The position numbers and the translations under genes were made by a program. 64,000 nucleotides of DNA. Source: Escherichia coli. GTDB taxonomy: Bacteria; Pseudomonadota; Gammaproteobacteria; Enterobacterales; Enterobacteriaceae. The stretch lies in assembly GCA_025336685.1 (NCBI GenBank), contig GCA_025336685.1_4717.1, one strand, 5' to 3'. The notes beneath the pieces were generated by a model. The model was not told where the DNA came from. It saw nothing but the letters and a program-made list of their open reading frames with translations, and made no database searches. Shown here one piece after another: positions 1 to 64,000 of this stretch. The number at the start of each line of letters is the position of its first letter. The first letter of the stretch is position 1.

Positions 1-1
1 C

Positions 2-181
2 GATTCGACGATTGCGCTCGCAGCGATGCCTGCCTGGAAATGTCCGAAATGTAATACCGATATTGCTGACAATCTGCGTGACCAGAAATACTACGATCTG
101 ATTGCTTTGGATGTACCCCAGCTTTTTTTTACCCTAAACTCCGTCCAATCTCTTCAGGAGGGGATGGACGCGGTATTCTAA
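2..181 (+). CDS. partial CDS, 3' end of a gene starting left of the window (contains a CPKC Cys pair)
   Basis: Open frame runs from the window edge to TAA at 179-181; no start codon inside the window. Confidence 0.25.
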   Translation, partial: DSTIALAAMPAWKCPKCNTDIADNLRDQKYYDLIALDVPQLFFTLNSVQSLQEGMDAVF

Positions 182-243
182 TCGATCCGCGATACGGGTT
201 ACACGACGGACAACTTGTTCGTAACGATGAAAAAATCTGGGAA

Positions 244-603
244 TTGCTGTTAGCGCGTAAAGGCGACGGTGGCATGAAACTTAACATCGAAATGGGTATT
301 GCGTACGATACCATGTTTGGCTTGTACGATCGCGTCAGCGACTGGACACCGTTGAAATGGGTTGCTCAGCATCCCGCTGAAGATCCCTGGGACAGATTAG
401 GGATTAAGCCCTTAATCGAGGATTATGTTCGATTCGGTATTAAAGAGTTCATGACGCTGGATGCGTTTTTACAAGCACCGTATCCTTACGCGCAAACGGT
501 ACTCAAAATCGCACAAGACGAACTGCGGAAACGTAGTGCGGTACTGGACGACGATGAGGACAAGTTACGACGAGAAGAAGAACGTTTACGAAACGGAAAA
601 TAA
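244..603 (+). CDS. hypothetical protein (119 aa)
   Basis: Longest ORF in the left 1.1 kb; convergent with the leftward tail module; no recognisable motif. Confidence 0.35.
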   Translation: MLLARKGDGGMKLNIEMGIAYDTMFGLYDRVSDWTPLKWVAQHPAEDPWDRLGIKPLIEDYVRFGIKEFMTLDAFLQAPYPYAQTVLKIAQDELRKRSAVLDDDEDKLRREEERLRNGK

Positions 604-823
604 AATGGCGAGATTTACCAGTTTGATTGGGTTGGATATTTGGGAAACACCGGCCCGTTCGGTTATTCCTGTCAACACCGTCGGTGTGATGGGACATGGT
701 CTTGCCAAGCAGGCGTGATCGTGTGCCCGGTCTTCTTGAAGCGTACCGTAAGCAATGTCGAGATGGGTTTAAGGTGGGTGAAGTCGTATCGTATCAACAT
801 GGTGATAACGATCAACTCACTAC

Positions 824-1105
824 GTGTTGTTTCCATCAAAATCGGATTGGCGTGAAAGGCACGGCGAGTATATCGTTAACGGTTTACTGGCGTTAAAAGC
901 GTGGTTATTGGAGCTTCAGTTCGAAAGAGACGGCTTCTCATGCCGGAGTCCGGCTGAACCGTTGATTGTCGCAATTCCTCCGGTTGGTTCTGGTTGCGGT
1001 AATATCGGTTACGGACAATCTGAAACAATCCAGCCTCAATGGGTACGCGCACAAATCAAACAGTATCTTGCCACCGTGCCGAACGTTCATTTCTACTTGT
1101 TCTAA
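824..1105 (+). CDS. hypothetical protein (93 aa)
   Basis: ORF ends 17 nt before the 1122-1153 hairpin; frame assignment in 600-1105 is ambiguous. Confidence 0.2.
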   Translation: MLFPSKSDWRERHGEYIVNGLLALKAWLLELQFERDGFSCRSPAEPLIVAIPPVGSGCGNIGYGQSETIQPQWVRAQIKQYLATVPNVHFYLF

Positions 1106-1121
1106 TGCAAAGATAGCATAA

Positions 1122-1153
1122 CCCTCCTCCAACCCATCAGGGAAGGAGGAGGG
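1122..1153 (-). terminator. intrinsic terminator hairpin (9-bp CCCTCCTCC/GGAGGAGGG stem, 14-nt loop)
   Basis: Perfect stem 1122-1130/1145-1153 directly downstream of the 1171..1545 gene; minus-strand RNA continues UUAUGCU; sits between convergent genes. Confidence 0.6.
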
Positions 1154-1170
1154 AATATGCTGTTATGCTA

Positions 1171-1545
1171 TTAATGTTCGTTCCAGATGGCATCTTCCGG
1201 TGGAACAATAGGATCTTTCTTCGGCATTGATGGCACTTCATGACGATGTTTACGGAACTGTCCGTCGATAACTTCACGAAGTCGGTACGCATCAACCCAC
1301 GTTGATTTATTGAACAGCTCCAACGTCACAGTTAACCGCGTTCTTGACATTGAATAGCTTTTCTTTGCAATCAAATCGGGATAATTCAGTTGAGCGAACC
1401 ATGCCCGTATTTGTGCTTCGGTAAAAGCGATGCTGTAATAACTAAGTTTACCGTCATTAAAATCGTGCGCGTGGGTGTAACGTCCAGCGTAACGCCAAAC
1501 AAGATGCACATTCAGATCTATCCATGGTGGGGTGGTATCAGCCAT
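1171..1545 (-). CDS. hypothetical protein (124 aa)
   Basis: ORF at the distal end of the leftward tail operon, followed by the terminator hairpin. Confidence 0.5.
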   Translation of the reverse strand: MADTTPPWIDLNVHLVWRYAGRYTHAHDFNDGKLSYYSIAFTEAQIRAWFAQLNYPDLIAKKSYSMSRTRLTVTLELFNKSTWVDAYRLREVIDGQFRKHRHEVPSMPKKDPIVPPEDAIWNEH

Positions 1546-1554
1546 GTGTTACCC

Positions 1555-2124
1555 TCAACGATTTTTCATCACTTTACCCAGGCTTTCGATATTATCCCAA
1601 AAGCGATTTTTACTTGGCGCATCGCCGACGATAACCGACATCAAATCGCGACGTTCACGACTGATGATGCCCTGCGATTTCCAGATCACCATCGTCCAGC
1701 AAGCTGCCAGAACGAACAGGTGGTTAATACTCGGTTTGGTTTGTGCGATGAACGCAAGCCATGCCCAGATACCGGTGTATACTACCGTCACTAAAAAGAG
1801 AGAGATTGTTGCAACGACAACAACGAAGTTTTGGATGGCTGGCTGATTGGCGTTATCCTGAAAAGCGGTAAGATCAGGAAGATTACCTTCAACGGAACTC
1901 GTATCATCGATTTCCAATTCTTCGATTTCTTTTCGTATGTCGGGAGCTAATCCGGCATCATCAAGATGCTTCTTTAACCGCTGAATACTTAATCGTTGAC
2001 CGACAGGGATATTGATGTTGTCGTAACTATTAAGCGCATCAACCAGGGAGCGTCCGTCAACGAGAACCAAGCTCGCAGTACCCATCGTCTGCGGTTTTAT
2101 TTTGTAAAGGTCTTTTACTTTCAT
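1555..2124 (-). CDS. membrane protein (189 aa, two predicted TM helices)
   Basis: Hydrophobic segments FVVVVATISLFLVTVVYTGIWAWLAF and HLFVLAACWTMVIW; ATG preceded by GGAGGTGG. Confidence 0.5.
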   Translation of the reverse strand: MKVKDLYKIKPQTMGTASLVLVDGRSLVDALNSYDNINIPVGQRLSIQRLKKHLDDAGLAPDIRKEIEELEIDDTSSVEGNLPDLTAFQDNANQPAIQNFVVVVATISLFLVTVVYTGIWAWLAFIAQTKPSINHLFVLAACWTMVIWKSQGIISRERRDLMSVIVGDAPSKNRFWDNIESLGKVMKNR

Positions 2125-2145
2125 GTAGACACCACCTCCAACGTG

Positions 2146-4758
2146 TTATACGTCCGGCGTAAAATCAAAAGGAACGTCCGTACGAATGATATCATAACGT
2201 TTTCCTAAGAAATAGAACTCTTCGGGAACCAGACCGGGAATAATGCTATCGCCGATGAACTGTGGGTATGCCCAGATGTACTGAGTGAGTCCTTCGAACA
2301 TATCCAGGTTATTTGCGTGGTTACCCATGATACGTTTCCAGAGTTCGCGTTTATACGGTGTTTTGACATCGAACCCATAAAGCGGTGCGAGGTCTTCGCC
2401 AGGAACAAACCCCAGGTAATAGTGGATCTGACTAACCGGGAACCCAAGCGTATCTCGCGGAATGGTGATCGCTTGCTCGGCCTTGGTGACATGCGTCTCA
2501 ATAATCCAGTCGTAGCACTCCGAATAGAACCGATCGAATTTCTCTGGATTATACCACGCTTTGGGAAGATTCAGTTTCTCCGTGAACGCGTTCGACATGA
2601 TCGTCGGCAAGAACGGAAGAACGCCGGTTTTGATCTGCGTGTATTTCGATTTTACCCGATTGACTAGATTCCAGCAACTGTATCCTAATTGATCGTTGCA
2701 GAACTCAACGTAGAGATCGTAATCCCCACCCGATAATGGATTATTAATATCGCCGATGTCTGCCGCATATTTGTTGGGGTATCGGTTATTGAAAGCCAGT
2801 TTGGTTTGGTAATCGTAAATGCACGGTTTATTGTTCTTCGTGTTAATCCACCACCAGGGTTCACCCACCTGCACACAAATGTCTTGGACATGCGGGTAGA
2901 TGATATCAGCAAACGCGGTTAACACATCCCCTAACCACGCCATCGCGTGTTGGTTGCATGGCGACAACAACCAAGACGGCGGCGTATATCCGGTTGCTGC
3001 TATGTTTCCTTCCCAATCCTGCTGCGCCCACTCGAACGGGCATGCCGTGCTCATCAATTCGTAACTTAAACTGATTGTAACAGAGAAATGGTGTTTTGCA
3101 GCGTATGCGGCGAAAGCTTCATGCCATGCGATACAGGGTGGGTTGAGTACATCTGTGGTGTTCACCAGTAACTTACTCGCACTTGGTGTCCAGACAGTAT
3201 CGTAGAAATGCGACATTCCAACATAGTGCACTAATTCATCTTGATATCCCGCATAAACCAGGTTCTCAAATACGCGTTCCGGCGTGATGTTGTAATGGTC
3301 GTCATAAGCGGTTATCGCACGAAGCTCGTGTGGTGTACATTGGTGACGATTAACCGTCATTTCCTGATACACCCCATCAATAGGAAGAATCTCGAGGGTT
3401 AAACCGAGGTCGATCGGTGTTTCCAGGTAGGTCGTTTCTGTAGCACCTTCCTTATAATGTCGAGAACTCATGCTGAACATCAACGACGTGACCGATTCGA
3501 GTTCGATAGGTTCGTCAGCATAGAACCCCGCCATTGCGTCGTTGAAATCGATCGTTACGATTGCGCTTCTACCATCTTCAGAGACGTCGGTGGCGTATCG
3601 GGTTAATGAGATATACTGACGGCTATCGTCTTTGTGTACGACGGTTAAAACCGGCGGGTTTTCGGTATCCGCAAAGTTACGCTGATCGCCAGTAAACGTG
3701 ATCTTGGCTTTAAAGATCAAACCGAACAACGACGTCATGGGATCATACGCAACACAACCATGATCTAGCGTATCCGTTGTCCGCCATTCTATCCCTACCA
3801 ACCCGTTAGCGGTATGGCATCGCATATACGCATTAAGTGTCATGTCTTCACTGACAACCGCGAAGTTCTCTGTAGATTGACCGTTGATAATCCAATACAT
3901 CGGTTGCCAGAGGTTACGCGTGCCTTTTGCGTAGCGGTAGGTTGGTGCGCCTTTAGGGTTGCCGTTATTGAGATGGAATACAGCCGTACCTTGGTAATGA
4001 TCGTTCGTGTTAATCGGAACACTGTACGCGTCGCCGAGGTCCGTACGTTCGACCTTCGTGACAGTTGCGTTTTCAAACAGCCCACGTAGTGTAGGAAGAC
4101 CAATGTCATCAGGCGCGTTTTCTCGGCGAATCGCGTCCGCGATGCGGTGGGCTAGGGCGGGGTAAATGGTCTCACCCTGCTGTAGGTTTGCAAGACCTAC
4201 AAAGCGATCGGGGTTGATACCAGCAATCAATAACTCGACATCGCCCTTCGTTCTATCGTCATGGAGGTATTTCAGTCCAGTAAGATCAAGATGTTGAATT
4301 AACGACAACAGATTGTACTTACGGTTTTCAACAGTCAGTACAAGATCACCTGCCCAAACCAAACTTCCCTCATCCGCCGTTACTCTAACGGATTGGCGGC
4401 CTGTGGTAGACGTTGTTGTCGTTTTATTTAATTGTCCTTGTAGGAAGTCGGTTGCGAGGTCAAAGGCAACGCCGTAACGGTCAGCGACCGCCTGCATGAT
4501 TTCACGTAACTGGGTATCTTCTTCAATGATGATCTTGACAGGTATTCCCAAGAACGCCTTGGCGAGGTCTCGCTTAACCATCGAGACGAATACGGATTTG
4601 TAATATCGGCCTCCATCTTTCCCTTTAAAAAGAATGGAGGTTGTTTCGGGTGACGATAGAACACGTGCAAATTCAACATCGTCGAAAGTAAGAGAAAGTC
4701 CGTTTTTCTCGTTGGTTAATCTTAGTATTTCATTTTGCGCGGTTTCATGTAACTTCAT
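2146..4758 (-). CDS. tail spike/fibre-like receptor-binding protein (870 aa) with shared N-terminal anchor domain
   Basis: N-terminal ~170 aa (KRDLAKAFLGIPVKI...VWAGDL) paralogous to four other proteins in the window; large distal domain of unknown fold; TGAGG SD. Confidence 0.55.
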   Translation of the reverse strand: MKLHETAQNEILRLTNEKNGLSLTFDDVEFARVLSSPETTSILFKGKDGGRYYKSVFVSMVKRDLAKAFLGIPVKIIIEEDTQLREIMQAVADRYGVAFDLATDFLQGQLNKTTTTSTTGRQSVRVTADEGSLVWAGDLVLTVENRKYNLLSLIQHLDLTGLKYLHDDRTKGDVELLIAGINPDRFVGLANLQQGETIYPALAHRIADAIRRENAPDDIGLPTLRGLFENATVTKVERTDLGDAYSVPINTNDHYQGTAVFHLNNGNPKGAPTYRYAKGTRNLWQPMYWIINGQSTENFAVVSEDMTLNAYMRCHTANGLVGIEWRTTDTLDHGCVAYDPMTSLFGLIFKAKITFTGDQRNFADTENPPVLTVVHKDDSRQYISLTRYATDVSEDGRSAIVTIDFNDAMAGFYADEPIELESVTSLMFSMSSRHYKEGATETTYLETPIDLGLTLEILPIDGVYQEMTVNRHQCTPHELRAITAYDDHYNITPERVFENLVYAGYQDELVHYVGMSHFYDTVWTPSASKLLVNTTDVLNPPCIAWHEAFAAYAAKHHFSVTISLSYELMSTACPFEWAQQDWEGNIAATGYTPPSWLLSPCNQHAMAWLGDVLTAFADIIYPHVQDICVQVGEPWWWINTKNNKPCIYDYQTKLAFNNRYPNKYAADIGDINNPLSGGDYDLYVEFCNDQLGYSCWNLVNRVKSKYTQIKTGVLPFLPTIMSNAFTEKLNLPKAWYNPEKFDRFYSECYDWIIETHVTKAEQAITIPRDTLGFPVSQIHYYLGFVPGEDLAPLYGFDVKTPYKRELWKRIMGNHANNLDMFEGLTQYIWAYPQFIGDSIIPGLVPEEFYFLGKRYDIIRTDVPFDFTPDV

Positions 4759-4780
4759 TGAAAACCTCAGCCCTTTAGAA

Positions 4781-5422
4781 TTAGATGTACTGCTTACCGC
4801 CCACGAAGGAAGTTAGCCAGTTCCCACTGACAAGCTGTGATACCCAGCCAGGCACTGCCCTGCCATTCTGGCTCATGACGTTACCACACCAGCCAGGGAA
4901 TCCGGGACGGATATAATAGAAAGTTAAATTGTAGAGATGGCAATTCCATACCGCAACGTTATGTTTACCAGAAACCGCTTTAAAGACAAACGCAACGGGT
5001 AAAGGCGACGATAACAATTCAGTCACAGGAACGGCTGACCAGTTTGCGTTCGCGTTCCATGGTTGCCAGGTATGGCTACGCGAGTCGCAAAATACGTTAC
5101 CGTTGTTACCGCGCCCACCAGCATGCCACCACAGCGACGGACTCATGTTCTTAAGTGAGGTAAATTGCTGTGGTGGAATATTAGGAATAATAACAGGGTT
5201 GGTACCTTGCCCATGTTTCTTTTCTTTTGCGTTTACATACCCACTTATCGATTCGAGGTATTTGACACCAGGATAATTGTTCTGGACTTGTGTCGCAATA
5301 TCACGGACATCAAACGTCCAGCAGATCATGGTGTTGTAGTAAGCATCGGTGTTGTCGTACCAAGCGTTACCATCTTGTAAACGTGCGCCACTATTCGGTG
5401 TTTTATCTGTGCTTATAGCCAT
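4781..5422 (-). CDS. hypothetical tail-module protein (213 aa) with conserved C-terminal module
   Basis: C-terminal ~45 aa (RPGFPGWxGNVMSQNGRAVPGWVSQLVSGNWLTSFVGGKQY) identical to the next gene; AGGA SD. Confidence 0.5.
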   Translation of the reverse strand: MAISTDKTPNSGARLQDGNAWYDNTDAYYNTMICWTFDVRDIATQVQNNYPGVKYLESISGYVNAKEKKHGQGTNPVIIPNIPPQQFTSLKNMSPSLWWHAGGRGNNGNVFCDSRSHTWQPWNANANWSAVPVTELLSSPLPVAFVFKAVSGKHNVAVWNCHLYNLTFYYIRPGFPGWCGNVMSQNGRAVPGWVSQLVSGNWLTSFVGGKQYI

Positions 5423-5528
5423 GTTATTGTCCTATACTACGATGATTGAGATATCGAATGTCGGACGCTTGGTGCCGTCTGGTAGTACATACAGAAACAC
5501 CCACAGATAAAACAATAACTCCCATCAA

Positions 5529-6194
5529 TTAAATTGATGTTAGATACTGCTTACCTCCGACAAACGATGTCAACCAGTTCCCACTGACGAGCTGTGATAC
5601 CCAGCCAGGCACTGCCCTACCGTTCTGGCTCATCACATTACCCGCCCATCCCGGAAAACCAGGTCGGAAAATATATACTTGAATATGTGTTAAAGCGTTA
5701 TCATTACCTCCACCAACAGCAACATTACGACGTCCGGATGATGGGAAATATTCTTTTAAGAACAGGGGATCGTTTGCCAATAAAGAAGCGGGCCAAGGAT
5801 TAGCGGATGCGTCAACATCGAATTCGGTCCATCGCCATTTGCGTCCGGTATCGAACCAGGTTGACGTACCACCGCCACGCACCGCAAGATTGCGTGCATC
5901 ACGGGCACTGTATATTGATTCGATGTTTCGCCACCCACCTTTTGCGGCGTTTGCCGCATAGCAAATCGCATTACCACCATTCTTCTTTTCGTAAACGGTT
6001 CGTTTGATATGAACACGGTCGATAAACGCTTCACCGTATTTGTTGACGAGTGTTTGCGCGATATCACGAAGATCGTGCATATGAAAGGCGATGTCTTCGT
6101 TGTGGAACCACGTTGTCGGGTTCCAAACGGTGCCGTTTGGTTCGGCACACATCGATCGGATATTGTTGCGTTGATTAATCGCGATAAAGCCCAT
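5529..6194 (-). CDS. hypothetical tail-module protein (about 221 aa), paralog of 4781..5422
   Basis: Same C-terminal module with different N-terminal region; start chosen at internal ATG 6192-6194 with GAGG SD (ORF track extends to 6257 through the terminator). Confidence 0.5.
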   Translation of the reverse strand: MGFIAINQRNNIRSMCAEPNGTVWNPTTWFHNEDIAFHMHDLRDIAQTLVNKYGEAFIDRVHIKRTVYEKKNGGNAICYAANAAKGGWRNIESIYSARDARNLAVRGGGTSTWFDTGRKWRWTEFDVDASANPWPASLLANDPLFLKEYFPSSGRRNVAVGGGNDNALTHIQVYIFRPGFPGWAGNVMSQNGRAVPGWVSQLVSGNWLTSFVGGKQYLTSI

Positions 6195-6246
6195 GGTCCA
6201 CCTCGTTCCTGTTCTCGAAGGAAATTTCATACGATGACGCCATAAC

Positions 6247-6303
6247 AGCTCCCCCATCCTCCCAACCCGTAAGGGAAGGGAGGATGTAAGGGAAGGAGGA
6301 GCT
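6247..6303 (-). terminator. nested GC-rich hairpin terminator
   Basis: Inner stem CATCCTCCC/GGGAGGATG (6255-6263/6278-6286) with loop AACCCGTAAGGGAA, enclosed by AGCTCC/GGAGCT; downstream of the lipoprotein gene. Confidence 0.5.
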
Positions 6304-6309
6304 ATTTAA

Positions 6310-6813
6310 TTACTGGCTGACAACCTCAACGGAACTGGGATCGGCGATCAGCGCACGGTCGGTAGAACAATTGAAGAAGACCATGCCAACACCATCACCG
6401 TTCGAGTTCAGGGTTGAACTTACGTAAGACAATGTTGGTTTATTCATACGGTAGAAGCGTTCGTTGGTGGTGGTATTGAACCCCAGATCAACGTAGTCTT
6501 TCACCGTGGTGTACAACTGTGTGGACTCGAAAACGGTTACCGGAGAGTCAACGGTAAACTGACTACCTTCGTCCACTACCAGAACTTTATCGTTCCAGAT
6601 TTCAGTGGTTGAGAACTTCGGTTTCCAGTGTTCGAATTCCTGGGTTGCTCCCCAGCAGGAATACACAGCGAGATCGCTGTTCTTCTCAACAGGTTTTAAC
6701 CCCACCAGTTGTGTCAGGCCTTTATCCAGATTCGGTAAGCCTTCCAGTGTAGCACACCCACCCAGAGAAAGTACCATCAACATACCGAGAATAATCGCGC
6801 AAAGTTTCTTCAT
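6310..6813 (-). CDS. putative lipoprotein (167 aa)
   Basis: N-terminal MKKLCAIILGMLMVLSLGGC: signal peptide with lipobox-like LGGC; AAGGA SD. Confidence 0.55.
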   Translation of the reverse strand: MKKLCAIILGMLMVLSLGGCATLEGLPNLDKGLTQLVGLKPVEKNSDLAVYSCWGATQEFEHWKPKFSTTEIWNDKVLVVDEGSQFTVDSPVTVFESTQLYTTVKDYVDLGFNTTTNERFYRMNKPTLSYVSSTLNSNGDGVGMVFFNCSTDRALIADPSSVEVVSQ

Positions 6814-6857
6814 CGTCGGATTTCCTTATGTGTTAACGGAAGTGATTTCCATAGTAA

Positions 6858-7273
6858 TTACACAGTTTTAGGAAATTCCGGCCAATCGATATTTGGCGCG
6901 GCGTCGGTATCGATAGCCGTCACCTCGTCAATGTAATCCAAAACAGCATTAAGTTGGGCTGTTTCTTCCGGAGTCAGTTTTCGCCCGGCCCGTAATTTTA
7001 ACTGAATAAGATCAATGGAAGCCAGCGCAGAGTCAATCAGAGATTTTTTCATCTGTTCTGCCTCGGCGACGAGATCTTCGTGTTGCCGCTCGGGTTCCGG
7101 AGGTGCGGTAAACTCACCATTTGAGTATAACCAACCTATTCCAGGCGACACAGCTCCCGTATCGCTAATGCTGACCAACTGTTGATTGTCAGATACATCG
7201 AGCTCTGCTTCGCCATCGTAAACAATCGTGTTTACTACCACCCCATTTTCAATAACAGCGTATGATGTACTCA
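6858..7273 (-). CDS. tail fibre assembly protein (chaperone)
   Basis: Lies immediately after the long fibre gene; start ATG overlaps the fibre stop (ATGTAATGAGT); C-terminal region resembles phage Tfa chaperones. Confidence 0.55.
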
Positions 7274-10200
7274 TTACATAAACTCCTCGATGATGCAAAT
7301 CCCGTCAGCGCCACGCCCGCCACGCATAACGGTTCCAGTGTAACCGTTATCGTAAGCGCCGCCGCCCGAACCTCGTGCGAGGCCGTTTGACCCACCGCCA
7401 ACAGCTGCGCGACCACCGCCACCCCAATATGACGCACCCCCACCACCACATACAGGAAATGCGCCAGCCTGACCGTCATCACCATCACCACCTGAAATGC
7501 GTATATCCCCGGTACTAGGTACACCACCACCCCCACCGCCAGTGTTTGTGACAGTTGTTTTTCCTGCGCCTTGCCCACCGGGAGCAGTCAGCAGGGATGC
7601 AAATTTACTATCCCCGCCCCTGTTTCCAACTGTTGCCCCGGAACCACCAGTGCCACCAGAACCAATTACAACAGAATAACTAGTAGCCGCTACCGTTATA
7701 ACCGAAATTACTGTTGCCCCGGCCCCACCGCCAGCACCAAAAAACGTTTCGCTGTTGGAAAAAGCCTGGCAACCACCACCGCCGCCTCCACCACCGGTTA
7801 ATATTACTCTAATCCGTTTTGTTCCTTGTGTTGGGGTGTACGTCCCTGACGATGTGAAAACACGCATGTTCAGTAAACGTCCGACATATCCACTAGAATC
7901 GGCTAAACCAAGATCTTTAGCTGCTAACGTGATATTAGCTGTGCCATCGAAAGGTTTACCGTTAATCGTGCGTGCCGTCTGCAGCTTCGTGGCCGTTGCT
8001 GCGTTTCCTGACGTATTCTGGTTTCCCGCGGCGTTAACACCTGGTAGATTGATGTTCGCACTACCGTCGAAAGACACCCCACCAATGGTGCGGGCTGTCT
8101 TCAGTTTTGTCGCCGTGGCGGCATTACCGGTCGTGTCTTGGTTACCGGTGGTGTTTACCCCAGGTAGGTTGATATTGGCTGTTCCGTTAAATGAAACACC
8201 ACCAATCGTCCTTGCTGTTTGCAACTTCGTTGCGGATGCCGCATTCCCCGTGGTGTTTTGGTTACCTGTTGCATTCACGCCTGGGATGCTATCCTTAGAT
8301 GTGTAGATCTGTGCCCATTCCGACCAGTTCGAATCGGCCGCATCACGACGTGAACGTAGGTAAGCTGGAGCGTGTGCGCCTGAGGTACCTGACCACCCAA
8401 TGAGGATTTCACCTTCACCGACCGATGAAGCCCCTTTAAGATGAATGATGTTACCATAAGCGGTGGGATATCCGTTATTGTACGCTTCATACATCTGGAT
8501 GCCCGCATTGCTGCCCTGAGCCGTGTTAGCTAAGGCCGTAACACGACCTTTGGAAGCGAGAGCGTTAATACTGAAGCTAATATCCTTAGTACCGTCAAAG
8601 GCGACCCCATTAATCTTCCGTGCTGTTTGGAGTTTCGTAGCAGTAGCCGCATTACCAGAGGTACTCTGATTACCTGCTTTGTTCACGCCCGGTAAATCAA
8701 TGTTGGCTGTTCCATCAAAGGACACACCCCCTATGGTTCTCGCTGTCTGGAGTTTTGTTGCTGAACCAGCGTTTCCAGAAGTGCTTTGATTACCTGCCGC
8801 GTTGACACCCGGTAGGTCAATGCTAGCAGAACCATCAAAAGAAACTCCACCGATCGTGATCGGTGTTTTCAATTTCGTGGCTGTCGCAGCATTACCCGTC
8901 GTATTCTGATTGCCAGCAGCATTAACACCAGGTAATGCGATATCGGTCGTACCATCGAACGCAACACCACCGACTTTACGGGCGGTCTGTAGCTTGGTCG
9001 CTGTAGCCGCGTTGCCGCTGGTATTTTGCGTGCCTGCTTTATTTACGCCAGGCAAATCAATGTTCGCAGTACCATCAAAAGAAACACCCCCGATGGTTCT
9101 CGCGGTCTCAAGTTTGGTTGCGCTTCCTGCGTTTCCGCTGGTGCTTTGATTTCCCGCTGCATCAACACCTGGTAGATTGATGCTGGCCGAACCATCGAAA
9201 CTCACACCACCGATAGTAACAGCGGTTTTCAACTTCGTCGCCGTTGCTGCGTTACCGGTTGTATTTTGATTGCCTGTCGCATTAACGCCCGGTAATGCAA
9301 TATCCGCTGTTCCGTCAAAGGCAACGCCACCGATTCTACGTGCAGTTTGTAGCTTGGTTGCACTAGCAGCGTTACCGCTGGTATTCTGGGTGCCAGCTTT
9401 GTTAACACCGGGGAGATCGATATTAGCAGAACCATCGAAGCTGACGCCACCTATCGTTCTTGCAGTATCGAGTTTAGCTGCTGTGGCTGCATTATTACCC
9501 ACTTTCAGCCAATCATCCCATGGACCATCCTGGCCGTTCCATGATGCCGTTAAACTACGTACGTAAATATTGCCGGTACGTACAGTGTAACGTTGCGTTC
9601 CACCGAATTGTCCGGCAGGGAGCACTTCAAGGTAACCTGCAGCATTTGCTTCAGGGAAATTGTGGGCGACGTCCGCGTTCGTTGATACTGGTTTAGACCA
9701 AATACCCACAGACACTTCAACCGGACCGTAAGTATTCAGATTTGCGTCGGTGGGGAGCTGTCCTCGAAAACGTTGGAATTGTGTCGCCGATAACCCCAAC
9801 GTTGTTTGCATGCTTTCAATGCTGGATTGCTGAAGTAACGTCCGTGCTGTCGATGTAATCACGGTAAGCGCAACTTTATTAACACCGGTGAAATACGGGA
9901 GTTTGTCTGCTGATGTCGCTAAACCTGAAAAGGCGGTCAGTAATGCGTTAAGGGGCTGCTTCCCAGCTAACGCATTTGTTACCGTCGTTGCGAAATTAGG
10001 ATCGCTTCCTATAGCTCGAGCCAGCTTATTAAGCGTATTTAGCGTCGCTGGTGACGAGTCGATCAGCGCCGTGATCGCACGCATCACAAATTCCGTGTTG
10101 GCTATCTGTCGACTGCTATTGTTAACTGCTGCGGTGGGCGCTGCTGGCGTACCAGTGAATACAGGGCTATTAAGATCCGCCTTGAGGGCGATGAGACGTT

Positions 10201-11149
10201 TAAGCGCTTCAACATCGACTTTCAGGTTTTCCCATCCGATGAGAGAACCACCACTGTTGGCATGGTAACGGTTGTACCAGAAGTCACCGTTAACGCCTAA
10301 AAAGAATATTCCCTTCTCTTCGTTTTGTGGGCCGGAACTATTTCGTGATGCGCTGATATATTTGATTTTAATAATACCGTTAAACACCACTCCTGGGATT
10401 ATTTCGCTGCTTCCAGCTAACTGTGATACTTGGTAAATCCCCGGGGTCGCAGCTTTAACCCATGTTAAGAATTCTGTTACTCCGGCGTTACCACTGAAAT
10501 TCTTAACGTCGGTAAGTATCGCACCATAACCGAACATACCGGGCAGAGCAACTCGTCCGTTGGTACGGTCACGAATATTTGATGCGATTACAGGTAGCTG
10601 TTTACGAACATTATTAACCGCCTTAGGTGTGGCCGATTTTGTCTCATCGTCGCTATCGATGGCGTTGCTCAGGATGGTCAGCCCTCGCTTAGCAGTAGTT
10701 GCATCAGGAAGAAATGCGTTATCCAACACCTTAAGCTGTATTGCACTCGTATTACTAACAACGACATGCATCTGACAGTTAAGAACGCTGGTTGCGCCTT
10801 CGGTAGGCATAGGCTTATATCTTTCTGGTGCACTGCAGACGGCAATCAGAACACCCTTGTCGTCGTACAGACCGATCTCACGTACCCAGAACCCACCTTG
10901 ACTGGCAGGAATAATACCCTCAACGACAATCCTGGTTGTACTATCGCCATCCGCATGGATATTAGAAACTTCCCCACGATAAACTTCGTGAACAAGCGCT
11001 GTTTGGCTGGCGGTCGGGGTTGGTGTCGAGCCGTTACCATCACCAACGGCAAAGTGTGTGATTTTTAGTTTCTCACCGTCGGGAAGTAACGCAGCGGTGA
11101 TACGTTCTGCTCCTTTATCGGTAACTACCGTTTTATATGCTGTACTCAT
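7274..11149 (-). CDS. long tail fibre protein (about 1291 aa from internal Met; ORF track 1318 aa)
   Basis: About 12 degenerate ~34-aa repeats (TARTIGGVSFDGTANIDLPGVNxAGNQNTSGNAATATKLQ) typical of phage fibres; Gly-rich C-terminal domain; likely start MSTAYKTVV at 11147-11149. Confidence 0.8.
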   Translation of the reverse strand: MSTAYKTVVTDKGAERITAALLPDGEKLKITHFAVGDGNGSTPTPTASQTALVHEVYRGEVSNIHADGDSTTRIVVEGIIPASQGGFWVREIGLYDDKGVLIAVCSAPERYKPMPTEGATSVLNCQMHVVVSNTSAIQLKVLDNAFLPDATTAKRGLTILSNAIDSDDETKSATPKAVNNVRKQLPVIASNIRDRTNGRVALPGMFGYGAILTDVKNFSGNAGVTEFLTWVKAATPGIYQVSQLAGSSEIIPGVVFNGIIKIKYISASRNSSGPQNEEKGIFFLGVNGDFWYNRYHANSGGSLIGWENLKVDVEALKRLIALKADLNSPVFTGTPAAPTAAVNNSSRQIANTEFVMRAITALIDSSPATLNTLNKLARAIGSDPNFATTVTNALAGKQPLNALLTAFSGLATSADKLPYFTGVNKVALTVITSTARTLLQQSSIESMQTTLGLSATQFQRFRGQLPTDANLNTYGPVEVSVGIWSKPVSTNADVAHNFPEANAAGYLEVLPAGQFGGTQRYTVRTGNIYVRSLTASWNGQDGPWDDWLKVGNNAATAAKLDTARTIGGVSFDGSANIDLPGVNKAGTQNTSGNAASATKLQTARRIGGVAFDGTADIALPGVNATGNQNTTGNAATATKLKTAVTIGGVSFDGSASINLPGVDAAGNQSTSGNAGSATKLETARTIGGVSFDGTANIDLPGVNKAGTQNTSGNAATATKLQTARKVGGVAFDGTTDIALPGVNAAGNQNTTGNAATATKLKTPITIGGVSFDGSASIDLPGVNAAGNQSTSGNAGSATKLQTARTIGGVSFDGTANIDLPGVNKAGNQSTSGNAATATKLQTARKINGVAFDGTKDISFSINALASKGRVTALANTAQGSNAGIQMYEAYNNGYPTAYGNIIHLKGASSVGEGEILIGWSGTSGAHAPAYLRSRRDAADSNWSEWAQIYTSKDSIPGVNATGNQNTTGNAASATKLQTARTIGGVSFNGTANINLPGVNTTGNQDTTGNAATATKLKTARTIGGVSFDGSANINLPGVNAAGNQNTSGNAATATKLQTARTINGKPFDGTANITLAAKDLGLADSSGYVGRLLNMRVFTSSGTYTPTQGTKRIRVILTGGGGGGGGCQAFSNSETFFGAGGGAGATVISVITVAATSYSVVIGSGGTGGSGATVGNRGGDSKFASLLTAPGGQGAGKTTVTNTGGGGGGVPSTGDIRISGGDGDDGQAGAFPVCGGGGASYWGGGGRAAVGGGSNGLARGSGGGAYDNGYTGTVMRGGRGADGICIIEEFM
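7905..8285 (-). repeat. coding tandem repeats, block B (about 3 units) inside the long fibre gene
   Basis: Same ~34-aa unit after a ~100-aa non-repeat spacer. Confidence 0.55.
8575..9485 (-). repeat. coding tandem repeats, block A (about 9 units of ~102 bp) inside the long fibre gene
   Basis: Repeated GGVSFDG...LPGVN...TGNAATATKL units read from the translation; DNA copies are diverged. Confidence 0.6.
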
Positions 11150-11156
11150 GGTGTTT

Positions 11157-11684
11157 TTATCCTGGATAAATAGTGATGATATCACCAATGACCGTTGTGG
11201 CACCGGCGTAAAGATGAGCCGGAGATACATCGTGTTGGTTTGTCACGGTAAGATCCAATCGACCACGCCAAACCATGGAGGTATTCGCGATGGGGATAGA
11301 AATCTTTTTGGATATATCGTCACGAAAATCAATAACAGTGGCAAGGGTAACTGTATCAAAGTCAACGTCGGGGTCAAAGACGAACCCGTATTGATCTGAA
11401 ATCGCCCGAATAATCGCGTGTATAGTTGTTGTCTTAACAGACTCTAAAACGATTTTTATTGGTATTCCTAGAAATGCCTTCGCAATATCGCGTCGAGCGT
11501 AAACGATAAAACTTTCACCGTTCCACCTTGTTCCTTCATTTGCTGTGACGATCACTTTTGCCCTGTTAGCACCAGAACTTCCATCCAAGACTAATGTAAG
11601 ATCGGAGCTGTTGAATACGCTACTGTTACGTCTGTTTATCAACGACGTCAGTTCGTCTTTCCATGGCGGGTAAAGTGAACACAT
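11157..11684 (-). CDS. free-standing anchor-domain protein (about 175 aa) upstream of the long fibre
   Basis: Paralog of the N-terminal domain of the 870/590/503-aa proteins (YARRDIAKAFLGIPIKI); start MCSLYPPWKDEL with GGAGGAGGG SD. Confidence 0.5.
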   Translation of the reverse strand: MCSLYPPWKDELTSLINRRNSSVFNSSDLTLVLDGSSGANRAKVIVTANEGTRWNGESFIVYARRDIAKAFLGIPIKIVLESVKTTTIHAIIRAISDQYGFVFDPDVDFDTVTLATVIDFRDDISKKISIPIANTSMVWRGRLDLTVTNQHDVSPAHLYAGATTVIGDIITIYPG

Positions 11685-11797
11685 ATGTGCACCCTCCTCC
11701 AACATAACCAGATTAAATATATATTTCTTAAACGTGGGACACGATTCGAGATAAACGTTAACGGTCTTAACGACCGCATAAAATTCCGCGCATATTA

Positions 11798-11829
11798 CCC
11801 CTCTATCCCGACAAAGCGAGATAGAGGGG
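11798..11829 (-). terminator. intrinsic terminator hairpin (10-bp stem)
   Basis: CCCCTCTATC/GATAGAGGGG perfect stem with 12-nt loop, 12 nt downstream of the 590-aa gene stop. Confidence 0.6.
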
Positions 11830-11841
11830 AGGATAATACGA

Positions 11842-13596
11842 TTATGCTGCTACATATCCAGGCCAACGTTCTCTTGGCCAGTTTGTTGCGCCCTGTCCAA
11901 CGTTGTCCTTACCAGAAATTACGTTACTTACATCCCATCCACTCAGATCCTGATTGAACGCGGTGTTTTCGCGCATCATGAGATCGATCTTACGTAGTGA
12001 ACGGGTATTCCAGCCGGAAATGTCTTGGTTGAATGCTGTATTGTAGGCAAACATGTTAGACACGCTTTGTAACTTCGATGTGTTCCAACCACTGATGTCG
12101 CTATTGAACGACATGCTCGAGAACATGCTGCTCGCATCAACAAGGCTGTCGGTTTTCCAATTAACCAGTTTATCACCATCAAGCGCAGCGCTGCTGCTGA
12201 ACATAAAACTCATGTCGTTAACTTTGGACACATCCCATTTATCCAACCCGTTACCCACGAACGCGGGACAGGACGAGAACATATAACTCATATTAGTAAC
12301 CCGACTCACATTCCATTTACTGAAGTCGAGGTTAAGTTTCTGACACCCTAAGAAGGTTTTAGACATGTTGGTGATACGACTAACATCCCACTCTTGGATG
12401 TTGGGGTCGTTAAGTGTCGTTAAATAGTTGAACAATGTCGCTAACGACGTCCATTTCTGTGGAATCTGGTTTGGTACCGTACGAAGCGATGCGAGGTTGT
12501 TGGTTGACGGAGAGCAGAACATGCCGTTATCCCAATTTACGATCTCCGTAATTTTGGACCCTTTGATCGTCTGAGTGACGTTACCATCTTTCACCATACC
12601 TGTAGCGACGATGGTATATTCACCGGTGTCCGCATAATCGTGGGAGTAGGAGTTGTTGCTTGAGGTCTCCGTTACTTTATTCCCATCACCCCAATCGATA
12701 TTGACCTTATCCCATCCACCTAGATAGAACTGTACTTTGCCTCCGGTGGCTTTTAGGATGTATTTACCCCCATTGTCTGTATAATAACAGACGACCATCG
12801 AACCGTACAGATTACCTATCTGCCAATCATCCTTTTGCGTTATTGCGATTTGCGCCGCACCACGCTGTACGAAGAGTACCGTACGATTCTCGGCAGTCTG
12901 TAATGTGGTTATTGCCTGAGCCTTATCGTCCTCGCTAATTTCGCCAGACGCCACCAAAGCGCTTAACATCCTTTCGAAGTATTCGATCGGTAACTCGGTT
13001 CCAACAGACTTATCAACAGACGATACGGCAAGATCACCCAATGCTGCGGTGGTAGCCAACGCCAATGAACCCTTGGTCATATCTGTTTCTTGGATGTAAT
13101 GCAGTCCTGTAAGCTGGTACGCTTGAATAATAGTAATCAGGTTCAGCGTATCGTTAACGACCTGTACCTGTAAATTCCCGGACCATACATAACTGCTTTC
13201 AGCAATCGGTAGTTCGACCGACTGAATACCCGATGTTTCAAAGGTGATCTTCTTATTAAGATCGGTTTCCAGGAAATCAACCGCGAGGTCGAAATTCATG
13301 CCGTACTTTTCAGCGATGGAATCTACGATATTCTTGAAAGCAACATCGGTGCTTACGATAAAACGTAACGGAATTCCTGTAAACGCTTTAGCGATATCTC
13401 GACGAACATACGTAAGCGATTGTTCGAAGAAATAGGGACTGTTATCTCCAGGCTTGATGGTTACCTGACACGCTTCAGGATATTCAGCTGGGATGAACGA
13501 TTCGAATTTAACATCGGATTCCTTCAACGAAAGCTTGTTATTTCGGTTCACTAACGCCAGAAGATCGGCTTTCCATCCGGGGTAAACTGTAGACAT
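11842..13596 (-). CDS. receptor-binding protein: anchor domain fused to DUF285/BspA-like repeat domain
   Basis: N-terminal anchor paralog; C-terminal repeats WNVSRVTNMSYMFSSC / WDVSKVNDMSFMFSS / WNTSKLQSVSNMF match the DUF285 repeat signature; start MSTVYPGW with GGAG SD. Confidence 0.6.
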   Translation of the reverse strand: MSTVYPGWKADLLALVNRNNKLSLKESDVKFESFIPAEYPEACQVTIKPGDNSPYFFEQSLTYVRRDIAKAFTGIPLRFIVSTDVAFKNIVDSIAEKYGMNFDLAVDFLETDLNKKITFETSGIQSVELPIAESSYVWSGNLQVQVVNDTLNLITIIQAYQLTGLHYIQETDMTKGSLALATTAALGDLAVSSVDKSVGTELPIEYFERMLSALVASGEISEDDKAQAITTLQTAENRTVLFVQRGAAQIAITQKDDWQIGNLYGSMVVCYYTDNGGKYILKATGGKVQFYLGGWDKVNIDWGDGNKVTETSSNNSYSHDYADTGEYTIVATGMVKDGNVTQTIKGSKITEIVNWDNGMFCSPSTNNLASLRTVPNQIPQKWTSLATLFNYLTTLNDPNIQEWDVSRITNMSKTFLGCQKLNLDFSKWNVSRVTNMSYMFSSCPAFVGNGLDKWDVSKVNDMSFMFSSSAALDGDKLVNWKTDSLVDASSMFSSMSFNSDISGWNTSKLQSVSNMFAYNTAFNQDISGWNTRSLRKIDLMMRENTAFNQDLSGWDVSNVISGKDNVGQGATNWPRERWPGYVAA

Positions 13597-13614
13597 AAGC
13601 ACTCCAAAGTTCAT

Positions 13615-13631
13615 GGGGCGGTAACCGCCCC
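13615..13631 (-). other. short GC hairpin in the 22-nt spacer between two tail genes
   Basis: GGGGCGG-TAA-CCGCCCC perfect 7-bp stem; no U-tract follows, so attenuator or RNA-processing element rather than a clean terminator. Confidence 0.4.
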
Positions 13632-13636
13632 GTTGG

Positions 13637-16600
13637 TTAAATTGTTGGTTTAATATCGCGTAATAGGGCGATATAATAGCCTAATCCTCGGAGGATCTCC
13701 CCGCTCCAGAAACCAAAATACATTCCGTCTCTGCCGAGATTAGCACTATCTGGTGCAGGACTCCACCCACCATTCATTGCGTCATCAACGGTGTAACGGT
13801 TTATGTAGTTCTCAACGATCTCGTTATAAACATTAACAGCAACAGAATAGCCTTTATCGTTGGGATGTTCGTACAACATCGCTAACGACGCTCCGGCTAA
13901 CCATAATCCCGCCATATGACCAGTAAAGTCGTTCGGGATAAAGGTAGGGGGTTTATCCATCGGAAAATCCGTAGGAGACCGATAGGCGTTTTCCTGCTGA
14001 TACGTAAACAAGAAATCGATCCAATGACTGATGTAAGTGGATAACTTCTCAGGGACAGCCAAACCACGATCAAGCAGTCCTGCATAAAGCCTCACCGCTG
14101 AAAAGAAAGCCCTCGGCTGATAACCAGACCATGCTGTCTGATCGCCGAAGTGGTACATCGTAAAATCATTAACTTTTGATCCGCTTGGCGCATCCCAACG
14201 ATCCCACACGTACGCACTCGCACCCGGCCCTAAAACCCCGAATTTCTGATAATACCACTGTTGTGAGTCATACCAGAAATTCACAACATTCTGGATCATA
14301 AGGTCACGTCGTTCAGCCGGTACGTCCATATCCAGGAAGACCCATGGATGTTGGTAGCCGGGATAAGGCTGCCCACGCCAACTGTCGAACGTCGGTGCGT
14401 TAGGGATATAGTTGTTCGAGAACGGAATAATACCCGGAGTATAAGGCAACGGATCGAGACGCTGGTTGACAATCGTGCAATCACCAACCCGTAATGTTCC
14501 CTCCGCCTCAAAGGTTGCTTTTAACGTAAACAGCATGGTATATCCGTCATCCGTGGTGTAAGTTGACGGCGGATTGTTGATGGCGTAAAGCTTAAATACC
14601 CCTTCAGCGATATCGCTGTCATCGGGCAAGAACAAAATTTCAGTTGAGCCATCACCCCACACAGGTGCAGAAGGTTTAGGGTCAGTATCCGTGTGGTTCG
14701 GTTGATACCCCGAGAGCGTCCATCCGGTAGCCGAAAGCGTCAACGTATTTCTTGATGTGGTGGTCGGTAGCATCTGCCACCATCGCCAACCATTCGCATC
14801 TTCTACACGAACGTTGAAGTCAATCGACGCGAAATAACTGACCTGTCTTACGATCTGTTTTGCTGTTGGATTGAATTCAAATTGTCCGCCTGCCGCAGTA
14901 AGCTGCGCTTTTAAGAACAACCCATCCCAGGAATCTTCCGCCGCTTCGCTGAATTCTGTTGTGATTGCGACATCGTCTTTCCAGCCGACTTTATCGGCCG
15001 ATATCAGCACAGAACCCGTAACAGCATCACCGGTTGGTGTTGAAGCTTCATCAACCGCATCAGCAGGAATCAACGAGCCTATTTTGAAATCCCATCCTTT
15101 CGGTTCAACGCTGGAAGGTAATACCAGCTTATACGTTTTGGCTTTCGCTTCGGTTTTGTCCAAAGAAAGCGATAACGAGATCTCAACCGGAATTGCAAGG
15201 CCTGTCGTATCTTTACCTCCGCAGGTTACACGAAGAATCGATTCGCGATTTACGCGGAACGGAATGGCCTGCTGTTCGAGGTAAATTTGTGCTGAAGATG
15301 CTTGAATCACGATCCAGCCATCGGTATCACGCGTGATTGTGAACGGCGCTTTCGATGGGTATGTATACGTGTAAGCGATACCGTCGGTATCGTAACGATT
15401 GGTTCCTTTTACCTGACGGAAGAACTTATCGTTGGCGTCGATACGGGTATATTCTTCAATTGTAAACAAAGATGCCTTGTACGCTTTCTGATAGCGCTCC
15501 TGCTGCGTTAAACGGTATAAGGTGTAGGCTGATTCACAAAACCACTGTTCGGCGTCTGATGCGTTTCCCATGTAGTCTCTGGTGACTGGCACCTGGATCG
15601 GTCGGTTATGCTGACATTCATTCGTTTTAATAAGGTATCCGCCATATTCAACAGGAACACGGGGTGCCCATGCAACCAAGTAAGAACCGTTGACGGATTT
15701 ATCTTTGAGTACGATGGTGCCCACCTCATCGTCGGTACACGCTGCAAGATCGTCCCCGTCAGCACTTACGTAACGTTTTGTGCGTAACGCAACTTTCTCG
15801 ATAGGAAACACCGTACCCTTTGTATTCCAGTCAATTGTCCCATCATCATTGGTTTTGAACACGTCCGCGTTCAAATTCTGCCAGCCGAGTTTACCCTCAT
15901 AGACCTTAACAACAAGATCCGCGTATTCCCCGAACGTTGGTGCACCATGTGCTATTTTTCCAATACCGTTGGTGAATGTAACCACTGTGTCATGGAAACC
16001 ACCATGTGTTGGGTAATCGTCTTTTGCAAGAGGATAATGGGCCAACACAGGCTGTTTACCATTAACAATCCAGTTAGCGATCCAGCGTGCCGGTGTATCC
16101 GGTGGTTCAAGGCCTGCATAGAACGCTTTTATATACGCATCGAACGATGATTCTGCTAATGTAAGATAGTGCGCTTTAAGTTTGGTATCATCCGTTGTAT
16201 GACTGAATATACCAGCACCCAGAATTAACAACGACTGTCCTTCTGTTGTCGCGTCACCGTCTGGTTGTGCTTCTTGTCGTGTTGCTGCGATGAAATGGCG
16301 ATTGTTTACCATTACCCCGCTTTCATTTAACACGTAATGATCGGTTTCTGGGTTGGTAAACGTTCCTGTATTTCGGGTTAAGAAGCTTGCATGGCCATAA
16401 CCAACGAAATTAACCGGCGACGCTGTAATCATCCATTTACCGATAAGTTGGGCGACGTCGTTATAACGCTCCGATGCGGTGATTTGTTTCACGTACCAAT
16501 CTTTACGGTTGAATGTCCAAAGCAGGAAGTAATACGTGGCATTGATTTCCATTACCGGAAACGTCGGTGTTAACGGCTCCAGCGTTAAGTAGTTGCTCCA

Positions 16601-17233
16601 ATCAATCTGCCCACCAACAACCGATGGGGTAATCTCTAATAACTGACACCATTCATAACGGTCCGACACACTACTGGACGTTGCTGGTAAAGGTAACTTG
16701 TATACGCCAGTACGATTCAGATTGAATGCTTTCCTAGCTGATCCTAAATCAACATAAATACCGGATGATGCGTTTGCACTAGATGTCTCCAAAGCACCTA
16801 GCGTTGACCGATACATTGAGATGAACAGCGTATCTTTCCAGTAAGGGTTATCCTTGGTTGGTTCTAGTGCGATTTGTGCAAAGATGCTGTTCTGTGTCCC
16901 TAACTGGTATGTTGCACTTAAAGATTCTTCTGTGAAGTAACTTTCTGCAATCGCCAGATGGAACTGCTCGTTCAATAACGCGAGTGCCGCTCGACCAGAA
17001 ACCGCTTCATTACCGGTTTCTTTTTTCATGATTGCGCCGAACGGAAACAGTGTCGCGAATGACCGTTTTGGTTTATTAACCGTAACCGTCCCCGTGTAAT
17101 TTCCAACACCATCAAGTTTTTGACTATCGCCGACAGCAGTGACTGTGACGCCATCAACTGGGATATCTGTTTTGTTTAGTGCGTTGAGTTGGTCGACCAG
17201 ATCCTGTTTATCATCAGGTAAGAATGTCGTCAT
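13637..17233 (-). CDS. large tail-associated protein (1198 aa), putative tail spike
   Basis: Giant ORF immediately downstream of a free-standing anchor-domain gene (13-nt gap, GGAG SD); no motif confidently recognised. Confidence 0.5.
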   Translation of the reverse strand: MTTFLPDDKQDLVDQLNALNKTDIPVDGVTVTAVGDSQKLDGVGNYTGTVTVNKPKRSFATLFPFGAIMKKETGNEAVSGRAALALLNEQFHLAIAESYFTEESLSATYQLGTQNSIFAQIALEPTKDNPYWKDTLFISMYRSTLGALETSSANASSGIYVDLGSARKAFNLNRTGVYKLPLPATSSSVSDRYEWCQLLEITPSVVGGQIDWSNYLTLEPLTPTFPVMEINATYYFLLWTFNRKDWYVKQITASERYNDVAQLIGKWMITASPVNFVGYGHASFLTRNTGTFTNPETDHYVLNESGVMVNNRHFIAATRQEAQPDGDATTEGQSLLILGAGIFSHTTDDTKLKAHYLTLAESSFDAYIKAFYAGLEPPDTPARWIANWIVNGKQPVLAHYPLAKDDYPTHGGFHDTVVTFTNGIGKIAHGAPTFGEYADLVVKVYEGKLGWQNLNADVFKTNDDGTIDWNTKGTVFPIEKVALRTKRYVSADGDDLAACTDDEVGTIVLKDKSVNGSYLVAWAPRVPVEYGGYLIKTNECQHNRPIQVPVTRDYMGNASDAEQWFCESAYTLYRLTQQERYQKAYKASLFTIEEYTRIDANDKFFRQVKGTNRYDTDGIAYTYTYPSKAPFTITRDTDGWIVIQASSAQIYLEQQAIPFRVNRESILRVTCGGKDTTGLAIPVEISLSLSLDKTEAKAKTYKLVLPSSVEPKGWDFKIGSLIPADAVDEASTPTGDAVTGSVLISADKVGWKDDVAITTEFSEAAEDSWDGLFLKAQLTAAGGQFEFNPTAKQIVRQVSYFASIDFNVRVEDANGWRWWQMLPTTTSRNTLTLSATGWTLSGYQPNHTDTDPKPSAPVWGDGSTEILFLPDDSDIAEGVFKLYAINNPPSTYTTDDGYTMLFTLKATFEAEGTLRVGDCTIVNQRLDPLPYTPGIIPFSNNYIPNAPTFDSWRGQPYPGYQHPWVFLDMDVPAERRDLMIQNVVNFWYDSQQWYYQKFGVLGPGASAYVWDRWDAPSGSKVNDFTMYHFGDQTAWSGYQPRAFFSAVRLYAGLLDRGLAVPEKLSTYISHWIDFLFTYQQENAYRSPTDFPMDKPPTFIPNDFTGHMAGLWLAGASLAMLYEHPNDKGYSVAVNVYNEIVENYINRYTVDDAMNGGWSPAPDSANLGRDGMYFGFWSGEILRGLGYYIALLRDIKPTI

Positions 17234-17246
17234 TATTTACTCCGCC

Positions 17247-18077
17247 TTAATCGTAACTGAAATAAAGTTTGCTGCTGACGCCGCTATCGGAATGAGGTTT
17301 TAATACCAGAACAGAGCTTCCGAACGACGGAAGTATCGGAACATTTAAATCGTTTGCGTCGGCAACTTTTCCGTTATAAACGACACTGGCTGTTGTGATA
17401 AGTTCCCAAGCTAAGGCATAACTCATTGAAATCAGTGAAGAGGCTAAACGGAATGCGTTGTATCCTTCAGGAGAATCTCCAACCGACAATGAACGTATCG
17501 CATCTTGCGGTGGTAAATTTAGCTTGATGCCGTAGGTGCTAAACGTGTGGAAATCCCCTTGTTTACTATCTTCTGGATAGTAAGAGGTTAGCGGTTCTCG
17601 CACCGTAATCAGTTCGCTAATATCGGTATTTACCGCTTTTCGTGCGAGGAATTGAAACGTACCGTACCACGATGCTGATGCATCAGAACGAATAGGAACA
17701 GTTATGGTTTTCTCGCCGCTTTCAAATTCAATCTGTGTCGCTAACGTTGAAGAATCAAAGATCGTTAAATCGATCTTCAACCCATACTTCTTAAACAGCT
17801 GCGTTAAGCAGTCTGCTATAGTCGTCATATCAGCAACGACAATAAAAGGTTGGTGTTTGATAAAGAGCTTATTAATGTCTCGACGTTGAAGATAAACCTG
17901 CACGGGGTCTTCGATATAGTAAGTCGATTGTGATGTGGGGACTATAGAAAGGCGTAACCGACCTGATGCACCATACCAGGCTGGCGTTAGCGTAATGTCT
18001 GACGGGGATAATGGGTGCTGGAGGTCGGTGTTTATTTTAGATAACACTTCCTCTTGCCATGATGCTTCAGGATACAT
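17247..18077 (-). CDS. free-standing anchor-domain protein (276 aa)
   Basis: Diverged paralog of the anchor domain (YLQRRDINKLF...); TGAGG SD; first gene after the 18163-18190 terminator. Confidence 0.45.
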   Translation of the reverse strand: MYPEASWQEEVLSKINTDLQHPLSPSDITLTPAWYGASGRLRLSIVPTSQSTYYIEDPVQVYLQRRDINKLFIKHQPFIVVADMTTIADCLTQLFKKYGLKIDLTIFDSSTLATQIEFESGEKTITVPIRSDASASWYGTFQFLARKAVNTDISELITVREPLTSYYPEDSKQGDFHTFSTYGIKLNLPPQDAIRSLSVGDSPEGYNAFRLASSLISMSYALAWELITTASVVYNGKVADANDLNVPILPSFGSSVLVLKPHSDSGVSSKLYFSYD

Positions 18078-18162
18078 GCTGACCTCATAGATGATCGTTG
18101 ATAGGAAAGAGACCTAATTCATACCATGGGAACCTCAAAAAAAAAACAAAAAATAGGAAAAC

Positions 18163-18190
18163 GGTGCTCATCCCTAAAAGGATGAGCACC
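18163..18190 (-). terminator. rho-independent terminator
   Basis: Perfect 11-bp stem GGTGCTCATCC/GGATGAGCACC, loop CTAAAA, followed on the minus strand by a long U-tract (plus-strand A-run 18137-18160). Confidence 0.8.
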
Positions 18191-18211
18191 GCGTACCGTT
18201 ATATCGAATGA

Positions 18212-18790
18212 TTAGTAAGGAATCAGATCGTTAAGCTTTTCTTCTTCGATGACAAAGAAGTTGTTCTGGTCGTCTAAATCTGTTAACAGGACTTGTCCGA
18301 CAGTAAAGCACGTGCCACCCTTCTTAGGCATCCATACCGGCTCATTTGTTACCTTATCGGGATACCATTTGAAACGATTGGTATCCAAGAAGAACGCTGC
18401 TTTGTTCACTTTATCCGTTGATCGGTAACTTACTAACGCTGGCCACTCAATCCAGGTATTTGTGCACGGCACATGTAAAGGATACCATGCACGCCAGCGT
18501 TTGCCTGGCTTGTTAGGATCAACCCAATACTCGGCAGTCAATACAGCATCTTTATAATGTTTCTGTATTAACATTTCGAGCACAAGCTCATTGCCTTTTG
18601 ATGAATCTAAAGTCACTTCAGCCATATAAAGAGATTTAGGTAATCCAGACTGTTTTGCGGGTGGTATTACGACACCGGTAACCAACGGTCTGCTCGGCTT
18701 ACGCTTCTGTTCTTTCCGATGTGTGTAAAGGAATAGCCCGATAGCTGCGGCAACAAGTATAATAAACAACACTACCTTAATCCAATTCAT
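18212..18790 (-). CDS. membrane-anchored hypothetical protein (192 aa)
   Basis: N-terminal hydrophobic helix VVLFIILVAAAIGLFLY; 4-nt overlap with the upstream gene. Confidence 0.45.
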   Translation of the reverse strand: MNWIKVVLFIILVAAAIGLFLYTHRKEQKRKPSRPLVTGVVIPPAKQSGLPKSLYMAEVTLDSSKGNELVLEMLIQKHYKDAVLTAEYWVDPNKPGKRWRAWYPLHVPCTNTWIEWPALVSYRSTDKVNKAAFFLDTNRFKWYPDKVTNEPVWMPKKGGTCFTVGQVLLTDLDDQNNFFVIEEEKLNDLIPY

Positions 18791-19536
18791 TCGTCAATAT
18801 CTCCTTCTACAAACAGAGTCAATTTGATTTCAGGATCATAGAACATAGTAATCACACCATCTTGCTCTACTGAACGTTGCGCTGTCCATATTAACTGTTC
18901 ATCCCGAATATCAAATTTATGCCGCTCATCACTCACCACGGCTTCCGCATCAACGTAATGGTAAACATCACCGAGAGGGTTCTCAATCCAACCACGTACC
19001 ATCAAACGTTCTTTTTGTTTACGTGTAAAGAAGCGATAAGGATCTTCGCACGTGCGCCATACATCCCCGTTCCCGCTGACCAGCTCATCATAAACTTTAG
19101 AGAGTTCGTCAGGTACCGGAATCAAAATGTTATCTTGATAGTTCGACCAGAAACGACGTACATCTTGGATCAGCTCATCGTCCTGCAGTTTGATTACCGC
19201 GTCACTATGATCGATTTTAACAGTATCGATATCAAGACGGGTAAACGGAAGAGCGTCTAGGTTTACCGCAACGACATCGATCCGATCATGATGAACATAA
19301 ACCCACCCATCAAACCACCGGTAACCATCAGCTTGATATAGCGTTGTGTGATATCTGACGACGCTGATGTCTTCGAACGATTCTAATAAGGCTTTAGCTG
19401 CTAAAAGCGGTGAAAAGTTCTTTGATTGTCCTGGTTTACGTATCTCTTCTTTGATGAACAATTTACCAAGCAGTGGGTGTTCGATAACAAAACCACAGGA
19501 AAGCATGATGCTTCCTTGATAGCGAGGTTCTTGCAT
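18787..19536 (-). CDS. hypothetical protein (249 aa)
   Basis: ORF with GAGGAA SD. Confidence 0.45.
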   Translation of the reverse strand: MQEPRYQGSIMLSCGFVIEHPLLGKLFIKEEIRKPGQSKNFSPLLAAKALLESFEDISVVRYHTTLYQADGYRWFDGWVYVHHDRIDVVAVNLDALPFTRLDIDTVKIDHSDAVIKLQDDELIQDVRRFWSNYQDNILIPVPDELSKVYDELVSGNGDVWRTCEDPYRFFTRKQKERLMVRGWIENPLGDVYHYVDAEAVVSDERHKFDIRDEQLIWTAQRSVEQDGVITMFYDPEIKLTLFVEGDIDE

Positions 19537-19654
19537 TTCCTATTCCTCAAACAAATGATTGTCTTTTACGCGACATGATTACAAGTACACAGGTTACTGA
19601 ATTTCTGTAAGAATTAATTTTCGTAAACTAAAAGAAAATGTATCCGTGTTTCCT

Positions 19655-19691
19655 GGTTCTTCCCCTCCACAGCCTCAGGAAGAGAAGAACC
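19655..19691 (-). terminator. terminator hairpin
   Basis: Stem GGTTCTTC/GAAGAACC around a CCTCC-containing loop, after the 82-aa gene; minus-strand RNA continues U-rich. Confidence 0.5.
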
Positions 19692-19711
19692 GTTTGCTAA
19701 GTTGTTATGTA

Positions 19712-19960
19712 TTAAAATGCATTGATTGGACTGTTCAATGCTTTATCACGGATTTGAATCGCCGCCAGCATTGCTTTCTGGTACGAATCGTAAGCATCAA
19801 CAGAAACAGTCGTATCAACCAATTCCTTTAATACTGATTCAGCCGCTTTTACGCGGACGCGGAACTTGGTGATTGCATTATCTTTGTTACGATAAACCGT
19901 GATGTGGTGCAGCGGTTGAACTTTGGTTTTAACGGATTTAGTTGCTTTGATCGTTTTCAT
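19712..19960 (-). CDS. hypothetical protein (82 aa)
   Basis: ORF flanked by terminators on both sides; AAGGAAA SD. Confidence 0.4.
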   Translation of the reverse strand: MKTIKATKSVKTKVQPLHHITVYRNKDNAITKFRVRVKAAESVLKELVDTTVSVDAYDSYQKAMLAAIQIRDKALNSPINAF

Positions 19961-20014
19961 GGTGATTTCCTTCTTTATTAGGATGATTACATTTAGTCAG
20001 TTTAACAGCATAAA

Positions 20015-20039
20015 CCCTTCCTGCTTTACGCAGGAAGGG
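20015..20039 (-). terminator. intrinsic terminator hairpin
   Basis: CCCTTCCTGC/GCAGGAAGGG perfect 10-bp stem, loop TTTAC, followed on the minus strand by UUUAUGCUG. Confidence 0.7.
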
Positions 20040-20053
20040 CATACGGATTTGTT

Positions 20054-20551
20054 TTACGCGTGTCGTCGTTTACCAAAGAAAATATGATTGTCTACCACGG
20101 TGATATTGGTAGCATGTTTTCTGAAATGTTTAGGGCGAAGATGTTTCGCGTTAAAGAATACGGCTCCTCGTGTTGGATCGGCTTTACGGTAAGCAACAAT
20201 GTCGTTATTGCGCAATGTTGCGACCTCTCGTGCTATCGCTCTTGCCCGCTCAAAAGCGGCACGATCGCGTATGACAATTCGTTGTTGTCTTGCCCAGGGG
20301 AATTGACCTCTTTGCAGTACGACGTCTCTGACGTTCGTAGGGAATCGGTAGTCCATAGATCGATTATGTATTAAAAACGCCACGGAGTATTGCCCTTTTA
20401 CAGATTCGCCTCTGGCTTCCATATACACAGCGCATGCGACGATCTCTTTCCGGCAATCGATTCTAGGTCCTGCGTTCACCGATGCTTGACTTAACGGTGC
20501 GATAAGCAACATAACAAGCCCTAAAACCAACGTGTGTAAAATACCTTGCAT
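20054..20551 (-). CDS. SleB-like cell-wall hydrolase with N-terminal signal/anchor (candidate endolysin)
   Basis: Hydrophobic N-terminus GILHTLVLGLVMLLIAPLSQA, then CAVYMEARGES...VAFLIHNR...VVLQRGQF resembling the SleB hydrolase family; start at Met18 with GAGG SD (ORF track extends to 20602). Confidence 0.6.
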   Translation of the reverse strand: MQGILHTLVLGLVMLLIAPLSQASVNAGPRIDCRKEIVACAVYMEARGESVKGQYSVAFLIHNRSMDYRFPTNVRDVVLQRGQFPWARQQRIVIRDRAAFERARAIAREVATLRNNDIVAYRKADPTRGAVFFNAKHLRPKHFRKHATNITVVDNHIFFGKRRHA

Positions 20552-20805
20552 CTTAATTAACCTCACGATAAGGTGCTGTCCACTGGCGTCTTGATAACGC
20601 ATCCCGTCTATCGGGTTATTCTATTCAGCGGGCAGCAGGTTAGCGTCAGATGTTTGCCCGACATCCACGACAGAAATAAACGGTACTGAAAATACGGTCT
20701 CCTCTGGTTTGGCAATAAACATAACGTTGGATAACAGAACCCATTTCCCGCATCCAACGCGGTAAAGGTGTACATCGTTTGAATTCATATAGTTTCTCAA
20801 AGATG

Positions 20806-21108
20806 TTAACCTCTACCGTCGAGCCACAAGTTGTATTTCTCACGAGCGTCGGGATCGCGATAGATGCGACGATACCTTAATTCCGGTAATAATCCGGTTC
20901 GCACTAACTCATCCGTTAACTTTCTACGACGTTCTACGCCGTTATGGATACGACGTAACTCACGAAAGTTAAGCGGTGTTTGTTTCATTAGAACCCCCAT
21001 TACGATCGGGCGATGATCAATTTCATACAGCGATAATACCCCACGTATTTCATCTAATACCCGCTCGCGATCGATTAGTATTCGATCATGATATTTTAAT
21101 TGTTCCAT
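20806..21108 (-). CDS. hypothetical protein (100 aa)
   Basis: ORF in the lysis-like cassette; no motif. Confidence 0.35.
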   Translation of the reverse strand: MEQLKYHDRILIDRERVLDEIRGVLSLYEIDHRPIVMGVLMKQTPLNFRELRRIHNGVERRRKLTDELVRTGLLPELRYRRIYRDPDAREKYNLWLDGRG

Positions 21109-21134
21109 AACAGTCGCTCTCGTTTCAGGGGGAG

Positions 21135-21338
21135 TTAAGTATTGTGTTTATTCCTACCTACATTCCTCAACAGTGTAACGATAACGAATACCGCCACCAT
21201 CAAGAAGACGAACCATAACCCGACATTAATTCGGGCGGCTGGTACATCCACCATAAGGAGCATCGTCCCACAAAACCCAAGGACTATCCATACTAACATC
21301 ATCCCTATCAACCCCCGCAGCAACTTAAGCCAGATCAT
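21135..21338 (-). CDS. small membrane protein (67 aa), holin candidate
   Basis: Two hydrophobic helices (LIGMMLVWIVLGFCGTMLLMV and LWFVFLMVAVFVIVTLL); start preceded by TAAGGAGGAG. Confidence 0.4.
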   Translation of the reverse strand: MIWLKLLRGLIGMMLVWIVLGFCGTMLLMVDVPAARINVGLWFVFLMVAVFVIVTLLRNVGRNKHNT

Positions 21339-21511
21339 AAACTCCTCCTTACTTTCTCTGATAAAGCGACGATTCTAATTTTAGAAACATCCCTAATGCG
21401 AATGCGAGTAATGACGCACGTACCCACATACCTCCTTGAAAACTGTTGTACAACATAAAGACCAGAGCGATGCCGCCCATATGCAGGCGGCACTTATCGA
21501 ACAATGTTGGT

Positions 21512-21721
21512 TTATACATAGGAGATTAAACGTTGAATGATTTTTACTTTGCCTTTGCCTGGACCTTTCTTGCGACGATTCAATAGACGGATACGGTTTC
21601 CAATTACGGAATCGCCGTCATAATCAGCACGCAACTGTGGTGGGAGAGCAAGATGTTCGCGATTGACACCCGGGTTGTTATAAAAACGATTGAAACTTAA
21701 AAGATGGTTAGTTGGAATCAT
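21512..21721 (-). CDS. small basic protein with RRKKGPGKGK motif
   Basis: Shares the motif (I/L)xxRxx(K/R)KKGPxKGK with three small ORFs at 39.9-40.4 kb; ORF-track start is TTG, first ATG at 21719-21721. Confidence 0.4.
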   Translation of the reverse strand: MIPTNHLLSFNRFYNNPGVNREHLALPPQLRADYDGDSVIGNRIRLLNRRKKGPGKGKVKIIQRLISYV

Positions 21722-21739
21722 TGTATTGACCTTATTCAA

Positions 21740-22090
21740 TTATTTACCAAGATAGAGGTATTCGCCACCCTGAATAACACCGGTTGATGGGTCAACCAGT
21801 ATGCGAACCCGCGCGTAGGTCTTGAAAGAGGGATTGAAAACTTCGAAGTCAGCCACTTTCAATTTCACGCTGGGGTTGGTAGGGTTTTTAACTCCTGGAA
21901 GTTCTTTCGGTAATCCGAAGTCGACTCCATATTCTTCAAGGTCTGCTGGTGTCATGCTCTCCATGGCCATGTAGATTGCTTTTGCTTTATCGTAAACCTC
22001 TGGGCTATCCAGCAACCCAGCCTGCGCTGAACCGACAACACTACCGAACAGAATAGCAACAGCAACAAACAATTTAGTTAACGTTTTCAT
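21740..22090 (-). CDS. secreted/periplasmic protein (116 aa)
   Basis: N-terminal signal peptide MKTLTKLFVAVAILFGSVVGSAQA. Confidence 0.5.
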   Translation of the reverse strand: MKTLTKLFVAVAILFGSVVGSAQAGLLDSPEVYDKAKAIYMAMESMTPADLEEYGVDFGLPKELPGVKNPTNPSVKLKVADFEVFNPSFKTYARVRILVDPSTGVIQGGEYLYLGK

Positions 22091-22126
22091 GATATTTTCC
22101 TCGAAAGTAAAATGTTACAATACCTA

Positions 22127-22549
22127 TTAACGTACGGCTGCTACGCTGTTAGCGCATGCCTGAATATCATCGGTATTTACGATGATGGTTTCGTTAAACG
22201 CACGAATGCGTGCGCGACGGGCTTCTTTAAGGCTGGCGATTGCGTTAGCAGCTTGATCTGTATTCGCAAGGCTAATAACCGGGATCAAACGCATGTCAGG
22301 ACTGCAGATATTCAATGCTTGGTATACACGGCCGTTGATTCCTACGGTATCAGACATCGGATAGTGCGCACGGCATTGAAATTGACCCATGACAACAAGC
22401 GAACGATCGGAGATACCAATCTGATAACGACCGTCTTCGCTGTAGGTGTAACAGTTATTCCCACGAGCCATCCAGTTAGCTTGTGCTTGTGCACTAACAA
22501 AAGCCAGGGTAGCGACGATAGCGAATGCGATATTTTTGAACAGTTTCAT
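22127..22549 (-). CDS. secreted/periplasmic protein (about 141 aa)
   Basis: Signal peptide MKLFKNIAFAIVATLAFVSAQAQA from the internal ATG at 22547-22549. Confidence 0.5.
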   Translation of the reverse strand: MKLFKNIAFAIVATLAFVSAQAQANWMARGNNCYTYSEDGRYQIGISDRSLVVMGQFQCRAHYPMSDTVGINGRVYQALNICSPDMRLIPVISLANTDQAANAIASLKEARRARIRAFNETIIVNTDDIQACANSVAAVR

Positions 22550-22585
22550 GATAAAGATCCTTATTGAAATAAAATCGGTATAAAG

Positions 22586-22601
22586 CCCCCCATTTAGGGG
22601 G
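22586..22601 (-). terminator. short terminator hairpin
   Basis: CCCCC-ATTTA-GGGGG followed on the minus strand by a U-rich run. Confidence 0.4.
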
Positions 22602-22607
22602 ACCTGA

Positions 22608-22925
22608 TTAGTTTGCACTTAAGAAATGACCCAGAACCGTTACGATTGGAAACAGTCCCGTAACCGTATTATCGCCAGAAAACATCATCTTTGAGTCGTT
22701 AACGGTGATGAAACGGATGTCGGTTGCAGACCCATCGATAGCGACAAAACGCATCGAGTTCGGTGGAAGATCCTCAACAACTTCCACGAGGTGTTCACGA
22801 TTTTCAAAGGCTTCTTTAACACGACGCATGAAACGAATCAATGTTCCTTCAGCGTCGGCTTCCAAATGACCTAAGATATCGCGATTATTACGAATAGCGA
22901 ATACAGCCATTTTAAACATACACAT
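22608..22925 (-). CDS. hypothetical protein (105 aa)
   Basis: ORF with AAGAGGA SD; conserved 17-mer and a 12-bp hairpin lie upstream. Confidence 0.45.
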   Translation of the reverse strand: MCMFKMAVFAIRNNRDILGHLEADAEGTLIRFMRRVKEAFENREHLVEVVEDLPPNSMRFVAIDGSATDIRFITVNDSKMMFSGDNTVTGLFPIVTVLGHFLSAN

Positions 22926-22998
22926 CTTGACATCCTCTTATATTGGATTGCTTGCTAATAATTCAAGGTGAAGCCAATGACTCCATTGCTTCACCTAG

Positions 22999-23015
22999 GT
23001 AATATAGCCGTGAAA
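22999..23015. promoter_or_regulatory. conserved 17-mer GTAATATAGCCGTGAAA, copy 1
   Basis: Exact copy of the 17-mer at 53145-53161; both lie within about 100 nt upstream of a leftward gene; ACTCACGT octamer nearby in both. Confidence 0.35.
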
Positions 23016-23029
23016 ATTAATGCATTGAC

Positions 23030-23986
23030 TCACGTCTTTGCTACATGGGGCTGAATCTCGTCGATGCGTTTAACCACAACCTCAGGGAAAAGTTGGAGGA
23101 TTTCATCAGGTGGTGTCGTACCTTCTGTCCAACGATAACGTTCAACCTTTTCGATGCGTGGACTCCCTCCGACATCAGCGATACGAAAGATACAGGCGAT
23201 ACCTAAATCGAAACATACGCTGTAAATATCTTCCGTGCCCCCTTTATCGGCAAGTATTTTCGCAAAATGCTCGTTATCAGGAAGAATGGCTAAATTACGG
23301 ATACACCAAACATTATCACCCATTTCTTCAAGTTTTGGGTAGGTTAAAGTGTGTCCGTAGCATGTTAACCATCGATGATTTTCTAGGCGGAAGTCCTTAT
23401 CTCCTGGCCGATAACCCAGTATCACCTCGGTGTAGAAGAGATTAGGCATATTGAGCAGTTCTCTAATCGTTGGACCGGTATGCTCCCAGAGACAGATTTG
23501 TTTACGGTCTATATCGTAATCTGTGACGTTACTCACCTCCCAACTTATCGTAAGTTCATCGACAACGTGCCAACCTAAAGCATGTTCACCACCAAGCAGA
23601 TTAACAATAGCTGCTATCTCGTGCTTGTCAAATACCCCCAAATTCTGCGGTGGTTGCATCGTACGTAATGGCTCCCATAACGCACTGTAATCATAGAGCA
23701 AATGACGACACAGACTTTTTGTTAAGGGGGTATGTTCAGTAAACAGTGGGAGAATCACTGTATCCAACAATGGACGTAATGGATGATTGTCGGGTGGCAA
23801 CGAAGCGTATAGCCGACTTTCCTTTTTAGGAATGTCGTAACCAAACCCGTAACGCTCCGAAATGAGAGCAATCAACACTTTTGCTATGCGATTACGCAGC
23901 ATGCGATGGATATCATCCGTGTAACAGAATTTCGGTCTATTACCAGAAACGAAGGTGAAGTATCTGGGCGTTAGCGCAGCCATCAT
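23030..23986 (-). CDS. hypothetical protein (318 aa)
   Basis: ORF, no motif. Confidence 0.5.
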   Translation of the reverse strand: MMAALTPRYFTFVSGNRPKFCYTDDIHRMLRNRIAKVLIALISERYGFGYDIPKKESRLYASLPPDNHPLRPLLDTVILPLFTEHTPLTKSLCRHLLYDYSALWEPLRTMQPPQNLGVFDKHEIAAIVNLLGGEHALGWHVVDELTISWEVSNVTDYDIDRKQICLWEHTGPTIRELLNMPNLFYTEVILGYRPGDKDFRLENHRWLTCYGHTLTYPKLEEMGDNVWCIRNLAILPDNEHFAKILADKGGTEDIYSVCFDLGIACIFRIADVGGSPRIEKVERYRWTEGTTPPDEILQLFPEVVVKRIDEIQPHVAKT

Positions 23987-23993
23987 CTTTCCC

Positions 23994-24440
23994 TCAATCT
24001 AAATAGTACGTGATGGAAAGGTCTTTTCCATCGAACACGATATCCGTGCAGTCATGGACCGTCGGTAATACCATTTTGGCGGCTACTGGAACGTACGCCT
24101 GCAACTCCATGAAGTTATCCATACGGAATGCACGACGCACCATCAGCGGCGTTAGTGTAAACGTTACGCTGACGTTACCACCTGAGGTCAAGTGCATTAT
24201 CGCATGCCCATGATCGCACCAACAATGGTTTTCGATCCATCCGGTGTAAATCAGAATATTTTTATCTTCGTCGTAATAAGCAATGCCAGTCTGCTTTAAA
24301 CGGCTGGTAAACCGAGAGGCTTGCTCGTAGCCCGCACGCAACATTCGAGCAACCAAACGGGTATTGTTAGCGATTCGATTCTGTTCGTTGGTTTTTGTGG
24401 TTTTGAAAAGTTCGATACGTTCTGCTTTTGTAATTTGCAT
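23994..24440 (-). CDS. hypothetical protein (148 aa)
   Basis: ORF, no motif. Confidence 0.45.
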   Translation of the reverse strand: MQITKAERIELFKTTKTNEQNRIANNTRLVARMLRAGYEQASRFTSRLKQTGIAYYDEDKNILIYTGWIENHCWCDHGHAIMHLTSGGNVSVTFTLTPLMVRRAFRMDNFMELQAYVPVAAKMVLPTVHDCTDIVFDGKDLSITYYLD

Positions 24441-24445
24441 GATTA

Positions 24446-24859
24446 CTAACCTAATGAATTGTGTTTAAATAATTGGATGTATGGGGTACCGAATAAAGGA
24501 CTGTATGAATGTATTCGGTTCTCCTCTGATTCGTAATACTCGATAGGCCACGATATTGGTTTAGGTAGACGATCTAATGCTTGCAACACAGCGAGTTTAA
24601 CGCTATTACTTTCGATCGGATACGGAAGTACCGTTGACGAACAGAACACACGTGTTCGATGTAAATAAATGAGATGCTGTTGTAGCTTAGACAAACGCCT
24701 ACGCTTGATTAAGAAACTGGCTACGCGACAATCGGGGTGATCGTAGTGATAGCGCATGGTGTCGAAATAAACCTGTTCTCCTTTAACAATGAGGTATTTA
24801 ATCGCGTGTATGAATGAATAACGACGTAGTTCTCCATCAGCCAACATAACACGGATCAT
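24446..24859 (-). CDS. hypothetical protein (137 aa)
   Basis: ORF, no motif. Confidence 0.45.
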   Translation of the reverse strand: MIRVMLADGELRRYSFIHAIKYLIVKGEQVYFDTMRYHYDHPDCRVASFLIKRRRLSKLQQHLIYLHRTRVFCSSTVLPYPIESNSVKLAVLQALDRLPKPISWPIEYYESEENRIHSYSPLFGTPYIQLFKHNSLG

Positions 24860-25458
24860 TACTTAGGCTCCAGAATCGGTCCGAACAACCAGAAAGTCAG
24901 ACGTTGGTAGATCTGTTCGATGACAGCGGATTCTGTTTGCTCTTCCCACGATTTCCCTTTCTTATACTTTATTTCTGGCGGAATATCGCCAGTGTAAACG
25001 TACCCCGTTGAGAAATCCCACACCAATCGTTTACCGAAAGCGGGTAAGAACACCTCTTCGAATCTGAACGCTTTCGAATTCCAATGCAGCAATTGATCGG
25101 ATTCAACACGTAATGCTTTATTACGTTTGCTCGGCATGTTTCCGAAGTACTGAACGATGGCTGACTTCATAACCCGATCAGCGAAGTCTTTGGCTTCAGC
25201 CTCATCGAGGGGAGGCAGGTGATGTGACAGATTTAGCTTGCGTTGTTCGATATCGATCTTACGCATTGCTTTAATTAAATCGCCGGGGGTAATTTTACCC
25301 TTATGTCCTTCCTGCCGATGTATGAAGCATCCCTGGAATAACACGCAAAGCTCTTGAGGCGCGGTACTTTCCATTCGTCCATAAGCAACGATCACCGAAC
25401 GACGACGGTCGATAACTTCACGGATAAACCGCGGCTCAGTAATACTCACCACTGTCAT
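24859..25458 (-). CDS. hypothetical protein (199 aa)
   Basis: ORF, no motif. Confidence 0.45.
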   Translation of the reverse strand: MTVVSITEPRFIREVIDRRRSVIVAYGRMESTAPQELCVLFQGCFIHRQEGHKGKITPGDLIKAMRKIDIEQRKLNLSHHLPPLDEAEAKDFADRVMKSAIVQYFGNMPSKRNKALRVESDQLLHWNSKAFRFEEVFLPAFGKRLVWDFSTGYVYTGDIPPEIKYKKGKSWEEQTESAVIEQIYQRLTFWLFGPILEPK

Positions 25459-25502
25459 TTAAAGCCCTCTTTATCTTTTTCCATTTCTCTTTACATAACC
25501 AA

Positions 25503-26228
25503 TTAAGACGTCGCCATCTTATCTTCCAGAGACTTCTTCGGTAAACCATGGATAACTCCTTCCGGGGTTAAGAACACACAGTCCGGATTCTGCGTTCGTG
25601 AGCGGTCGTCTGGACTGTTCAACGAGAACAGCAACGCAGAAATACCTTTTGTCCGATTTAATGCCGCTACGATCACGTCAAGCTGTCGCAGCGCATCCGA
25701 CACGGTTCGATGAGGAACAATACGTGACTGTTTGAAGCTGGCTAACCGCCAAGTCTCGAACAAACAACGCAGTTTAAACACGTCGGACGGAATAGCAGTA
25801 GATCCCTGTTCGATAACCTCAACACGATCAGCTTCAGGATAACCTACAGCAACCGCACTAAAGTGTCGTACCCCATTATGAAAATCATCGATAGATGCTT
25901 CGGCGTATTTACATACCGTGCCAGAAACGACCATCACTTTTGCTAAACCGCGATAATTGATCGTCAATGGAATACGAAATACGCGCAAAGCATGTTCTGG
26001 ATTTAATGAGACGTCGTTAACCTTTGTTGCGGTCAACTTACCACGCTCGTAACGTGCGGTGAACGGCAGCCCGTCATAAACGGGATTAATCACAACGCCC
26101 CCTGGGGAGGCGTTAGCGTTAAGATGGACATTAAGCCAATCGGATACTTCCTGTCTACTAGTTACGATTAACATAAAACGGTCCTCCATTTCTTTTCCTT
26201 CATTCATGGCGCATATCTTCCAAATCAT
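25503..26228 (-). CDS. hypothetical protein (241 aa)
   Basis: ORF, no motif. Confidence 0.45.
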   Translation of the reverse strand: MIWKICAMNEGKEMEDRFMLIVTSRQEVSDWLNVHLNANASPGGVVINPVYDGLPFTARYERGKLTATKVNDVSLNPEHALRVFRIPLTINYRGLAKVMVVSGTVCKYAEASIDDFHNGVRHFSAVAVGYPEADRVEVIEQGSTAIPSDVFKLRCLFETWRLASFKQSRIVPHRTVSDALRQLDVIVAALNRTKGISALLFSLNSPDDRSRTQNPDCVFLTPEGVIHGLPKKSLEDKMATS

Positions 26229-26850
26229 CCTTTTGTTTTGTAAATTCTGATTGCTTGCGATAAACCTCCCATGCGTCGTATAAACCGTAAAAGTTCAAAT
26301 GGCGTGCATTTAAGTTAACGGTGAATTCTTCCACAGAGGCAAAATCCGAACGAAGCATCGAATGGAAGGTGTCATCTCCAGTGCAGCCTCCGTATCCTTC
26401 ACCCTGATAGACCAAAAGCTGGTGAGGTTGGATACGTGCGGCAACCAATGCAGCTTGTGGTTCGTCGTAAGGCGGCCATGACAGTAGAATAACGTCGTAC
26501 TGTGAAAGATCGATGTTTGTGTAGTCGGCTTGCTGAATGTCCTCGATAAACGGGTGGGGATGTAATTCCGTATCGTAAGCGGTAATGTCCTCAACACCAA
26601 GTTTACGCAACACATAGGTCAGGTAACCCGTCCCACAACCCAGGTCAGCGACACGTCGCCCGTAACAGATGTTCGCTAACTGGAGCGCAGTATCCATGGT
26701 TAACAACGACCATCCAACGCGTTGTGTGTATTCTTCACGTACATCCCATTGTTGATGGAACGTCATGGGTTCTATGATATTAGCAAGCTGCTGGTACGGC
26801 AACGGCATTTTGGTTTCGCCTTGCGTGAGTAAAGCAATAACATCGTTCAT
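26200..26850 (-). CDS. class I SAM-dependent methyltransferase
   Basis: Motif I VADLGCGTGYLT, acidic residue after strand 2 (AYDTE), and a PPY tetrad (LLSWPPY) after strand 4; start MNDVIALL with AGGAAA SD. Confidence 0.6.
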   Translation of the reverse strand: MNDVIALLTQGETKMPLPYQQLANIIEPMTFHQQWDVREEYTQRVGWSLLTMDTALQLANICYGRRVADLGCGTGYLTYVLRKLGVEDITAYDTELHPHPFIEDIQQADYTNIDLSQYDVILLSWPPYDEPQAALVAARIQPHQLLVYQGEGYGGCTGDDTFHSMLRSDFASVEEFTVNLNARHLNFYGLYDAWEVYRKQSEFTKQKDDLEDMRHE

Positions 26851-26873
26851 TTTGTTTCCTTTTATCAGCATAA

Positions 26874-26894
26874 ACCCTCCCATACCGGGAGGGT
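26874..26894 (-). terminator. intrinsic terminator hairpin
   Basis: ACCCTCCC/GGGAGGGT stem, 5-nt loop, followed on the minus strand by UUUAUGCUG. Confidence 0.6.
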
Positions 26895-26898
26895 ACGA

Positions 26899-27327
26899 TT
26901 ATTCATTTTCAATAACTTTAAGATTCGGTGTGCCGAGCGTTTTCTTCACCAACGCCTCAGCAATGCGTTTCTCGATGAAATCGGTCGAATTGCTTCCGTC
27001 TATCGTACGCATATCACCACGGAAATTGTTGAAGACCATAAACAAATCACACCCGTCGATAGGTATCGCAAGATCATAACTGACTTGTGATGCGGTGAAA
27101 TGGACGCCAACGACAACGGCGGGAACGAATTCAACCGCCGTGTTATCCCCTTCTTCTCCGGTTCCGAATGGAAGTTCAACACGATCGCCGATAGAGAATT
27201 GAGTGACATCATTAATTGCGTTCGTTAATGCAATTCGTTGCATGTTAGCGATATTTTCATTATTCGCATCACAAGGTAGATCCAGGACTTCTTCCAATGT
27301 GAAGAATTTACGATCGAACCAGCTCAT
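26899..27327 (-). CDS. hypothetical protein (142 aa)
   Basis: ORF, no motif. Confidence 0.45.
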   Translation of the reverse strand: MSWFDRKFFTLEEVLDLPCDANNENIANMQRIALTNAINDVTQFSIGDRVELPFGTGEEGDNTAVEFVPAVVVGVHFTASQVSYDLAIPIDGCDLFMVFNNFRGDMRTIDGSNSTDFIEKRIAEALVKKTLGTPNLKVIENE

Positions 27328-27328
27328 G

Positions 27329-27862
27329 TTAATCTCCTTTGTGTTTTACGGACGATGTTAACCACGATGATCTTACAGTGAAACCCTCGGATTCATAGAA
27401 CGCCTGGGCTTCATCGTTATCGGCACGAACATCCAGGCCGATAGAATGACCACCACACTGGTAAGCGATGTTACGTGCTTCATTCATCAAGGCGTGACCG
27501 ATACCGCGCCCGCGATATTCGGGTTTTACAATAATCGATGTAACGTCATGAATGCCCATATGGCTCTCTGCGCTCACTTCCAAGAGGCCCACCGGCGTCG
27601 AAACGATAGCGTCGATCATAACGACCAGCATTGCGGCGTCCGGTAAACGCTTTTCTAATTCTAAGGAATCATATTCACGTTTTAAATCGGGAATATTCCC
27701 AAACATAAACGTGGTGCCCCACGCCTCCGATTCCGCATCATCGAGAATACGGTACAGTTCACGAATCTGTTGTTTATGTGGATAAAGATGTGGATCAGCG
27801 ACCGTCGAGGTGCTAATGCAAAAGAACGGTCGTTCGTTAATAACCAGTGTTTTGATGCTCAT
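27329..27862 (-). CDS. GNAT-family N-acetyltransferase
   Basis: Acetyl-CoA binding motif RGRGIGHALM and C-terminal AQAFYESEGF. Confidence 0.7.
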   Translation of the reverse strand: MSIKTLVINERPFFCISTSTVADPHLYPHKQQIRELYRILDDAESEAWGTTFMFGNIPDLKREYDSLELEKRLPDAAMLVVMIDAIVSTPVGLLEVSAESHMGIHDVTSIIVKPEYRGRGIGHALMNEARNIAYQCGGHSIGLDVRADNDEAQAFYESEGFTVRSSWLTSSVKHKGD

Positions 27863-28365
27863 GCTAAAATTCCTTCATTACCTAACAGTCGATTACGATG
27901 ACGTCGGTACATTTGACAAAGTGTTGTAATTTGATAAAGTTTGTTGTAACGTACTTCGATACGTTTTTGCACCTCTTTCCACGGAAGTTTATCGTATTGC
28001 CGATAACGATGGATTTCATTCAACATCCGAAGACGCGTAGGATCGGTATTCTTTATTGTTACGAGCTTCACGCGTTGGTATCCGCGCTGCAACCCCGATT
28101 CCGAATACGTAATGCCGAACTCATCCTGAATGATAGTAATGATCTCCCGCCATCGGCGCTTCTCACCGTCACGTAAATGGACAACCCGCGATAAGATATC
28201 GTTCCGATTACGATGACTCAGTTTAATGTTAAGCATTGAAGCAATCGCGCTGATTGCTCTCTGACTCCGTCCTAACGCATCACCGATCTCTTTCGATGTC
28301 ATGACGCCAGCGTTTCGGCGTATGAATGCGATTTCGGTTGTTGTGTATTCTTTACCTGCTGCCAT
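27859..28365 (-). CDS. Myb/SANT-like DNA-binding protein, paralog 6 (168 aa)
   Basis: Repeat pattern (Y/W)xxxExxxL...EIGDALGRSxxAIS and a third Trp-spaced repeat; member of the six-gene tandem family. Confidence 0.5.
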   Translation of the reverse strand: MAAGKEYTTTEIAFIRRNAGVMTSKEIGDALGRSQRAISAIASMLNIKLSHRNRNDILSRVVHLRDGEKRRWREIITIIQDEFGITYSESGLQRGYQRVKLVTIKNTDPTRLRMLNEIHRYRQYDKLPWKEVQKRIEVRYNKLYQITTLCQMYRRHRNRLLGNEGILA

Positions 28366-28829
28366 TTTTTACCACGTGTGTTATAATAGTAACGCTGACA
28401 AAGATGTGTGTGATGGTACTCCCGTTTGAACTCGACGTTGATAATGCGAGTAACTTCTCTCCATCTGACCCCTTCATGTCGCAGTGCTGTGATACGGTCT
28501 GAAATTTTGCACCATTCATCTGGGTCGTATCGTCGCAGTTTATGGCGTCGTATTACGGAGGCGACACTCGCTCTCGATCGGCCAAGATGGTTTGACAGTT
28601 GTTTAACCGAGTATCTGTGGATATTGTCGCGAATATAGGAAATCTCGTTGTTCGTATATGCCTCATTGGTTCTTGACGAAGGGAACAACATATACAACTT
28701 ATTCTTAATCGCGCTTTCTGTGCGTTGAAATACCGTAGTCAAATCACTAACTGGTGGTCTGGGTATCTGATCCGCGTAACTCTCAAGGCGTGAGAGTTCC
28801 TCATCTGTCCAGCGACGATACTTGCGCAT
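28299..28829 (-). CDS. Myb/SANT-like DNA-binding protein, paralog 5
   Basis: RRWTDEELSRL...LSNHLGRSRASVASV; start MRKYRRW with AAAGGAG SD (ORF track extends to 28913). Confidence 0.5.
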   Translation of the reverse strand: MRKYRRWTDEELSRLESYADQIPRPPVSDLTTVFQRTESAIKNKLYMLFPSSRTNEAYTNNEISYIRDNIHRYSVKQLSNHLGRSRASVASVIRRHKLRRYDPDEWCKISDRITALRHEGVRWREVTRIINVEFKREYHHTHLCQRYYYNTRGKKWQQVKNTQQPKSHSYAETLAS

Positions 28830-29304
28830 GGGCAACTCCTTTGTTTTTCGTGTAATAGCACCAACGTTGATACAACGCATGTTTATTCGTTGTAATCCCA
28901 AATTTAACAACAACGTCGTATGTGATAATATTCCAATTTTGGGTAACGTTAAGTCGTTCCGCGATAAACGCGATAATCGCTTCCCGTTCTTGCTTGGTTA
29001 ACGCACGACGAATTCCATTAAGTCGTATAAACTGACGAACCGAGTCATACGAACGGTTTAAATCATACGCAATCTCTCGCAATGATTTTTGTTTGATTAC
29101 AGACTTGATGTACGTTCGTTCCGCTTCCGTATACGGCCGATGCTTCTGACGTTGACGTATTCCCAAGCGTCCTAGACGCGCGTCGACGCTAGCGCGTGTT
29201 CGTCCTGCCTGTTGCGCGATTTCATCAATCGTCAGCGACGTGTTCAAATACAGATGCGTAACATCTTTCAGCTCGTCGTCACGCCATGGTTGAGATCGTC
29301 TCAT
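28801..29304 (-). CDS. Myb/SANT-like DNA-binding protein, paralog 4
   Basis: QPWRDDELKDV...IAQQAGRTRASVDARL...LREIAYDLNRSYDSV; AGAGGAG SD. Confidence 0.5.
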   Translation of the reverse strand: MRRSQPWRDDELKDVTHLYLNTSLTIDEIAQQAGRTRASVDARLGRLGIRQRQKHRPYTEAERTYIKSVIKQKSLREIAYDLNRSYDSVRQFIRLNGIRRALTKQEREAIIAFIAERLNVTQNWNIITYDVVVKFGITTNKHALYQRWCYYTKNKGVAHAQVSSLDR

Positions 29305-29782
29305 CTTGGACTCCTCTTTTCTTTCTATGATGCCACCAACGCTGATAGACAGCTTGCTTCGTCCGCGTTATACCAAAATGCGCATTAACCCGTTCAGCGA
29401 TATGGTACCAATCCTGCGTTTCTTCTAACAACGCATCAACGAAAGCTATGAAGATCTTAGTATCATCCTCGCTTAACCGCTTGAAACCATGGCGGTGTGC
29501 TATTGTTCGAATACTGTTTGGATCTCTGTTTAAATCGCGTGCGAGCTGTTTGTAACTTTTGTGCTTACAGTGTAGTCTGATATGTTCCAATTCGTCGGCG
29601 CTGAAACGTTTATGTGGTTTACGGCGTTCAACGTTTAAGTGCATCAACCTCGATTTAATTGCACCGTACGTTGTTTCCATGATTTCTGCGATTTCACGGA
29701 TTTTTAATTTCGGGTGACGGTAGTACAATTTCAACAACTGTTCATCGTACTCACGATTCCATCGTCGTACTGGAGGTTTCAC
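29279..29782 (-). CDS. Myb/SANT-like DNA-binding protein, paralog 3
   Basis: RRWNREYDEQLL...IAEIMETTYGAI...LARDLNRDPNSI; GTG start 2 nt after the upstream stop. Confidence 0.45.
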   Translation of the reverse strand: MKPPVRRWNREYDEQLLKLYYRHPKLKIREIAEIMETTYGAIKSRLMHLNVERRKPHKRFSADELEHIRLHCKHKSYKQLARDLNRDPNSIRTIAHRHGFKRLSEDDTKIFIAFVDALLEETQDWYHIAERVNAHFGITRTKQAVYQRWWHHRKKRGVQDETISTMA

Positions 29783-29784
29783 AA

Positions 29785-30264
29785 CTAGATTTCTCCTGTT
29801 CTACGCGTTTTTAATGCTTGAGTGTAGTAGAGTGTATGAACACCACTTAACGTGTAATGGGTGTTAAATTCGTTATTGATGATATTCTGTATTCTCTCCC
29901 AGGTTCTGTTCTCTTTTCTAAGCGCATGTATTCGGTGATAAATCATCTCTCGACGTTGCGCTTTGCAAGCAACAATACCGTAACGGTAGCAGAGTTTAGC
30001 GATTGCGTCCACGCTACGATTGAACATTACCGCGGCTTCTTTCACGCTGTGCGTCTTGAGATAATCGGCTAACATCACGCGTTCTTCGAAACAACAATAG
30101 CGATGACGCGACATGAGTTTCCAGCGCTTGCGATTACGGTTAATTCGACCTTGAACCGAACCTTCTGTTCGACCAAGCCGTTCCGCAATCTCTTGCATCG
30201 GTATACCGTTTCGGTACAGGGTAATCAACATCGCATCTTCTTCGGGTGTCCAGTCCTTGACCAT
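29785..30264 (-). CDS. Myb/SANT-like DNA-binding protein, paralog 2
   Basis: WTPEEDAMLITLYRNGIPMQEIAERLGRTEGSVQGRINRNRKRW: near-canonical Myb repeat with three spaced Trp. Confidence 0.55.
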   Translation of the reverse strand: MVKDWTPEEDAMLITLYRNGIPMQEIAERLGRTEGSVQGRINRNRKRWKLMSRHRYCCFEERVMLADYLKTHSVKEAAVMFNRSVDAIAKLCYRYGIVACKAQRREMIYHRIHALRKENRTWERIQNIINNEFNTHYTLSGVHTLYYTQALKTRRTGEI

Positions 30265-30276
30265 AGTACCACCCCA

Positions 30277-32940
<2,664 letters not shown>

Positions 32941-32999
32941 ATTGTCGTTTCCTCCATACGAAACCAAAAAATTGTCAAAATGTACATCGGCATAACACC

Positions 33000-33027
33000 C
33001 GTGTCCGCCCGCGATGGGAGGGACACG
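33000..33027 (-). terminator. terminator-like hairpin
   Basis: CGTGTCC...GGACACG outer stem with inner CCC/GGG pairing, between the 210-aa gene and the membrane-protein gene. Confidence 0.45.
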
Positions 33028-33047
33028 AGCAATACGCTTTTATTTCT

Positions 33048-33680
33048 TCAAGACTTCACAACACATTCGACTTCGTCGTTCATATAGGCTTCGTATAAAG
33101 ACAGCACTTCCTTCATTTTAATTTCAGGTAGCGCGACGGAACGAATCGCTTTCAGGATATTCCGTGTTTGATGGTGTTTAGCCTTCGCCTCACGCAGTTT
33201 ACAGAATTGACGGATACAGGTATTAACTTTACCGCCTTCCGCACGTTCGAGGGCGACATGCAGTTTCAGATCCAGTAATACTTCCGTGAGTTCCTGGGTG
33301 GCAGGATCGTTACGAATAAGTCGCACCGTCCGTTCATCCGGATTCAGCATCGTAAGGTACTGAAGCTTGATCTGCTCGGGTACGGGTTTCGTGTTCATCA
33401 TGATGGTGTCAAACTGTTCCTTAACATCCAACTCATTGAACACATAACGTTCGATGTGTACGACGTGCGCTTTTCCTGACTCACCGTAAACCGCCATCGC
33501 ACGATAGTCATCGAACAACACGACATACATCAGATCTTGTTCCGGTCCGGTGGTACCATCGATGAGCTTCGGTGCATACTCCTTAAAGAAGCCGCAACGA
33601 ACCGCTTCATCCGGCATGATCGTCCACGCTTTAACGGGTTGCTTTACGAGTTCCATGTAACACCTCATCAAGATTATCAC
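33048..33680 (-). CDS. hypothetical protein (210 aa)
   Basis: ORF, no motif. Confidence 0.45.
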   Translation of the reverse strand: MIILMRCYMELVKQPVKAWTIMPDEAVRCGFFKEYAPKLIDGTTGPEQDLMYVVLFDDYRAMAVYGESGKAHVVHIERYVFNELDVKEQFDTIMMNTKPVPEQIKLQYLTMLNPDERTVRLIRNDPATQELTEVLLDLKLHVALERAEGGKVNTCIRQFCKLREAKAKHHQTRNILKAIRSVALPEIKMKEVLSLYEAYMNDEVECVVKS

Positions 33681-33951
33681 TTACACCTGGCGGTACCACG
33701 ATACCGGTACGAATCACAGCAGCAACTTCCTGCATGCCTTTACCCTTCAACGCATATGTTTCATGTACCACATTACGTCGAGTCGTTAATCCAACAAATT
33801 TACATACCACCATGTTGTTTTCTGAAAGATAAGCGGTGTCGAGTTCACCGTGCAACAATTCTTTTTCTTTGGTATCAATGCCTAATAACGCAATTTGATA
33901 AGCAGAAAGTTTCCAATAACGCATGTTATCACCCAAACTGTTAAGAAGCAT
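33631..33951 (-). CDS. hypothetical protein (106 aa)
   Basis: ORF overlapping its neighbours by 50 and 11 nt; start uncertain. Confidence 0.35.
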   Translation of the reverse strand: MLLNSLGDNMRYWKLSAYQIALLGIDTKEKELLHGELDTAYLSENNMVVCKFVGLTTRRNVVHETYALKGKGMQEVAAVIRTGIVVPPGVSDNLDEVLHGTRKATR

Positions 33952-34357
33952 CCTGTTTAATGTTGATGACTATTTCCGTTCGAACCGGATTGGTCAGTAC
34001 GGCCTGCATGCGTTCAAGCATCATTGGGTTATCCGTAACTACCACATCGGCGTAACACATTGGATGACTTTCGAACGCTTCGGTGTCGCTTACTAACAGA
34101 ACACCCATCACATTTACGTATTGCGGTATGCGACCACGAATGCGTTGCCACATGTCTTGAGTAAGGTCTTCGCTTTCTAACGCAACCACGACAACAGGAC
34201 TGATATTTACCGGGAAACGCGGATGTACCGTGCGGCGAAACGTTATCCAGCTTTCGATGTGGGATAATGCAAGTTCGAGAGAACAACATTTTGGAGAAAT
34301 CTGTATGTTTATTTGCTGAATCAATGAAAGGGGGTTTTGTACAGTCTCTTCAGCCAT
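33941..34357 (-). CDS. hypothetical protein (138 aa)
   Basis: ORF, no motif. Confidence 0.4.
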   Translation of the reverse strand: MAEETVQNPLSLIQQINIQISPKCCSLELALSHIESWITFRRTVHPRFPVNISPVVVVALESEDLTQDMWQRIRGRIPQYVNVMGVLLVSDTEAFESHPMCYADVVVTDNPMMLERMQAVLTNPVRTEIVINIKQDAS

Positions 34358-35335
34358 TTACTTTTTCCTGAAAATCAATGTCGGTAAGCCGTTTCTTACA
34401 GCATAATACAACACTAAGAGGTTAATCTTGCCTGCGGATACCGTAAGCATTTTACGACGACGTGGTAAACTAACCGGTACGGTAGATGCCATCGTCGCAC
34501 TGTTCTTGAACGTTTGGGAATAACGTCGCAGCGACGCTTCACCTAACAACGGAAGGAAAAGATCCTCGGTAAGAATATCATCGCAGATATACGTAATCGC
34601 AAGTAACGACGGATTCCACTCGTTCAGGAACTCGAAAATCTCGTTTGCGATACCCAGTGCGTTATTGGGAAGCGGAACCTCACGAACGTATTTCTGATTG
34701 CCTTTATCCAGCAGGATTCTCGACATACAGTAGTCGTGGATTATACCCGCAACGTCATCCGCTGTCTCAGCATTCTGCATCAATGCTTGCGCTTCTTCCC
34801 AAGCCAGCTGACGTTTTGTTTCGTAATAGGTTGGTTTCAAAACCGCGTAAAAATCATGGATTAAACGACCAACGTCGCCACGGGTTTTCTCAGCCAGCGC
34901 GATTGCGTACGCTTTCTTCTCCGCATCCGTTAAGATCTGATTACGCCACAGTTCATATTCGTCTAACAGCTCGGTGTATTTGGCGGTCCAGTCAGAGGAA
35001 AGATAATAACCGATGCTATCAATCAACGCCTTCGTTAAAACACCCAGACGTTCGCGTCTCGGATCGACCGACGGCTCATAGACGAAAGGCAGCTTCGGTT
35101 TTTCAAAACCGCTGGCTACGACGGTATCTGAAAAAGCGTTCGCGAAAACACCCATCGGTTTCCATGACGTGAGGAGATCCTGATACAGCATCGGATGAAC
35201 GTTATTAATCGCTGTGAATTTATCGTCGAAAAGACTCACGCTTGGATGTTCGGCATTCGCAAGTTCAAAATAAATTATTTCGAGCAACGCCTTTACCGCA
35301 TCGCGTGTCTTATCGATAGGGCCAACAGAAGCCAT
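34358..35335 (-). CDS. hypothetical protein (325 aa)
   Basis: ORF, no motif. Confidence 0.45.
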   Translation of the reverse strand: MASVGPIDKTRDAVKALLEIIYFELANAEHPSVSLFDDKFTAINNVHPMLYQDLLTSWKPMGVFANAFSDTVVASGFEKPKLPFVYEPSVDPRRERLGVLTKALIDSIGYYLSSDWTAKYTELLDEYELWRNQILTDAEKKAYAIALAEKTRGDVGRLIHDFYAVLKPTYYETKRQLAWEEAQALMQNAETADDVAGIIHDYCMSRILLDKGNQKYVREVPLPNNALGIANEIFEFLNEWNPSLLAITYICDDILTEDLFLPLLGEASLRRYSQTFKNSATMASTVPVSLPRRRKMLTVSAGKINLLVLYYAVRNGLPTLIFRKK

Positions 35336-35349
35336 GTAAAATATCCTCG

Positions 35350-35616
35350 TTAAAAAGTACCCATGATCGATAGGGCAATATGGTCTTTATTCGCACGCGC
35401 TTGTAACGACATATCGAGACCGCTTTTCTTAATATGCCAACGTGCCACCAGTTCCGGTTGGTCAACGGAATACAACCCTTCTCGATGTTGATTCAACCAT
35501 TTAGCAATCGGATGCAATTTATCGGGATTGACCACACCCAATTCCAAGCCGCCAGGTGTTAATGGTTTAGAATAAAAGTCAAGTGCGTTCCGTAAAAAGT
35601 CATCCTCGATGTTCAT
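35350..35616 (-). CDS. hypothetical protein (88 aa)
   Basis: ORF; ATGA overlap with the upstream small ORF. Confidence 0.4.
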   Translation of the reverse strand: MNIEDDFLRNALDFYSKPLTPGGLELGVVNPDKLHPIAKWLNQHREGLYSVDQPELVARWHIKKSGLDMSLQARANKDHIALSIMGTF

Positions 35617-35729
35617 CGTAGCATACCTACCATGCCAATTACAGCAAACAGTACGCCGACGGCGCTATACGCAAGCAGCGCTTTAGCAACCCAAGATTTT
35701 ATTTCCGTAAGCTCGTCATTATTTACCAT
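35613..35729 (-). CDS. small hydrophobic protein (38 aa), below the ORF-track size cut-off
   Basis: ATG at 35727-35729 preceded by GGGGTGAGAT; encodes a single TM-like segment (SAVGVLFAVIGMVGML); stop overlaps the next start (ATGA). Confidence 0.35.
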   Translation of the reverse strand: MVNNDELTEIKSWVAKALLAYSAVGVLFAVIGMVGMLR

Positions 35730-35780
35730 ATCTCACCCCGTTATGTTATTGTCTGATCTCATACCTTTACCTAAGCGTAT

Positions 35781-35799
35781 CCCCGCCATTAAGACGGGG
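35781..35799 (-). terminator. short hairpin, possible terminator
   Basis: CCCCG-CCATTAAGA-CGGGG downstream of the 124-aa gene; weak U-tract. Confidence 0.35.
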
Positions 35800-35805
35800 T
35801 GCTTA

Positions 35806-36180
35806 TCACCAGAGACGATTACCTTCCTCGTCCCACCAAGCAAACGCTTGTGTCGACCCAAATGCGTTAGGGCGTAATGCCATGCCCTTACGGTCAACGA
35901 TTAACCGCAACTCAGTACCGAACCATTCAATCGAGATAAACAAACCCTTCCGAATGATTGCTTGATAACCTGATAGCCGTTCAAAGAGTCGTTGAAAATT
36001 CTCATCATGTTCACACGACACTAATGCTTCTGAATAGCGCCGCATCGATCTTGCGTCAGCGGGTAAACGTGTTTTACAGTCCCACCATAACACAGCGTAC
36101 ATCAATGCGGCATTACGCAATCGTAGTGATTGAACCGGTGTTAATTGTCGTCCTTCAACATCGTCGATGATAACGTACAT
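35806..36180 (-). CDS. hypothetical protein (124 aa)
   Basis: ORF, no motif. Confidence 0.4.
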   Translation of the reverse strand: MYVIIDDVEGRQLTPVQSLRLRNAALMYAVLWWDCKTRLPADARSMRRYSEALVSCEHDENFQRLFERLSGYQAIIRKGLFISIEWFGTELRLIVDRKGMALRPNAFGSTQAFAWWDEEGNRLW

Positions 36181-36413
36181 TGCGTCTTATTCCGCGTTTG
36201 TTTCCTTAACATGGACACATTCCGCATCGATCGTCACACCGGTAGAACGATGGGTCTCGTTGGGAGAATCAAATCCGCTATTGAACAACATAGCGAACGT
36301 GTTATTATCCATACGAGCAAAGGTCTCCGCAATACGATCGGGATGAAAATCGGTGCGGTTGATGGTCGATTTCACAAAAACTCCTATAAACAATTTAATT
36401 ATTGGTATTAAGA

Positions 36414-36899
36414 TTAAAGCAGGATCTGCGGACAGCAACATGATTCGTAACCACCTTCATGCGGTAACGTATTGCTGGTGTCAGGCCAGACAAGCTGAAT
36501 GCCCGCAACTTTTTTACCATATCGAGCGACAGCAGCTATCGCATACACTTCATTGAAGGATTCAATATCTTCAATTTCGCGTACGTCGAGACGCAACGTT
36601 TCGCCTGTACCCTTCAAAGTCAGATTGCCGTCGAACGCACCTAACGGGATGGTCTTTGCCTTCACCATGAAGTTACCCAGCTTGTTGATTGCTGAACCAA
36701 GGGCAGGGCAGTAACCGGACACGAAGATTTCCGGCATCCCATGTTCGGTTAGACCAACAGTATACATAAAGCCGGGCTCGTCGCTTCCCTCATCAGGAGC
36801 GACACCGACAATAGCCCACTGCTTTTTCTCGATATATTCTTCGACAAAATCGTCCAGTTTTGAAAAATTGTTTTCATTAAGTTTAACTGTGTTACTCAT
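36414..36899 (-). CDS. hypothetical protein (161 aa)
   Basis: ORF, no confident motif. Confidence 0.4.
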   Translation of the reverse strand: MSNTVKLNENNFSKLDDFVEEYIEKKQWAIVGVAPDEGSDEPGFMYTVGLTEHGMPEIFVSGYCPALGSAINKLGNFMVKAKTIPLGAFDGNLTLKGTGETLRLDVREIEDIESFNEVYAIAAVARYGKKVAGIQLVWPDTSNTLPHEGGYESCCCPQILL

Positions 36900-37173
36900 G
36901 TTCTTTATCCTTTAATGCGTTTTCTAACCAACGGACATAACTTTCACGATAAATATGAATATGTCTTTTACCGTCGCGAAAGTTAGGGTCAATAAGATGA
37001 ATCGCAGCATGGGTTGAGGTAGCCGCATGCTGCAAATGTTTTCGTGTTAATCGTCCACGTTTTACCCAGCGTTGAATATACCGTGCGTCTGCTGCAAGAC
37101 AGGTATGTTCATCGATGAAAGGCACCAATACCTGAACGATGCTACCGTAATACACCATCGAACTGTTGAACAT
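36892..37173 (-). CDS. hypothetical protein (93 aa)
   Basis: ORF, no motif. Confidence 0.4.
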   Translation of the reverse strand: MFNSSMVYYGSIVQVLVPFIDEHTCLAADARYIQRWVKRGRLTRKHLQHAATSTHAAIHLIDPNFRDGKRHIHIYRESYVRWLENALKDKEHE

Positions 37174-37203
37174 CTGCGTCTCCGTGCAAATGGATGGGGC
37201 GGA

Positions 37204-37512
37204 TTAGTGAAGAATTACTGTTTGCGATCCGTTCTCGTATTCAGCAAGTAACTCGTCGTACCGACGATCAACTGTCTTGATCGCATTATCAATCTCCGAC
37301 ATGTCTGATGCCGTAGATCGTTTCGCTTCCAGTCGATATACTAACGCATCACGCATACCCTCGGCTGCAGCGAGTTCACAGGTTGCTTGATGTTTATTAT
37401 CCGAAAAGACGAAGAACGGTTTGTTTTCTTCATCAGCCAAGAAGTAGTCACGAATCGCAACCAACCTTTCTTCTGGAACCAGTTCACAATTGTTTTCGTT
37501 CATTTTCATCAT
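37204..37512 (-). CDS. hypothetical protein (102 aa)
   Basis: ORF, no motif. Confidence 0.4.
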   Translation of the reverse strand: MMKMNENNCELVPEERLVAIRDYFLADEENKPFFVFSDNKHQATCELAAAEGMRDALVYRLEAKRSTASDMSEIDNAIKTVDRRYDELLAEYENGSQTVILH

Positions 37513-37517
37513 CTCTC

Positions 37518-37844
37518 TTAAAGTTTTAACGTATTGACGCCGCTTATAAAGGCGTTGATTTCATTGTCGATGTTACCGGTTTGTTCGATAATCTTCTCCA
37601 CCATCAATCTTGGTTTGTTGTATGCGATACATACAGCATCGGGACCATTTCCATACATGCTAGCGACGTAAATCCGAAGTTCTTTTAAACGATCGAGTAA
37701 CAACTGTGTGACATCCAGAACTTCTTCTGTGGCGGTCCGTGTGTTACAATCGCGTAACTTATGCTCTAACAGTGACGTCGCGGCATCGAGCATGGATGTG
37801 TATTTACGGTAGTTATAGATATCAATCATGGCTGTCTGATTCAT
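37518..37844 (-). CDS. hypothetical protein (108 aa)
   Basis: ORF, no motif. Confidence 0.4.
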   Translation of the reverse strand: MNQTAMIDIYNYRKYTSMLDAATSLLEHKLRDCNTRTATEEVLDVTQLLLDRLKELRIYVASMYGNGPDAVCIAYNKPRLMVEKIIEQTGNIDNEINAFISGVNTLKL

Positions 37845-37855
37845 ACATACGTTAC

Positions 37856-38515
37856 TTATTTGTCAGGGTCTGGAAAATAGTAATATCGCCAATACAACAT
37901 AGCAATCGCATTTCTTATTCGACGCGCCTCGAAACGACGGCCGAGAAAGGACTTGTAACAAGAATCGCGAACCATAAACAACTCATGGCTCGATATCATC
38001 AGAACCACGATCTCTCTTATATACGAATTGCAGCACTCGATAAACGGATCTGTATCGTACGTATATTTCCTGGCACTACCTATCCCCAACTCTCTATTTA
38101 ACTCACGACAGTTTATCAAAGACTTCGCACAACTGATAAGCCGGACGAAGTCCCGTAAATTGCGGCGAAAGCAAAAATGTCGCCAGGTTCTTAGTGCGTT
38201 ATGTAGCGGACCTAGGATATCTATTCCGATTTTTACAATGTCCGCATCTTTCTTTAATACTTTTTTGTAATACTTCCTATCGTTCGATAATCCATTAAAC
38301 TCATAATTACAATTATATAGCTTATTCGTGCATTCAACCATCTCGTCGATGTATGATAAGAAGTAGTCCACTAATCTAACTGCTTTGTTATCGTCGTACT
38401 GTTCAGTCAGCAGGCGAAGCTGGAGTAGTCGTTTTCGGAAGCGGCGAATACGCCATTGCCACCAAAACCATCGAATATCCCGAATAGGTTTTACTGTCTC
38501 TGTATTAGAGTTCAT
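37856..38515 (-). CDS. hypothetical protein (219 aa), AT-rich block
   Basis: ORF in a lower-GC segment; Trp/Arg-rich N-terminus. Confidence 0.4.
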   Translation of the reverse strand: MNSNTETVKPIRDIRWFWWQWRIRRFRKRLLQLRLLTEQYDDNKAVRLVDYFLSYIDEMVECTNKLYNCNYEFNGLSNDRKYYKKVLKKDADIVKIGIDILGPLHNALRTWRHFCFRRNLRDFVRLISCAKSLINCRELNRELGIGSARKYTYDTDPFIECCNSYIREIVVLMISSHELFMVRDSCYKSFLGRRFEARRIRNAIAMLYWRYYYFPDPDK

Positions 38516-39149
38516 CGTTATTGATACCCTCTATTAGTTGTACCGCAACCTCTCTTTCGGTGTTGTAAAAGAACTTGCGATGGAACCGAACAAGAAGCCT
38601 TTCAAATTTACGTTGCACGATCTTTTTGCGTTCGATATGGCCCAGGGAGAGCAAAGCACCCATGCAACGTACCGCCTGTTCAAGAACTTGTTTCGCGGTA
38701 TCATGATCATCCGGCAACGGTAAATCTTCTTCGTCGTCTTTAGCGATAAGACGTCTAATGATGTTATCGATGCGTATCTCATCGCCGTTAATAAAAGCAC
38801 CTTTCTCCCATTCATCAAACCGTTGATGGATTTGACGTTGTAGGTTGGCCCTATCTTCCGTTAACTCTTTCAACTGGTTTTCTAAGTTGAATACGGTACG
38901 GCGATCTGTTTCAGTGAATCTTTCCGACTCTTTATACCACCAATCATTACGTGCCAGTAAATCGTTGACACGCGATACCATCCGACGACATTCACCAACA
39001 AGTCCATCACCATTCGGTAACTCTGTGCCGAAATAACATTTGTATTTATAACGCGTAACACGGATTAAACGTTTCGCTAGAAAACCTTGTTTTTCCAGTT
39101 TCTTCTTCAGCTGTATGTATTTCTCTTCTTTTGTTTCCATTAATTCCAT
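38505..39149 (-). CDS. hypothetical protein (214 aa), AT-rich block
   Basis: ORF, no motif. Confidence 0.4.
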   Translation of the reverse strand: MELMETKEEKYIQLKKKLEKQGFLAKRLIRVTRYKYKCYFGTELPNGDGLVGECRRMVSRVNDLLARNDWWYKESERFTETDRRTVFNLENQLKELTEDRANLQRQIHQRFDEWEKGAFINGDEIRIDNIIRRLIAKDDEEDLPLPDDHDTAKQVLEQAVRCMGALLSLGHIERKKIVQRKFERLLVRFHRKFFYNTEREVAVQLIEGINNDEL

Positions 39150-39538
39150 GATGTTGTACCTCGTTCAGCAATCAGGAGGGTCGTGGTTGTGCTTTTCACT
39201 AATCTATTAAAGTCTTGATATATCCGCCTGAGGGATGATTTCAAATTGCAATAACGGTTGAAATAAACCTTCAGGTCATCTTTTGTCACCGTCTCCGTAT
39301 TTATTTTCGTAGAAACACCGAGATCGATAAACTCTTTTCTTAATTGGGATAATTCGTCAAGAAGTCGATGATGGCTTAGATAAATAATAGATTTATCGGA
39401 TAACAACTCGCCGGTTATCCGGCTCTGGCGTTCATCGAGATATTGGAGCCGCCATTCAATTCGCTTACGTAATTTATCAAGTAAATCAACAAAAGCGGTA
39501 TAGCTGTTAACGGCTAGGTTAACTTGACTCGCTATCAT
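39140..39538 (-). CDS. hypothetical protein (132 aa), AT-rich block
   Basis: ORF, no motif. Confidence 0.4.
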   Translation of the reverse strand: MIASQVNLAVNSYTAFVDLLDKLRKRIEWRLQYLDERQSRITGELLSDKSIIYLSHHRLLDELSQLRKEFIDLGVSTKINTETVTKDDLKVYFNRYCNLKSSLRRIYQDFNRLVKSTTTTLLIAERGTTSWN

Positions 39539-39885
39539 TCCACATTCTCCGTTATATGCTTTAAACTGTTACGTATACTTCTCAATCGATGGTTAAATCC
39601 GGAACGATAACATTTCCGTTCAAACCGTGCCGCTCGCGATTTATTCGCCTGATGAAGCTGTTCGTTCACCTGCGACGCTATACGTAAACGCCGCAATAAA
39701 GACCTCAGCCGAACGACAACCAACGGCTGTTCTTTTACCTTCTCTAGTTTGAGTAAATCGTCAATACGAAACTTTATTTCGATAATCTGATTCCTGTTTT
39801 TGCGGTACTGATGAATATACCAACATCGACGAAAATAGGCGATGCTAAACATAGGGTAGGTCCTTTTCAACGCCACCTCCAACAA
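39535..39885 (-). CDS. hypothetical protein (116 aa), AT-rich block
   Basis: ORF, basic, no motif. Confidence 0.4.
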   Translation of the reverse strand: MLEVALKRTYPMFSIAYFRRCWYIHQYRKNRNQIIEIKFRIDDLLKLEKVKEQPLVVVRLRSLLRRLRIASQVNEQLHQANKSRAARFERKCYRSGFNHRLRSIRNSLKHITENVE

Positions 39886-40070
39886 TAAAACGGATTAGGT
39901 GCTTTATGGTATTTATAAATACCCACTTTCTTCCGTCTGCCTTTACCCGGTCCTCGTTTAATACGTTTGTTATAAACACGACCCAAATATCGAGTGACGA
40001 TAGATCGGGATAAATACATCGGATCGATATAATCCAGAGTACCCGCTTCTGTTTCTTCGAGACATTGCAT
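39867..40070 (-). CDS. small basic protein with KRGPGKGRRKK motif
   Basis: Paralog of the 21512..21721 product (DYxD...RxxxxKRGPGKGRR). Confidence 0.4.
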   Translation of the reverse strand: MQCLEETEAGTLDYIDPMYLSRSIVTRYLGRVYNKRIKRGPGKGRRKKVGIYKYHKAPNPFYCWRWR

Positions 40071-40096
40071 ACGTAACTCCTCTTTCCTCTAAGAAG

Positions 40097-40300
40097 TCAA
40101 TCCAGCATAAGCCATGGCATCGCTTTCGCGATAGAATCCACCGCAGCATTTGCTATCCTTCGTTCAGTCGTTGGTACCACATGCGCCACGAACCGTTTCC
40201 CTTTATTGCAACCTTTCTTGTGTTTTCCTTTGACCAAACGAACACCAATCATGTCGTTGATAACATGATTTAGTATGTGGCGCTGTAGAGAATTAATCAT
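40097..40300 (-). CDS. small basic protein with HKKGCNKGKR motif
   Basis: Same family; first ATG at 40298-40300 (ORF track starts at GTG 40303). Confidence 0.4.
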   Translation of the reverse strand: MINSLQRHILNHVINDMIGVRLVKGKHKKGCNKGKRFVAHVVPTTERRIANAAVDSIAKAMPWLMLD

Positions 40301-40439
40301 CACTTTTACTCCAGGCAGAGAAGATTCTTGGTTTTAGTTCTATCTGTCCGCATATCCAGGTGTATCTCCATTTACCTTTACGAGGACCTTTCTTATTTTT
40401 AACACCTATCAGAATACGATAAGGGTATGACCAAGCCAT
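40293..40439 (-). CDS. small basic protein (48 aa) with NKKGPRKGKW motif, below the ORF-track cut-off
   Basis: ATG 40437-40439 preceded by AGGAG with 6-nt spacing; stop overlaps the next gene start; same KKGPxKGK motif. Confidence 0.4.
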   Translation of the reverse strand: MAWSYPYRILIGVKNKKGPRKGKWRYTWICGQIELKPRIFSAWSKSDD

Positions 40440-40469
40440 TCTAAACTCCTAAAATAAATCTCGATATTC

Positions 40470-40796
40470 TTAATGCAATTGCTTCTTAAAACCTAATTTA
40501 AGAAGCGTCATTCTCTTGTCGATGGTATCTAAGGCTTCCAGCAAGGATTTACGCTGCTCCTTTGTAAGCATATCGACGCGTAGACGTTCGTTAATTTCTG
40601 CTTTAAGTTGTATAGGAAGGGTTTGTGTAAGTATGCTATCAGCCTCCATCTCGTAACTATTTTTCGGTATGGGTAATGCTTCAGTAACGCCAGTGAGATA
40701 AAAACCGATAATGGTTACTCGTTTATCCATTGCTTCTAACAGTTCAGAACTTACTTCATCCACGATAGTTCTCCGTATTAGGGTGGGCGTACCCAC
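40470..40796 (-). CDS. hypothetical protein (108 aa)
   Basis: ORF immediately upstream of thyA exon 2. Confidence 0.4.
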   Translation of the reverse strand: MGTPTLIRRTIVDEVSSELLEAMDKRVTIIGFYLTGVTEALPIPKNSYEMEADSILTQTLPIQLKAEINERLRVDMLTKEQRKSLLEALDTIDKRMTLLKLGFKKQLH

Positions 40797-40810
40797 CCTC
40801 AGTTGTTAAT

Positions 40811-41107
40811 TTATACCGCCACCTTAGCCTTGATAGCAGGGTGTGATTGATAACCGACGAATACAAAGTCTTCGTAGCGGTAATCCGTAATACTTTCCGG
40901 TTTACGTACGATTGTTAGCTTCGGTAATGGATACGGCTCACGACTAAGTTGCTCTTTAACCTGTTCGAAATGGTTGTGATAGATGTGGCAATCCCCACCC
41001 GTCCACACGAACTCACCAACGTCCATATTCAACTGCTGGGCAAGCATATGCGTTAGCAACGAATATGATGCGATGTTGAATGGAACACCTAAAAATACGT
41101 CAGCACT
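40811..41107 (-). CDS. thyA: thymidylate synthase, exon 2 (C-terminal 98 aa)
   Basis: Begins [15 protein letters not shown] and ends PAIKAKVAV, matching the ThyA C-terminus; joins in frame to exon 1 (...LSCQLYQR|SADVFLG). Confidence 0.85.
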
Positions 41108-42214
41108 CATTCTGTTCAGATAAGGTCGTTAATCTTATCCCGTTAAAATAACAGCTGTAGATTATCTCTACAGTTCGGACTATATCACGATCTCCTTCCC
41201 TGGAGACCCCTCCCGTTTCACACCCACTTGGGCGTTACGCTACTCATCACTATTTTTATTCATCCGTTTAGTGCTTTCGCTAGTCTCTGGGCATTCTTCT
41301 ACAAGTCTGTACGATTCAAATTTGGGATTTTTACTACCTAATCGATAAAGTATCGTTGCCGGAACAACACCTAACTGCCGAGCCGCCTCAGTTAAAGAGA
41401 CATACTGAATTCCGTCGATTTCCACTTTACGTGCTGTAGTGGGAATCTTCCCCTTATTCACTTCGGCAAGACGACGTCGCGTCTCTTCTGTATGGTGTCG
41501 CCCATAGAACGAATTCTTTTCCCCGGTTCGGGTTTTTGCAAACTCTGATATCTTTCGACGAGTTTCTTCGCCAACCTTTACACCTAGGCGTCTAGCCCTA
41601 GACGCCGCGATGTTTTCGGGAGTGCATACTTTTCGCCGAATGAGTTCACGTGTTTCCGGTGTATGTGTTCGACCATACATCCCGTTACGTTCGCCCGGAT
41701 TGCCATGAACAGCGCGCCTTTGTTCAGGCGACATCGAAGCGAATCGATCGTTAACGACTTTAGTTATTTTCTCGATTATGTCATCGCGACGTGGGTTTCT
41801 CGATAAATTATCACCGCCTAAAGCACCTTTCCCGATATTGAGAGATGCTTCTTCCGGGATGCTATCGATATACACCTGCTCTAAAGCGTATGCCTCTTCT
41901 CGGGTACTACATTCATCGATATCCACGGTGATAAATCCACCACGGTTATGGATATCTTGTAATTTAGCGTTGTGGTGAGAACCATTACGCAAAGCCGATC
42001 TGTGCGTAGCTAACCGCTGATTAATGTTCCCGGTGCTACCAACATAGACATCGCCGTCTTGAGTACATAACCGATATACTACTGGTTTTTTCATACTGCC
42101 TCCTTTAAAAGAGAGACAGACTTGTAGAAGGTTAGCAACGGATTAGCCCGTAGGCTTTCCCGTTTTAAGGAGGTTATTCGACGTAGCTCACGCTACGAAG
42201 GCGCAGTTGCGTTT
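41108..42214 (-). mobile_element. group I self-splicing intron (1107 nt) interrupting thyA, carrying a homing endonuclease gene
   Basis: Exon 1 ends in U (CAGCGU), intron ends in G (AAUG) before exon 2; P7 strands CCAGAGACUAG (plus 41279-41289) and GAUAUAGUCC (41177-41186); P9 hairpin CUGUAGA-GAUAA-UCUACAG (41155-41173); P8-like hairpin GGUCUCC...GGAGAUC. Confidence 0.8.
41240..42094 (-). CDS. intron-encoded GIY-YIG homing endonuclease, I-TevI-like
   Basis: N-terminal VYRL...DVYVGST GIY-YIG module with conserved Arg/Glu; repeated NGMYGRTHTPETR / NSFYGRHHTEETR NUMOD3-like motifs; C-terminal HTH; AAAGGAGG SD inside the intron. Confidence 0.8.
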   Translation of the reverse strand: MKKPVVYRLCTQDGDVYVGSTGNINQRLATHRSALRNGSHHNAKLQDIHNRGGFITVDIDECSTREEAYALEQVYIDSIPEEASLNIGKGALGGDNLSRNPRRDDIIEKITKVVNDRFASMSPEQRRAVHGNPGERNGMYGRTHTPETRELIRRKVCTPENIAASRARRLGVKVGEETRRKISEFAKTRTGEKNSFYGRHHTEETRRRLAEVNKGKIPTTARKVEIDGIQYVSLTEAARQLGVVPATILYRLGSKNPKFESYRLVEECPETSESTKRMNKNSDE

Positions 42215-42937
42215 ACGCTGGTAAAGCTGACAGGATAAAGCACGTGTTGGTACGTTATGCGCATTCAACCAAAGTTCTGTTTCACTGCGTCGTACATCAT
42301 CCGTAACCCACTGGGTTCTTAATACGTCGTTGCGCTGGACATAATCAACGCGTTCATCGAGTGTGAGTTCGTGGGTATAGAACTGATAGAATGAATGGCA
42401 CGGAGCGAGATGCATATCGTCTAAATCACCTACGTTCCATGCGCTAACGATGATCCGTCGAGAATCAGGATCTTCTTTAAGCTGACGCATCACGTTTGCA
42501 ATCTGATCGTGATGTCTAACATACACGAGGTGTTTTAGCATACCGTCATTAAGAATGCCGAAATATTCATAGCCGCGTTGCATCAACTCACGAGTACGTT
42601 CTGTATCGTGCGGAACAACCACTTTATAGTCGATCCATTCCCGCCATTGTTTGCCGTAAATCGGTCCTAGATTCCCTTCTTCGTCAGCCCATTCATTCCA
42701 GATACGAACACCGTTATCTTGAAGATAAGCAACGTTTGTGTCGCCGTTAAGAAACCAGAGCAGTTCGTGGATAACGCTCTTAAGGTGAATCTTCTTGGTG
42801 GTTACCAGCGGAAATCCTTTCTTCAAGTCAAAACGCATCTGACGTCCGAATACGGAACGGGTCCCGGTCCCCGTGCGGTCGGCTTTATCGCGACCGTTAT
42901 CCATGATGTCTTGCAAAAGGTCCAAATACTGTTTCAT
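42215..42937 (-). CDS. thyA: thymidylate synthase, exon 1 (N-terminal 241 aa)
   Basis: [12 protein letters not shown]...DRTGTGT...[12 protein letters not shown]...[23 protein letters not shown]...LSCQLYQR: ThyA motifs including the catalytic Cys loop; the ORF-track frame runs on into the intron. Confidence 0.85.
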
Positions 42938-43146
42938 TTTAATCCTCTAAGTGTTTCAAGTAGTTCCTGAAATTTATAACGATATTTAGAATCACTTAAC
43001 GTGTAGCAGCAACCACGTAACACGTTATACGCGTAATCAGCTTGTAAACCACGAACCTTCGGATCCAATGATAGATTCAATGACGCGTCATCAAAAATCC
43101 ACGCTTCAATGTTCTTCTTAGATTCCTTCGTTAACATCGTTTTCAC
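42934..43146 (-). CDS. hypothetical protein (70 aa)
   Basis: ORF overlapping the thyA start by 4 nt. Confidence 0.35.
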
Positions 43147-43268
43147 CTCGTCGTAAAAGTAAATAGAGTTTTGTCGAGACGCCCTAATTACTTACAACGT
43201 AGGTTCTCCTGGCTTCAGAGAATTCTTAAAATCCGTTAGTTTTGATAGATAGGATAAGACGGCATAAA

Positions 43269-43289
43269 AGCCTCCCATTACGGGAGGCT
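43269..43289 (-). terminator. intrinsic terminator hairpin
   Basis: AGCCTCCC/GGGAGGCT 8-bp stem, loop ATTAC, followed on the minus strand by UUUUAUGCCG. Confidence 0.65.
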
Positions 43290-43301
43290 CCATCAATCAA
43301 C

Positions 43302-43850
43302 TTACTTCACGAGAACAGTGAATTCGAGAACGTAAATAGTCTCGTCATCCATCGGATTTGTCGTGGTATAACCAACAAAGCAATAACCCATATCCGCGAT
43401 AAAATCGCTAAGTTTATCAACATCGCCTACATTGATACGATCATCAACAGACAGACGACATTTACGGGTTATACCACATCCGCGAGGAACACCGGATAAC
43501 ACGGATAGGAAATGCGCGATCCGGTTATTGGTTGCGAACTGTGCATAATCGCCGTAGCGTTTAAGGTCCTTCATCGCAACCTCGACAGCCATACGACGAC
43601 CAGGCGCTACGTATTCAGTGTACGCATACGCTGCGATCGTACGACGATCTTCAGTCAGGTAAGTATTCCCATCAGGATGGTAGCTCTCGATTGTTCCGTC
43701 TTCATAGGTGACGTTTACAACAGGTGCACCGTACTCGTCGCGACCGAATTCAATCTTGCATTTATCCGAAAGCGGTAGAATCGTACACGGTTTTGCGTTG
43801 TTCTCATCGGGGAGATTATAACCGCTCATCATTTTCAAAAAGATAGACAT
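43302..43850 (-). CDS. hypothetical protein (182 aa), paralog A
   Basis: Shares MS(I/V)xxK(M/V)M...NNAKP...IEFxRD...TIAxYAY...VK with the next gene; GAGGT SD. Confidence 0.45.
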   Translation of the reverse strand: MSIFLKMMSGYNLPDENNAKPCTILPLSDKCKIEFGRDEYGAPVVNVTYEDGTIESYHPDGNTYLTEDRRTIAAYAYTEYVAPGRRMAVEVAMKDLKRYGDYAQFATNNRIAHFLSVLSGVPRGCGITRKCRLSVDDRINVGDVDKLSDFIADMGYCFVGYTTTNPMDDETIYVLEFTVLVK

Positions 43851-43936
43851 AATAGAACCTCATGATAATAGATAATAGAAATGATAGATAGTACAACAAA
43901 TTGAGGAGGTATTATCCCACCCCCTCGTAGGGATTA

Positions 43937-44470
43937 CTACTTAACGATCGCGATGATTTTGCCGCTCGCACCGGCGTAATATGCTGTTAATTTACCAGTA
44001 AACAACTCTTGTAAAAGACGATTTACATGACTAACAAAGTTAGGGTTGTCTGATTTTACAAACTCGATATTGCGCGTTTGTTTTATATCACGATCGATTA
44101 AGCGTATTTCCAACAACGCACAAATAAGGCGATCGTCAAGTTTACCACTTGTATCCAACACTTCCCCATACGTCGTAGCACGGACGTCCGCATACATACG
44201 GTCAACATCATCCTTCCCAAAACCACAGGAATAGGCATACGTTGCGATGGTATTACCATTGTCCATCACATAAACGTTACCGCCTGGGTAATCGATAAAT
44301 CGTTGATCCTTATCGCCATGAGCGACGAACTCCAGTGTCGGTCTACCTAGTGAATCACGATTGAATTCGATTGTGGTCAAACGGTCAGGTACCACATGCA
44401 ACGTAAACGGTTTCGCATTGTTACGATCGCTAGTATCACAGTTAGCCATTACTTTTACAATAACACTCAT
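43937..44470 (-). CDS. hypothetical protein (177 aa), paralog B
   Basis: Paralog of 43302..43850. Confidence 0.45.
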   Translation of the reverse strand: MSVIVKVMANCDTSDRNNAKPFTLHVVPDRLTTIEFNRDSLGRPTLEFVAHGDKDQRFIDYPGGNVYVMDNGNTIATYAYSCGFGKDDVDRMYADVRATTYGEVLDTSGKLDDRLICALLEIRLIDRDIKQTRNIEFVKSDNPNFVSHVNRLLQELFTGKLTAYYAGASGKIIAIVK

Positions 44471-44544
44471 GTTTTATTCCTTAGTAGTCCTAGTAGTAGT
44501 ATTGAGGAATTTCACCTCATTAGATAGTCTATTTTGGTAATGTT

Positions 44545-44844
44545 TTACTGAAACAGGACATTAAATTCGACAAGATACCCATCGGATCTATCACCACGAT
44601 AACGGTTGCAGAAAACGCCGAATTTCATCAAGAACTCACATAACTCTTCGGCTTTGTATAACGGAATACGATTTTCGTCGAACAGAGGGCACTTATGGCT
44701 AACCCGCTCCGACGAATCAACGCAACACAAATAAAGAAGGAACCGAACGATAGCTCGGTTCTTAGTGAAGCTCTCGAATTCACCTGCGGTTCTGAACTCA
44801 TCGAGGAGCTTTGTCGTTTTCTTCAATCGTTCACGATCAAGCAT
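44545..44844 (-). CDS. hypothetical protein (99 aa)
   Basis: ORF; C-terminal EFNVLFQ loosely resembles the C-termini of the two preceding paralogs. Confidence 0.4.
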   Translation of the reverse strand: MLDRERLKKTTKLLDEFRTAGEFESFTKNRAIVRFLLYLCCVDSSERVSHKCPLFDENRIPLYKAEELCEFLMKFGVFCNRYRGDRSDGYLVEFNVLFQ

Positions 44845-44866
44845 GTTAACCTCAATACGAACATAA

Positions 44867-44898
44867 CCCTCCTCCTTCCCTGATGGGTTGGAGGAGGG
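44867..44898 (-). terminator. intrinsic terminator hairpin, loop-inverted copy of the 1122-1153 element
   Basis: Same 9-bp CCCTCCTCC/GGAGGAGGG stem and flanks (cataa ... aatatgct) as 1122-1153, but the 14-nt loop is the reverse complement. Confidence 0.6.
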
Positions 44899-44907
44899 AA
44901 TATGCTA

Positions 44908-45222
44908 TTATTCTGCTTTAGGCGATGAACCGTTCTTTTTGAAGTCGGATTCGTATTTCACGTTAGAATCGAGAACCTCACGAACGGTTTTATCCGTACA
45001 ACCACGGGCGATGTATGCATTAAGATCGTCGCGTAATTTACGCATTGTTGTTTTATCCGCATCAGAAACATCTGACTTGGTAAGACGGAACGCAATCGCA
45101 TCACGAATTTTATTCAACATTGCTGGGTTATTACGCTGTTCTGCAAATACCGCTTTGATGAACTTATCGCTATCTTTCGAAGCGATGGCTGCATCAAGAA
45201 TCTCAATATGCTTTTCAGACAT
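44908..45222 (-). CDS. hypothetical protein (104 aa)
   Basis: ORF, no motif. Confidence 0.4.
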   Translation of the reverse strand: MSEKHIEILDAAIASKDSDKFIKAVFAEQRNNPAMLNKIRDAIAFRLTKSDVSDADKTTMRKLRDDLNAYIARGCTDKTVREVLDSNVKYESDFKKNGSSPKAE

Positions 45223-45273
45223 CTTCTTTCCTTTATTAAACGATCATCGTCATATTCATTGCGCAGGGTGCTA

Positions 45274-46599
45274 TCACTTCAGAAGCTTAGACATCGCCAT
45301 GCTTCGCGCTAACGCAACATCATACGCATCCATGATCGCGTCACCGATAGCGGTATGACGGATCAGCGGAATACCCATGTCTGGATACTCTTTGGTGCCT
45401 AAGATGGATACCGGTTTGTCTTGATACGCAGCAATCATCGAACGGATATCCTGAACCTGGTTATAACGACAAACTGGCTTAAAGCCCGCTTTACGGAACC
45501 AATGCTCTAATTGAGGCCAATCTGTTTCACCGCGAGCAAGATAATAGAAGGTATCCTTACCGTAGTATTCAGTCATTTTGTCACGAATACTGTTGACGAA
45601 CGCATTTACTTCGGTGATGGCTTCTTTATAACCCATTGCCTTACAATGTTGAAAACAATAGTCGCGCGCTTCCTTTGGTGCTTTGGTTTGCCACCATTCT
45701 ACTGTTGATTCACTGATACGACCACCGTCAGCGATTTGACCATGAACGTCAGGGAAGATATCTATACGCGGACCGTTAACAATGGATTCTGGATTAGCCA
45801 GATCGAAGAACACGATACCGATTTCCAGCAATACTCCATTCTTTTCCAGACTAAGGTTTTCAACATCTAAACAAAATGCAGGCTTCTCTACCGCTAACGG
45901 CTCGAACGAATGGTTGCTGGTATCCGATTCGGTTTTAAGTTCGACGACAACCGGATCGGTATCCGTAGGTTTCAGTTCTACTACAGCATCATCGAGTCCC
46001 GATAACGAAAAATAGTCTTCGAAGAAATCGGGTATCGTCATGCCATGCAAATTGATATCGCAATCTTCCAACCATTGCTTCAACTGGTGCTCACCGGCAT
46101 GAATCGCTAAACGACATGGTCCGGAACGATCATCTAGCGCTGCATCGATCCAGAAGAAAGCGCGTATAAGTAAGTAAGGATTGTACTCCGCGATGATTTC
46201 TTGGCTAGCCGAGAAATCGTACACCATTAGTTGTGTTATTCCCTTACGAGTGTTATACGGATCAACTTTCAATCGACGCACTATTTCTTCTACGAATTCC
46301 AACGCACGCGTGTACGATGTGGACCCACCTTGTTCATACGAACATATACCCGTCAAAAGTTCCTTATAGGACGCATATGGAACCATAGGCGATAATTTGT
46401 ACGACAGTTCAGTATTGTAATTATCGCATAATTTCTTCGGGGCGATAGCATCCTGTATCGCTGTAATAAACGCCGGTCCATCAATATCAAACAACCATCC
46501 TTGACGCCGGTATGCAGTGTATCGTAATAACGCACCGATAACTGCCTGGGGCGGTGTATATTCTTTTCCGTTAATTTCAAACAGTAGTTTGCTCATCAT
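45274..46599 (-). CDS. putative DnaQ-like (DEDDh) 3'-5' exonuclease domain protein (441 aa)
   Basis: C-terminal half has Exo I-like FCLDVENL (D-x-E) and Exo III-like RHTAIGDAIMDAYD (H-x4-D); N-terminal half unknown. Confidence 0.55.
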   Translation of the reverse strand: MMSKLLFEINGKEYTPPQAVIGALLRYTAYRRQGWLFDIDGPAFITAIQDAIAPKKLCDNYNTELSYKLSPMVPYASYKELLTGICSYEQGGSTSYTRALEFVEEIVRRLKVDPYNTRKGITQLMVYDFSASQEIIAEYNPYLLIRAFFWIDAALDDRSGPCRLAIHAGEHQLKQWLEDCDINLHGMTIPDFFEDYFSLSGLDDAVVELKPTDTDPVVVELKTESDTSNHSFEPLAVEKPAFCLDVENLSLEKNGVLLEIGIVFFDLANPESIVNGPRIDIFPDVHGQIADGGRISESTVEWWQTKAPKEARDYCFQHCKAMGYKEAITEVNAFVNSIRDKMTEYYGKDTFYYLARGETDWPQLEHWFRKAGFKPVCRYNQVQDIRSMIAAYQDKPVSILGTKEYPDMGIPLIRHTAIGDAIMDAYDVALARSMAMSKLLK

Positions 46600-46611
46600 A
46601 ACACCTTTTCA

Positions 46612-46947
46612 TTATTCTGGTTTATCTGTTGTCAGGCCGAGTCCGGTCAATATCACGTAGTCGTACCAAGCTTTTACTTTCGCTTTCGCTTCATCTAAAC
46701 TATCGGTGTTGATGTGCGGAAACTCATCGTTGATTGGGAAAGGTAAATCACAGTCGTAGCTTGTATAATCCTTCCAACCTTTCCACTCGATAGTTAGAGA
46801 ACCAAAAACGGTCTCAGCAACAACGTGGTTATAGCGACATTCTTCACATGGCGAGCGCTCTTCCGACCAAACAAGCTCATGCTGCGCTAAAAGTTGTTGT
46901 ACGACCGATAATGGTTGCTCTTCATTAAGTTCGATAATGTCTATCAC
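46612..46947 (-). CDS. hypothetical protein (111 aa)
   Basis: ORF, no motif. Confidence 0.4.
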   Translation of the reverse strand: MIDIIELNEEQPLSVVQQLLAQHELVWSEERSPCEECRYNHVVAETVFGSLTIEWKGWKDYTSYDCDLPFPINDEFPHINTDSLDEAKAKVKAWYDYVILTGLGLTTDKPE

Positions 46948-47540
46948 CGTATACCCTCCTTTTCCTTATCGTAATTACTACACATATTGACAAACGCAGT
47001 ATTATCAGACAGCATGCTAACCATCTGACGGATTGCGTCCAACGGTTCAAGTTTAGGATTGATTGATTCACCGGTCAACGCGCTTATTGCTCGTGTGATC
47101 TCAGCCAAATCAACGTTCGGGTCTTTATCATCAATGATGAGCAGACTCTTCGCTGGTTTCTGACGACGTTTGATGATTAACAAATACGTGACAAGGTTCT
47201 CACGCCAAGCGTCAGAATCCAGATTGCGTATTACGGTTAACGCGCGACGCTCTTCCGCCCATGATGGTTTCTCACGGATAACGGGCATGTAAGATAATTG
47301 CTCAGCAAGCCCTTTCAAACTGACACGGTTGGTGCCACCAGGATGCTCACTAATCCGCAACATCTCGGTTAACAGACGGACATATGCGGTTGTTGTAGAA
47401 ACACCCCGCAGCGGCAGGAACAAATTATGTCCCGGAACCCCATCATGACTCAGCGGTGCGATATACGCCATGAATTGACGGATATCGTCATCGGTCTGTT
47501 CTCCAGCAACGAACTTAAACGCTTCACGTAGAACGCTCAC
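46944..47540 (-). CDS. hypothetical protein (198 aa)
   Basis: ORF, no motif. Confidence 0.4.
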   Translation of the reverse strand: MSVLREAFKFVAGEQTDDDIRQFMAYIAPLSHDGVPGHNLFLPLRGVSTTTAYVRLLTEMLRISEHPGGTNRVSLKGLAEQLSYMPVIREKPSWAEERRALTVIRNLDSDAWRENLVTYLLIIKRRQKPAKSLLIIDDKDPNVDLAEITRAISALTGESINPKLEPLDAIRQMVSMLSDNTAFVNMCSNYDKEKEGIR

Positions 47541-47826
47541 TACGAAGTCTCCTTAATGTTTCTTTTATATGCAATCTCTTCGGCAAGTACAGACGTTTGT
47601 ATAGATCAATTAACAGATAACGCATAACAGAAGCGACCACCAGGTATTCACCTTCAGCTTCCGAATAACGTATCATGTTAATTGGGTAATTCAAATAAGA
47701 ATAAGAAAAGAGATCATCGTTGGTAAGGTGATGATCTTCAAGATACTGACGAAACAATTTTGCTAAGGCATCGTACTCCATTCCGTAGTAACACAACGAC
47801 ACCTGTCTTGCAGATAGTCGTTTCAT
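47524..47826 (-). CDS. hypothetical protein (100 aa)
   Basis: ORF, no motif. Confidence 0.4.
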   Translation of the reverse strand: MKRLSARQVSLCYYGMEYDALAKLFRQYLEDHHLTNDDLFSYSYLNYPINMIRYSEAEGEYLVVASVMRYLLIDLYKRLYLPKRLHIKETLRRLRSERST

Positions 47827-48665
47827 GCTGGGTTACCTTTTAGTTTTCCACGTATCATGTCGACAACGCGTGAGGGATCAGAAATAACATTGGCGATAAG
47901 ATGATCGATAGGTAGGTCGAGAACGATTTTCTTCAGCTGGAAAGCCGTATCTTTACGACGCACGCCGTAGAACACGCCATCTTTAAACACAACCTCGTAC
48001 GAAATGGGGAGCTGGCTAATAACCGTGTTAGCGTAATCACCCAACCACATCGACCCCGCCATCAGATGCGCACAAACCGCATGACTAATACGCACATCTT
48101 TGTTCTTCCGGCTAACGTCTTTGGTTTTCGACATGGTAACCAGAAGTTCACCGATCTTACTCAGCATATCGTCGTATACCCCAAAGAACTTAATCAGTTG
48201 TCGGGCACCTAACGATATATACGTTTCTCGCGGTAAGACACAACACACCTGCGGTAACGTTCCAACCCCATAGACACAACTGTAGGGTGATAATGGGAGC
48301 AAATCAGCAACCGCGTTCTTGATGTTGTTATACTCAACGATATCGTTGAACGGCGAAAGCCCTTTCGTAATCGGTTTATCAATCGCCACATCAAACTCCG
48401 CGAACGTCCATGCTGCTTTACGGGGTTCCCCTTTCTTGTACGGTGGGGCCAGTACCGCAACAACACGAAGTCGATATTCGTGTGTATCGCGTAGCTTAAG
48501 TTGGATACCCTCATCGTCGCCTTCACGCACAAGTGAGTAGCGGCTCGCGCAACCATCACAGGCCACCGTTGGTTCGTGTTGACCGTATGCTGCAAGCATT
48601 GGTTTACTAAGATCTTTATCACAGTGTTTACAATGATGATCCTGTTCCTGATAACTGATTTTCAC
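47823..48665 (-). CDS. hypothetical protein with N-terminal zinc-ribbon-like Cys pairs (280 aa)
   Basis: CKHC...(21 aa)...CDGC at the N-terminus. Confidence 0.4.
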   Translation of the reverse strand: MKISYQEQDHHCKHCDKDLSKPMLAAYGQHEPTVACDGCASRYSLVREGDDEGIQLKLRDTHEYRLRVVAVLAPPYKKGEPRKAAWTFAEFDVAIDKPITKGLSPFNDIVEYNNIKNAVADLLPLSPYSCVYGVGTLPQVCCVLPRETYISLGARQLIKFFGVYDDMLSKIGELLVTMSKTKDVSRKNKDVRISHAVCAHLMAGSMWLGDYANTVISQLPISYEVVFKDGVFYGVRRKDTAFQLKKIVLDLPIDHLIANVISDPSRVVDMIRGKLKGNPA

Positions 48666-48680
48666 ATCAGGGCTCCTTTG

Positions 48681-49637
48681 TTAATGTAATACGCGATCTA
48701 CTGGAATTGTCGAAGCGTTGCTGGCGGACAGATTCGTTGCTTTACGATCGGGACTGAATCGACGAGCGTTCTCTTCATGGTAGTTAACAGGGTTGTCCTG
48801 TTTCAGCAATTCTATTGCTTCATCAAACGCTAATTCCCTATAACCCTTTGGATATAGGAACAGAGGTTCGTCAATATCCAACCCTTTAACAAACTCATGC
48901 GACAACCAAACGCTACCATCGGCACTGTAAAGAACAGGCTCAACATCATAATCCAAAACGTATTGATACCAGTAATTAAACAGTTGGGCGATCCATCGAT
49001 TACGTAATAAATAATCGATTACGACCGCACTACGCACGCTATGGCACCAGCCGATCTTACCGTCAACTCTCTGTAACAATGTACCGTCATTTGCTTGGTG
49101 GATGACAGCATTAAATAACCAGGCAAGATCGGTTGCGAAAAGTGCCGCTTCTTGAATATCGCTAATGTAGCGCACAGGTATCGTCAGATGAGTGCGGTAA
49201 TGCGCCATCGCTTCTTCGTAGTTGTCTCCTTCGATACAGAGAATACCATTTGACGACAGATGCCCCTGATTCAATGACTGGCTGATATAAAGATCAGCGA
49301 TCGCGTTAATATGTTCGACGGTACCCAAGGTTAATTCGGACATAAAACGATCAACGTCAACAGACATCGATGTACCGGAAATGAACGGATTGGCTGGGCG
49401 AGCCGTATTAGAGAAAATGATCGACCAGATCGCTTCGTGTTTTTCATCCGATGGGACAAACGAAATATGACGTTCTGCACTATTATCATCAACAGATACT
49501 TCTACTGTTTTCAAACAGCTAGTACAAACATAACACGTGTTCGGCAACGGCATATCCGAAAACATATCGTAACGAATTGTCGCAATTGAAATATCGTGTC
49601 CGCAGTGAGGGCATGTGGTATCAATAAGTGTTCTCAT
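48681..49637 (-). CDS. hypothetical protein with N-terminal zinc-ribbon-like Cys pairs (318 aa)
   Basis: CPHC...(25 aa)...CYVCTSC at the N-terminus. Confidence 0.4.
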   Translation of the reverse strand: MRTLIDTTCPHCGHDISIATIRYDMFSDMPLPNTCYVCTSCLKTVEVSVDDNSAERHISFVPSDEKHEAIWSIIFSNTARPANPFISGTSMSVDVDRFMSELTLGTVEHINAIADLYISQSLNQGHLSSNGILCIEGDNYEEAMAHYRTHLTIPVRYISDIQEAALFATDLAWLFNAVIHQANDGTLLQRVDGKIGWCHSVRSAVVIDYLLRNRWIAQLFNYWYQYVLDYDVEPVLYSADGSVWLSHEFVKGLDIDEPLFLYPKGYRELAFDEAIELLKQDNPVNYHEENARRFSPDRKATNLSASNASTIPVDRVLH

Positions 49638-49903
49638 TGTTGAATTCCTTTTGATAAGAATAACTGTATATCGGTAAACTGTTCTTTAGGAACATCGTCG
49701 GCAGCCGTTAGAACCTCAGGGCCGTGTTCGTTGAGGTAAGCTTCTCGTTGAAGATGATAAAGTCGATTGGCTTCTTGGAACTCAGTGTCCGTCATGTAAA
49801 CCAACTTAAACTTCGAACGTTTATTCGGATTATATCTCTTATTACGTTTCTTTGGTTTCTTCGCCATAATAGCCTCGTGAAGGTGGATGGGTGTACCATC
49901 CAC
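49634..49903 (-). CDS. hypothetical protein (89 aa)
   Basis: ORF, basic N-terminus. Confidence 0.4.
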   Translation of the reverse strand: MDGTPIHLHEAIMAKKPKKRNKRYNPNKRSKFKLVYMTDTEFQEANRLYHLQREAYLNEHGPEVLTAADDVPKEQFTDIQLFLSKGIQQ

Positions 49904-49914
49904 CTTCCTCCATG

Positions 49915-50436
49915 TTAAAGTGCGTTCATTTCTTCAGGTGTGCGTACAGTGCGCGTGTTGGGATCGACCATTGCTGGTACGCCCGCAGGACATTTACGGA
50001 CATCAATCCGCATCTCCGGCTCGATCGGACGAACGCGATACGTTTTACCATCGTCGGTTAACACCGAAATGGTCAACGCTTGGTTCAATTCATTAACGAA
50101 GTTCACCAAACGCTGCTGCCCGCCTGTCGACCAGAAGTTAAGATCGGTTTCTCCGCTGAAATAACTGATTCCTTCGGCGGTCCCAATCGTGATTTTAACG
50201 ATGCCTGGATAGTCACGAAGAAGGGGTGCCTGATAACCTTCATCTTCCGTATCCAATTTTACCCACGCGCCTCCCGTAGACAAGCAGTTAACTTCCAAGG
50301 CGGTTGGCGCACTGACTTCTGCCGATGACCAGGTATACATCGTACCTAGTTTAGCGTGTCCGGTTTCCAGCTCACTGTAATCCCAAGCGTGTGCTGATGC
50401 TGTAATAAAGAGGGCTGCAAGAAACAACTTTTTCAT
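49915..50436 (-). CDS. secreted/periplasmic protein (173 aa)
   Basis: Signal peptide MKKLFLAALFITASAHA. Confidence 0.5.
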   Translation of the reverse strand: MKKLFLAALFITASAHAWDYSELETGHAKLGTMYTWSSAEVSAPTALEVNCLSTGGAWVKLDTEDEGYQAPLLRDYPGIVKITIGTAEGISYFSGETDLNFWSTGGQQRLVNFVNELNQALTISVLTDDGKTYRVRPIEPEMRIDVRKCPAGVPAMVDPNTRTVRTPEEMNAL

Positions 50437-50491
50437 TCTTTTCGATTCCTATTAAAAGTGACCGATTTCTGTGGTCAGGATTGCTAATACA

Positions 50492-50953
50492 TTAAATCCG
50501 GTTTTGTTTCCGTATTGCACGGTTACGTTTACGTTCTTGGTCTTTGACAGTACCAAGAAACTTCCTTAATTCTGACGGTTGGAGCGTACCCTCACGTACC
50601 ACGCCGTTTTGTTCGATATGGTAAGACCAATAACCAACTTCAGCTGTTAAAGATAACGTTGTTGGTTGCACGTCGGGCAGCGATCGAGGTGAGAAAATAA
50701 AGAGTAATTCAAAAGGCGTTTCTCGGCTGATGGTGGGACGGATACTAACGTCAAGCCCCTCCCATCGCTGCGGCTTAAATATTCCTCCAGCGGCGACGAT
50801 TGTCTCCGAGCGTTGGTCTACAAGCTCAGCTAATTCACGATCGTCATTGAAATAAATATCGTGAAGGATATCTGTGTCGATAAAAAACCCGCGATCGGAA
50901 TCGTGACGAACAATTGAATTCTTCATTCTAACGCCTTTGTTGTTTGTTTTCAT
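50492..50953 (-). CDS. hypothetical protein (153 aa)
   Basis: ORF, no motif. Confidence 0.4.
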   Translation of the reverse strand: MKTNNKGVRMKNSIVRHDSDRGFFIDTDILHDIYFNDDRELAELVDQRSETIVAAGGIFKPQRWEGLDVSIRPTISRETPFELLFIFSPRSLPDVQPTTLSLTAEVGYWSYHIEQNGVVREGTLQPSELRKFLGTVKDQERKRNRAIRKQNRI

Positions 50954-51000
50954 GTCCTATACGAACACGAAAAACCGTTAATTTTTACCTTGGTTGCGTG

Positions 51001-51288
51001 TTAAAATTCCACACCGCGACCGGTCATCGACGAAGGAACCGTGCGATAATAGAAGTAGATGTAATGGTCGCGATGGCTAAAATAGTTTTTGCAAGCATAG
51101 AACTCTCCAGATCCAATGAATGATTTAATACGTGTGACTTGAGGGTGTCGTTCGATTAGCGCTCGTAGGACGATTTCCATTTGGTGTGCGCTCAAGCCTG
51201 GTCGAGCTGCGACATGATAATGAAGCTCCTTAAGAAATCGTTTCCAGGGTTCGGGTTGTGTCGACGATCGAGACATCGTTATCTCCAT
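51001..51288 (-). CDS. hypothetical protein (95 aa)
   Basis: ORF, no motif. Confidence 0.4.
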   Translation of the reverse strand: MEITMSRSSTQPEPWKRFLKELHYHVAARPGLSAHQMEIVLRALIERHPQVTRIKSFIGSGEFYACKNYFSHRDHYIYFYYRTVPSSMTGRGVEF

Positions 51289-51314
51289 AGCAGGTACCGG
51301 TAACGCGGCATAAA

Positions 51315-51332
51315 CCCTCCCCGAAGGGAGGG
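51315..51332 (-). terminator. intrinsic terminator hairpin
   Basis: CCCTCCC-CGAA-GGGAGGG followed on the minus strand by UUUAUGCCG. Confidence 0.6.
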
Positions 51333-51342
51333 CGGTTAATGA

Positions 51343-51900
51343 TTACTCCATCCATACTTCTTCGTCGTAATGATTTTCTATCGCATTACGCCAAAAACGT
51401 ACGGTGTCCAAACTAATCGGTGCGTAAAAGTGTTGGTCAACGCCTACATTAAGTCCGTTGGCCTTCGCTAACATACAGCGATGAATGTGCCCGAATAGAT
51501 TGAAGTAGCCTGGGTTTCTTTCGCTGGGCTTATGGCATAGCCAGTAGGATTCGTCATTGCTAATCGGCAATACCAGCGGATGTTCATAAACAGCAGCAAA
51601 CCCCATACCGAGCAGTTTATCACGCCACGCGTCGAAGCTTAATCCTGTCGCTTTGTATGCGTCTTCGTCCCAATTCCCCATTACCAATTGAACCTGGATA
51701 TCAGAACGAATGGCTTCCACGAACTCGAACTTACCCCAATCACCTAAATGCCACAACACACTGTTCTTTGGAAGATTGTTGATGGCTTTCAGCATATGCT
51801 GGTTCATATCGGCGACGCTTGCGAACGGACGGCGTGAATACGTCCATGTACGCTCGCTATCAAAATGGGTATCCGATATAAAGAAGATGGGTGAGGTCAT
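51343..51900 (-). CDS. calcineurin-like metallophosphoesterase
   Basis: Signature motifs ISDTHFD, GDWG, GNWD and GHIH in canonical order. Confidence 0.7.
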   Translation of the reverse strand: MTSPIFFISDTHFDSERTWTYSRRPFASVADMNQHMLKAINNLPKNSVLWHLGDWGKFEFVEAIRSDIQVQLVMGNWDEDAYKATGLSFDAWRDKLLGMGFAAVYEHPLVLPISNDESYWLCHKPSERNPGYFNLFGHIHRCMLAKANGLNVGVDQHFYAPISLDTVRFWRNAIENHYDEEVWME

Positions 51901-52379
51901 CGATTTAATTGCTCCAGAAATGCACGACCCGATTTACTTGCTTTTAAATGTTGTTCTGCGGAAGTAAGCAGAAGATCGGTTGGTGTGAATGCAGCGCTAC
52001 CTTTCCACGCCGTTTTCAGTTTACCCTTTTCGATACTGAACTGAATCAGTTGTTGGGTACCGAAGTTAAGCGTGTTCGTTGCGGCGCTAAATACACCACC
52101 CATCATGCTGTAACCAAAGACTTTCACATTTTCCGTGTAGAAGTCATTGTCGATCAATTTGTTCTGGAGCTCGAGTTGGTCGGACGGCAGTAATCCCCCA
52201 TCAAAGACACTTAAAATACCAGCCAGGCGATACATACTCACCTTCCCTGCAACGCCCACCACGTAATTGCCATACACGGTTTCTTCCAGTTTAGCAACAA
52301 CGGTGCGATCGTCGGAGGTTTTCATCGAAACCTCAATACCATCACCAACTTCTGTCAACGTTAAATCAACGATACTCAT
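51897..52379 (-). CDS. hypothetical protein (160 aa)
   Basis: ORF between the phosphoesterase and HD genes. Confidence 0.4.
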   Translation of the reverse strand: MSIVDLTLTEVGDGIEVSMKTSDDRTVVAKLEETVYGNYVVGVAGKVSMYRLAGILSVFDGGLLPSDQLELQNKLIDNDFYTENVKVFGYSMMGGVFSAATNTLNFGTQQLIQFSIEKGKLKTAWKGSAAFTPTDLLLTSAEQHLKASKSGRAFLEQLNR

Positions 52380-52401
52380 TCATTATTCTCCGCTTTCATG
52401 T

Positions 52402-53088
52402 TTAACACATGATTTCACCATGTTTCTTTTCAACATACGTATAAACGTCATCCAAATAAGCAATGAGTTTATCCCGATTTGCACAAAGCGATTTAATCGC
52501 CGCAATCTCTTTCATATAAAGCTGCTGACCTAACGCCGGATAAGTAATCCAAGCATAGCCGTCAGGCGCAAATTTAGAAATAAGATAATCGGCGGTTTCC
52601 TGTAATGCGAACTCTTTACTCATCTGACCGTAACGATGTTCGATTGCACGGATACCAAAACGTTCACTATCCAGACGACCCATATCCGCCAAACGAAGCA
52701 CCTGAGAAGCAACCGAGCTACGTGGACCGGAGTATGAGGCACGGTGTTCAGCAATAAGTACACGTATCTCCTCGATGTCTTCTGGTGTGAAAATATGTTG
52801 CTCGTTACGAAGCAGGATAACCGCTGCACGAATACCCCCGATGAGGTGGTGGTATGTTCTGTTTTCATGGCATGCAATATCGTGCATAAAAGCGGCAGTT
52901 AATAGACGACGACGTTCCGTGGGTCTGATGATGCCAACCACATCGGCAAGCTCATTTGCCAGTTCAACAACAGCAAGCACATGTTCTTCTTGATGGGCAA
53001 GATCGTTCTTCTGAATATTTTCAATTACTTCAGCGCGAGTTTCCTGAGATAAGAAATTTAAACAATCCAACGAATATAAAGATTTCAT
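52402..53088 (-). CDS. HD-domain phosphohydrolase
   Basis: HQEEHVLAV...AAFMHDIACH gives the H...HD metal-binding signature. Confidence 0.6.
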   Translation of the reverse strand: MKSLYSLDCLNFLSQETRAEVIENIQKNDLAHQEEHVLAVVELANELADVVGIIRPTERRRLLTAAFMHDIACHENRTYHHLIGGIRAAVILLRNEQHIFTPEDIEEIRVLIAEHRASYSGPRSSVASQVLRLADMGRLDSERFGIRAIEHRYGQMSKEFALQETADYLISKFAPDGYAWITYPALGQQLYMKEIAAIKSLCANRDKLIAYLDDVYTYVEKKHGEIMC

Positions 53089-53144
53089 CGCACGTACCTC
53101 TTTGAATCGGTAGATAGATTAATAGATATTGATTACTCACGTAA

Positions 53145-53161
53145 GTAATATAGCCGTGAAA
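53145..53161. promoter_or_regulatory. conserved 17-mer GTAATATAGCCGTGAAA, copy 2, in the divergent intergenic region
   Basis: Identical to 22999-23015; overlapped by a 6-bp hairpin ATTACT-CACGTA-AGTAAT; ACTCACGT octamer at 53135-53142. Confidence 0.35.
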
Positions 53162-53240
53162 GGATTTGTGTTGGTCCGTTTCGATGCCCATCGTATTTTA
53201 TGGATTGTCGAATGACGTCATTTTAAGGGACATCCCCGAC

Positions 53241-53276
53241 CTCCTCCCCACACCTTTCCAGGGGAGGAGTTTTATC
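53241..53276 (+). terminator. plus-strand terminator-like hairpin in the leader of the SNF2 gene (attenuator or small-RNA terminator)
   Basis: CTCCTCCCC/GGGGAGGAG 9-bp stem, 11-nt loop, followed by TTTTATC; sits 30 nt upstream of the SNF2 start. Confidence 0.45.
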
Positions 53277-53304
53277 ATACTTTTCTATTAATTCGAGCGC
53301 GATT

Positions 53305-55386
53305 ATGTTGGATAGAATCAATCGTTTAATGAACCGAATGACGGTTAAAAATCAGAGTAACAATACCGTGCATATCGGGGGTATCGATGCGTGGCGTCTT
53401 TCAGATGACATTCAGCGAATATGGGGTACCTCCCGATTTATGAAGCACATGTTTCGTAATTTTTCTTCTAGTGGGCTCAGTCTCCACAACTTTTACCTCC
53501 CCGATTTCGTTTATATTCTCGAAACGATCATCGAGGCAAAGAATACCCGTAGCAACAAACGCATGCTGAAACACCTTATCGAGATACTACTACAGGAAAC
53601 ATGGTTGCAAAATACCACCATCGAGCAGCCCGCAATCCTCGATAAAGCACGCATGAACAAAATGCTAACGCTCTCTCTGTTCGATTATCAAGATGAGTTC
53701 ATCGACATCTATAACCGTAACGTACCTAAATACCGACTGAAAGGATACGTGTGTGCGATGGGTGCAGGTGCCGGTAAAACGATCACAGCGCTGGCATTAA
53801 GCGCCGCAATGAACGTCGATGTATTTGTGGTCTGCTGTCCTAAGAACACCATGCGTTCAGCATGGCAATCCGATGTAAACAAAGCCATCGTTGATCCTGC
53901 AACAGAAACCGCGTTCTGGTCAGACACAATGCCACCATCACAGCTGCAGAAAAGCGATAAGTACTATTTTCTACATTACGAATCGATGGGCTTATTAAAC
54001 GATGTGATGATCAAGCATAAACGCACAGCGAAGCGCGTTCTTATTGTTGTTGACGAAAGCCATAACTTCAACGACAAGAACAGCCAACGTTCCCAGCGAC
54101 TGGTTGATCTTGTACAGACAATGCGTCAGACCATGAATGCGGATGTGCACGTCTTGTTTATGTCAGGTACCCCTGTTAAACAGATGGGTTCTGAGATGAT
54201 CCCATGTTTAGGTTGTATCGATCCGATGTTCCAAGGACAGGTGGTCGATAGCTTCAAAGCAATTTACGGTTTAACCAGCAGCCGTGCTAACGATATCCTC
54301 AGACATCGTCTTGGGTTCATGATGCATGTCGTACCTAAAGAGGCTTACCGTAAAACCCGTCCGGAAGTTCAGGATGTTTACGTGAAGCTTCCTAATGGTA
54401 GCGATTATACCATCTCGAGCATTCGTGACGACATGGCGATATTTGTACGCGATCGGGCGAAGTATTACAAGGATAACTGGGGACATTACCGAAAGATTTT
54501 TGATGATGCCTTGGACTACTATCGTAAGACTATTCGTACCGACGGAGAACGTAAAGAGCTATCTCGATACGAATCGATTGTTGCGCGTTTCCAGAAAGGT
54601 TACGATCCCGTCAGAGACAAAGACGATGCGATGTTCTGCAGCGCGTTTGAAAAACGTTCCATCATGCCAGTTCTTCCTTCTGATTTAAGGGTTGCTTTCA
54701 AAGACGCCAAGAGCGTCATCAAGTACGTTGGGTTGAAAATTCAGGGTGAAGCATTGGCCCGTGTTCTGGGCGCAGCGCGCATTCGGTGTCATGTCGACAT
54801 GGTGGAATACATCGACTTCGAAGGGTACATCAATAACGCCGAAGCCAAAGTGTTGATCTTCACGTCGTACGTTCAGGTGGTTGAACGCGTCGATAACATG
54901 CTTCGTGATGCGGGCTTCTTACCGGAACCCATTTACGGGAAGACCAACAAAAACATCAACCAAATACTTGCCCGTCTACGCGACGATCCTGACAGCGGTC
55001 CCGCTATCGCAACCTTTGATAGCTTAGCTGAAGGGGTTCCGATGCTGATGTGTAATGTGGGTCTCTTCTTGAACAACCCGTGGCGTTCATCCGATGAAAT
55101 CCAAGCCATCAGCCGTCTCGACCGTGTAGGGCAAACGCAACCTGTTCGGATTTATCGTTTCATGTTAGATACGGGAAGCGAGGGTAACGTTTCTACCCGT
55201 AGTCACGAAATCATGGAGTTAAGTCGACAGCTTGTTGAAGAAATCACGGGCGTCAAATATGTAGTGAACAAGCAAGATGATGTTAACTTGCAAGAAACGT
55301 TGGCGATGGAAGGATACGATCAATACGTTACCGTAAACGCCACGGAATACGATATTAAACCACGACCTGCGTTCTTGGAATGGTAA
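53305..55386 (+). CDS. SNF2-family (SF2) helicase/ATPase
   Basis: DYQDEF motif, Walker A GAGAGKT, Walker B VVDESHNF, SGTP motif III, C-terminal helicase domain. Confidence 0.8.
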   Translation: MLDRINRLMNRMTVKNQSNNTVHIGGIDAWRLSDDIQRIWGTSRFMKHMFRNFSSSGLSLHNFYLPDFVYILETIIEAKNTRSNKRMLKHLIEILLQETWLQNTTIEQPAILDKARMNKMLTLSLFDYQDEFIDIYNRNVPKYRLKGYVCAMGAGAGKTITALALSAAMNVDVFVVCCPKNTMRSAWQSDVNKAIVDPATETAFWSDTMPPSQLQKSDKYYFLHYESMGLLNDVMIKHKRTAKRVLIVVDESHNFNDKNSQRSQRLVDLVQTMRQTMNADVHVLFMSGTPVKQMGSEMIPCLGCIDPMFQGQVVDSFKAIYGLTSSRANDILRHRLGFMMHVVPKEAYRKTRPEVQDVYVKLPNGSDYTISSIRDDMAIFVRDRAKYYKDNWGHYRKIFDDALDYYRKTIRTDGERKELSRYESIVARFQKGYDPVRDKDDAMFCSAFEKRSIMPVLPSDLRVAFKDAKSVIKYVGLKIQGEALARVLGAARIRCHVDMVEYIDFEGYINNAEAKVLIFTSYVQVVERVDNMLRDAGFLPEPIYGKTNKNINQILARLRDDPDSGPAIATFDSLAEGVPMLMCNVGLFLNNPWRSSDEIQAISRLDRVGQTQPVRIYRFMLDTGSEGNVSTRSHEIMELSRQLVEEITGVKYVVNKQDDVNLQETLAMEGYDQYVTVNATEYDIKPRPAFLEW

Positions 55387-55391
55387 TTAAG

Positions 55392-55419
55392 AAGCTCTGT
55401 CTGATGTCAGACAGAGCTT
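55392..55419 (+). terminator. intrinsic terminator hairpin (13-bp stem)
   Basis: AAGCTCTGTCTGA/TCAGACAGAGCTT perfect stem after the SNF2 stop, followed by TATGCCGTGTTTGTT. Confidence 0.65.
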
Positions 55420-55485
55420 TATGCCGTGTTTGTTACAAAATCGTATGGCGTATATGCGTTGTACTTATTAAATAGGACAGAATAC

Positions 55486-56937
55486 ATGAAACTCAAACAA
55501 AGCTGGAAAGACGAACTTCTTGCGTTAGTAAATAGCAAAAACAGTTTACAGCTGACATTAGCCGACGTAAAATTTGAACTAACTGAACCGGTAAGCGAAG
55601 TGCCCGGAACGGTTACTGTTACGATCAAACCGAACGATGATAGCCGTTACTTTAACGAGCAGTCTCTGACCTACATCCGTCGAGACATCGCTAAAAACTT
55701 CACCGGGATCCCGTTACGGGTTATCGTTAAAAATGATACTGCCGTAAAGGATATCATCAACACGATCGCTGAACGTTACGGATTGGTATTTGACACAACC
55801 GTCGACTTCCTCGAATCCGAGCTGAATAAACAAATTACGTTCGCAGACACCGGTATTAAAGACATCACGGTTCCGGTTGCAAACACGTCTTATGTTTGGG
55901 CTGGTAATCTTCAGTTCAACATTGCTAACGATACGTTAAGCTTGATTACGATCATCAAGCAAACCGATCTTACGAATCTGGTTTATCTGGATGGTGTTGA
56001 AGCTGATACAACGGGATCGTTACTATTAGCAACGACCTCGGTTATCGACGAAAACGGAAATACCGAAACAACTGAAGGTGTCCTTGACGCAGCGCACTTC
56101 CAGAATGTCCTGAACGTCATGGTTCGTTATGGTGATATTACCAACGAACAAATGCAACAAGCAATGCAGACAATTAACCAAAGCGAAGACGTTCGTAGAG
56201 TAGAGGTGAGATCATACGGTGACGCCGAATTACTGGTAACCACCAAGAAAGATTGGGCTATCGGCAGCCTTAAGGGTGCTATGGTTGTTGGACGCGCTTC
56301 ACCTAAACCGATCCAATACGTTCTTAAAACAAAAGGCGGCAGCATTATATTATCATTAGATGGTTGGACAAATGTTTCCATCGATTGGGGTGATGGGAAT
56401 AAGACGACGGAGGACTCAGTCGATAATGAATATCGGCACACCTATGCGGACACTACAGAACGTACGATCGTCGCTACGGGTACCCCTACCAACGTTGAAG
56501 ATACAGAGGTACAGCAAAGCTTCACCGGTGGTAACATCACTGAAATCGTTGACTGGAACAACGGATTACCTAAGGCCCCATCATTACCTGCGGCGAACAG
56601 TTTAACTAAGGTTCCTAATTATATCCCGGCATACTGGACATCGTTAGAAGGTATGTTTACACGATGCAGCGTTATTAACGACGTGAACATCACCAAATGG
56701 AACACCCGCAACATTACTTCAATGAAGGACCTCTTCTACGGTTGCGCTGCGTTCAACCAACCGATCGGTTCGTGGGATGTTTCGTCTGTTAAGAATATCG
56801 ACAATATGTTGTCTGGATGCTTCGCGTTCAATCAGGATCTGAGTGGTTGGACATTCCCGGCAGGCACTTCACACATCAACTACGACGGCATGACCGCCGT
56901 GTGGAGTACTGAACACAAACCACACTTCGCTGAGTAA
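55486..56937 (+). CDS. receptor-binding-like protein: anchor domain fused to DUF285/BspA-like repeats, encoded outside the tail module
   Basis: N-terminal anchor paralog (YIRRDIAKNFTGIPLRVI); C-terminal WNTRNITSMKDLFYGC / WDVSSVKNIDNMLSGC repeats; start MKLKQSWKDEL with AGGA SD. Confidence 0.6.
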   Translation: MKLKQSWKDELLALVNSKNSLQLTLADVKFELTEPVSEVPGTVTVTIKPNDDSRYFNEQSLTYIRRDIAKNFTGIPLRVIVKNDTAVKDIINTIAERYGLVFDTTVDFLESELNKQITFADTGIKDITVPVANTSYVWAGNLQFNIANDTLSLITIIKQTDLTNLVYLDGVEADTTGSLLLATTSVIDENGNTETTEGVLDAAHFQNVLNVMVRYGDITNEQMQQAMQTINQSEDVRRVEVRSYGDAELLVTTKKDWAIGSLKGAMVVGRASPKPIQYVLKTKGGSIILSLDGWTNVSIDWGDGNKTTEDSVDNEYRHTYADTTERTIVATGTPTNVEDTEVQQSFTGGNITEIVDWNNGLPKAPSLPAANSLTKVPNYIPAYWTSLEGMFTRCSVINDVNITKWNTRNITSMKDLFYGCAAFNQPIGSWDVSSVKNIDNMLSGCFAFNQDLSGWTFPAGTSHINYDGMTAVWSTEHKPHFAE

Positions 56938-56956
56938 AAAAAAATAGTTAGCATAT

Positions 56957-56989
56957 CTTCCTCCCTACCCATAACGGGCGGGGAGGAAG
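56957..56989. terminator. bidirectional terminator between convergent genes
   Basis: CTTCCTCCC/GGGAGGAAG stem with 15-nt loop; A9 run on one side and TTTATG on the other gives a U-tract on both strands. Confidence 0.65.
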
Positions 56990-57006
56990 GTTTATGTGGC
57001 TATGAC

Positions 57007-57345
57007 TTAGAACCAGAGTTCTTTCATGAGGTAGGCTTCCATATCGTAGATAAGCCACTCGTCAGGAATTTCTAAAGGATCGTCTTCGGTTAAGGTCAGC
57101 ATGTGCAGGGCGAACGCACGCTTAATATCGTTCAGCAGTTTCTCGTCGTCGTAACCTTCGGGTAGTTTACGGTCTACCAGTTGGGTTTGTTTATAGACAG
57201 CACAGAACGCTTCAGGGCTATGTTTGTCCATCGGAAATTGTTCGGCGGCCTGGACCATCGTCAACGTCCAGCTTACAACATTGTAACGCTCACCGTTAAT
57301 TTCACTGAACTGATCATCGATTAAACAGATTTGTTGTACGTTCAT
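57007..57345 (-). CDS. hypothetical acidic protein (112 aa)
   Basis: ORF, D/E-rich. Confidence 0.4.
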   Translation of the reverse strand: MNVQQICLIDDQFSEINGERYNVVSWTLTMVQAAEQFPMDKHSPEAFCAVYKQTQLVDRKLPEGYDDEKLLNDIKRAFALHMLTLTEDDPLEIPDEWLIYDMEAYLMKELWF

Positions 57346-58235
57346 TCATTTTCTCCATTCTTATCTTGGTCGCAATCGCACTCTTCGACGTCTTTCTTAC
57401 TTAAACGTAAGACACCAAGTGCGGCATGCTTGAGTTCTTGCAACGCGCTTTTCAGCTGACCTTCTTCATCGAAATCAAAATACTTCTCGTTGTAGCTTAA
57501 TGCTGGAATCATATTTACGAGAGGCTCGATGGCAGGCATCAACATTTCAATAACAACCTTAGGATCAACAAAGCGTTCAAACCCTTCAGGAAGTTTGCTT
57601 ACCACAACTTTATCGTTCTTGATGAAGAATTTGTTCTTGAACAAATCGTCAAGAATAGCGTTCTCTTCATCCGTACGTTTTGCGTGAGGACGATCGATCA
57701 TCTGCACAAACACATCACTCAACGCTTCAGGCAAGGTCGGATTTTCACGAAGAGAAGTTCCAGCCGGAATTTCAATATCGATCTTTGCCCACTCAACAAC
57801 CTGGTGATCTCGTGTGTAGATAACATCGACTTCCCATGCCAGGCCGTCCGGACTTTCTACGGTGTAGCGTGTTTTCGCCTGACCTTCCGGAGCCATACGC
57901 TCGATAGCATCAAACATCTCGACTGGAATTTCGACTTCGCTTTCCGTTGCATCGCCTGGACCACGATACACCTTCGTGGTCATGATGTATTTCGGTTCTT
58001 CGTTATCGATCTGTATAGCTCGTGCTCGTACTTGACCTTTCACACCACCAACGGCCGTGTTATCAAACAACCATTGATGTTGCACCATATGTTCGATTTT
58101 TGATGCTACTTGACGAAGACGCTCAACACCATCCTCAGCCAGTTTACCAAAGAAGACCAGCTCACGTTCCTGCTGTGTCTCACCACTTAACATCATTAAA
58201 TTGGCGATTTGTTTCACGCCTCTTACTTTTGACAT
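57342..58235 (-). CDS. hypothetical protein (297 aa)
   Basis: ORF with GGAG SD, acidic. Confidence 0.45.
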   Translation of the reverse strand: MSKVRGVKQIANLMMLSGETQQERELVFFGKLAEDGVERLRQVASKIEHMVQHQWLFDNTAVGGVKGQVRARAIQIDNEEPKYIMTTKVYRGPGDATESEVEIPVEMFDAIERMAPEGQAKTRYTVESPDGLAWEVDVIYTRDHQVVEWAKIDIEIPAGTSLRENPTLPEALSDVFVQMIDRPHAKRTDEENAILDDLFKNKFFIKNDKVVVSKLPEGFERFVDPKVVIEMLMPAIEPLVNMIPALSYNEKYFDFDEEGQLKSALQELKHAALGVLRLSKKDVEECDCDQDKNGENE

Positions 58236-58250
58236 ATATGCTCCGGTTGT

Positions 58251-58272
58251 AAGGGCCTGCTTCGAGGCCCTT
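58251..58272 (-). other. intergenic hairpin
   Basis: AAGGGCCT-GCTTCG-AGGCCCTT 8-bp stem between the helicase and the next gene; no U-tract. Confidence 0.35.
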
Positions 58273-58303
58273 CATTGATTTTTGATTCCACCAAACGCTA
58301 TCG

Positions 58304-59878
58304 TTACAATTCAAAATCTTCATCGATAACGCGCTGGGTAAGCACTTTGTCGCTGAAGAACTCCACCTTGCGCTGATGGTATTTACGATGCGCTTCGATA
58401 GAAGTACATACCAGATACCAGAAGGTTGGCGTCATTCCTTCAAACTTCCCTTTCAGCTGACGCAGTCGCCCCAACACCTGAATGTTACCGGTTCGTGACC
58501 CCATCGCTAACGTCATGAACGCCATCACCAAGTCAGGAAGGTCGATGCCCGTACCTGCCGATTTCACCGTCGTAACGCTAATATCGTTATCCAACAAGAC
58601 CATGAAATCTTCTTCAGCCGTATAAGGACCGATCTCTAACTCAGGAATACGTTCACTGAGATAATGCGACAACGACTTACACATATCAACGGTTGCACAA
58701 TACACCAGCATCTTCATACCTTCCTGATACTGGTTCATGAAACCTTTGATGATAACCGTATAGATAAAGTTGAAATACGCGAGTTTGAGCTGCTTGTTCT
58801 TCATGATAGACTGTTCGAATATCGTGTGAGAATAAGAACCCCCAAACCCTTTGTATCTGACTTTATCTGTACTACGTAGTCGATACGTCACGGCATTTAC
58901 CGCAATGTATTTCTTGTATTCGCCTTTCGCATAACGGGCTTCTTTCGGATACATCAAATACAACATCCGCTCGATGAACGGATCATCGGACACCGCCGTT
59001 GCTGACAGATAGATGATTTCCGGAATACTAGCGTAACACTTGACCTTAAACAAGAAATGCAATGCTTCATGGCACTCGTCATGAATCAGAAGGCCTATGC
59101 CGGTCTTTTCCCAAAACTCAGCGGGATGAAAGGCATACGGCGCAACGCAGTTATTCTTCTCGTAGTCCGCAATATAACGTTGGAACATGTTCAAGGAGAA
59201 CAATGCGATTTTGAAGTCGAGTTCACCTTGTTCAACCAAGGTTTGAAACTCCAACATACTGTAACGAGGAATGTCGGGATGCGGTGGATCCTCCTTAGCG
59301 TTCCCGCGTATCTCGATAACGTCCCCTGGTTCCATCCCGAAGAAGTTCAGCAGTGAGCTTCGCCAACCTGGCATGTATCTCGGCGACAGAATGATACCCG
59401 TCCGTACACCGCGTCGGAAGGTAATCTCCTGCGACATGGCCGTTTTTCCCGACCCTGTTTGAGCGGTGTTTAGACTCATTCTGAAGGGGGTATCCTTACC
59501 CCCATTCATGTACTCCAACCATTCTTGCTGATCTTCACGCCATGGGAACTTCCATTTCTTTACGAACTCCACTTCTTTACCTGGTGCCGGATCGTGATAA
59601 ACGATTTCCAACCACTCTTTTCGTATCCCTCGGGAAAAGATAAAATCCAAAAACGATTTCAACTGTTCGCGGAGTAAGTATACCTCGCTATAATCGCTTC
59701 TCGCTGCGGCATACGTGTTTATGGTATCGGTAACCATTCTCCGTGTACGAGGGTCGCGCCGTTTCCTCAGATGCAAACAACGGTCTCGAAGGTAATGGCC
59801 GATAAGATGGGCAAATCGAAGTCCGTATCCGCTCAGCTTCATGCCATGCGAGAAGACGTCGATACGAGCTAACTTCAT
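58304..59878 (-). CDS. SF2 DExH-box helicase (524 aa)
   Basis: Walker A AQTGSGKT, Walker B LIHDECHE, motif III LSAT, C-terminal helicase domain. Confidence 0.7.
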   Translation of the reverse strand: MKLARIDVFSHGMKLSGYGLRFAHLIGHYLRDRCLHLRKRRDPRTRRMVTDTINTYAAARSDYSEVYLLREQLKSFLDFIFSRGIRKEWLEIVYHDPAPGKEVEFVKKWKFPWREDQQEWLEYMNGGKDTPFRMSLNTAQTGSGKTAMSQEITFRRGVRTGIILSPRYMPGWRSSLLNFFGMEPGDVIEIRGNAKEDPPHPDIPRYSMLEFQTLVEQGELDFKIALFSLNMFQRYIADYEKNNCVAPYAFHPAEFWEKTGIGLLIHDECHEALHFLFKVKCYASIPEIIYLSATAVSDDPFIERMLYLMYPKEARYAKGEYKKYIAVNAVTYRLRSTDKVRYKGFGGSYSHTIFEQSIMKNKQLKLAYFNFIYTVIIKGFMNQYQEGMKMLVYCATVDMCKSLSHYLSERIPELEIGPYTAEEDFMVLLDNDISVTTVKSAGTGIDLPDLVMAFMTLAMGSRTGNIQVLGRLRQLKGKFEGMTPTFWYLVCTSIEAHRKYHQRKVEFFSDKVLTQRVIDEDFEL

Positions 59879-61881
59879 AACGTGAATACATCCTCCGGTT
59901 TAGGTTCTTTGCGCGGTAAAAGCATGTAGTCGATCGGATGATCCGGCTTCATGGTTGGGATATAACTGTTCGGGTTTTGGAACGCATCCAGCTGCTCTTG
60001 GTGAGCGAACTTCATACTCAAGGAGCGCATGTTCATGTTCTTCTTGAAGGTACTGAAGTATCGTGTTGTTCCCTGTTTCGGCATGCGATAATCTTTCGTG
60101 TGTGGTGAACGAATCATGCTAGCGTAGAGAATAACATCGAGATGCGAAAGGTTCATTCGCAGACGCTGGGCACACAGGCGATGCCAATAGTACAGCACGT
60201 TTGCAACTTCTTCCGGTGTAGCTTCGTCTTCCGAGAGGAATCCGGCACTGAAAGAACCTTTCCCGAATTTGAACTCACGTTCGATTTCTTTTGCGTACTC
60301 CATCATGTTTTTGTGGATTAACGGCATCTGGAATAACGTACGTGAATTGTCCCAGTGTTTCAAGTCGAAAATCACAATCCCGTCAGACGTCACTTCCCAG
60401 CTATGGCGTTTAAGATAACGGATAAACGCTTTACTCGGTACAACAGGACGTCCGCAGAAATCGAAATTGACTTTGAGCTTACGATAGCTTTCATCTTTCC
60501 TGTCGTAAATCTCCATATCGCAAAGCGTCATGTTAAACAGACGCTGTGGTATCAGCGAACTGATTTCTTCCGCTTCAGCTACATCGTACAACATGTTCGC
60601 AAGACCTAACTTCATCTTAATCAACACGTGTTTACCTTTCAGCTCACGTGCGAGTTTGATGTCGTTCATGTTCTGGCTGTAGCGAAGGATATGTTGATAT
60701 TCCGGTGGGATTGGTGCTGTGGATACCGTTGACGAACCATCGTGGTGTTTGGTAGAAAGAATGTTCTGCGTTACCTGTTGCGAGCAGGTACGTGCTGCAC
60801 CATCACCGACATTATCAGTCAATGCGAAGTTATGGCTCAATTCACCATAACACGTCGTGCATACCCCAGCAGGATCGGGATGATGACAATAGTTAACGGA
60901 GCGCATGCGTACCGTCGTGCCGATCAATTCTTTCATGTGTGGTTGTATCGCTACCAACGAACCGTCATCACGAATAATGAATCGACCGTGGAAGCCGCGT
61001 AGGTCGGTCTCATCACGGATTGGCATCGGGATGGCCTCTCTACTACCACAATCACCAGGATGTAGTCGTTGCACAACCGCTGTCGCTATCTGAAGTTCGC
61101 GACCGAAATATTCGGACTTTTTAATCTGCTCTTTGTTGAACAGCAGCGATTTCGCCGCAGAACGACTTTCTTTCAAGCTGTCAGGAAGAGAGATCAAACC
61201 GGCTGCATACGACCGCATTACCGGATCGCGGAATATCTCGGAGTTAATATCGGTCAAGAATCCACGCATCCCAATACACTGTAGCACCTGCCCAATCGAA
61301 ACGTGTTCGGTTCTTACCGCACGTGCGATAGGGTTTGCATGTAACGTTTTATCGGTGCTCAGTACCTTTGTCAATTTCTTGTATGCGCTTTCGATACCTT
61401 CGCGGGTGGGTTCCGCTTCAGCGATGATTTTCTTAACTTCAGGGTGTACAGTAATCTGATAAAAATCGTCCGCACAAATAGTTGTTACGTATTCCTCCAA
61501 CGCATACGTAAAGAAGTTATACACATTGTTAAACATATCGAACAATGCTTTCCAGAGAACCTCACGATTCTCTTGTGGGTAAGCATACATGCATTGACGA
61601 TACGCTGCGCTTTGCAACGCAACCGACGAACCAGCAGTAAACTTGCGTTTATCCACCAGGTTCTCTTTTGTCAATGGTGTCTCAGGATACATGCGATGCA
61701 CAGACCAGTGCATGTAACTAAAGAAAATGCGTCGTGCGCGCAATTCATGAACGCCATCGTCCATCTCGATATATACACGGTCGTTAGGCTGTGCCCACTC
61801 GAATACCTCATCAACCGGCCAGTGCATAAGCTCGCGTGCCCTCACACGACGTTTCGTGGTGGTCGTCTGTGTTGTAGTCAT
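59875..61881 (-). CDS. large hypothetical protein (668 aa), replication/recombination-associated by context
   Basis: 4-nt overlap with the helicase gene; basic Thr-rich N-terminus; no polymerase or primase motif recognised. Confidence 0.45.
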   Translation of the reverse strand: MTTTQTTTTKRRVRARELMHWPVDEVFEWAQPNDRVYIEMDDGVHELRARRIFFSYMHWSVHRMYPETPLTKENLVDKRKFTAGSSVALQSAAYRQCMYAYPQENREVLWKALFDMFNNVYNFFTYALEEYVTTICADDFYQITVHPEVKKIIAEAEPTREGIESAYKKLTKVLSTDKTLHANPIARAVRTEHVSIGQVLQCIGMRGFLTDINSEIFRDPVMRSYAAGLISLPDSLKESRSAAKSLLFNKEQIKKSEYFGRELQIATAVVQRLHPGDCGSREAIPMPIRDETDLRGFHGRFIIRDDGSLVAIQPHMKELIGTTVRMRSVNYCHHPDPAGVCTTCYGELSHNFALTDNVGDGAARTCSQQVTQNILSTKHHDGSSTVSTAPIPPEYQHILRYSQNMNDIKLARELKGKHVLIKMKLGLANMLYDVAEAEEISSLIPQRLFNMTLCDMEIYDRKDESYRKLKVNFDFCGRPVVPSKAFIRYLKRHSWEVTSDGIVIFDLKHWDNSRTLFQMPLIHKNMMEYAKEIEREFKFGKGSFSAGFLSEDEATPEEVANVLYYWHRLCAQRLRMNLSHLDVILYASMIRSPHTKDYRMPKQGTTRYFSTFKKNMNMRSLSMKFAHQEQLDAFQNPNSYIPTMKPDHPIDYMLLPRKEPKPEDVFTL

Positions 61882-62026
61882 TATTGCTTTCCGATTTAAA
61901 TGGTTTTATCATACGGTTTACCAAATCCGTTGGACTTTACTATCGTTGTGATAGCATCGGGAATCCCTTCCCTTAGGTTATGTAGGTGTTAATATATCTC
62001 CACTGCTGTCGTAAAGGTCAGCAGCA

Positions 62027-62512
62027 TTATCCAGCTTCCTGTTGTAAAGCGTATGGATCCATAGCGTCTGACATATTCGCAAAAACGGTGAGAATAAACC
62101 CCTTTATCTGTCTCACCTCGGTTACACGAAGCCCTTTATCATTACGGTATACGTTTTCTTCACCGACCAACTTCGGCCTGACAGCATAAACCCCATCAAC
62201 AAACGGGAATGTCGGATACGGATAAACGCCGATACGAATGATGTTTGGGTAATCACCTCGAAGGTCACGCCCAAATGTATCTACTCTACCGTAAACCGTT
62301 CCATCCACACCCTCCACTTCAATGAGATCATTTCGAATATCCTGAAATAGCTGCTCTAACGTGTCGGCGGGGTACGTATATGCGACACCTAACGCTGGAT
62401 CCTCAATGGTTTTGACACTGAATCCGTTAAGCCAAACAATCTGTTCATCCGCCCATGTTTCTTCATATACCGTTAATCCATCGCCGTATATGTTGGCGTG
62501 TGCTATCTCCAT
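62027..62512 (-). CDS. hypothetical protein (161 aa)
   Basis: ORF with GAGGAAA SD. Confidence 0.45.
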   Translation of the reverse strand: MEIAHANIYGDGLTVYEETWADEQIVWLNGFSVKTIEDPALGVAYTYPADTLEQLFQDIRNDLIEVEGVDGTVYGRVDTFGRDLRGDYPNIIRIGVYPYPTFPFVDGVYAVRPKLVGEENVYRNDKGLRVTEVRQIKGFILTVFANMSDAMDPYALQQEAG

Positions 62513-62626
62513 AATCTCATTTCCTCTTATACGTTAGGATAGATGACATGTTGGATATACGTTGCCTTTGCATATATTGCTTTATTTCCGTCAGAAATAA
62601 CGGAAAATAAAAACAACGACATAGTT

Positions 62627-62656
62627 CCCTCCCACCTCCACACGGGAGAGGGAGGG
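62627..62656 (-). terminator. intrinsic terminator hairpin
   Basis: CCCTCCC/GGGAGGG stem with nested CTCC/GGAG pairing, followed on the minus strand by a U-rich run. Confidence 0.55.
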
Positions 62657-62669
62657 TTAGTCATGTTTA

Positions 62670-63035
62670 TTACTCTATGCTGTCTTCTTCAGCACAATCC
62701 TCTTCGGAACCGTCGAACGTTTTCTGCACCGCGGTGGTATCCCAGTTGGCGGCGTAATCAGCCATCGCTTCGCGCAACGCTTCTTCACCAGCATCACCGG
62801 CCAGGTCAAGCACAACCAAACCTTGCGCGACGTTTTGAGCGACTGTATCAATAACGGTTGCATCTTCTTCAAAACTACGTACCGGTTCAATGGTGCCTAC
62901 ATCAACAGCATAGTTCGTGGTCGCTGTAAGCACGGCGACTTGTAGCGCATCGCTATTATCATCATCATGCAATGCTGCTTCAATACCGATTGGACGGGCC
63001 AGTTCTTGCAGTGTTAATTTGCGAATTAAGTTCAT
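62670..63035 (-). CDS. strongly acidic small protein (121 aa), DNA-mimic candidate
   Basis: About 27 Asp/Glu versus 6 Lys/Arg (HDDDNSD, FEED, SEEDCAEEDSIE). Confidence 0.45.
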   Translation of the reverse strand: MNLIRKLTLQELARPIGIEAALHDDDNSDALQVAVLTATTNYAVDVGTIEPVRSFEEDATVIDTVAQNVAQGLVVLDLAGDAGEEALREAMADYAANWDTTAVQKTFDGSEEDCAEEDSIE

Positions 63036-63068
63036 TATGTTTTTCCTCAGGTGAATGTTAGCGATCGT

Positions 63069-63416
63069 TTAAAACTTTAAAACTTTTTCGATACGATGGT
63101 TGACAAGTTCATTGAACGATTCTTCAACTTGTTCAATAATTTCATCAACGTCGATATCTAATTGTTGGGGTTGGATAACATGCTCTTTCATGGTTTCTAG
63201 CCAGTATTCGGCTTTAACCATAACGTTAGCTACTTGTTCAACCTGACTACGTATGTCGACGATCTGACAGTCAGGATTTTTAATGTCGATGATGTGTCCA
63301 TGATGATTGATAAAACCTAGCTTATTCGTTGCTTTTACTGCATCGCGGGCAAGTTCTTGCAGGATTAAATTATTTACGTAGTTCACTGCTATGGAACGAT
63401 TTTCTTTATCACTCAT
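63069..63416 (-). CDS. hypothetical acidic protein (115 aa)
   Basis: ORF with AGAGGA SD; shares an LQELAR motif with the previous gene. Confidence 0.4.
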   Translation of the reverse strand: MSDKENRSIAVNYVNNLILQELARDAVKATNKLGFINHHGHIIDIKNPDCQIVDIRSQVEQVANVMVKAEYWLETMKEHVIQPQQLDIDVDEIIEQVEESFNELVNHRIEKVLKF

Positions 63417-63496
63417 ACCAGGGATCCTCTTTTTAAGTCTTCACATTCTAGTGTTAAGCAGTTAAAATAAACCGTCCCTTTAATCAGCATAAACAT

Positions 63497-63525
63497 CCTC
63501 CTCCCACCACATGGGTAGGAGGAGG
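63497..63525 (-). terminator. intrinsic terminator hairpin
   Basis: CCTCCTCC/GGAGGAGG 8-bp stem, 13-nt loop, followed on the minus strand by AUGUUUAUGCUG. Confidence 0.6.
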
Positions 63526-63536
63526 CGTAATATACA

Positions 63537-63947
63537 TCAGAAAGGAGGACGATCTTTAAATTCTAGCAACGTGTCTTCGAAGCAAGCGATGAGTTCAGAC
63601 TGCAATTCTGTTCGGCCTTGTTCACCGAAAAGTTCCAGCAACATTAACCCCCGAGCGGTCTTCGTAGCAACCTCTTCGCAGATACAGAGATTGTGGACTT
63701 CATCATCGTCAACATCTTTACGTAACTGTGCCGCAATGGGCTTAAGATTGCCGTTTTCATCGTATTCGTCACGAAATGCATCATAAGCCGCATCGATGTT
63801 CGCTATCCGTGTCAATCCTTCAGAATCCCGCCAGTCTCGATATAATCCAAGCAGACGGTTATGATTCTTCGTTTTGATGTTCGGTGCCGGAAGGTTGCGT
63901 AACAGATGTGGTGTAATCCTTGCTATAACGCTATCCGAATGGTCCAT
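63537..63947 (-). CDS. hypothetical protein (136 aa)
   Basis: ORF, acidic C-terminal half. Confidence 0.4.
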   Translation of the reverse strand: MDHSDSVIARITPHLLRNLPAPNIKTKNHNRLLGLYRDWRDSEGLTRIANIDAAYDAFRDEYDENGNLKPIAAQLRKDVDDDEVHNLCICEEVATKTARGLMLLELFGEQGRTELQSELIACFEDTLLEFKDRPPF

Positions 63948-64000
63948 CGTTTACCTCGCTAGCTTTCGCAGTCATCTGCGTCGATGATTTGTCCACCGGC

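What the first reader, a model, noticed from the sequence alone, without database searches (positions are those of the whole stretch)
6310..6813. Lipoprotein gene directly downstream of the fibre and its chaperone: superinfection-exclusion candidate
This is the only lipoprotein-like gene in the tail module (lipobox-like LSLGGC). It sits right after the long fibre and assembly-chaperone genes and has its own terminator. In several phages a lipoprotein encoded beside the receptor-binding gene masks the receptor after infection.
Basis: partly seen in the sequence, partly recalled or inferred. Interest (0 to 1): 0.45.

Follow-up and report, generated by a model that had tools for sequence, protein, structure and literature searches.

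The report
Abundant outer-membrane lipoprotein of jumbo phage
The gene is real and encodes an exported, lipid-anchored outer-membrane protein conserved in Goslar- and SPN3US-like jumbo phages, made late and in very large amounts; blocking re-infection is a plausible role, but it does not look like a mask for the receptor of the neighbouring tail fibre.

Summary
Window 6310-6813 (minus strand) is the 95%-identical orthologue of Escherichia jumbo phage Goslar gp088. It has a textbook lipoprotein signal (MKKLCAIILGMLMVLSLGG|C, Ala at +2, so outer membrane). It is the only such gene in the window and in the whole Goslar genome.

All 27 homologues found keep the lipobox Cys and two further Cys. All that could be traced to a source come from enterobacterial jumbo phages with genomes of about 240 kb. 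AlphaFold predicts a flexible tether plus an 8-stranded beta-barrel with no close structural or sequence relative.

The gene carries a late-type TATG promoter motif and is followed by a hairpin that is conserved across the family.

Published mass spectrometry puts Goslar gp088 at about 740 copies per purified virion, with no function assigned.

The gene always sits among host-recognition genes (DUF7941, fibres, chaperones). It does not co-vary with the fibre tip, and the known receptors in the family differ (LPS core for Goslar, flagella for SPN3US).

An Llp/Cor-style mask of this fibre's receptor is therefore not supported. A broader exclusion or progeny-protection role is my best guess (about 0.3). 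Rivals are an outer-membrane lysis factor, a cell-wall hydrolase inhibitor and a true virion-associated protein.

The parts
6310..6813 (-). Lipoprotein gene (167 aa), orthologue of Goslar gp088 (YP_009820773.1), member of phrog_9559
   Evidence: ORF; 95% aa identity to Goslar gp088; phrog_9559 E=3.9e-21
6754..6813 (-). Signal peptidase II signal peptide (residues 1-19) plus the lipid-modified Cys20. The next residue is Ala, which predicts outer-membrane sorting
   Evidence: Lipobox rule met; G19 and C20 invariant in 27/27 homologues and no Asp at +2 in any of them
6364..6669 (-). Predicted 8-stranded beta-barrel domain (residues 49-150). The invariant Cys53 and Cys149 lie on the first and last strands, so a disulfide is likely. 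Residues 21-45 form a low-confidence tether
   Evidence: AlphaFold2 model: core pLDDT about 81-92 per 10-residue block, 75.8 overall; invariant columns
6850..6853 (-). TATG motif 37-40 nt upstream of the ATG; candidate late (non-virion RNA polymerase) promoter and start site
   Evidence: Position; a TATG lies about 40-60 nt upstream of the start codon in 9 of 10 family loci; TATGG also precedes Goslar MCP, gp23, gp30 and gp58; the phiKZ late promoter is T-3ATG+1 (PMC7598289); chance about 8% per 31-nt window
6823..6827 (-). Shine-Dalgarno-like AAGGA, 9 nt before the ATG
   Evidence: Sequence
6244..6306 (-). Nested GC-rich stem-loop directly after the stop codon; probable terminator or 3'-end stabiliser, without a canonical T-run
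   Evidence: Folding (z about -3); hairpin at the same position in the other loci; not found by the consensus scan
6858..7274 (-). Tail fibre assembly chaperone (Caudo_TAP). The true ATG at 7274 overlaps the fibre stop codon (TAATG)
   Evidence: Pfam PF02413 E=1.1e-20; alignment to Goslar gp089 starts at residue 9; junction sequence
7274..11149 (-). Long tail fibre, P1 gpS-like, with internal repeats and a Gly-rich C-terminal domain. The probable start is Met28 of the listed ORF
   Evidence: Pfam Phage_tail_fib, Phage_fiber_2 and Gly_rich_2; 79% identity to Goslar gp090 from residue 28
11157..11705 (-). Small DUF7941 protein (Goslar gp091 homologue) upstream of the fibre
   Evidence: Pfam PF25613 E=4.2e-15
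2146..4758 (-). DUF7941 protein with NCTSP N-terminal and TIM-barrel domains (Goslar gp086 homologue), downstream in the same cluster
   Evidence: Pfam; described as a host-recognition candidate in 10.64898/2026.04.21.720040
5529..6194 (-). 221-aa gene immediately downstream. It is absent from Goslar and is a paralogue of the next gene (4781-5422, gp087 homologue)
   Evidence: 93% identical to the L006 255-aa protein from Met22 onward; 39% identical to gp087

Best explanation
SHOWN. The gene encodes a bacterial-type lipoprotein precursor. The sequence predicts Sec export, diacylglyceryl modification of Cys20, cleavage by signal peptidase II, and sorting by Lol to the outer membrane, because residue +2 is Ala and not Asp. 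The mature 148-residue acidic protein (pI 4.5) has a flexible tether of about 25 residues and an 8-stranded beta-barrel. The barrel is probably locked by a Cys53-Cys149 disulfide, which fits a periplasmic location.

The family is small. Every member traced to a genome or long contig comes from an enterobacterial chimallivirus: Goslar-like, SPN3US/Seoul-like, or one of several Erwinia genera. The gene looks like an independent late transcription unit, with a TATG start motif about 40 nt upstream and a hairpin right after the stop codon. Its Goslar orthologue is one of the most abundant phage proteins in purified virion preparations. In every locus examined the gene lies among host-recognition genes (DUF7941 filament proteins, fibres, DUF4376 or Caudo_TAP chaperones).

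INFERRED. The protein accumulates in the outer membrane of the infected cell late in infection, at structural-protein levels. There it conditions the envelope, and after lysis the membrane debris, so that virions of this phage lineage do not adsorb or eject unproductively. That is superinfection exclusion in the progeny-protection sense proposed for T5 Llp. Its target would be an envelope component conserved across E. coli, Salmonella and Erwinia, not the strain-specific receptor of the adjacent long fibre. Its presence in virion preparations would then reflect outer-membrane fragments that stay attached to LPS-binding virions.

The confidence given (0.3) is for this inferred function. That the gene encodes a conserved, exported outer-membrane lipoprotein I hold at about 0.9.
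For: Lipoprotein signal; NCBIfam hits only to the signal-peptide regions of other lipoproteins.

Family size and range: 26 proteins with E<=2.5e-39 and then nothing in 5.8 billion clusters; 18 hits among 1.84 billion representatives; 55 phage records, all Erwinia, Salmonella, Escherichia, Proteus or Enterobacteria jumbo phages.

Fold. The independent BFVD models of the Kwan, Huxley and SEGD1 homologues match it.

Late unit: TATG upstream in 9 of 10 loci, which form six independent groups (p about 3e-7). The same motif precedes Goslar structural genes, whereas chmA carries an early-type TATATTAC. The phiKZ late promoter is T-3ATG+1 (PMC7598289). Hairpins follow the stop codon. In L008 the gene is flanked by terminator-like hairpins on both sides.

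Abundance: Goslar gp088 had 77.8% coverage, 20 peptides and an estimated 491-1158 copies per virion. It is the fifth most abundant unmodelled protein in Table S4, and fourth among those without a predicted function (10.64898/2026.04.21.720040). Identity of gp088 with this gene.

Neighbourhood.

Precedent: lipoproteins or accessory proteins next to RBP genes act as exclusion factors (plus my own knowledge of T5 Llp and Cor).
Against: No experiment links this family to adsorption or plating.

Late expression is the wrong timing for protecting an ongoing infection from the start; T5 llp is an early gene (my own knowledge).

Goslar needs LPS core and no protein receptor was found, and SPN3US uses flagella, so no target for a periplasmic mask is identified.

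The very high copy number is more than is needed to block a low-copy receptor.

There is no similarity to any known exclusion protein.

The virion-preparation signal could mean something quite different. The same preparation also contained chimallin and PhuZ as contaminants, but at levels 4-6 times lower.

The AlphaFold model is only moderately reliable: one of the five models reached a mean pLDDT of 75.8 and the others 53-60.
Confidence: 0.3

Rival explanations
1. Llp/Cor-type mask of the receptor recognised by the adjacent long fibre. The lipoprotein would bind the periplasmic face of an outer-membrane protein receptor and lock it in a form the fibre or tip cannot use.
For: The gene sits directly after the fibre and chaperone in the window, in Goslar and in L006. 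It is an outer-membrane lipoprotein. There is precedent in siphoviruses (own knowledge of T5 Llp and Cor).
Against: The lipoprotein stays 84% identical while the fibre C-terminus and chaperone family are exchanged (L006). It is 49% identical next to unrelated upstream proteins (L005, L008). It is not next to a long fibre in SPN3US-like or Erwinia phages. The Goslar receptor is LPS core and the SPN3US receptor is flagella. It shows no homology or fold match to Llp or Cor, and the mature protein is 148 aa against roughly 60-70 aa.
Confidence: 0.08
2. Outer-membrane step of lysis. The protein would be a non-canonical o-spanin-like or outer-membrane-destabilising lipoprotein needed for release of the large virions.
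For: It is the only lipoprotein in the Goslar genome. No spanin family was detected among the five Goslar proteins with an N-terminal membrane helix or the two small multi-TM proteins tested. It is a late, abundant unit of its own. In SPN3US-like and Erwinia phages the gene lies 2-4 genes from the GH108 endolysin and a small one-TM protein.
Against: No locus has an adjacent or embedded type-II membrane protein. Three of the five Goslar proteins with an N-terminal membrane helix were tested by tblastn and have no homologue outside Goslar: gp094, gp182 and gp247. gp002 and gp003 were not tested. The mature protein is a folded 120-residue barrel, not a short proline-rich peptide, and it has no C-terminal TM helix of the u-spanin kind. 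In the Goslar clade the gene lies far from either cell-wall hydrolase gene. Another chimallivirus, PCH45, is reported to have an ordinary Rz-like spanin.
Confidence: 0.15
3. Periplasmic inhibitor of peptidoglycan hydrolases, in the manner of MliC, PliC, PhiA or T4 Spackle. Anchored under the outer membrane, it would neutralise the tail lysin of further adsorbing virions (protection from lysis from without) or restrain the phage's own secreted hydrolase.
Confidence: 0.12
4. A genuine virion-associated protein. After lysis, the lipidated protein would bind the peripheral DUF7941 filament cloud or the fibres and travel with the virion.
For: About 740 copies per virion after PEG and CsCl purification, 4-6 times more than the known contaminants chimallin and PhuZ. 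The gene is always next to DUF7941 genes, and in the SPN3US clade it is divergently paired with the small DUF7941 gene. That is the position Goslar gp23 occupies next to gp22.
Against: The signal peptide and lipobox are invariant, so the protein is made on the other side of the inner membrane from virion assembly. No density was assigned to it in the cryo-EM model. The SPN3US homologue gp159 is not mentioned in the SPN3US virion mass-spectrometry paper as held. Plate lysates are rich in outer-membrane debris, and Goslar binds LPS.
Confidence: 0.08

Closest known systems
T5 Llp and the Cor lipoproteins of T1, phi80 and N15 (and the Rtp accessory protein that binds the periplasmic face of LptD)
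   Same: A phage-encoded outer-membrane or periplasmic protein encoded within or beside the host-recognition genes. Plausible roles are exclusion of further infection and protection of progeny from debris.
   Different: No sequence or fold similarity. The mature protein is more than twice as long. The expression signals are late-type. There is no co-variation with the receptor-binding protein. The known receptors of family members are LPS core and flagella, not a TonB-dependent transporter or LptD.
Rz1-type o-spanins
   Same: An outer-membrane lipoprotein of a phage of Gram-negative hosts, probably expressed late, and the only lipoprotein in the genome.
   Different: No adjacent i-spanin gene in any locus, a large folded barrel instead of a short proline-rich chain, and placement among host-recognition genes.
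MliC/PliC/PhiA/ACP lysozyme-inhibitor barrels and T4 Spackle
   Different: No profile match and no MliC motif seen. The similarity is no better than to unrelated barrels.
phrog_9559 / Goslar gp088 / SPN3US gp159 / Erwinia phage 'Lipoprotein' entries in UniProt
   Same: This is the family itself. The window protein is 95% identical to Goslar gp088.
   Different: Nothing; the family has no assigned function. The 2026 Goslar structure preprint lists gp088 among abundant virion-associated proteins and does not mention its lipoprotein signal.

Membership tests
Bacterial lipoprotein precursors (signal peptidase II substrates) | Positively charged n-region, hydrophobic h-region and a lipobox [LVI][ASTVIG][GAS]C with the Cys within residues 15-35 | tested here: met
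   MKK + LCAIILGMLMVLS + LGG|C20; G19 and C20 invariant in 27/27 homologues
Bacterial lipoprotein precursors (signal peptidase II substrates) | Residue +2 is not Asp, which gives Lol-dependent transfer to the outer membrane in Enterobacteria | tested here: met
   Ala in the window protein; A, S, K, V, T or Q in the homologues, never Asp. The rule itself is established knowledge.
Bacterial lipoprotein precursors (signal peptidase II substrates) | Actual lipid modification and membrane localisation | not testable with these tools
   Needs globomycin or palmitate labelling and cell fractionation. The 77.84% mass-spectrometry coverage (130 of 167 residues) fits all tryptic peptides from D32 to K167 except FYR and MNK, which would leave the N-terminal 31 residues unseen. 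Another combination of peptides gives the same number.
phrog_9559 (Goslar gp088 family) | Profile match over the full length | tested here: met
   E=3.9e-21, residues 3-152; 95% identity to Goslar gp088
Llp/Cor-type receptor-masking lipoproteins | Sequence or fold relationship to Llp or Cor | tested here: not met
Llp/Cor-type receptor-masking lipoproteins | Encoded beside the receptor-binding protein and exchanged together with it | tested here: not met
   Adjacent in the window, Goslar and L006, but the lipoprotein is retained when the fibre tip and chaperone change. It is not next to a long fibre in L008, SPN3US, Kwan, pEa43, L009 or L010.
Llp/Cor-type receptor-masking lipoproteins | The phage uses an outer-membrane protein receptor that spans to the periplasm | tested here: inconclusive
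   Literature only: Goslar = LPS core with the protein receptor 'unknown', SPN3US = flagella. An essential outer-membrane protein would be missed by knockout screens.
Llp/Cor-type receptor-masking lipoproteins | Expression blocks adsorption or DNA entry | not testable with these tools
   Requires an experiment.
Two-component spanin, o-subunit (Rz1-like) | Gene adjacent to, overlapping or embedded in an i-spanin gene (type-II inner-membrane protein) | tested here: not met
   Neighbours in all three loci whose neighbours were translated lack an N-terminal TM helix. No spanin PHROG was found in the Goslar membrane proteins tested.
Two-component spanin, o-subunit (Rz1-like) | Short, proline-rich, largely unstructured mature polypeptide | tested here: not met
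   The mature protein is 148 aa with a predicted 8-stranded barrel at pLDDT about 81-92.
MliC/PliC lysozyme inhibitors | Match to the family profile | tested here: not met
   No Pfam hit in any of the 27 members at E<=10.
MliC/PliC lysozyme inhibitors | 8-stranded barrel fold superposable on family members | tested here: inconclusive
DUF2846 (annotation carried by the pEa_SNUABM_43 homologue) | Pfam PF11008 match | tested here: not met
   No such hit among the 27 members at E<=10.

The most novel reading that the evidence does not exclude
The roughly 740 copies per virion are real. A bacterial-type triacylated lipoprotein, matured in the periplasm, would be picked up at lysis by the DUF7941 filament cloud or the fibres and carried on the outside of chimallivirus virions. 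There its lipid anchor and barrel would take part in engaging the next host's outer membrane. That would be a tailed-phage virion carrying a lipid-anchored accessory protein acquired after assembly.
Probability: 0.07. Interest if true: 0.85.

Novelty: new variant of a known kind. Interest (0 to 1): 0.5.

Why it matters
Nucleus-forming jumbo phages are candidates for therapy, and how they recognise hosts and leave them is poorly understood. Three points make this gene worth following up.

- It is the only lipoprotein these phages encode, it is conserved across E. coli, Salmonella and Erwinia phages, and it is made at structural-protein levels.
- A recent structural study lists it among the most abundant 'virion-associated' proteins of unknown function and does not mention that it carries an export and lipidation signal. 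That either flags outer-membrane carry-over in such preparations or points to something unusual about the virion. One detergent-wash experiment would decide between the two.
- If it is an exclusion or progeny-protection factor, it is a new, non-homologous type that does not follow the 'one lipoprotein per receptor-binding protein' rule. It could also bear on why Goslar-like and Seoul-like phages are so often found persisting in bacterial isolates (10.1101/2024.12.31.630880).

Tried and rejected
- Domain and family searches of all 27 members (Pfam, NCBIfam, PADLOC) gave only signal-peptide-level hits.
- A profile search against PDB sequences gave only chance hits.
- Foldseek against the PDB found nothing below E=0.01. 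The afdb50 library was not available.
- The 'DUF2846' annotation of one homologue was not reproduced.
- I looked for a co-conserved membrane partner. The window 192-aa type-II protein and Goslar gp182 and gp247 have no homologue outside Goslar. Hydrolase_2 is widespread and not specific to this family.
- PHROG search of Goslar membrane proteins found no spanin or holin family.
- A 39-aa lipobox ORF out of frame inside Goslar gp152 was set aside as chance, because the permissive pattern gives dozens of such hits.
- For expression timing, Goslar RNA-seq exists but its per-gene table is not held. The SPN3US infection proteomics paper is not held.
- The SPN3US virion mass-spectrometry paper, as held, does not mention gp159, but its tables are incomplete, so this is weak.
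- The window segment has no match in complete E. coli genomes.
Full report
WHAT THE WINDOW IS. A 3.5 kb segment around the finding matches Escherichia jumbo phage vB_EcoM_Goslar (MK327938 / NC_048170, a nucleus-forming chimallivirus) at about 90% nucleotide identity. Gene order follows Goslar gp086-gp093. The ORF at 6310-6813 on the minus strand corresponds to Goslar gp088 (HOV27_gp088, YP_009820773.1, record 97923-98426) at 95% amino-acid identity.

CHECKING THE OBSERVATION. The ORF encodes 167 aa beginning MKKLCAIILGMLMVLSLGGCATLEG. I applied the PROSITE-type lipoprotein rule to every possible start of every ORF of at least 40 aa in the window. This was the only credible hit; the others are internal starts of large genes or out-of-frame ORFs. 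The same scan on the assembled 237,307-bp Goslar genome again left gp088 as the only annotated gene with a true lipoprotein signal.

The fibre and its chaperone are immediately upstream on the same strand. The fibre runs 7274-11149 and has Phage_tail_fib, Phage_fiber_2 and Gly_rich_2 domains. The chaperone (Caudo_TAP) runs 6858-7274, and its ATG overlaps the fibre stop codon as TAATG.

The consensus scan reports no terminator after the gene. Folding nevertheless shows a strong nested stem-loop at 6244-6306, starting 4 nt after the stop codon, with z about -3.

THE FAMILY. A search of 5.8 billion protein clusters found four close relatives (95, 84, 78 and 49% identity). A translated search of 50,697 phage records found 55 records. 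All were Erwinia, Salmonella, Escherichia, Proteus or 'Enterobacteria' jumbo phages of about 200-250 kb, at about 28-36% identity.

A profile search added more, giving 26 proteins with E<=2.5e-39 and nothing weaker. An exhaustive HMM search of 1.84 billion representatives gave only 18 hits. The family is therefore small. Every member that could be traced to a genome or long contig belongs to an enterobacterial relative of Goslar, SPN3US (gp159, SPN3US_0159) or several Erwinia phage genera.

In the 27-sequence alignment, the lipobox Gly and Cys and two further cysteines (C53 and C149) are invariant. Residue +2 is never Asp. This is strong evidence that export, lipidation and outer-membrane sorting are under selection. 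It also suggests the mature domain carries a disulfide, as expected in the periplasm.

Pfam, NCBIfam, PADLOC and PDB sequence searches gave no domain assignment. The only match is phrog_9559, of unknown function. The 'DUF2846' label on one GenBank homologue was not reproduced.

STRUCTURE. AlphaFold2 with the 27-sequence alignment gave one confident model (mean pLDDT 75.8; 81-92 per 10-residue block across residues 41-150) and four poorer ones. It shows the signal helix, a low-confidence tether (residues 21-45) and eight strands between residues 49 and 150.

In the viral structure library the model matches its own family (Kwan, Huxley, SEGD1). It matches small lipoproteins of other phages more weakly (DIBBI, Possum, Joad). 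The fold is therefore a generic small barrel and gives no function. Most strands are short and the disulfide is conserved, which argues for a soluble periplasmic barrel rather than a transmembrane one (inference).

GENOMIC CONTEXT. This is the most informative comparison.

- In contig L006 the lipoprotein is 84% identical. The fibre shares only its N-terminal 190 residues and one middle segment with the window fibre, and the chaperone is an unrelated DUF4376 protein.
- In L005 (49% identical) the upstream 1375-aa protein has no similarity to the window fibre, and there is no chaperone.
- In L008 (49% identical) the gene is flanked by two DUF7941 proteins, with no fibre at all.
- In SPN3US, Kwan, pEa_SNUABM_43, L009 and L010 the gene stands alone on the opposite strand. 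It is divergent from a small DUF7941 gene and lies two to four genes from a GH108 endolysin, a DUF1353 protein and a DUF4376 protein.

The constant neighbour is thus the DUF7941 family. A 2026 preprint describes DUF7941 proteins as filament-forming host-recognition proteins attached to the peripheral baseplate (10.64898/2026.04.21.720040). The long fibre is not the constant neighbour. None of the neighbouring genes has an N-terminal membrane helix.

TRANSCRIPTION SIGNALS. A GC-rich hairpin directly follows the stop codon in all loci. I folded it for the window, Goslar, L006, L005, L008, SPN3US and Kwan. The tail is a canonical U-tract in Kwan and L005 and is U-rich in L008 and SPN3US. In pEa43, L009 and L010 it is visible in the printed downstream sequences. 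In L008 a second such hairpin precedes the gene, which makes it monocistronic.

Upstream, a TATG lies about 40-60 nt before the start codon in 9 of 10 loci. In the window it is at 6853-6850. TATG is the only conserved element of phiKZ late promoters (T-3ATG+1) and is strictly required by the non-virion RNA polymerase (PMC7598289).

In Goslar the same TATGG precedes the major capsid protein, gp23, gp30 and gp58. The early gene chmA instead carries TATATTAC, which by my own knowledge resembles the phiKZ early-promoter consensus. TATG occurs at 0.0027 per nucleotide in Goslar. One in a given 31-nt window is therefore expected 8% of the time, and in all six independent groups of loci about 3e-7.

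I infer that the gene is an independent late unit. In the window and in Goslar it may also be read through from the fibre operon. This timing has not been checked against the published Goslar RNA-seq, because its per-gene table is not available to me.

ABUNDANCE. The Goslar structure preprint reports label-free mass spectrometry of PEG- and CsCl-purified virions. For gp088 (18.4 kDa) it gives 77.8% coverage, 20 peptides, 209 spectra and an estimated 491-1158 (median 737) copies per virion. That makes gp088 the fifth most abundant unmodelled protein in Table S4, and fourth among those the authors list as 'lacking a clearly predicted function'.

By comparison, the fibre chaperone gp089 is at about 52 copies and gp087 at about 19. 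The authors note that the preparation also contained chimallin (about 126) and PhuZ (about 171), which are not virion parts. The words lipoprotein, signal peptide, periplasm and outer membrane do not occur in the paper.

The 130 covered residues fit every tryptic peptide from D32 to K167 except FYR and MNK. That would leave the signal peptide and the lipidated N-terminal peptide unseen, although another combination gives the same number.

A protein matured in the periplasm cannot be built into virions that assemble in the cytoplasm. The simplest reading is therefore that a very highly expressed outer-membrane protein travels with membrane fragments. Those fragments may be held by virions whose receptor is LPS. 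This is an inference that a detergent wash would test.

RECEPTORS. Genome-wide screens list LPS core (GluII) as the Goslar receptor, with hits in galU, hldE, waaF and similar genes and no protein receptor (10.64898/2026.04.02.716166). SPN3US is reported to use flagella (PMC11428620). A family conserved across phages with such different primary receptors is unlikely to be a receptor-specific mask. An essential outer-membrane protein acting as a shared secondary receptor cannot be excluded.

MECHANISM. Shown by sequence and comparison: a lipoprotein precursor, predicted outer-membrane sorting, a tether plus a barrel that is probably disulfide-locked, its own late-type promoter motif and 3' hairpin, lineage-restricted conservation, and a constant place among host-recognition genes. 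Shown by others: very high abundance in virion preparations.

Inferred: it accumulates in the outer membrane late in infection and changes how the envelope, or the debris after lysis, interacts with virions of this lineage. I commit to exclusion in the progeny-protection sense as the most likely role, at about 0.3. This fits the placement, the membrane location and the stoichiometric abundance. It fits late timing better than classical exclusion does.

Rivals:
- An outer-membrane lysis factor (0.15). It is the sole lipoprotein in the genome, no spanin was detected and it lies near the endolysin in the SPN3US clade. Against this, there is no i-spanin partner and the shape is wrong.
- A hydrolase inhibitor of the MliC/PhiA/Spackle kind (0.12). 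The only support is weak fold similarity, and there is no profile match.
- A true virion-associated protein (0.08).

The remaining probability covers functions I have not thought of.

COMPARISON WITH KNOWN SYSTEMS. The protein would work like Llp, Cor or the Rtp factor only in the loosest sense. It fails the membership tests that could be run: homology, fold and co-variation with the receptor-binding protein. It shares lipidation with o-spanins but fails on gene arrangement and architecture. It is a member of phrog_9559 (the Goslar gp088 / SPN3US gp159 family), which has no described function.

NOVELTY AND SCORE. The gene and its 'Lipoprotein' label already exist in databases, and its abundance has just been published. 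Three things are added here:

- The abundant 'virion-associated' gp088 is an exported outer-membrane lipoprotein.
- The gene forms a conserved late transcription unit.
- Its constant partners are DUF7941 host-recognition genes rather than the fibre.

The last point removes the simple receptor-mask reading. I rate interest at 0.5: a clear, cheaply testable puzzle in a phage group of current interest, but with no functional evidence yet.

Noticed in passing
window 5529-6257 (true gene probably 5529-6194) and 4781-5422, minus strand: There are two paralogous genes directly downstream of the lipoprotein gene. The first (221 aa counted from Met22) is absent from Goslar but 93% identical to a protein in contig L006. 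The second is the gp087 homologue (95%). They are 39% identical overall but share an almost identical C-terminal stretch of about 45 aa (RPGFPGW.GNVMSQNGRAVPGWVSQLVSGNWLTSFVGGKQY), which suggests recent recombination or a shared attachment module. Neither has a Pfam or PHROG hit.
   Followed up: partly
window 11842-13614, minus strand: A 590-aa DUF7941 + DUF285 protein lies between the gp091 and gp092 homologues. It is absent from Goslar but present in L006 and L008, so the host-recognition cluster is mosaic between close relatives.
   Followed up: partly
L006 5575-9220 compared with window 6858-11149: A close relative has exchanged the distal fibre and swapped the Caudo_TAP chaperone for a DUF4376 chaperone, while keeping the fibre N-terminus and the lipoprotein. 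This is a clear case of tip-plus-chaperone cassette exchange.
   Followed up: yes
window 20054-22618, minus strand: A cluster of exported or membrane proteins: a Hydrolase_2 (SleB-like) cell-wall hydrolase with an N-terminal signal or SAR-like segment (20054-20602), a 67-aa protein with two TM helices (21135-21338, holin-like), and two proteins with cleavable-looking signal peptides (21740-22090 and 22127-22618). It is a possible lysis or envelope module, and no family assignment came from PHROGs for the Goslar counterparts of the small membrane proteins.
   Followed up: partly
window 18212-18790, minus strand: A 192-aa protein with a single N-terminal TM helix (Goslar gp094 homologue). In the phage collection it has no homologue outside Goslar, although same-sized genes occupy the same position in contigs L005, L006 and L008; their similarity was not tested.
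   Followed up: partly
Goslar record (L011-L015), whole genome: TATG is under-represented and strand-asymmetric in Goslar: 487 on the plus strand against 806 on the minus strand, with about 927 expected per strand for equal base use. It sits upstream of several structural genes. chmA is preceded by TATATTAC, which resembles the phiKZ early-promoter motif as I recall it.
   Followed up: partly
Goslar record 15826-18335 compared with SPN3US L002 6253-9594: The arrangement is syntenic. In Goslar, the DUF7941 gene gp22 is divergent from gp23 (also DUF7941) and is followed by the GH108 endolysin gp24. In SPN3US-like phages the lipoprotein gene occupies the gp23 position opposite the small DUF7941 gene. 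This suggests the lipoprotein gene moved within the host-recognition region in one of the lineages.
   Followed up: no
Goslar record 138485-138604, minus strand: A 39-aa ORF with a lipobox (MTLSRFFTVLMVASGC...) lies out of frame inside gp152. This recalls embedded Rz1 genes but is probably chance, because gp152 did not come up in the scan for membrane helices.
   Followed up: no
window 7274-11149, minus strand: The fibre contains many tandem copies of a motif of about 45 aa (…ATKL.TAR.IGGV.FDG.A.I.LPGVN.AGNQ.TSGNA…), seen in the translation and as multiple matched stretches in the PHROG hits.
   Followed up: no

What the first reader, a model, noticed from the sequence alone, without database searches (positions are those of the whole stretch)
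7274..9485. Long fibre combines two blocks of ~34-aa repeats with a Gly-rich C-terminal domain
Block A (about 9 units) and block B (about 3 units) of GGVSFDGxANIxLPGVNxxGNQxTxGNAAxATKL repeats are separated by about 100 non-repeat residues. The last ~190 aa are Gly-rich (GGGGGGGGC, GAGGGAG, GGDGDDGQAG). Repeat number is a likely length-variation hotspot, and the Gly-rich tip is a candidate receptor-contact or auto-chaperone module.
Basis: seen in the sequence. Interest (0 to 1): 0.4.

Follow-up and report, generated by a model that had tools for sequence, protein, structure and literature searches.

The report
Jumbo-phage tail fibre with glycine-rich tip
This is the outer two-thirds of the long tail fibre gene of an E. 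coli jumbo phage related to Goslar: a shaft of 40-residue repeats whose number differs between relatives, ending in a known glycine-rich receptor-binding tip that comes with its own helper gene, which makes it an ordinary though well-documented example of modular phage fibre evolution.

Summary
The feature lies on the minus strand and is the C-terminal 737 aa of a 1291-aa tail fibre gene (7274..11149) in a Goslar-like chimallivirus.

- **Repeats:** the period is 40 aa (120 nt), not about 34. Block A has 7 full and 2 half units, block B has 2 full and 2 half, and a 96-aa non-repeat domain separates them.
- **Copy number:** it varies among seven Goslar-like fibres, 3 to 7 full units in block A and 2 to 3 in block B. 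Units share at most 14 identical bases in register, so this is slow evolutionary change, not rapid slippage.
- **Cassette:** the tip travels with a downstream Caudo_TAP assembly chaperone. Sister phages carry a Peptidase_S74 self-chaperoning tip instead and have no chaperone gene.
- **Virions:** published mass spectrometry of Goslar virions detects peptides from the Gly-rich domain, so it is not removed.

The receptor-contact reading is supported and the auto-chaperone reading is not. This is a new member of a known kind, of low to moderate interest.

The parts
7274..11149 (-). Complete tail fibre gene, 1291 aa plus stop. It is the orthologue of Goslar gp090.
   Evidence: ORF. 79% aa identity to Goslar gp090 over the full length. 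Start codon context.
10727..11149 (-). N-terminal tail-collar fibre domain (aa 1-141), the presumed baseplate attachment end.
   Evidence: Pfam PF12571, E 9e-43.
10607..10699 (-). One Phage_fiber_2 repeat (aa 151-181).
   Evidence: Pfam PF03406, E 2.7e-08.
9494..10606 (-). Proximal shaft and globular insertions (aa 182-552). No family could be assigned to the last ~100 aa ('knob 1').
   Evidence: aa 357-416 match the Bxb1 gp4 tail collar fibre, E 2.6e-08. No Pfam hit for aa 440-560.
8576..9493 (-). Repeat block A (aa 553-858): half unit, 7 full 40-aa units in the order a b c a b c a, then a half unit.
   Evidence: TRF periods of 120 and 360 nt. Unit listing and HMM domains.
8288..8575 (-). Non-repeat 96-aa domain between the blocks (aa 859-954, 'knob 2'). 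It is conserved in all Goslar-like relatives.
   Evidence: Seen in the sequence. No Pfam or PDB sequence match. Present in the relatives.
7925..8287 (-). Repeat block B (aa 955-1075): half unit, 2 full units, half unit.
   Evidence: Unit W982 looks like a fusion of Goslar units G974 and G1014.
7277..7924 (-). C-terminal TNF-like plus glycine-rich tip (aa 1076-1291; Pfam Gly_rich_2 covers aa 1100-1288).
6858..7274 (-). Tail fibre assembly chaperone (Tfa, 138 aa). Its ATG shares one base with the fibre's TAA stop. The GAGGAG that encodes the fibre's terminal Glu-Glu lies 8 nt upstream, where a ribosome-binding site would sit.
   Evidence: Caudo_TAP PF02413, E 9e-21. Sequence. 65% identical to the Tfa that follows a Gly_rich_2 tip in a Mu-like prophage.
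6854..7970 (-). Exchangeable tip-plus-chaperone cassette. DNA homology to four Goslar-like relatives stops at about 6853 and resumes at about 7920-7971.
   Evidence: blastn breakpoints. Alternative tips in the relatives.

Best explanation
The region encodes the distal two-thirds of the long tail fibre of a Goslar-like nucleus-forming jumbo phage of E. coli.

- **Attachment (inferred):** the N-terminal collar domain fixes a presumably trimeric fibre to the peripheral baseplate.
- **Shaft (inferred):** two arrays of a 40-aa repeat, interrupted by a small globular domain, form a rigid shaft. Each unit adds a fixed length. In-register loss or gain of whole units, or of the 3-unit a-b-c super-unit, changes fibre length over evolutionary time. 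The copy-number differences are shown; the structural role is inferred.
- **Tip (fold shown by prediction, binding inferred):** the last ~215 aa fold into a TNF-like beta-sandwich whose strands extend into a lattice of about 12 conserved glycine-rich segments. The variable loops between those segments are expected to contact the receptor.
- **Chaperone (inferred by analogy):** the tip is folded and trimerised with the help of the translationally coupled Caudo_TAP chaperone encoded just downstream.
- **Cassette (shown):** tip and chaperone move together as one exchangeable host-range cassette.
- **Receptor (inferred):** because Goslar infection depends on the LPS core, and a Pam3-like Klebsiella phage fibre was reported to recognise LPS, the likeliest receptor is LPS outer core. 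This step has no direct support.
For: **Identity of the gene**
- The window is 91% identical in DNA to Goslar, and the protein is 79% identical to Goslar gp090.
- Pfam finds Phage_tail_fib, Phage_fiber_2 and Gly_rich_2. PHROG matches are tail fibre families.

**Tip fold**
- With a diverse 88-sequence alignment the model reaches pLDDT 94.3 and pTM 0.89.
- There are 274 viral structural matches and 5964 sequence clusters in the family.
- Conserved Gly motifs alternate with variable segments. The 31 substitutions relative to Goslar fall at family-variable positions (mean column entropy 2.9 against 2.1 overall).
- The Pam3 paper describes the same TNF-like plus glycine-rich tip, with 12 glycine-rich motifs and a Tfa-like chaperone (PMC9608196).

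**Cassette**
- The three fibres with a Gly_rich_2 tip (window, L083, Goslar) have a Caudo_TAP gene overlapping the stop codon. Three with a Peptidase_S74 tip, and one with a third kind of tip, have none.
- The same tip-plus-Tfa pair sits in the fibre position of a Mu-like E. coli prophage.

**Presence in virions**
- Goslar gp090 is detected with 35 peptides, including DLGLADSSGYVGR and AGVGTAHNGLAPGSGGGGAYDNSYSGTAKPGGR from the Gly-rich domain (bioRxiv 10.64898/2026.04.21.720040 supplement).

**Receptor lead**
- Goslar screens hit galU, hldE and waaF, and its receptor is listed as LPS GluII with the binding protein unknown (bioRxiv 10.64898/2026.04.02.716166 supplement).
- A Pam3-like Klebsiella phage fibre was reported to recognise LPS, and host-adaptation mutations map to its glycine-rich domain (PMC12671077).
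Against: - No direct binding, structural or genetic data exist for this protein.
- The Goslar cryoEM study could not resolve the tail fibres.
- Goslar-like phages carry several other candidate host-recognition proteins (DUF7941 fibres, gp25, gp29), so LPS dependence may belong to another protein.
- The model is of a monomer. The oligomeric state and the structure of the 40-aa repeat were not tested.
- The virion preparation used for mass spectrometry also contained non-virion assemblies. The stored peptide list is cut off, so the very last peptide was not checked.
Confidence: 0.82

Rival explanations
1. The Gly-rich C-terminus is an intramolecular (auto-)chaperone that helps trimerisation and is then cleaved off, as in endosialidase-type tips.
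For: It lies at the extreme C-terminus. That position is occupied by a Peptidase_S74 self-chaperoning module in sister phages L081, L082 and L084.
Against: - No Peptidase_S74 match, even at E up to 10.
- A dedicated Caudo_TAP chaperone follows this tip and is absent where S74 is present.
- The fold matches a mature virion fibre tip, Pam3 7yfw/7ypx.
- Peptides from residues ~1280-1312 of Goslar gp090 are detected in virions.
Confidence: 0.04
2. The repeat arrays form a fast-switching contingency locus, in which slippage or recombination changes fibre length within populations.
For: Whole-unit differences exist between closely related phages. One unit looks like an unequal-crossover fusion.
Against: - Units are 62-75% identical in DNA, and the longest in-register exact match is 14 nt.
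- Paralogous units (about 75%) are more diverged than orthologous units between phages (85-96%). The duplications therefore predate the split of these phages.
- The closest relative, L083 (92% DNA identity), has the same counts.
Confidence: 0.08
3. The Gly-rich domain is an enzyme, following the 'carbohydrate kinase' label that many E. coli homologues carry.
For: Source names on dozens of 308-aa homologues.
Against: - No kinase family matches in Pfam or NCBIfam.
- Structural neighbours are fibre tips and ALK/LTK ligand-binding domains, not kinases.
- The 308-aa homologue sits in the tail fibre slot of a Mu-like prophage.
- The label is most simply a mis-annotation triggered by the Gly-rich motifs.
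Confidence: 0.02
4. The fibre is a structural or secondary adhesin, and primary host recognition belongs to other proteins such as the DUF7941 fibres. In that case the tip binds something other than the LPS core.
For: - The Goslar preprint proposes several host-recognition elements and could not place gp90.
- The receptor-binding protein for Goslar is listed as unknown.
Against: - The tip is swapped between otherwise near-identical phages, which is the usual mark of a host-range determinant.
- Its closest sequence relatives (63-73% identical) are tips of E. coli prophage fibres.
Confidence: 0.2

Closest known systems
Escherichia phage Goslar gp090 (tail fibre) and gp089 (Tfa)
   Same: Orthologues: same domain order, same tip and same overlapping chaperone gene. 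79% aa identity overall and 86% in the tip.
   Different: Block A has one more unit here (7 against 6) and block B one fewer (2 against 3). Goslar has a 32-aa insertion near aa 449. There are 31 substitutions in the tip.
Cyanophage Pam3 fibre gp24 with chaperone gp25 (PDB 7YPX, 7YFW)
   Different: Pam3 gp24 is a minimal fibre: a helical stalk plus the tip, with no repeat shaft. No match was found between the tip and any solved structure by sequence search. The chaperone here is a Caudo_TAP protein, whereas only the N-terminal domain of gp25 resembles Mu Tfa.
Mycobacteriophage Bxb1 gp33 'tail wing brush' and gp29 tail spike (PDB 9D93)
   Different: Siphovirus tail-tip proteins with a different host and a different N-terminal context.
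ALK/LTK receptor TNF-like plus glycine-rich ligand-binding domain
   Different: Animal receptor kinases that bind protein cytokines. The similarity is remote (11-23% identity) and TM-scores are low.
T-even gp38 adhesins (Salmonella phage S16 gp38, PDB 6F45)
   Same: Conserved glycine-rich motifs alternate with hypervariable loops that set receptor specificity (described in PMC9608196).
   Different: gp38 is a separate monomeric protein attached to the tip of gp37, with 10 motifs. It did not appear among the structural matches here.
Mu S/U and P1 S/U fibre-tip plus Tfa cassettes
   Same: A fibre tip followed by an overlapping Caudo_TAP gene, exchanged as a unit. The 40-aa repeat occurs in P1 and P7 gpS. 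A Gly_rich_2 tip plus Tfa sits in a Mu-like prophage next to an inverted alternative tip.
   Different: There is no inverted alternative tip and no recombinase gene next to the fibre in this window. Here the variation is between genomes rather than by switching within one genome.

Membership tests
Pfam Gly_rich_2 (PF21722) | Match to the family profile above the curated cut-off | tested here: met
   51.2 bits against a cut-off of 24.3, covering profile positions 2-224 of 226.
TNF-like plus glycine-rich fibre tip (Pam3 gp24 type) | Beta-sandwich whose strands extend into a stacked lattice of glycine-rich segments | tested here: met
TNF-like plus glycine-rich fibre tip (Pam3 gp24 type) | About 12 conserved glycine-rich motifs separated by variable loops | tested here: met
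   About 12 Gly motifs counted by eye in the conservation and Gly-fraction profile of 88 homologues.
TNF-like plus glycine-rich fibre tip (Pam3 gp24 type) | Separate chaperone encoded next to the fibre | tested here: met
   Caudo_TAP gene overlaps the stop codon. It co-occurs with this tip in relatives and in a prophage.
TNF-like plus glycine-rich fibre tip (Pam3 gp24 type) | Homotrimer whose distal loops bind the host receptor | not testable with these tools
   Only monomer prediction was available, and there are no binding data.
Tail-collar type phage tail fibre (PF12571 N-terminus) | N-terminal Phage_tail_fib domain | tested here: met
   E 9e-43.
Tail-collar type phage tail fibre (PF12571 N-terminus) | Presence in the virion | tested here: met
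   Shown for the Goslar orthologue only: 35 peptides, 38% coverage.
Peptidase_S74 intramolecular chaperone tips | C-terminal S74 domain with a self-cleavage site | tested here: not met
   No match at E up to 10. The domain is detected in relatives L081, L082 and L084 instead.
Caudo_TAP tail fibre assembly proteins (downstream gene) | Match to PF02413 and a position immediately after the fibre gene | tested here: met
   E 9e-21. One-base overlap, TAATG.
Catalogued fibre repeat families (Pfam Phage_fiber_2, Phage_fiber_rpt; NCBIfam) | The 40-aa unit matches a curated repeat model | tested here: not met
   No Pfam or NCBIfam model covers aa 553-1075. The only PDB hint is a non-significant match to the C-terminus of phage L Dec (E 1.2).

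The most novel reading that the evidence does not exclude
The 40-aa unit could be a widespread but uncatalogued trimeric shaft repeat, with no Pfam, NCBIfam or solved-structure match. Its a-b-c super-period of three units would then be a structural building block, and the total unit number would be under length selection. This phage and Goslar differ in both blocks yet keep the same total (7+2 against 6+3). The Tfa chaperone may also stay on the virion at roughly one copy per fibre chain, as part of the receptor-binding tip.
Probability: 0.15. Interest if true: 0.4.

Novelty: new member of a known kind. Interest (0 to 1): 0.27.

Why it matters
- The receptor-binding protein of Goslar is listed as unknown, and its fibres were not resolved by cryoEM.
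- This analysis names a concrete candidate: the tip at residues 1076-1291 together with its chaperone. It also gives the cassette boundaries (about 6854-7970) for tip-swap experiments.
- Seven related phages provide a natural experiment. Three kinds of tip sit on the same shaft, and a chaperone gene is present only with the glycine-rich kind.
- Beyond that, the case illustrates well-known principles of modular fibre evolution rather than changing them.

Tried and rejected
- **First structure prediction.** A shallow alignment of 27 homologues at about 65% identity failed (pLDDT 40). A diverse alignment was needed.
- **Tip against solved structures by sequence.** Both single-sequence and profile searches found nothing meaningful.
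- **The two non-repeat 'knob' regions.** They gave no Pfam or PDB matches and are not detectably similar to each other. Their fold is unassigned.
- **The 40-aa unit.** Its profile gave only a non-significant PDB hint, phage L Dec. There was no NCBIfam family and no literature hit for the motif strings or for PF21722.
- **E. coli complete genomes.** No near-identical DNA was found.
- **'Carbohydrate kinase' label on homologues.** Rejected as a mis-annotation.
- **Collagen-like or disordered linker.** Rejected for the Gly-rich region because the model is compact and confident.

Full report
**What is there.** The true start is the ATG at 11149 (MSTAYK). It is preceded by AGGA, matches the start of the Goslar orthologue, and avoids overlap with the upstream gene. 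The product has 1291 aa. The window is 91% identical in DNA to Escherichia phage Goslar, a 237-kb nucleus-forming jumbo phage. The protein is 79% identical to Goslar gp090, which is annotated as a tail fibre. Pfam finds an N-terminal tail-collar fibre domain, one Phage_fiber_2 repeat and a C-terminal Gly_rich_2 domain. All strong PHROG matches are tail fibre families or families of unknown function.

**The repeats.** Tandem Repeats Finder reports periods of 120 and 360 nt.
- At protein level the unit is 40 aa, with consensus IGGVSFDGTANIxLPGVNAAGNQxTSGNAATATKLQTART. 21 of the 40 positions are invariant across the 11 units aligned, 9 from this gene and 2 from Goslar.
- Block A (aa 553-858) has 7 full units in the order a b c a b c a, flanked by two half units.
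- Block B (aa 955-1075) has 2 full units and two halves.
- The two blocks are separated by a 96-aa non-repeat domain.
- No Pfam, NCBIfam or solved-structure family covers the unit. It is nevertheless common in fibres of P1, P7, 9g, SSU5, Acinetobacter, Shewanella, Aeromonas and cyanophages.

**Does the copy number vary?** Yes.
- A metagenome scan with the Goslar-specific N-terminal half returned five more full-length Goslar-like fibre genes and one N-terminal fragment.
- Full units in block A / block B are: window 7/2, L083 7/2, Goslar 6/3, L081 4/2, L084 4/2, L085 4/2 and L082 3/2.
- The 4-to-7 difference is one a-b-c super-unit of 360 nt.
- The Goslar and L082 differences are single-unit changes. 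Window unit W982 reads as the first half of Goslar G974 joined to the second half of G1014, which is the signature of unequal crossing-over.
- In 79 other viral loci the unit occurs 1 to 17 times.
- This is slow variation. Units in this gene are only 62-75% identical in DNA. 67% of shared residues use different codons, and the longest in-register exact match is 14 nt.
- Paralogous units (about 75%) are more diverged than orthologous units between phages (85-96%), so the duplications are older than the split of these phages.
- The closest relative, L083 (92% DNA identity), has identical counts.

**The Gly-rich end.** The module starts at a sharply conserved junction, LGLxDxSGYVGR.
- Upstream of that junction, homologues have unrelated sequences.
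- Hundreds of E. coli prophage proteins share the module at 63-73% identity. Family-wide there are 5964 clusters at 50% identity with E up to 0.001, nearly always at the extreme C-terminus.
- A first AlphaFold run with a shallow alignment failed. With 88 diverse homologues the model reached pLDDT 94.3 and pTM 0.89.
- Foldseek agrees, and 274 predicted viral structures match.
- The Pam3 paper describes this architecture as a TNF-like sandwich extending into a four-layer lattice of 12 glycine-rich motifs. It has a conserved stem, a variable distal tip proposed to bind the receptor, and a Tfa-like chaperone that embraces it (PMC9608196).
- Here about 12 conserved Gly motifs alternate with variable segments. 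The 31 substitutions relative to Goslar fall preferentially at family-variable positions.

**Chaperone and cassette.**
- A 138-aa Caudo_TAP protein (E 9e-21) starts at 7274 and shares one base with the fibre's TAA stop.
- The GAGGAG that encodes the fibre's terminal Glu-Glu sits where this gene's ribosome-binding site should be. That suggests translational coupling, which is an inference.
- DNA homology to L081, L082, L084 and L085 stops at about 6853 and resumes at about 7920-7971.
- In L081, L082 and L084 the interval is replaced by a tip that ends in a Peptidase_S74 intramolecular chaperone, with no Tfa gene. L085 has a third kind of tip, also without Tfa.
- The glycine-rich tip therefore travels with a trans-acting chaperone, while the self-chaperoning tips do not.
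- The same pair fills the fibre slot of a Mu-like E. coli prophage (tip P0014 66% identical to the window's tip; Tfa 65%). There it lies next to an inverted second Tfa, an alternative tip fragment and, in one of the four loci shown, a resolvase fragment.

**Is the domain kept in virions?** A 2026 preprint on the Goslar virion could not resolve the tail fibres, but it detected gp90 by mass spectrometry.
- Its supplement lists gp090 with 35 peptides, 38% coverage and an estimated 29-68 copies.
- The peptide table includes DLGLADSSGYVGR, at the junction into the tip. It also includes AGVGTAHNGLAPGSGGGGAYDNSYSGTAKPGGR, which ends 12 residues from the C-terminus.
- The Tfa gp089 is detected too, with 2 peptides and an estimated 35-82 copies. 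That is consistent with it staying bound, though weak as evidence.
- Two caveats apply: the preparation contained some non-virion assemblies, and the stored table is truncated.

**Receptor.** Genome-wide screens list Goslar's receptor as LPS (GluII), with hits in galU, hldE and waaF, and list the binding protein as unknown. A Pam3-like fibre of a Klebsiella phage was reported to recognise LPS, and host-adaptation mutations map to its glycine-rich domain. Assigning LPS-core binding to this tip is an inference.

**Verdict.** The length-variation idea holds on an evolutionary time scale. The receptor-contact idea is supported by structural homology and by cassette behaviour. The auto-chaperone idea is not supported. 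The feature is a new member of known families. Its value is practical: a defined candidate receptor-binding cassette for a jumbo phage whose receptor-binding protein is still unassigned.

Noticed in passing
window 11842..13614 (-), with 11157..11705 (-): A 590-aa protein with an N-terminal DUF7941 domain, a weak PKD-like match and DUF285 repeats lies upstream of the fibre gene, just beyond the small DUF7941 gene at 11157..11705. DNA at 11854-13600 has no counterpart in Goslar but is present in L082, L083 and L084. DUF7941 proteins are the proposed 'fibre cloud' of Goslar, so this is an extra candidate host-recognition protein.
   Followed up: partly
window 5529..6257 (-) and 4781..5422 (-): Two paralogous ORFs (242 and 213 aa) share a near-identical ~40-aa C-terminus (RPGFPGW.GNVMSQNGRAVPGWVSQLVSGNWLTSFVGGKQY) and have no Pfam match. 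The 242-aa copy is absent from Goslar (no match for 5436-6295) but present in L082 and L085.
   Followed up: partly
window 6310..6813 (-): A 167-aa protein with a lipoprotein-type signal (MKKLCAIILGMLMVLSLGGC) lies just downstream of the Tfa gene. Its Goslar orthologue gp088 is one of the more abundant proteins in virion mass spectrometry, with about 490-1160 copies estimated. That is unexpected for a lipobox protein.
   Followed up: no
window 7283..7288 (-): The GAGGAG that encodes the conserved terminal Glu-Glu of the tip (IIEEF) lies 8 nt upstream of the overlapping Tfa start codon. It may double as that gene's ribosome-binding site, which would tie the conserved protein end to translational coupling.
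   Followed up: no
window 7925..9493 (-) compared with L001 (Goslar): This phage and Goslar differ by one unit in each block in opposite directions (7+2 against 6+3), so the total number of full units is the same. This could be coincidence or selection on fibre length.
   Followed up: partly
L087 4001..6292 (Mu-like E. coli prophage): A 308-aa Gly_rich_2 tip and its Tfa are followed by an inverted second Tfa, a Gp53-like_C tip fragment and a resolvase fragment. This looks like an invertible host-range segment in which the glycine-rich tip is one of two alternatives.
   Followed up: no
P0005, P0008, P0011, P0014 and many others: Dozens of E. coli 308-aa Gly_rich_2 fibre-tip proteins are named 'carbohydrate kinase' in public records. 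This is probably a propagated mis-annotation.
   Followed up: partly

What the first reader, a model, noticed from the sequence alone, without database searches (positions are those of the whole stretch)
20054..21519. Lysis-like cassette built around a SleB-type hydrolase rather than a classical lysozyme
A hydrolase with an N-terminal hydrophobic signal or anchor (20054..20551) lies downstream of a two-TM 67-aa protein (21135..21338). An unlisted 57-aa hydrophobic ORF (about 21349..21519) may precede that. No lipobox-containing spanin candidate is visible nearby.
Basis: partly seen in the sequence, partly recalled or inferred. Interest (0 to 1): 0.35.

Follow-up and report, generated by a model that had tools for sequence, protein, structure and literature searches.

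The report
Secreted endolysin module with RNA leader
This stretch of a Goslar-like jumbo phage encodes an ordinary, already-annotated type of secreted cell-wall-cutting enzyme with small membrane proteins just upstream, but the enzyme gene is preceded by an unusually conserved, apparently folded RNA leader that may control when it is made.

Summary
All three ORFs exist on the minus strand of a Goslar-like nucleus-forming jumbo coliphage (92% nt identity to phage Goslar).

- **Hydrolase, 20054..20551.** This is Goslar gp098, annotated "endolysin". It has a SleB/CwlJ-type catalytic domain (Pfam Hydrolase_2; the AlphaFold model matches only SleB structures). It carries a Leu-rich, cleavable-looking Sec signal peptide, not a SAR anchor.
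- **67-aa protein.** It has two transmembrane segments, evolves under purifying selection, and is found only in Goslar-like phages.
- **"Unlisted" ORF.** It is a real 56-aa gene (pN/pS 0.07–0.4) with a homologue in a second phage clade. It is translationally coupled to its neighbours.
- **Spanins.** No spanin candidate exists in the window or the scanned ~98% of the Goslar genome.

The "lysis cassette" reading is plausible but unproven. No membrane protein matches a known holin family, and other holin-like proteins exist. Goslar also has a soluble GH108 lysin elsewhere. Secreted Hydrolase_2 lysins are already known in Gram-negative phages.

The unexpected feature is the 254-nt spacer before the hydrolase gene. 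It is 98–99% conserved, non-coding, and has no Rfam match. Compensatory base changes between two clades support a helix that occludes the ribosome-binding site.

The parts
20054..20551 (-). Secreted SleB/CwlJ-type (Hydrolase_2) peptidoglycan hydrolase, 165 aa; orthologue of Goslar gp098 'endolysin'. The mature part is very cationic (net about +16).
   Evidence: Pfam PF07486 E=3e-16. PHROG 938 endolysin. 92.7% aa identity to gp098. AlphaFold2 pLDDT 89.7; Foldseek hits only SleB catalytic domains 4F55/4FET, probability 1.0. Invariant E45, R64, H156 in a 96-sequence family alignment. Charge.
20483..20551 (-). Predicted Sec signal peptide, MQGILHTLVLGLVMLLIAPLSQA, with predicted cleavage before S24 (-3 Ser, -1 Ala, Pro at -5).
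   Evidence: Hydropathy. Only 21% Gly/Ala/Ser/Thr in the hydrophobic core, so not SAR-like. 88 of 96 family representatives have an N-terminal hydrophobic signal. The SQASVNAG motif is invariant in 8 loci. The cleavage site is inferred from the -3/-1 rule; SignalP was not run.
20004..20040 (-). Intrinsic terminator directly after the hydrolase stop: 11-bp GC-rich stem, GUAAA loop, U-rich tail.
   Evidence: dG -25.7 kcal/mol, z = -6.7 against shuffles. Sequence checked.
20552..20805 (-). Ultra-conserved non-coding leader between the p100 stop and the hydrolase ATG; probably a structured 5' UTR.
   Evidence: 98-99% mean pairwise identity over 8 loci, where flanking coding DNA is 72-95%. 15 distinct copies are still nearly invariant. 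No frame behaves as coding and one copy has a stop codon. No Rfam match. No other copy in the window. Sequence blocks are conserved in a second clade.
20648..20666 (-). Leader hairpin P2 (GGAUGU-CGGGCAA-ACAUCU) with an invariant 7-nt loop. Its 3' arm overlaps the anti-SD segment AUCU.
   Evidence: 3 of the 4 scored pairs change on both sides between clades, with 100% of cells paired. The clade-B stems GUACGC/GCGUAC and GCGC/GCGC were seen.
20626..20649 (-). 5' strand of the long-range leader helix P1 (CUGACGCUAACCUGCUGCCCGCUG).
   Evidence: Independent MFE folds of both clades give the same nested helix. 19 pairs: 2 compensatory, 1 one-sided, 1 broken.
20561..20585 (-). 3' strand of P1, running into the Shine-Dalgarno sequence GUGAGG (20561..20566). 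The A and G of the SD are paired in the model.
20806..21108 (-). p100: 100-aa basic, all-helical cytoplasmic protein (Goslar gp099); function unknown; fast-evolving (57% identity to Goslar).
   Evidence: AlphaFold2 pLDDT 89.2 with no significant PDB fold match. No Pfam, PHROG or NCBIfam hit.
21135..21338 (-). p67: 67-aa membrane protein with two TM segments (Goslar gp101), predicted N-in/C-in with a basic C-terminal tail. This is the holin candidate.
   Evidence: Hydropathy. 19 homologue clusters, all from Goslar-like phages. Alignment A2 has 27 invariant columns. pN/pS 0.20. Strong SD GGAGGAG. No holin-family match.
21349..21519 (-). p56: unannotated 56-aa gene encoding a weakly hydrophobic, membrane-associated-looking protein. 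It is translationally coupled: its start overlaps the p69 stop, and its stop lies inside the p67 SD.
   Evidence: Coding signature. The ORF is present in Goslar but not annotated there. It is called as a gene in L004 and L008. Homologue B66 in the second clade, 43% identity, E 8e-15, where it has a predicted TM segment.
21515..21721 (-). p69: 69-aa strongly cationic protein (net +9; Goslar gp102) with a conserved C-terminus RRKKGPGKGKVKIIQRLISYV. Speculative candidate for an outer-membrane disruptor.
   Evidence: A weak KKGPxKG motif match to basic proteins beside the leader in the second clade.
21740..22090 (-). p116: secreted 116-aa protein (Goslar gp103) with signal peptide ...GSAQA|G and no lipobox.
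   Evidence: pN/pS 0.11. Homologous to the C-terminal half of the fused secreted protein B232 in the second clade.
22127..22549 (-). p140: secreted 140-aa protein (Goslar gp104) with signal peptide ...VSAQA|QA and no lipobox.
   Evidence: Homologous to the N-terminal half of B232.

Best explanation
The region is the envelope-attack (lysis) module of a Goslar-like nucleus-forming jumbo phage.

**Shown.**
- The last gene encodes a small, very cationic enzyme with the SleB/CwlJ lytic-transglycosylase-type fold and the catalytic Glu (E45).
- It is preceded by a Leu-rich N-terminal signal with an SQA|S site.
- The gene ends in a strong terminator.
- It is preceded by a 254-nt leader that is nearly invariant. 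Base-pairing in that leader is maintained by compensatory changes between two phage clades.
- Upstream lies a tightly packed, translationally coupled run of genes: two secreted proteins, a cationic 69-aa protein, a 56-aa weakly hydrophobic protein, a 67-aa two-TM protein and a 100-aa cytoplasmic protein.

**Inferred.**
- The enzyme is exported by Sec and its signal peptide is cleaved. It therefore reaches the peptidoglycan without needing a large holin hole, like the signal-peptide endolysins of Certrevirus phages and oenophage fOg44.
- Its synthesis is limited or timed by the leader. The long-range helix P1 pairs with part of the ribosome-binding site. The P2 hairpin competes for the anti-SD segment.
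- The 67-aa two-TM protein, possibly modulated by the co-translated 56-aa protein, acts as a small holin-like membrane depolariser that triggers or synchronises wall degradation.
- No spanin exists, so outer-membrane rupture would rely on the cationic enzyme itself and/or the cationic 69-aa protein.
For: **Identity and annotation:**

**Enzyme family, catalytic residue and fold:**

**Export signal.**
- Sequence properties.
- Invariance across relatives.
- The signal is a family-wide trait, present in 88 of 96 representatives.
- A conserved Cys-x6-Cys just before the active site fits a periplasmic protein.

**Literature.**
- Certrevirus CB7_83 is SleB-like, has a signal peptide and is toxic in E. 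coli. CR3_087 is implicated in lysis (PMC7344957).
- Hydrolase_2 lysins of Gram-negative phages are typically highly cationic (PMC8223927).

**Analogous architecture in CR3:** a hydrolase with a signal peptide overlaps a 62-aa two-TM gene.

**Module conserved in a second clade** at 47% hydrolase identity: secreted protein, two-TM protein, p56 homologue, basic GPGKG proteins, leader, hydrolase.

**p67 and p56 are real, constrained genes:**

**Translational coupling and SD sequences:** read from the sequence.

**Terminator:**

**Leader.**
- Conservation.
- Non-coding behaviour.
- Structure and covariation.

**No spanin candidate:**

**gp098 accession not found** in the virion mass-spectrometry table of the Goslar structure preprint, whereas gp024 was found.
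Against: - No experiment links any of these genes to lysis.
- Goslar-like genomes carry another plausible endolysin outside the window. This is gp024, a soluble GH108 + PG-binding protein. It lies near the Goslar homologue of phiKZ gp139, a gene beside the phiKZ lysis cassette. It is also virion-associated, as phiKZ gp144 is.
- p67 and p56 match no holin family. p67 has no detectable homologue in the second clade, only an analogous two-TM protein in a different gene order.
- Other holin-like proteins exist in the window: 1555..2124, 18212..18790 and 32656..32940.
- The multi-TM neighbour gp100 is present in most relatives but deleted here and in L003, which shows the cluster has dispensable parts.
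- Signal-peptide cleavage was judged by rules, not by SignalP.
- The leader covariation rests on essentially two lineages. Within the Goslar clade, 3 of about 12 variable paired sites break a predicted pair.
- The supplementary proteomics file was truncated when stored, so the absence of gp098 from it is weak evidence.
Confidence: 0.5

Rival explanations
1. The secreted hydrolase is an accessory periplasmic wall-remodelling enzyme rather than the lysis endolysin. It might loosen the sacculus so the infected cell can bulge around the phage nucleus and bouquets, or it might modify the wall against superinfection. Lysis itself would use the soluble GH108 enzyme (gp024 orthologue, outside the window) with an unidentified holin. 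The small membrane and secreted proteins upstream would be host-takeover or exclusion factors.
For: - A second, classical soluble endolysin-type gene exists in Goslar. It lies near the Goslar homologue of phiKZ gp139, a gene beside the phiKZ lysis cassette (PMC12894885).
- Goslar-infected cells are reported to bulge.
- Certreviruses with a SleB-like secreted enzyme also carry another candidate endolysin (PMC7344957).
- The CR3 two-TM neighbour falls in a PHROG classed as 'moron/host takeover membrane protein', not as a holin.
- An enzyme exported throughout late infection would act gradually, not saltatorily.
Against: - gp024 is found in virions, which fits an entry lysin at least as well as an endolysin.
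- The gp098 family is annotated and implicated as endolysin in related systems.
- Tight control by a long conserved leader and a dedicated terminator suggests a dangerous product whose dose or timing matters.
- No holin-like gene lies next to gp024.
Confidence: 0.3
2. There is no functional cassette. The hydrolase is an independently transcribed gene, and the neighbouring small ORFs are unrelated jumbo-phage ORFans that happen to be membrane or secreted proteins. The conserved spacer would be a DNA-level element, such as a promoter cluster for the phage RNA polymerase or a protein-binding site, rather than a regulatory RNA.
For: - A 254-nt spacer and another gene separate the hydrolase from p67.
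- Small membrane proteins are scattered through the genome.
- gp100 and gp096 come and go between relatives.
- p100 and p67 have no homologues in the second clade.
- The fold z-score of the whole leader is only -2.1.
Against: - The neighbourhood of secreted protein, two-TM protein, p56 homologue, basic proteins, leader and hydrolase is retained in a clade with only 47% hydrolase identity.
- Start and stop codons overlap along the run p69-p56-p67.
- Five base pairs change on both sides while pairing is kept: 98.6% of cells are paired against 24-45% for slid controls. This argues for a folded RNA rather than a linear DNA motif.
Confidence: 0.12

Closest known systems
Signal-peptide SleB-like 'endolysins' of Vequintavirinae/Certrevirus phages (Cronobacter phage CR3 gp087, Pectobacterium phage CB7_83)
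   Same: Single Hydrolase_2 catalytic domain of about 150-180 aa with an N-terminal cleavable-type signal peptide and a cationic mature part. About 37% identity to the window protein. In CR3 a 62-aa two-TM protein gene overlaps the hydrolase stop. These proteins are annotated or implicated in lysis and are toxic in E. coli (PMC7344957).
   Different: The host phage type differs: ~150-kb rV5-like myoviruses versus a nucleus-forming jumbo phage. In CR3 the two-TM gene follows the hydrolase; here it lies upstream, separated by p100 and a 254-nt structured leader. The membrane proteins show no significant similarity (E 0.08). Certreviruses have Rz/Rz1 spanins elsewhere in the genome, whereas Goslar-like phages appear to have none.
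Pinholin / SAR-endolysin system of lambdoid phage 21 (S21-R21)
   Same: A small (~68 aa) two-TM membrane protein paired with an endolysin that reaches the periplasm through Sec on its own. The membrane protein only has to depolarise the membrane. (Knowledge of the system is from memory of the Young-lab literature.)
   Different: The N-terminal domain of the hydrolase is Leu/Val/Ile-rich with an SQA|S cleavage motif, not a Gly/Ala/Ser-rich uncleaved SAR anchor. TMD1 of p67 is strongly hydrophobic, not SAR-like. The catalytic family differs, and there is no sequence homology.
Secreted endolysin Lys44 of oenophage fOg44
   Same: An endolysin with a bona fide cleavable signal peptide, exported before lysis and thought to be activated when the membrane is de-energised. 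This is the closest mechanistic precedent for a cleaved secreted endolysin (from memory).
   Different: Gram-positive host and a different catalytic family. It has no outer-membrane problem and no known structured leader.
phiKZ lysis cassette (gp141 i-spanin, gp141.1 o-spanin, gp142 class III holin, gp143 regulator, gp144 transglycosylase; PMC12894885)
   Same: The only experimentally defined lysis cassette of a nucleus-forming jumbo phage. Lysis genes are clustered, with a cytoplasmic protein between the holin and the endolysin.
   Different: None of phiKZ gp141-144 has a BLAST-detectable homologue in the window or in the Goslar loci searched, which cover about 93% of that genome. The phiKZ endolysin is soluble and holin-dependent, whereas this one carries a signal peptide. 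phiKZ has spanins and Goslar-like phages do not. The Goslar homologue of phiKZ gp139 (gp032) lies near gp024, not near gp098.
Bacillus spore cortex-lytic enzyme SleB (PDB 4F55, 4FET)
   Same: Same catalytic-domain fold (TM 0.69-0.74 normalised to target, probability 1.0). Same YxE(A/S)RGE motif with the catalytic Glu.
   Different: The window protein lacks the N-terminal PG-binding domain. It scores far below the SleB equivalog cutoff (42.9 against 236.5 bits). Its biological setting is different, and the muramic-lactam specificity of SleB is not expected here.

Membership tests
Pfam Hydrolase_2 (PF07486) / SleB-CwlJ catalytic domain | Full-length domain match above the Pfam gathering threshold | tested here: met
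   60.2 bits against a cutoff of 27; profile positions 1-100 of 100.
Pfam Hydrolase_2 (PF07486) / SleB-CwlJ catalytic domain | Catalytic glutamate in the Y-x-E-[AS]-R-G-E motif | tested here: met
   AVYMEARGE aligns with SleB AVYGESRGE. E45 is invariant in 96 family members. The assignment of this Glu as catalytic comes from memory of the SleB structure papers.
Pfam Hydrolase_2 (PF07486) / SleB-CwlJ catalytic domain | SleB-like three-dimensional fold | tested here: met
   AlphaFold2 pLDDT 89.7. The only significant PDB matches are 4F55 and 4FET.
Pfam Hydrolase_2 (PF07486) / SleB-CwlJ catalytic domain | Peptidoglycan-cleaving activity | not testable with these tools
   Needs a zymogram or a turbidity assay.
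True SleB (spore cortex-lytic enzyme, TIGR02869 equivalog) | Full-length equivalog score, including the N-terminal PG-binding domain | tested here: not met
   42.9 bits against a cutoff of 236.5; only model positions 88-199 match.
SAR (signal-anchor-release) endolysin | N-terminal TMD rich in weakly hydrophobic Gly/Ala/Ser/Thr residues and lacking a signal-peptidase site | tested here: not met
   The core is 21% G/A/S/T, the 10-residue KD mean is 3.34, and an SQA|S motif with Pro at -5 is present.
Signal-peptide (Sec-cleaved) endolysin | n-h-c signal peptide with small residues at -3 and -1 | tested here: met
   By hydropathy and inspection. The signal is conserved in 8 relatives. SignalP is not available, and cleavage itself is not testable here.
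Signal-peptide (Sec-cleaved) endolysin | Required for host lysis at the end of infection | not testable with these tools
   Needs a knock-down or mutant of the gp098 orthologue.
Holin (class II / pinholin) - for p67 | Small protein with at least one TMD, a charged C-terminal cytoplasmic tail, and a gene near the endolysin gene | tested here: met
   67 aa, two TMDs, tail RNVGRNKHNT. The gene ends 583 nt upstream of the hydrolase start, with p100 and the leader between them.
Holin (class II / pinholin) - for p67 | Membership of a described holin sequence family | tested here: not met
   No Pfam, PHROG or NCBIfam match. Homologues occur only in Goslar-like phages.
Holin (class II / pinholin) - for p67 | S21-type pinholin: SAR-like TMD1 and a dual-start motif | tested here: not met
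   TMD1 (LIGMMLVWIVLGFCGTMLLMV) is strongly hydrophobic. The window protein starts MIWLK with no second Met. Most relatives start MGHM, which could be a dual start but has no charged residue between the Mets.
Holin (class II / pinholin) - for p67 | Timed, uncoupler-triggerable lethality that permits lysis | not testable with these tools
   Needs lambda S-amber complementation and DNP triggering, as was done for phiKZ gp142 (PMC12894885).
Spanins (two-component or unimolecular) | Outer-membrane lipoprotein gene (lipobox) embedded in or adjacent to a TMD-anchored periplasmic protein gene, or a lipoprotein with a C-terminal TMD | tested here: not met
   All-start, six-frame lipobox scans of the window and of ~98% of the Goslar genome (100001-105470 not fetched) were run. 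Only the gp088 orthologue (6310..6813) qualifies. It has no C-terminal TMD, has no i-spanin-like neighbour, and sits beside the tail-fibre assembly gene.
Disruptin (phiKT gp28 type) - for p69 | Under 80 aa with net charge of at least +4 (the authors' own screening cutoff) | tested here: met
   69 aa, net +9. Cutoff from bioRxiv 10.1101/515445, which also calls this screen noisy.
Disruptin (phiKT gp28 type) - for p69 | Predominantly amphipathic alpha-helical structure; complements an Rz/Rz1 defect | tested here: inconclusive
   The maximum 18-residue helical moment is 0.46, in a segment containing GPGKG, which is unlikely to be helical. Complementation is not testable here.

The most novel reading that the evidence does not exclude
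The 254-nt leader (20552..20805) is a new cis-regulatory RNA that gates translation of a secreted endolysin in nucleus-forming jumbo phages. The long-range helix P1 hides the ribosome-binding site. The P2 hairpin has an invariant CGGGCAA loop, which may also pair with the invariant UUGCC block upstream. P2 competes for the anti-SD strand, so an unknown signal could switch the hydrolase on and set lysis time. The signal might be a late phage protein or RNA, temperature, or export from the phage nucleus. In this reading the lysis clock sits partly in an RNA switch rather than only in a holin.
Probability: 0.3. Interest if true: 0.6.

Novelty: new member of a known kind. Interest (0 to 1): 0.38.

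Why it matters
The lysis system of enterobacterial chimalliviruses (Goslar and relatives) has not been defined. Only the phiKZ system has (PMC12894885), and none of its components has a detectable homologue here. This analysis gives a concrete, testable parts list:
- a Sec-exported cationic Hydrolase_2 enzyme;
- a conserved but unannotated 56-aa gene;
- a two-TM holin candidate;
- a cationic small protein that could replace the missing spanins;
- competing candidates elsewhere in the genome.

The hydrolase itself is ordinary. It belongs to a family already exploited as Gram-negative lysins, although its strong positive charge makes it a reasonable enzybiotic candidate.

The more interesting result is the structured, ultra-conserved leader in front of the hydrolase gene. 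If it controls translation, it would be a new kind of control point for phage lysis timing and a compact regulatory RNA absent from Rfam.

Tried and rejected
- **182-aa long form of the hydrolase (start 20602).** Rejected: not open in Goslar, and frame-breaking indels occur in relatives.
- **55-aa ORF 20608..20775, called as a gene in several metagenome annotations.** Rejected as coding: pN/pS 1.9 and a stop codon in L006. The other frames are also non-coding-like by inspection.
- **p56 as a non-coding terminator/promoter element,** prompted by the hairpin GCCGCC...GGCGGC inside it (z only -1.8). Rejected in favour of coding after the codon-position analysis.
- **Rfam search of 19900..22200.** Only a chance miRNA hit.
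- **Homology of p67, p56, p69, p100, p116 and p140 to known families.** None found in Pfam, PHROGs or NCBIfam.
- **tblastn of p67 and p56 against 50,697 phage records.** Only Goslar was found.
- **phiKZ gp141-144 against the window and the Goslar loci searched (about 93% of that genome).** No hits; only gp139 matches Goslar gp032.
- **Goslar gp189 (TM segment plus coiled coil) as an i-spanin.** Set aside: it is syntenic with phiKZ gp156 next to RNase H and has no lipoprotein partner.
- **Lipoprotein 6310..6813 as an o-spanin or u-spanin.** Rejected on context and the lack of a C-terminal TMD.
- **Fold search of p100.** No significant PDB match.
- **CR3 gp086 against p67.** Not significantly similar.
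- **Protein homology search on the hydrolase.** One search was wasted on too strict an E-value and replaced by the exhaustive representative search.
- **Goslar expression-timing data.** None could be retrieved.


Full report
**What the window is.** The region 19500..22700 is 92% identical in DNA to Escherichia phage vB_EcoM_Goslar. Goslar (Goslarvirus) is a nucleus-forming jumbo phage of the Chimalliviridae. The match lies at 109471-113484 of the Goslar genome. All genes in the region are on the minus strand. The closest public relative is an IMG/VR contig (L003), whose hydrolase is 98% identical.

**Check of the observation.**
- The hydrolase ORF runs from ATG 20551 to the stop at 20054 and encodes 165 aa. 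It equals Goslar gp098, annotated 'endolysin' or 'putative cell wall hydrolase', at 92.7% aa identity.
- The longer mechanical ORF from 20602 is not conserved.
- The 67-aa ORF 21135..21338 has two strongly hydrophobic segments and a basic tail. It equals Goslar gp101.
- The 'unlisted' ORF 21349..21519 has 56 codons. It is not annotated in Goslar, although the ORF is intact there.
- Between p67 and the hydrolase lie a 100-aa cytoplasmic protein (20806..21108, Goslar gp099) and a 254-nt spacer.

**The hydrolase.**
- It matches Pfam Hydrolase_2 over the whole profile (E=3e-16) and PHROG 938 'endolysin'.
- By sequence it aligns only with the SleB catalytic domains in the PDB. AVYMEARGE lies opposite AVYGESRGE.
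- In a 96-member family alignment built from an exhaustive HMMER search (3,462 relatives at E<=0.001), E45, R64 and H156 are invariant.
- The AlphaFold2 model (pLDDT 89.7) matches only 4F55 and 4FET.
- It is not a true SleB. It scores 42.9 bits against the 236.5-bit equivalog cutoff and has no PG-binding domain.
- The N-terminus MQGILHTLVLGLVMLLIAPLSQA|SVNAG has a short Leu/Val/Ile-rich core that is only 21% Gly/Ala/Ser/Thr. Pro sits at -5, Ser at -3 and Ala at -1. This is the signature of a cleavable Sec signal peptide, not of a SAR anchor.
- The motif is invariant in eight relatives.
- 88 of 96 family representatives carry an N-terminal hydrophobic signal, so export is a family trait.
- The mature part has a net charge of about +16. 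This fits the published observation that Hydrolase_2 lysins of Gram-negative phages are strongly cationic (PMC8223927).
- A strong intrinsic terminator follows the stop codon (20004..20040; dG -25.7, z -6.7).

**The small proteins upstream.**
- p67 has 19 homologue clusters, all at least 64% identical and all from Goslar-like contigs. It evolves under purifying selection (pN/pS 0.20).
- By the positive-inside rule, p67 is N-in/C-in.
- p56 is a real gene. In codons 1-30 pN is 0.016 against pS 0.216, and variable sites are concentrated at third codon positions. In codons 31-56 the substitutions are conservative hydrophobic exchanges (pN/pS 0.40). Alternative frames score worse.
- The p56 start overlaps the stop of the upstream 69-aa gene (ATGTATAA). 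Its stop lies inside the GGAGGAG Shine-Dalgarno of p67. The three genes are therefore translationally coupled.
- The 69-aa protein (Goslar gp102) has net charge +9 and an invariant C-terminus RRKKGPGKGKVKIIQRLISYV.
- Further upstream are two secreted proteins with AQA-type signal peptides and no lipobox (p116 and p140).
- None of these proteins matches any Pfam, PHROG or NCBIfam family.
- p100 has a confident all-helical model with no PDB neighbour.

**Is it a cassette?**

Three lines of evidence support functional linkage:
1. The gene run is compact and partly translationally coupled.
2. A second clade of jumbo-phage contigs (L026-L031) has a hydrolase only 47% identical but keeps the same neighbourhood. 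The neighbourhood comprises:
   - a secreted protein equivalent to p140 and p116 fused;
   - an 80-aa two-TM protein;
   - a p56 homologue (43% identity, E 8e-15);
   - basic proteins with a KGPGKG motif;
   - a ~260-nt spacer;
   - the hydrolase;
   - a gp095-like gene.
3. In Certrevirus CR3, a SleB-like 'endolysin' with a signal peptide overlaps a 62-aa two-TM protein gene. The CB7 paper reports that this enzyme family has a signal peptide, is toxic in E. coli and has been implicated in lysis (PMC7344957).

Five lines of evidence weigh against a firm claim:
1. No holin homology exists.
2. p67 has no detectable homologue in the second clade.
3. The multi-TM neighbour gp100, present in Goslar and most relatives, is deleted in this window and in L003.
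4. The window holds other holin-like proteins:
   - 1555..2124, conserved across enterobacterial chimalliviruses;
   - 18212..18790;
   - 32656..32940, which has two TM segments and a highly charged tail.
5. Goslar encodes two other muralytic domains outside the window:
   - gp024 is a soluble GH108/COG3926 protein. It was detected in virions by mass spectrometry.
   - The giant tail protein gp204 carries a COG3179 domain.

The gp098 accession was not found in that virion table. The stored file was truncated, so this is weak evidence.

**Spanins.** An all-start, six-frame lipobox scan was run on the window and on ~98% of the Goslar genome (100001-105470 not fetched). It finds one convincing lipoprotein, the gp088 orthologue at 6310..6813. 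This lies between the tail-fibre assembly gene and another structural-region gene, and it has no C-terminal TMD. The phiKZ lysis proteins (i-spanin, o-spanin, class III holin, regulator, endolysin; PMC12894885) have no BLAST-detectable homologue here. Goslar-like phages therefore look spanin-less. About 15% of phages are, according to the disruptin preprint abstract (bioRxiv 10.1101/515445). The cationic p69 passes that paper's crude screen (<80 aa, at least +4). The screen is noisy and p69's helicity is doubtful, so this remains a hypothesis.

**The leader.** The spacer 20552..20805 is the most conserved stretch of the whole 4.7-kb neighbourhood.
- Mean pairwise identity is 98-99% over eight loci, where the flanking coding DNA is 72-95%.
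- It is in the top ~1% of 200-nt windows in the window-versus-Goslar comparison.
- Fifteen distinct copies remain almost invariant.
- It is not coding, has no Rfam match and has no second copy in the window.
- The second clade supplies divergence. Sequence blocks are kept: UAUGUUURUUGCCAAACCASAGGAG, CGGGCAA, CUGACGCUAACCUG and CACCUUAWCGUGAGG. The intervening stems differ.
- Independent MFE folds of both clades give the same 3' architecture.
- I wrote a structure from these folds onto a MAFFT alignment of nine distinct sequences. It comprises hairpin P2 with the invariant loop CGGGCAA and a 19-bp interrupted long-range helix P1. On that alignment:
  - 98.6% of cells pair, against 24-45% when partners are slid by 1-3 columns.
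  - Five pairs change on both sides: three of four in P2 and two in P1.
- The 3' strand of P1 runs into the Shine-Dalgarno GUGAGG. In the Goslar clade the 3' arm of P2 (ACAUCU) overlaps the segment that pairs with AGGU. In clade-B sequences, CUCAC can pair either in the lower stem of P2 or with GUGAG. This is the layout of a translational switch, but that is an inference.
- Caveats: there are effectively only two lineages. Within the Goslar clade three variable sites break predicted pairs in the 5' half. The whole-leader fold z-score is only -2.1.
- One curiosity is unexplained: a 139-nt stretch contains no TAA, TAG or TGA in any frame (P about 3e-4 from base composition).

**Most likely mechanism.**
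- The hydrolase is made late and its amount is limited by the leader. It is exported by Sec and its signal peptide is cleaved, so it accumulates in the periplasm.
- Wall destruction is triggered or synchronised when a small membrane protein collapses the membrane potential. p67 is the best-placed candidate, possibly tuned by the co-translated p56.
- With no spanin, the outer membrane would be breached by the cationic enzyme and/or p69.
- Shown: the domain family, the fold, the conserved signal, the gene structure, the conservation and the RNA covariation.
- Inferred: export and cleavage, timing control, holin function and the outer-membrane mechanism.
- I give this about 0.5. I give 0.3 to the view that gp098 is an accessory wall-remodelling enzyme and gp024 is the lysis endolysin. 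Goslar-infected cells do bulge. I give about 0.1 to no functional linkage at all.

**Novelty.** The finding as written is a new member of a known kind. Secreted Hydrolase_2 lysins are established in Gram-negative phages, and this one is already annotated as an endolysin in the closest reference genome. What is new here:
- the demonstration that the 56-aa ORF is a conserved gene missing from the reference annotation;
- the absence of spanin candidates from the window and the scanned ~98% of the Goslar genome;
- the conserved, apparently structured leader in front of the hydrolase gene.

Noticed in passing
window 20552..20805 (- strand); also L001, L003-L008, L018-L031: This is an ultra-conserved (98-99%) non-coding 254-nt leader upstream of the hydrolase gene. 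It has no Rfam match. Compensatory base-pair changes between two phage clades support a hairpin with invariant loop CGGGCAA and a long-range helix that covers part of the Shine-Dalgarno sequence. The invariant upstream block UUGCC is complementary to the loop (GGCAA), so a pseudoknot is possible but cannot be tested because neither side varies.
   Followed up: yes
window 20647..20785 (- strand), inside the leader: A 139-nt stretch contains no TAA, TAG or TGA trinucleotide in any of the three forward frames (P about 3e-4 from base composition). None of the frames shows a coding substitution pattern. This is unexplained.
   Followed up: partly
window 6310..6813 (- strand): This is the only convincing lipoprotein gene in the window and in the scanned ~98% of the Goslar genome (gp088 orthologue, 167 aa, lipobox LGGC, Ala at +2; PHROG 9559, unknown function). 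It lies between the tail-fibre assembly gene and other tail genes. That position recalls receptor-blocking or superinfection-exclusion lipoproteins such as T5 Llp rather than a spanin.
   Followed up: partly
window 21109..21134 and 19537..19711, compared with L001 6077..6448 and 4115..4615: Relative to Goslar, this phage and the IMG/VR relative L003 lack gp100, a 123-aa multi-TM membrane protein that sits between gp099 and gp101 in most relatives. The window also lacks gp096 (166 aa). Part of the membrane-protein cluster is therefore dispensable.
   Followed up: partly
window 1555..2124 (- strand): This 189-aa protein has a ~93-aa soluble N-terminal domain, two hydrophobic segments and a charged C-terminus (Goslar gp085). 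It is conserved in many enterobacterial chimalliviruses (PCH45, PhiEaH1, Moabite, 2050HW and others) and lies beside a DUF7941 tail protein gene. Its layout loosely recalls the phiKZ class III holin gp142, and in phiKZ the gene after gp142, gp143, is reported as a DUF7941 protein. It is an alternative holin candidate, with no detectable sequence similarity to gp142.
   Followed up: partly
window 32656..32940 (- strand): This 94-aa protein has two TM segments and an extremely charged C-terminal tail ([31 protein letters not shown]). It is the Goslar gp122 orthologue, next to the DNA ligase gene. Its features are holin-like and it matches no known family.
   Followed up: no
window 20806..21108 (- strand): p100 (Goslar gp099) is only 57% identical to its Goslar orthologue, while its neighbours are 92-97% identical. 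Two sequence types exist among relatives. The protein has a confident all-helical AlphaFold model with no PDB fold neighbour. It appears to be a fast-evolving protein of unknown function.
   Followed up: partly
Goslar NC_048170 17700..18335 (outside the window; L009): A second 'endolysin' gene, gp024, encodes a soluble 211-aa GH108/COG3926 protein. It was detected in purified virions by mass spectrometry (Table S4 of bioRxiv 10.64898/2026.04.21.720040). It lies near the Goslar homologue (gp032) of phiKZ gp139, a gene that sits beside the phiKZ lysis cassette.
   Followed up: partly
window 18212..18790 (- strand): This 192-aa protein (Goslar gp094) has an extreme N-terminal TM segment followed by a strongly basic stretch (HRKEQKRKPSRP). 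That suggests an N-out/C-in orientation with a large cytoplasmic domain. Its gene overlaps the upstream gene by 4 nt. Function unknown.
   Followed up: no
window 7274..11230 (- strand): This 1318-aa tail fibre protein has many near-identical ~40-aa repeats (…GGVSFDGSANI[DN]LPGVN.AGNQ.T.GNAA.ATKL.TAR…) and a Gly-rich C-terminal region. It resembles P1 gpS-type fibres. The antisense strand carries long spurious ORFs produced by the repeats.
   Followed up: no
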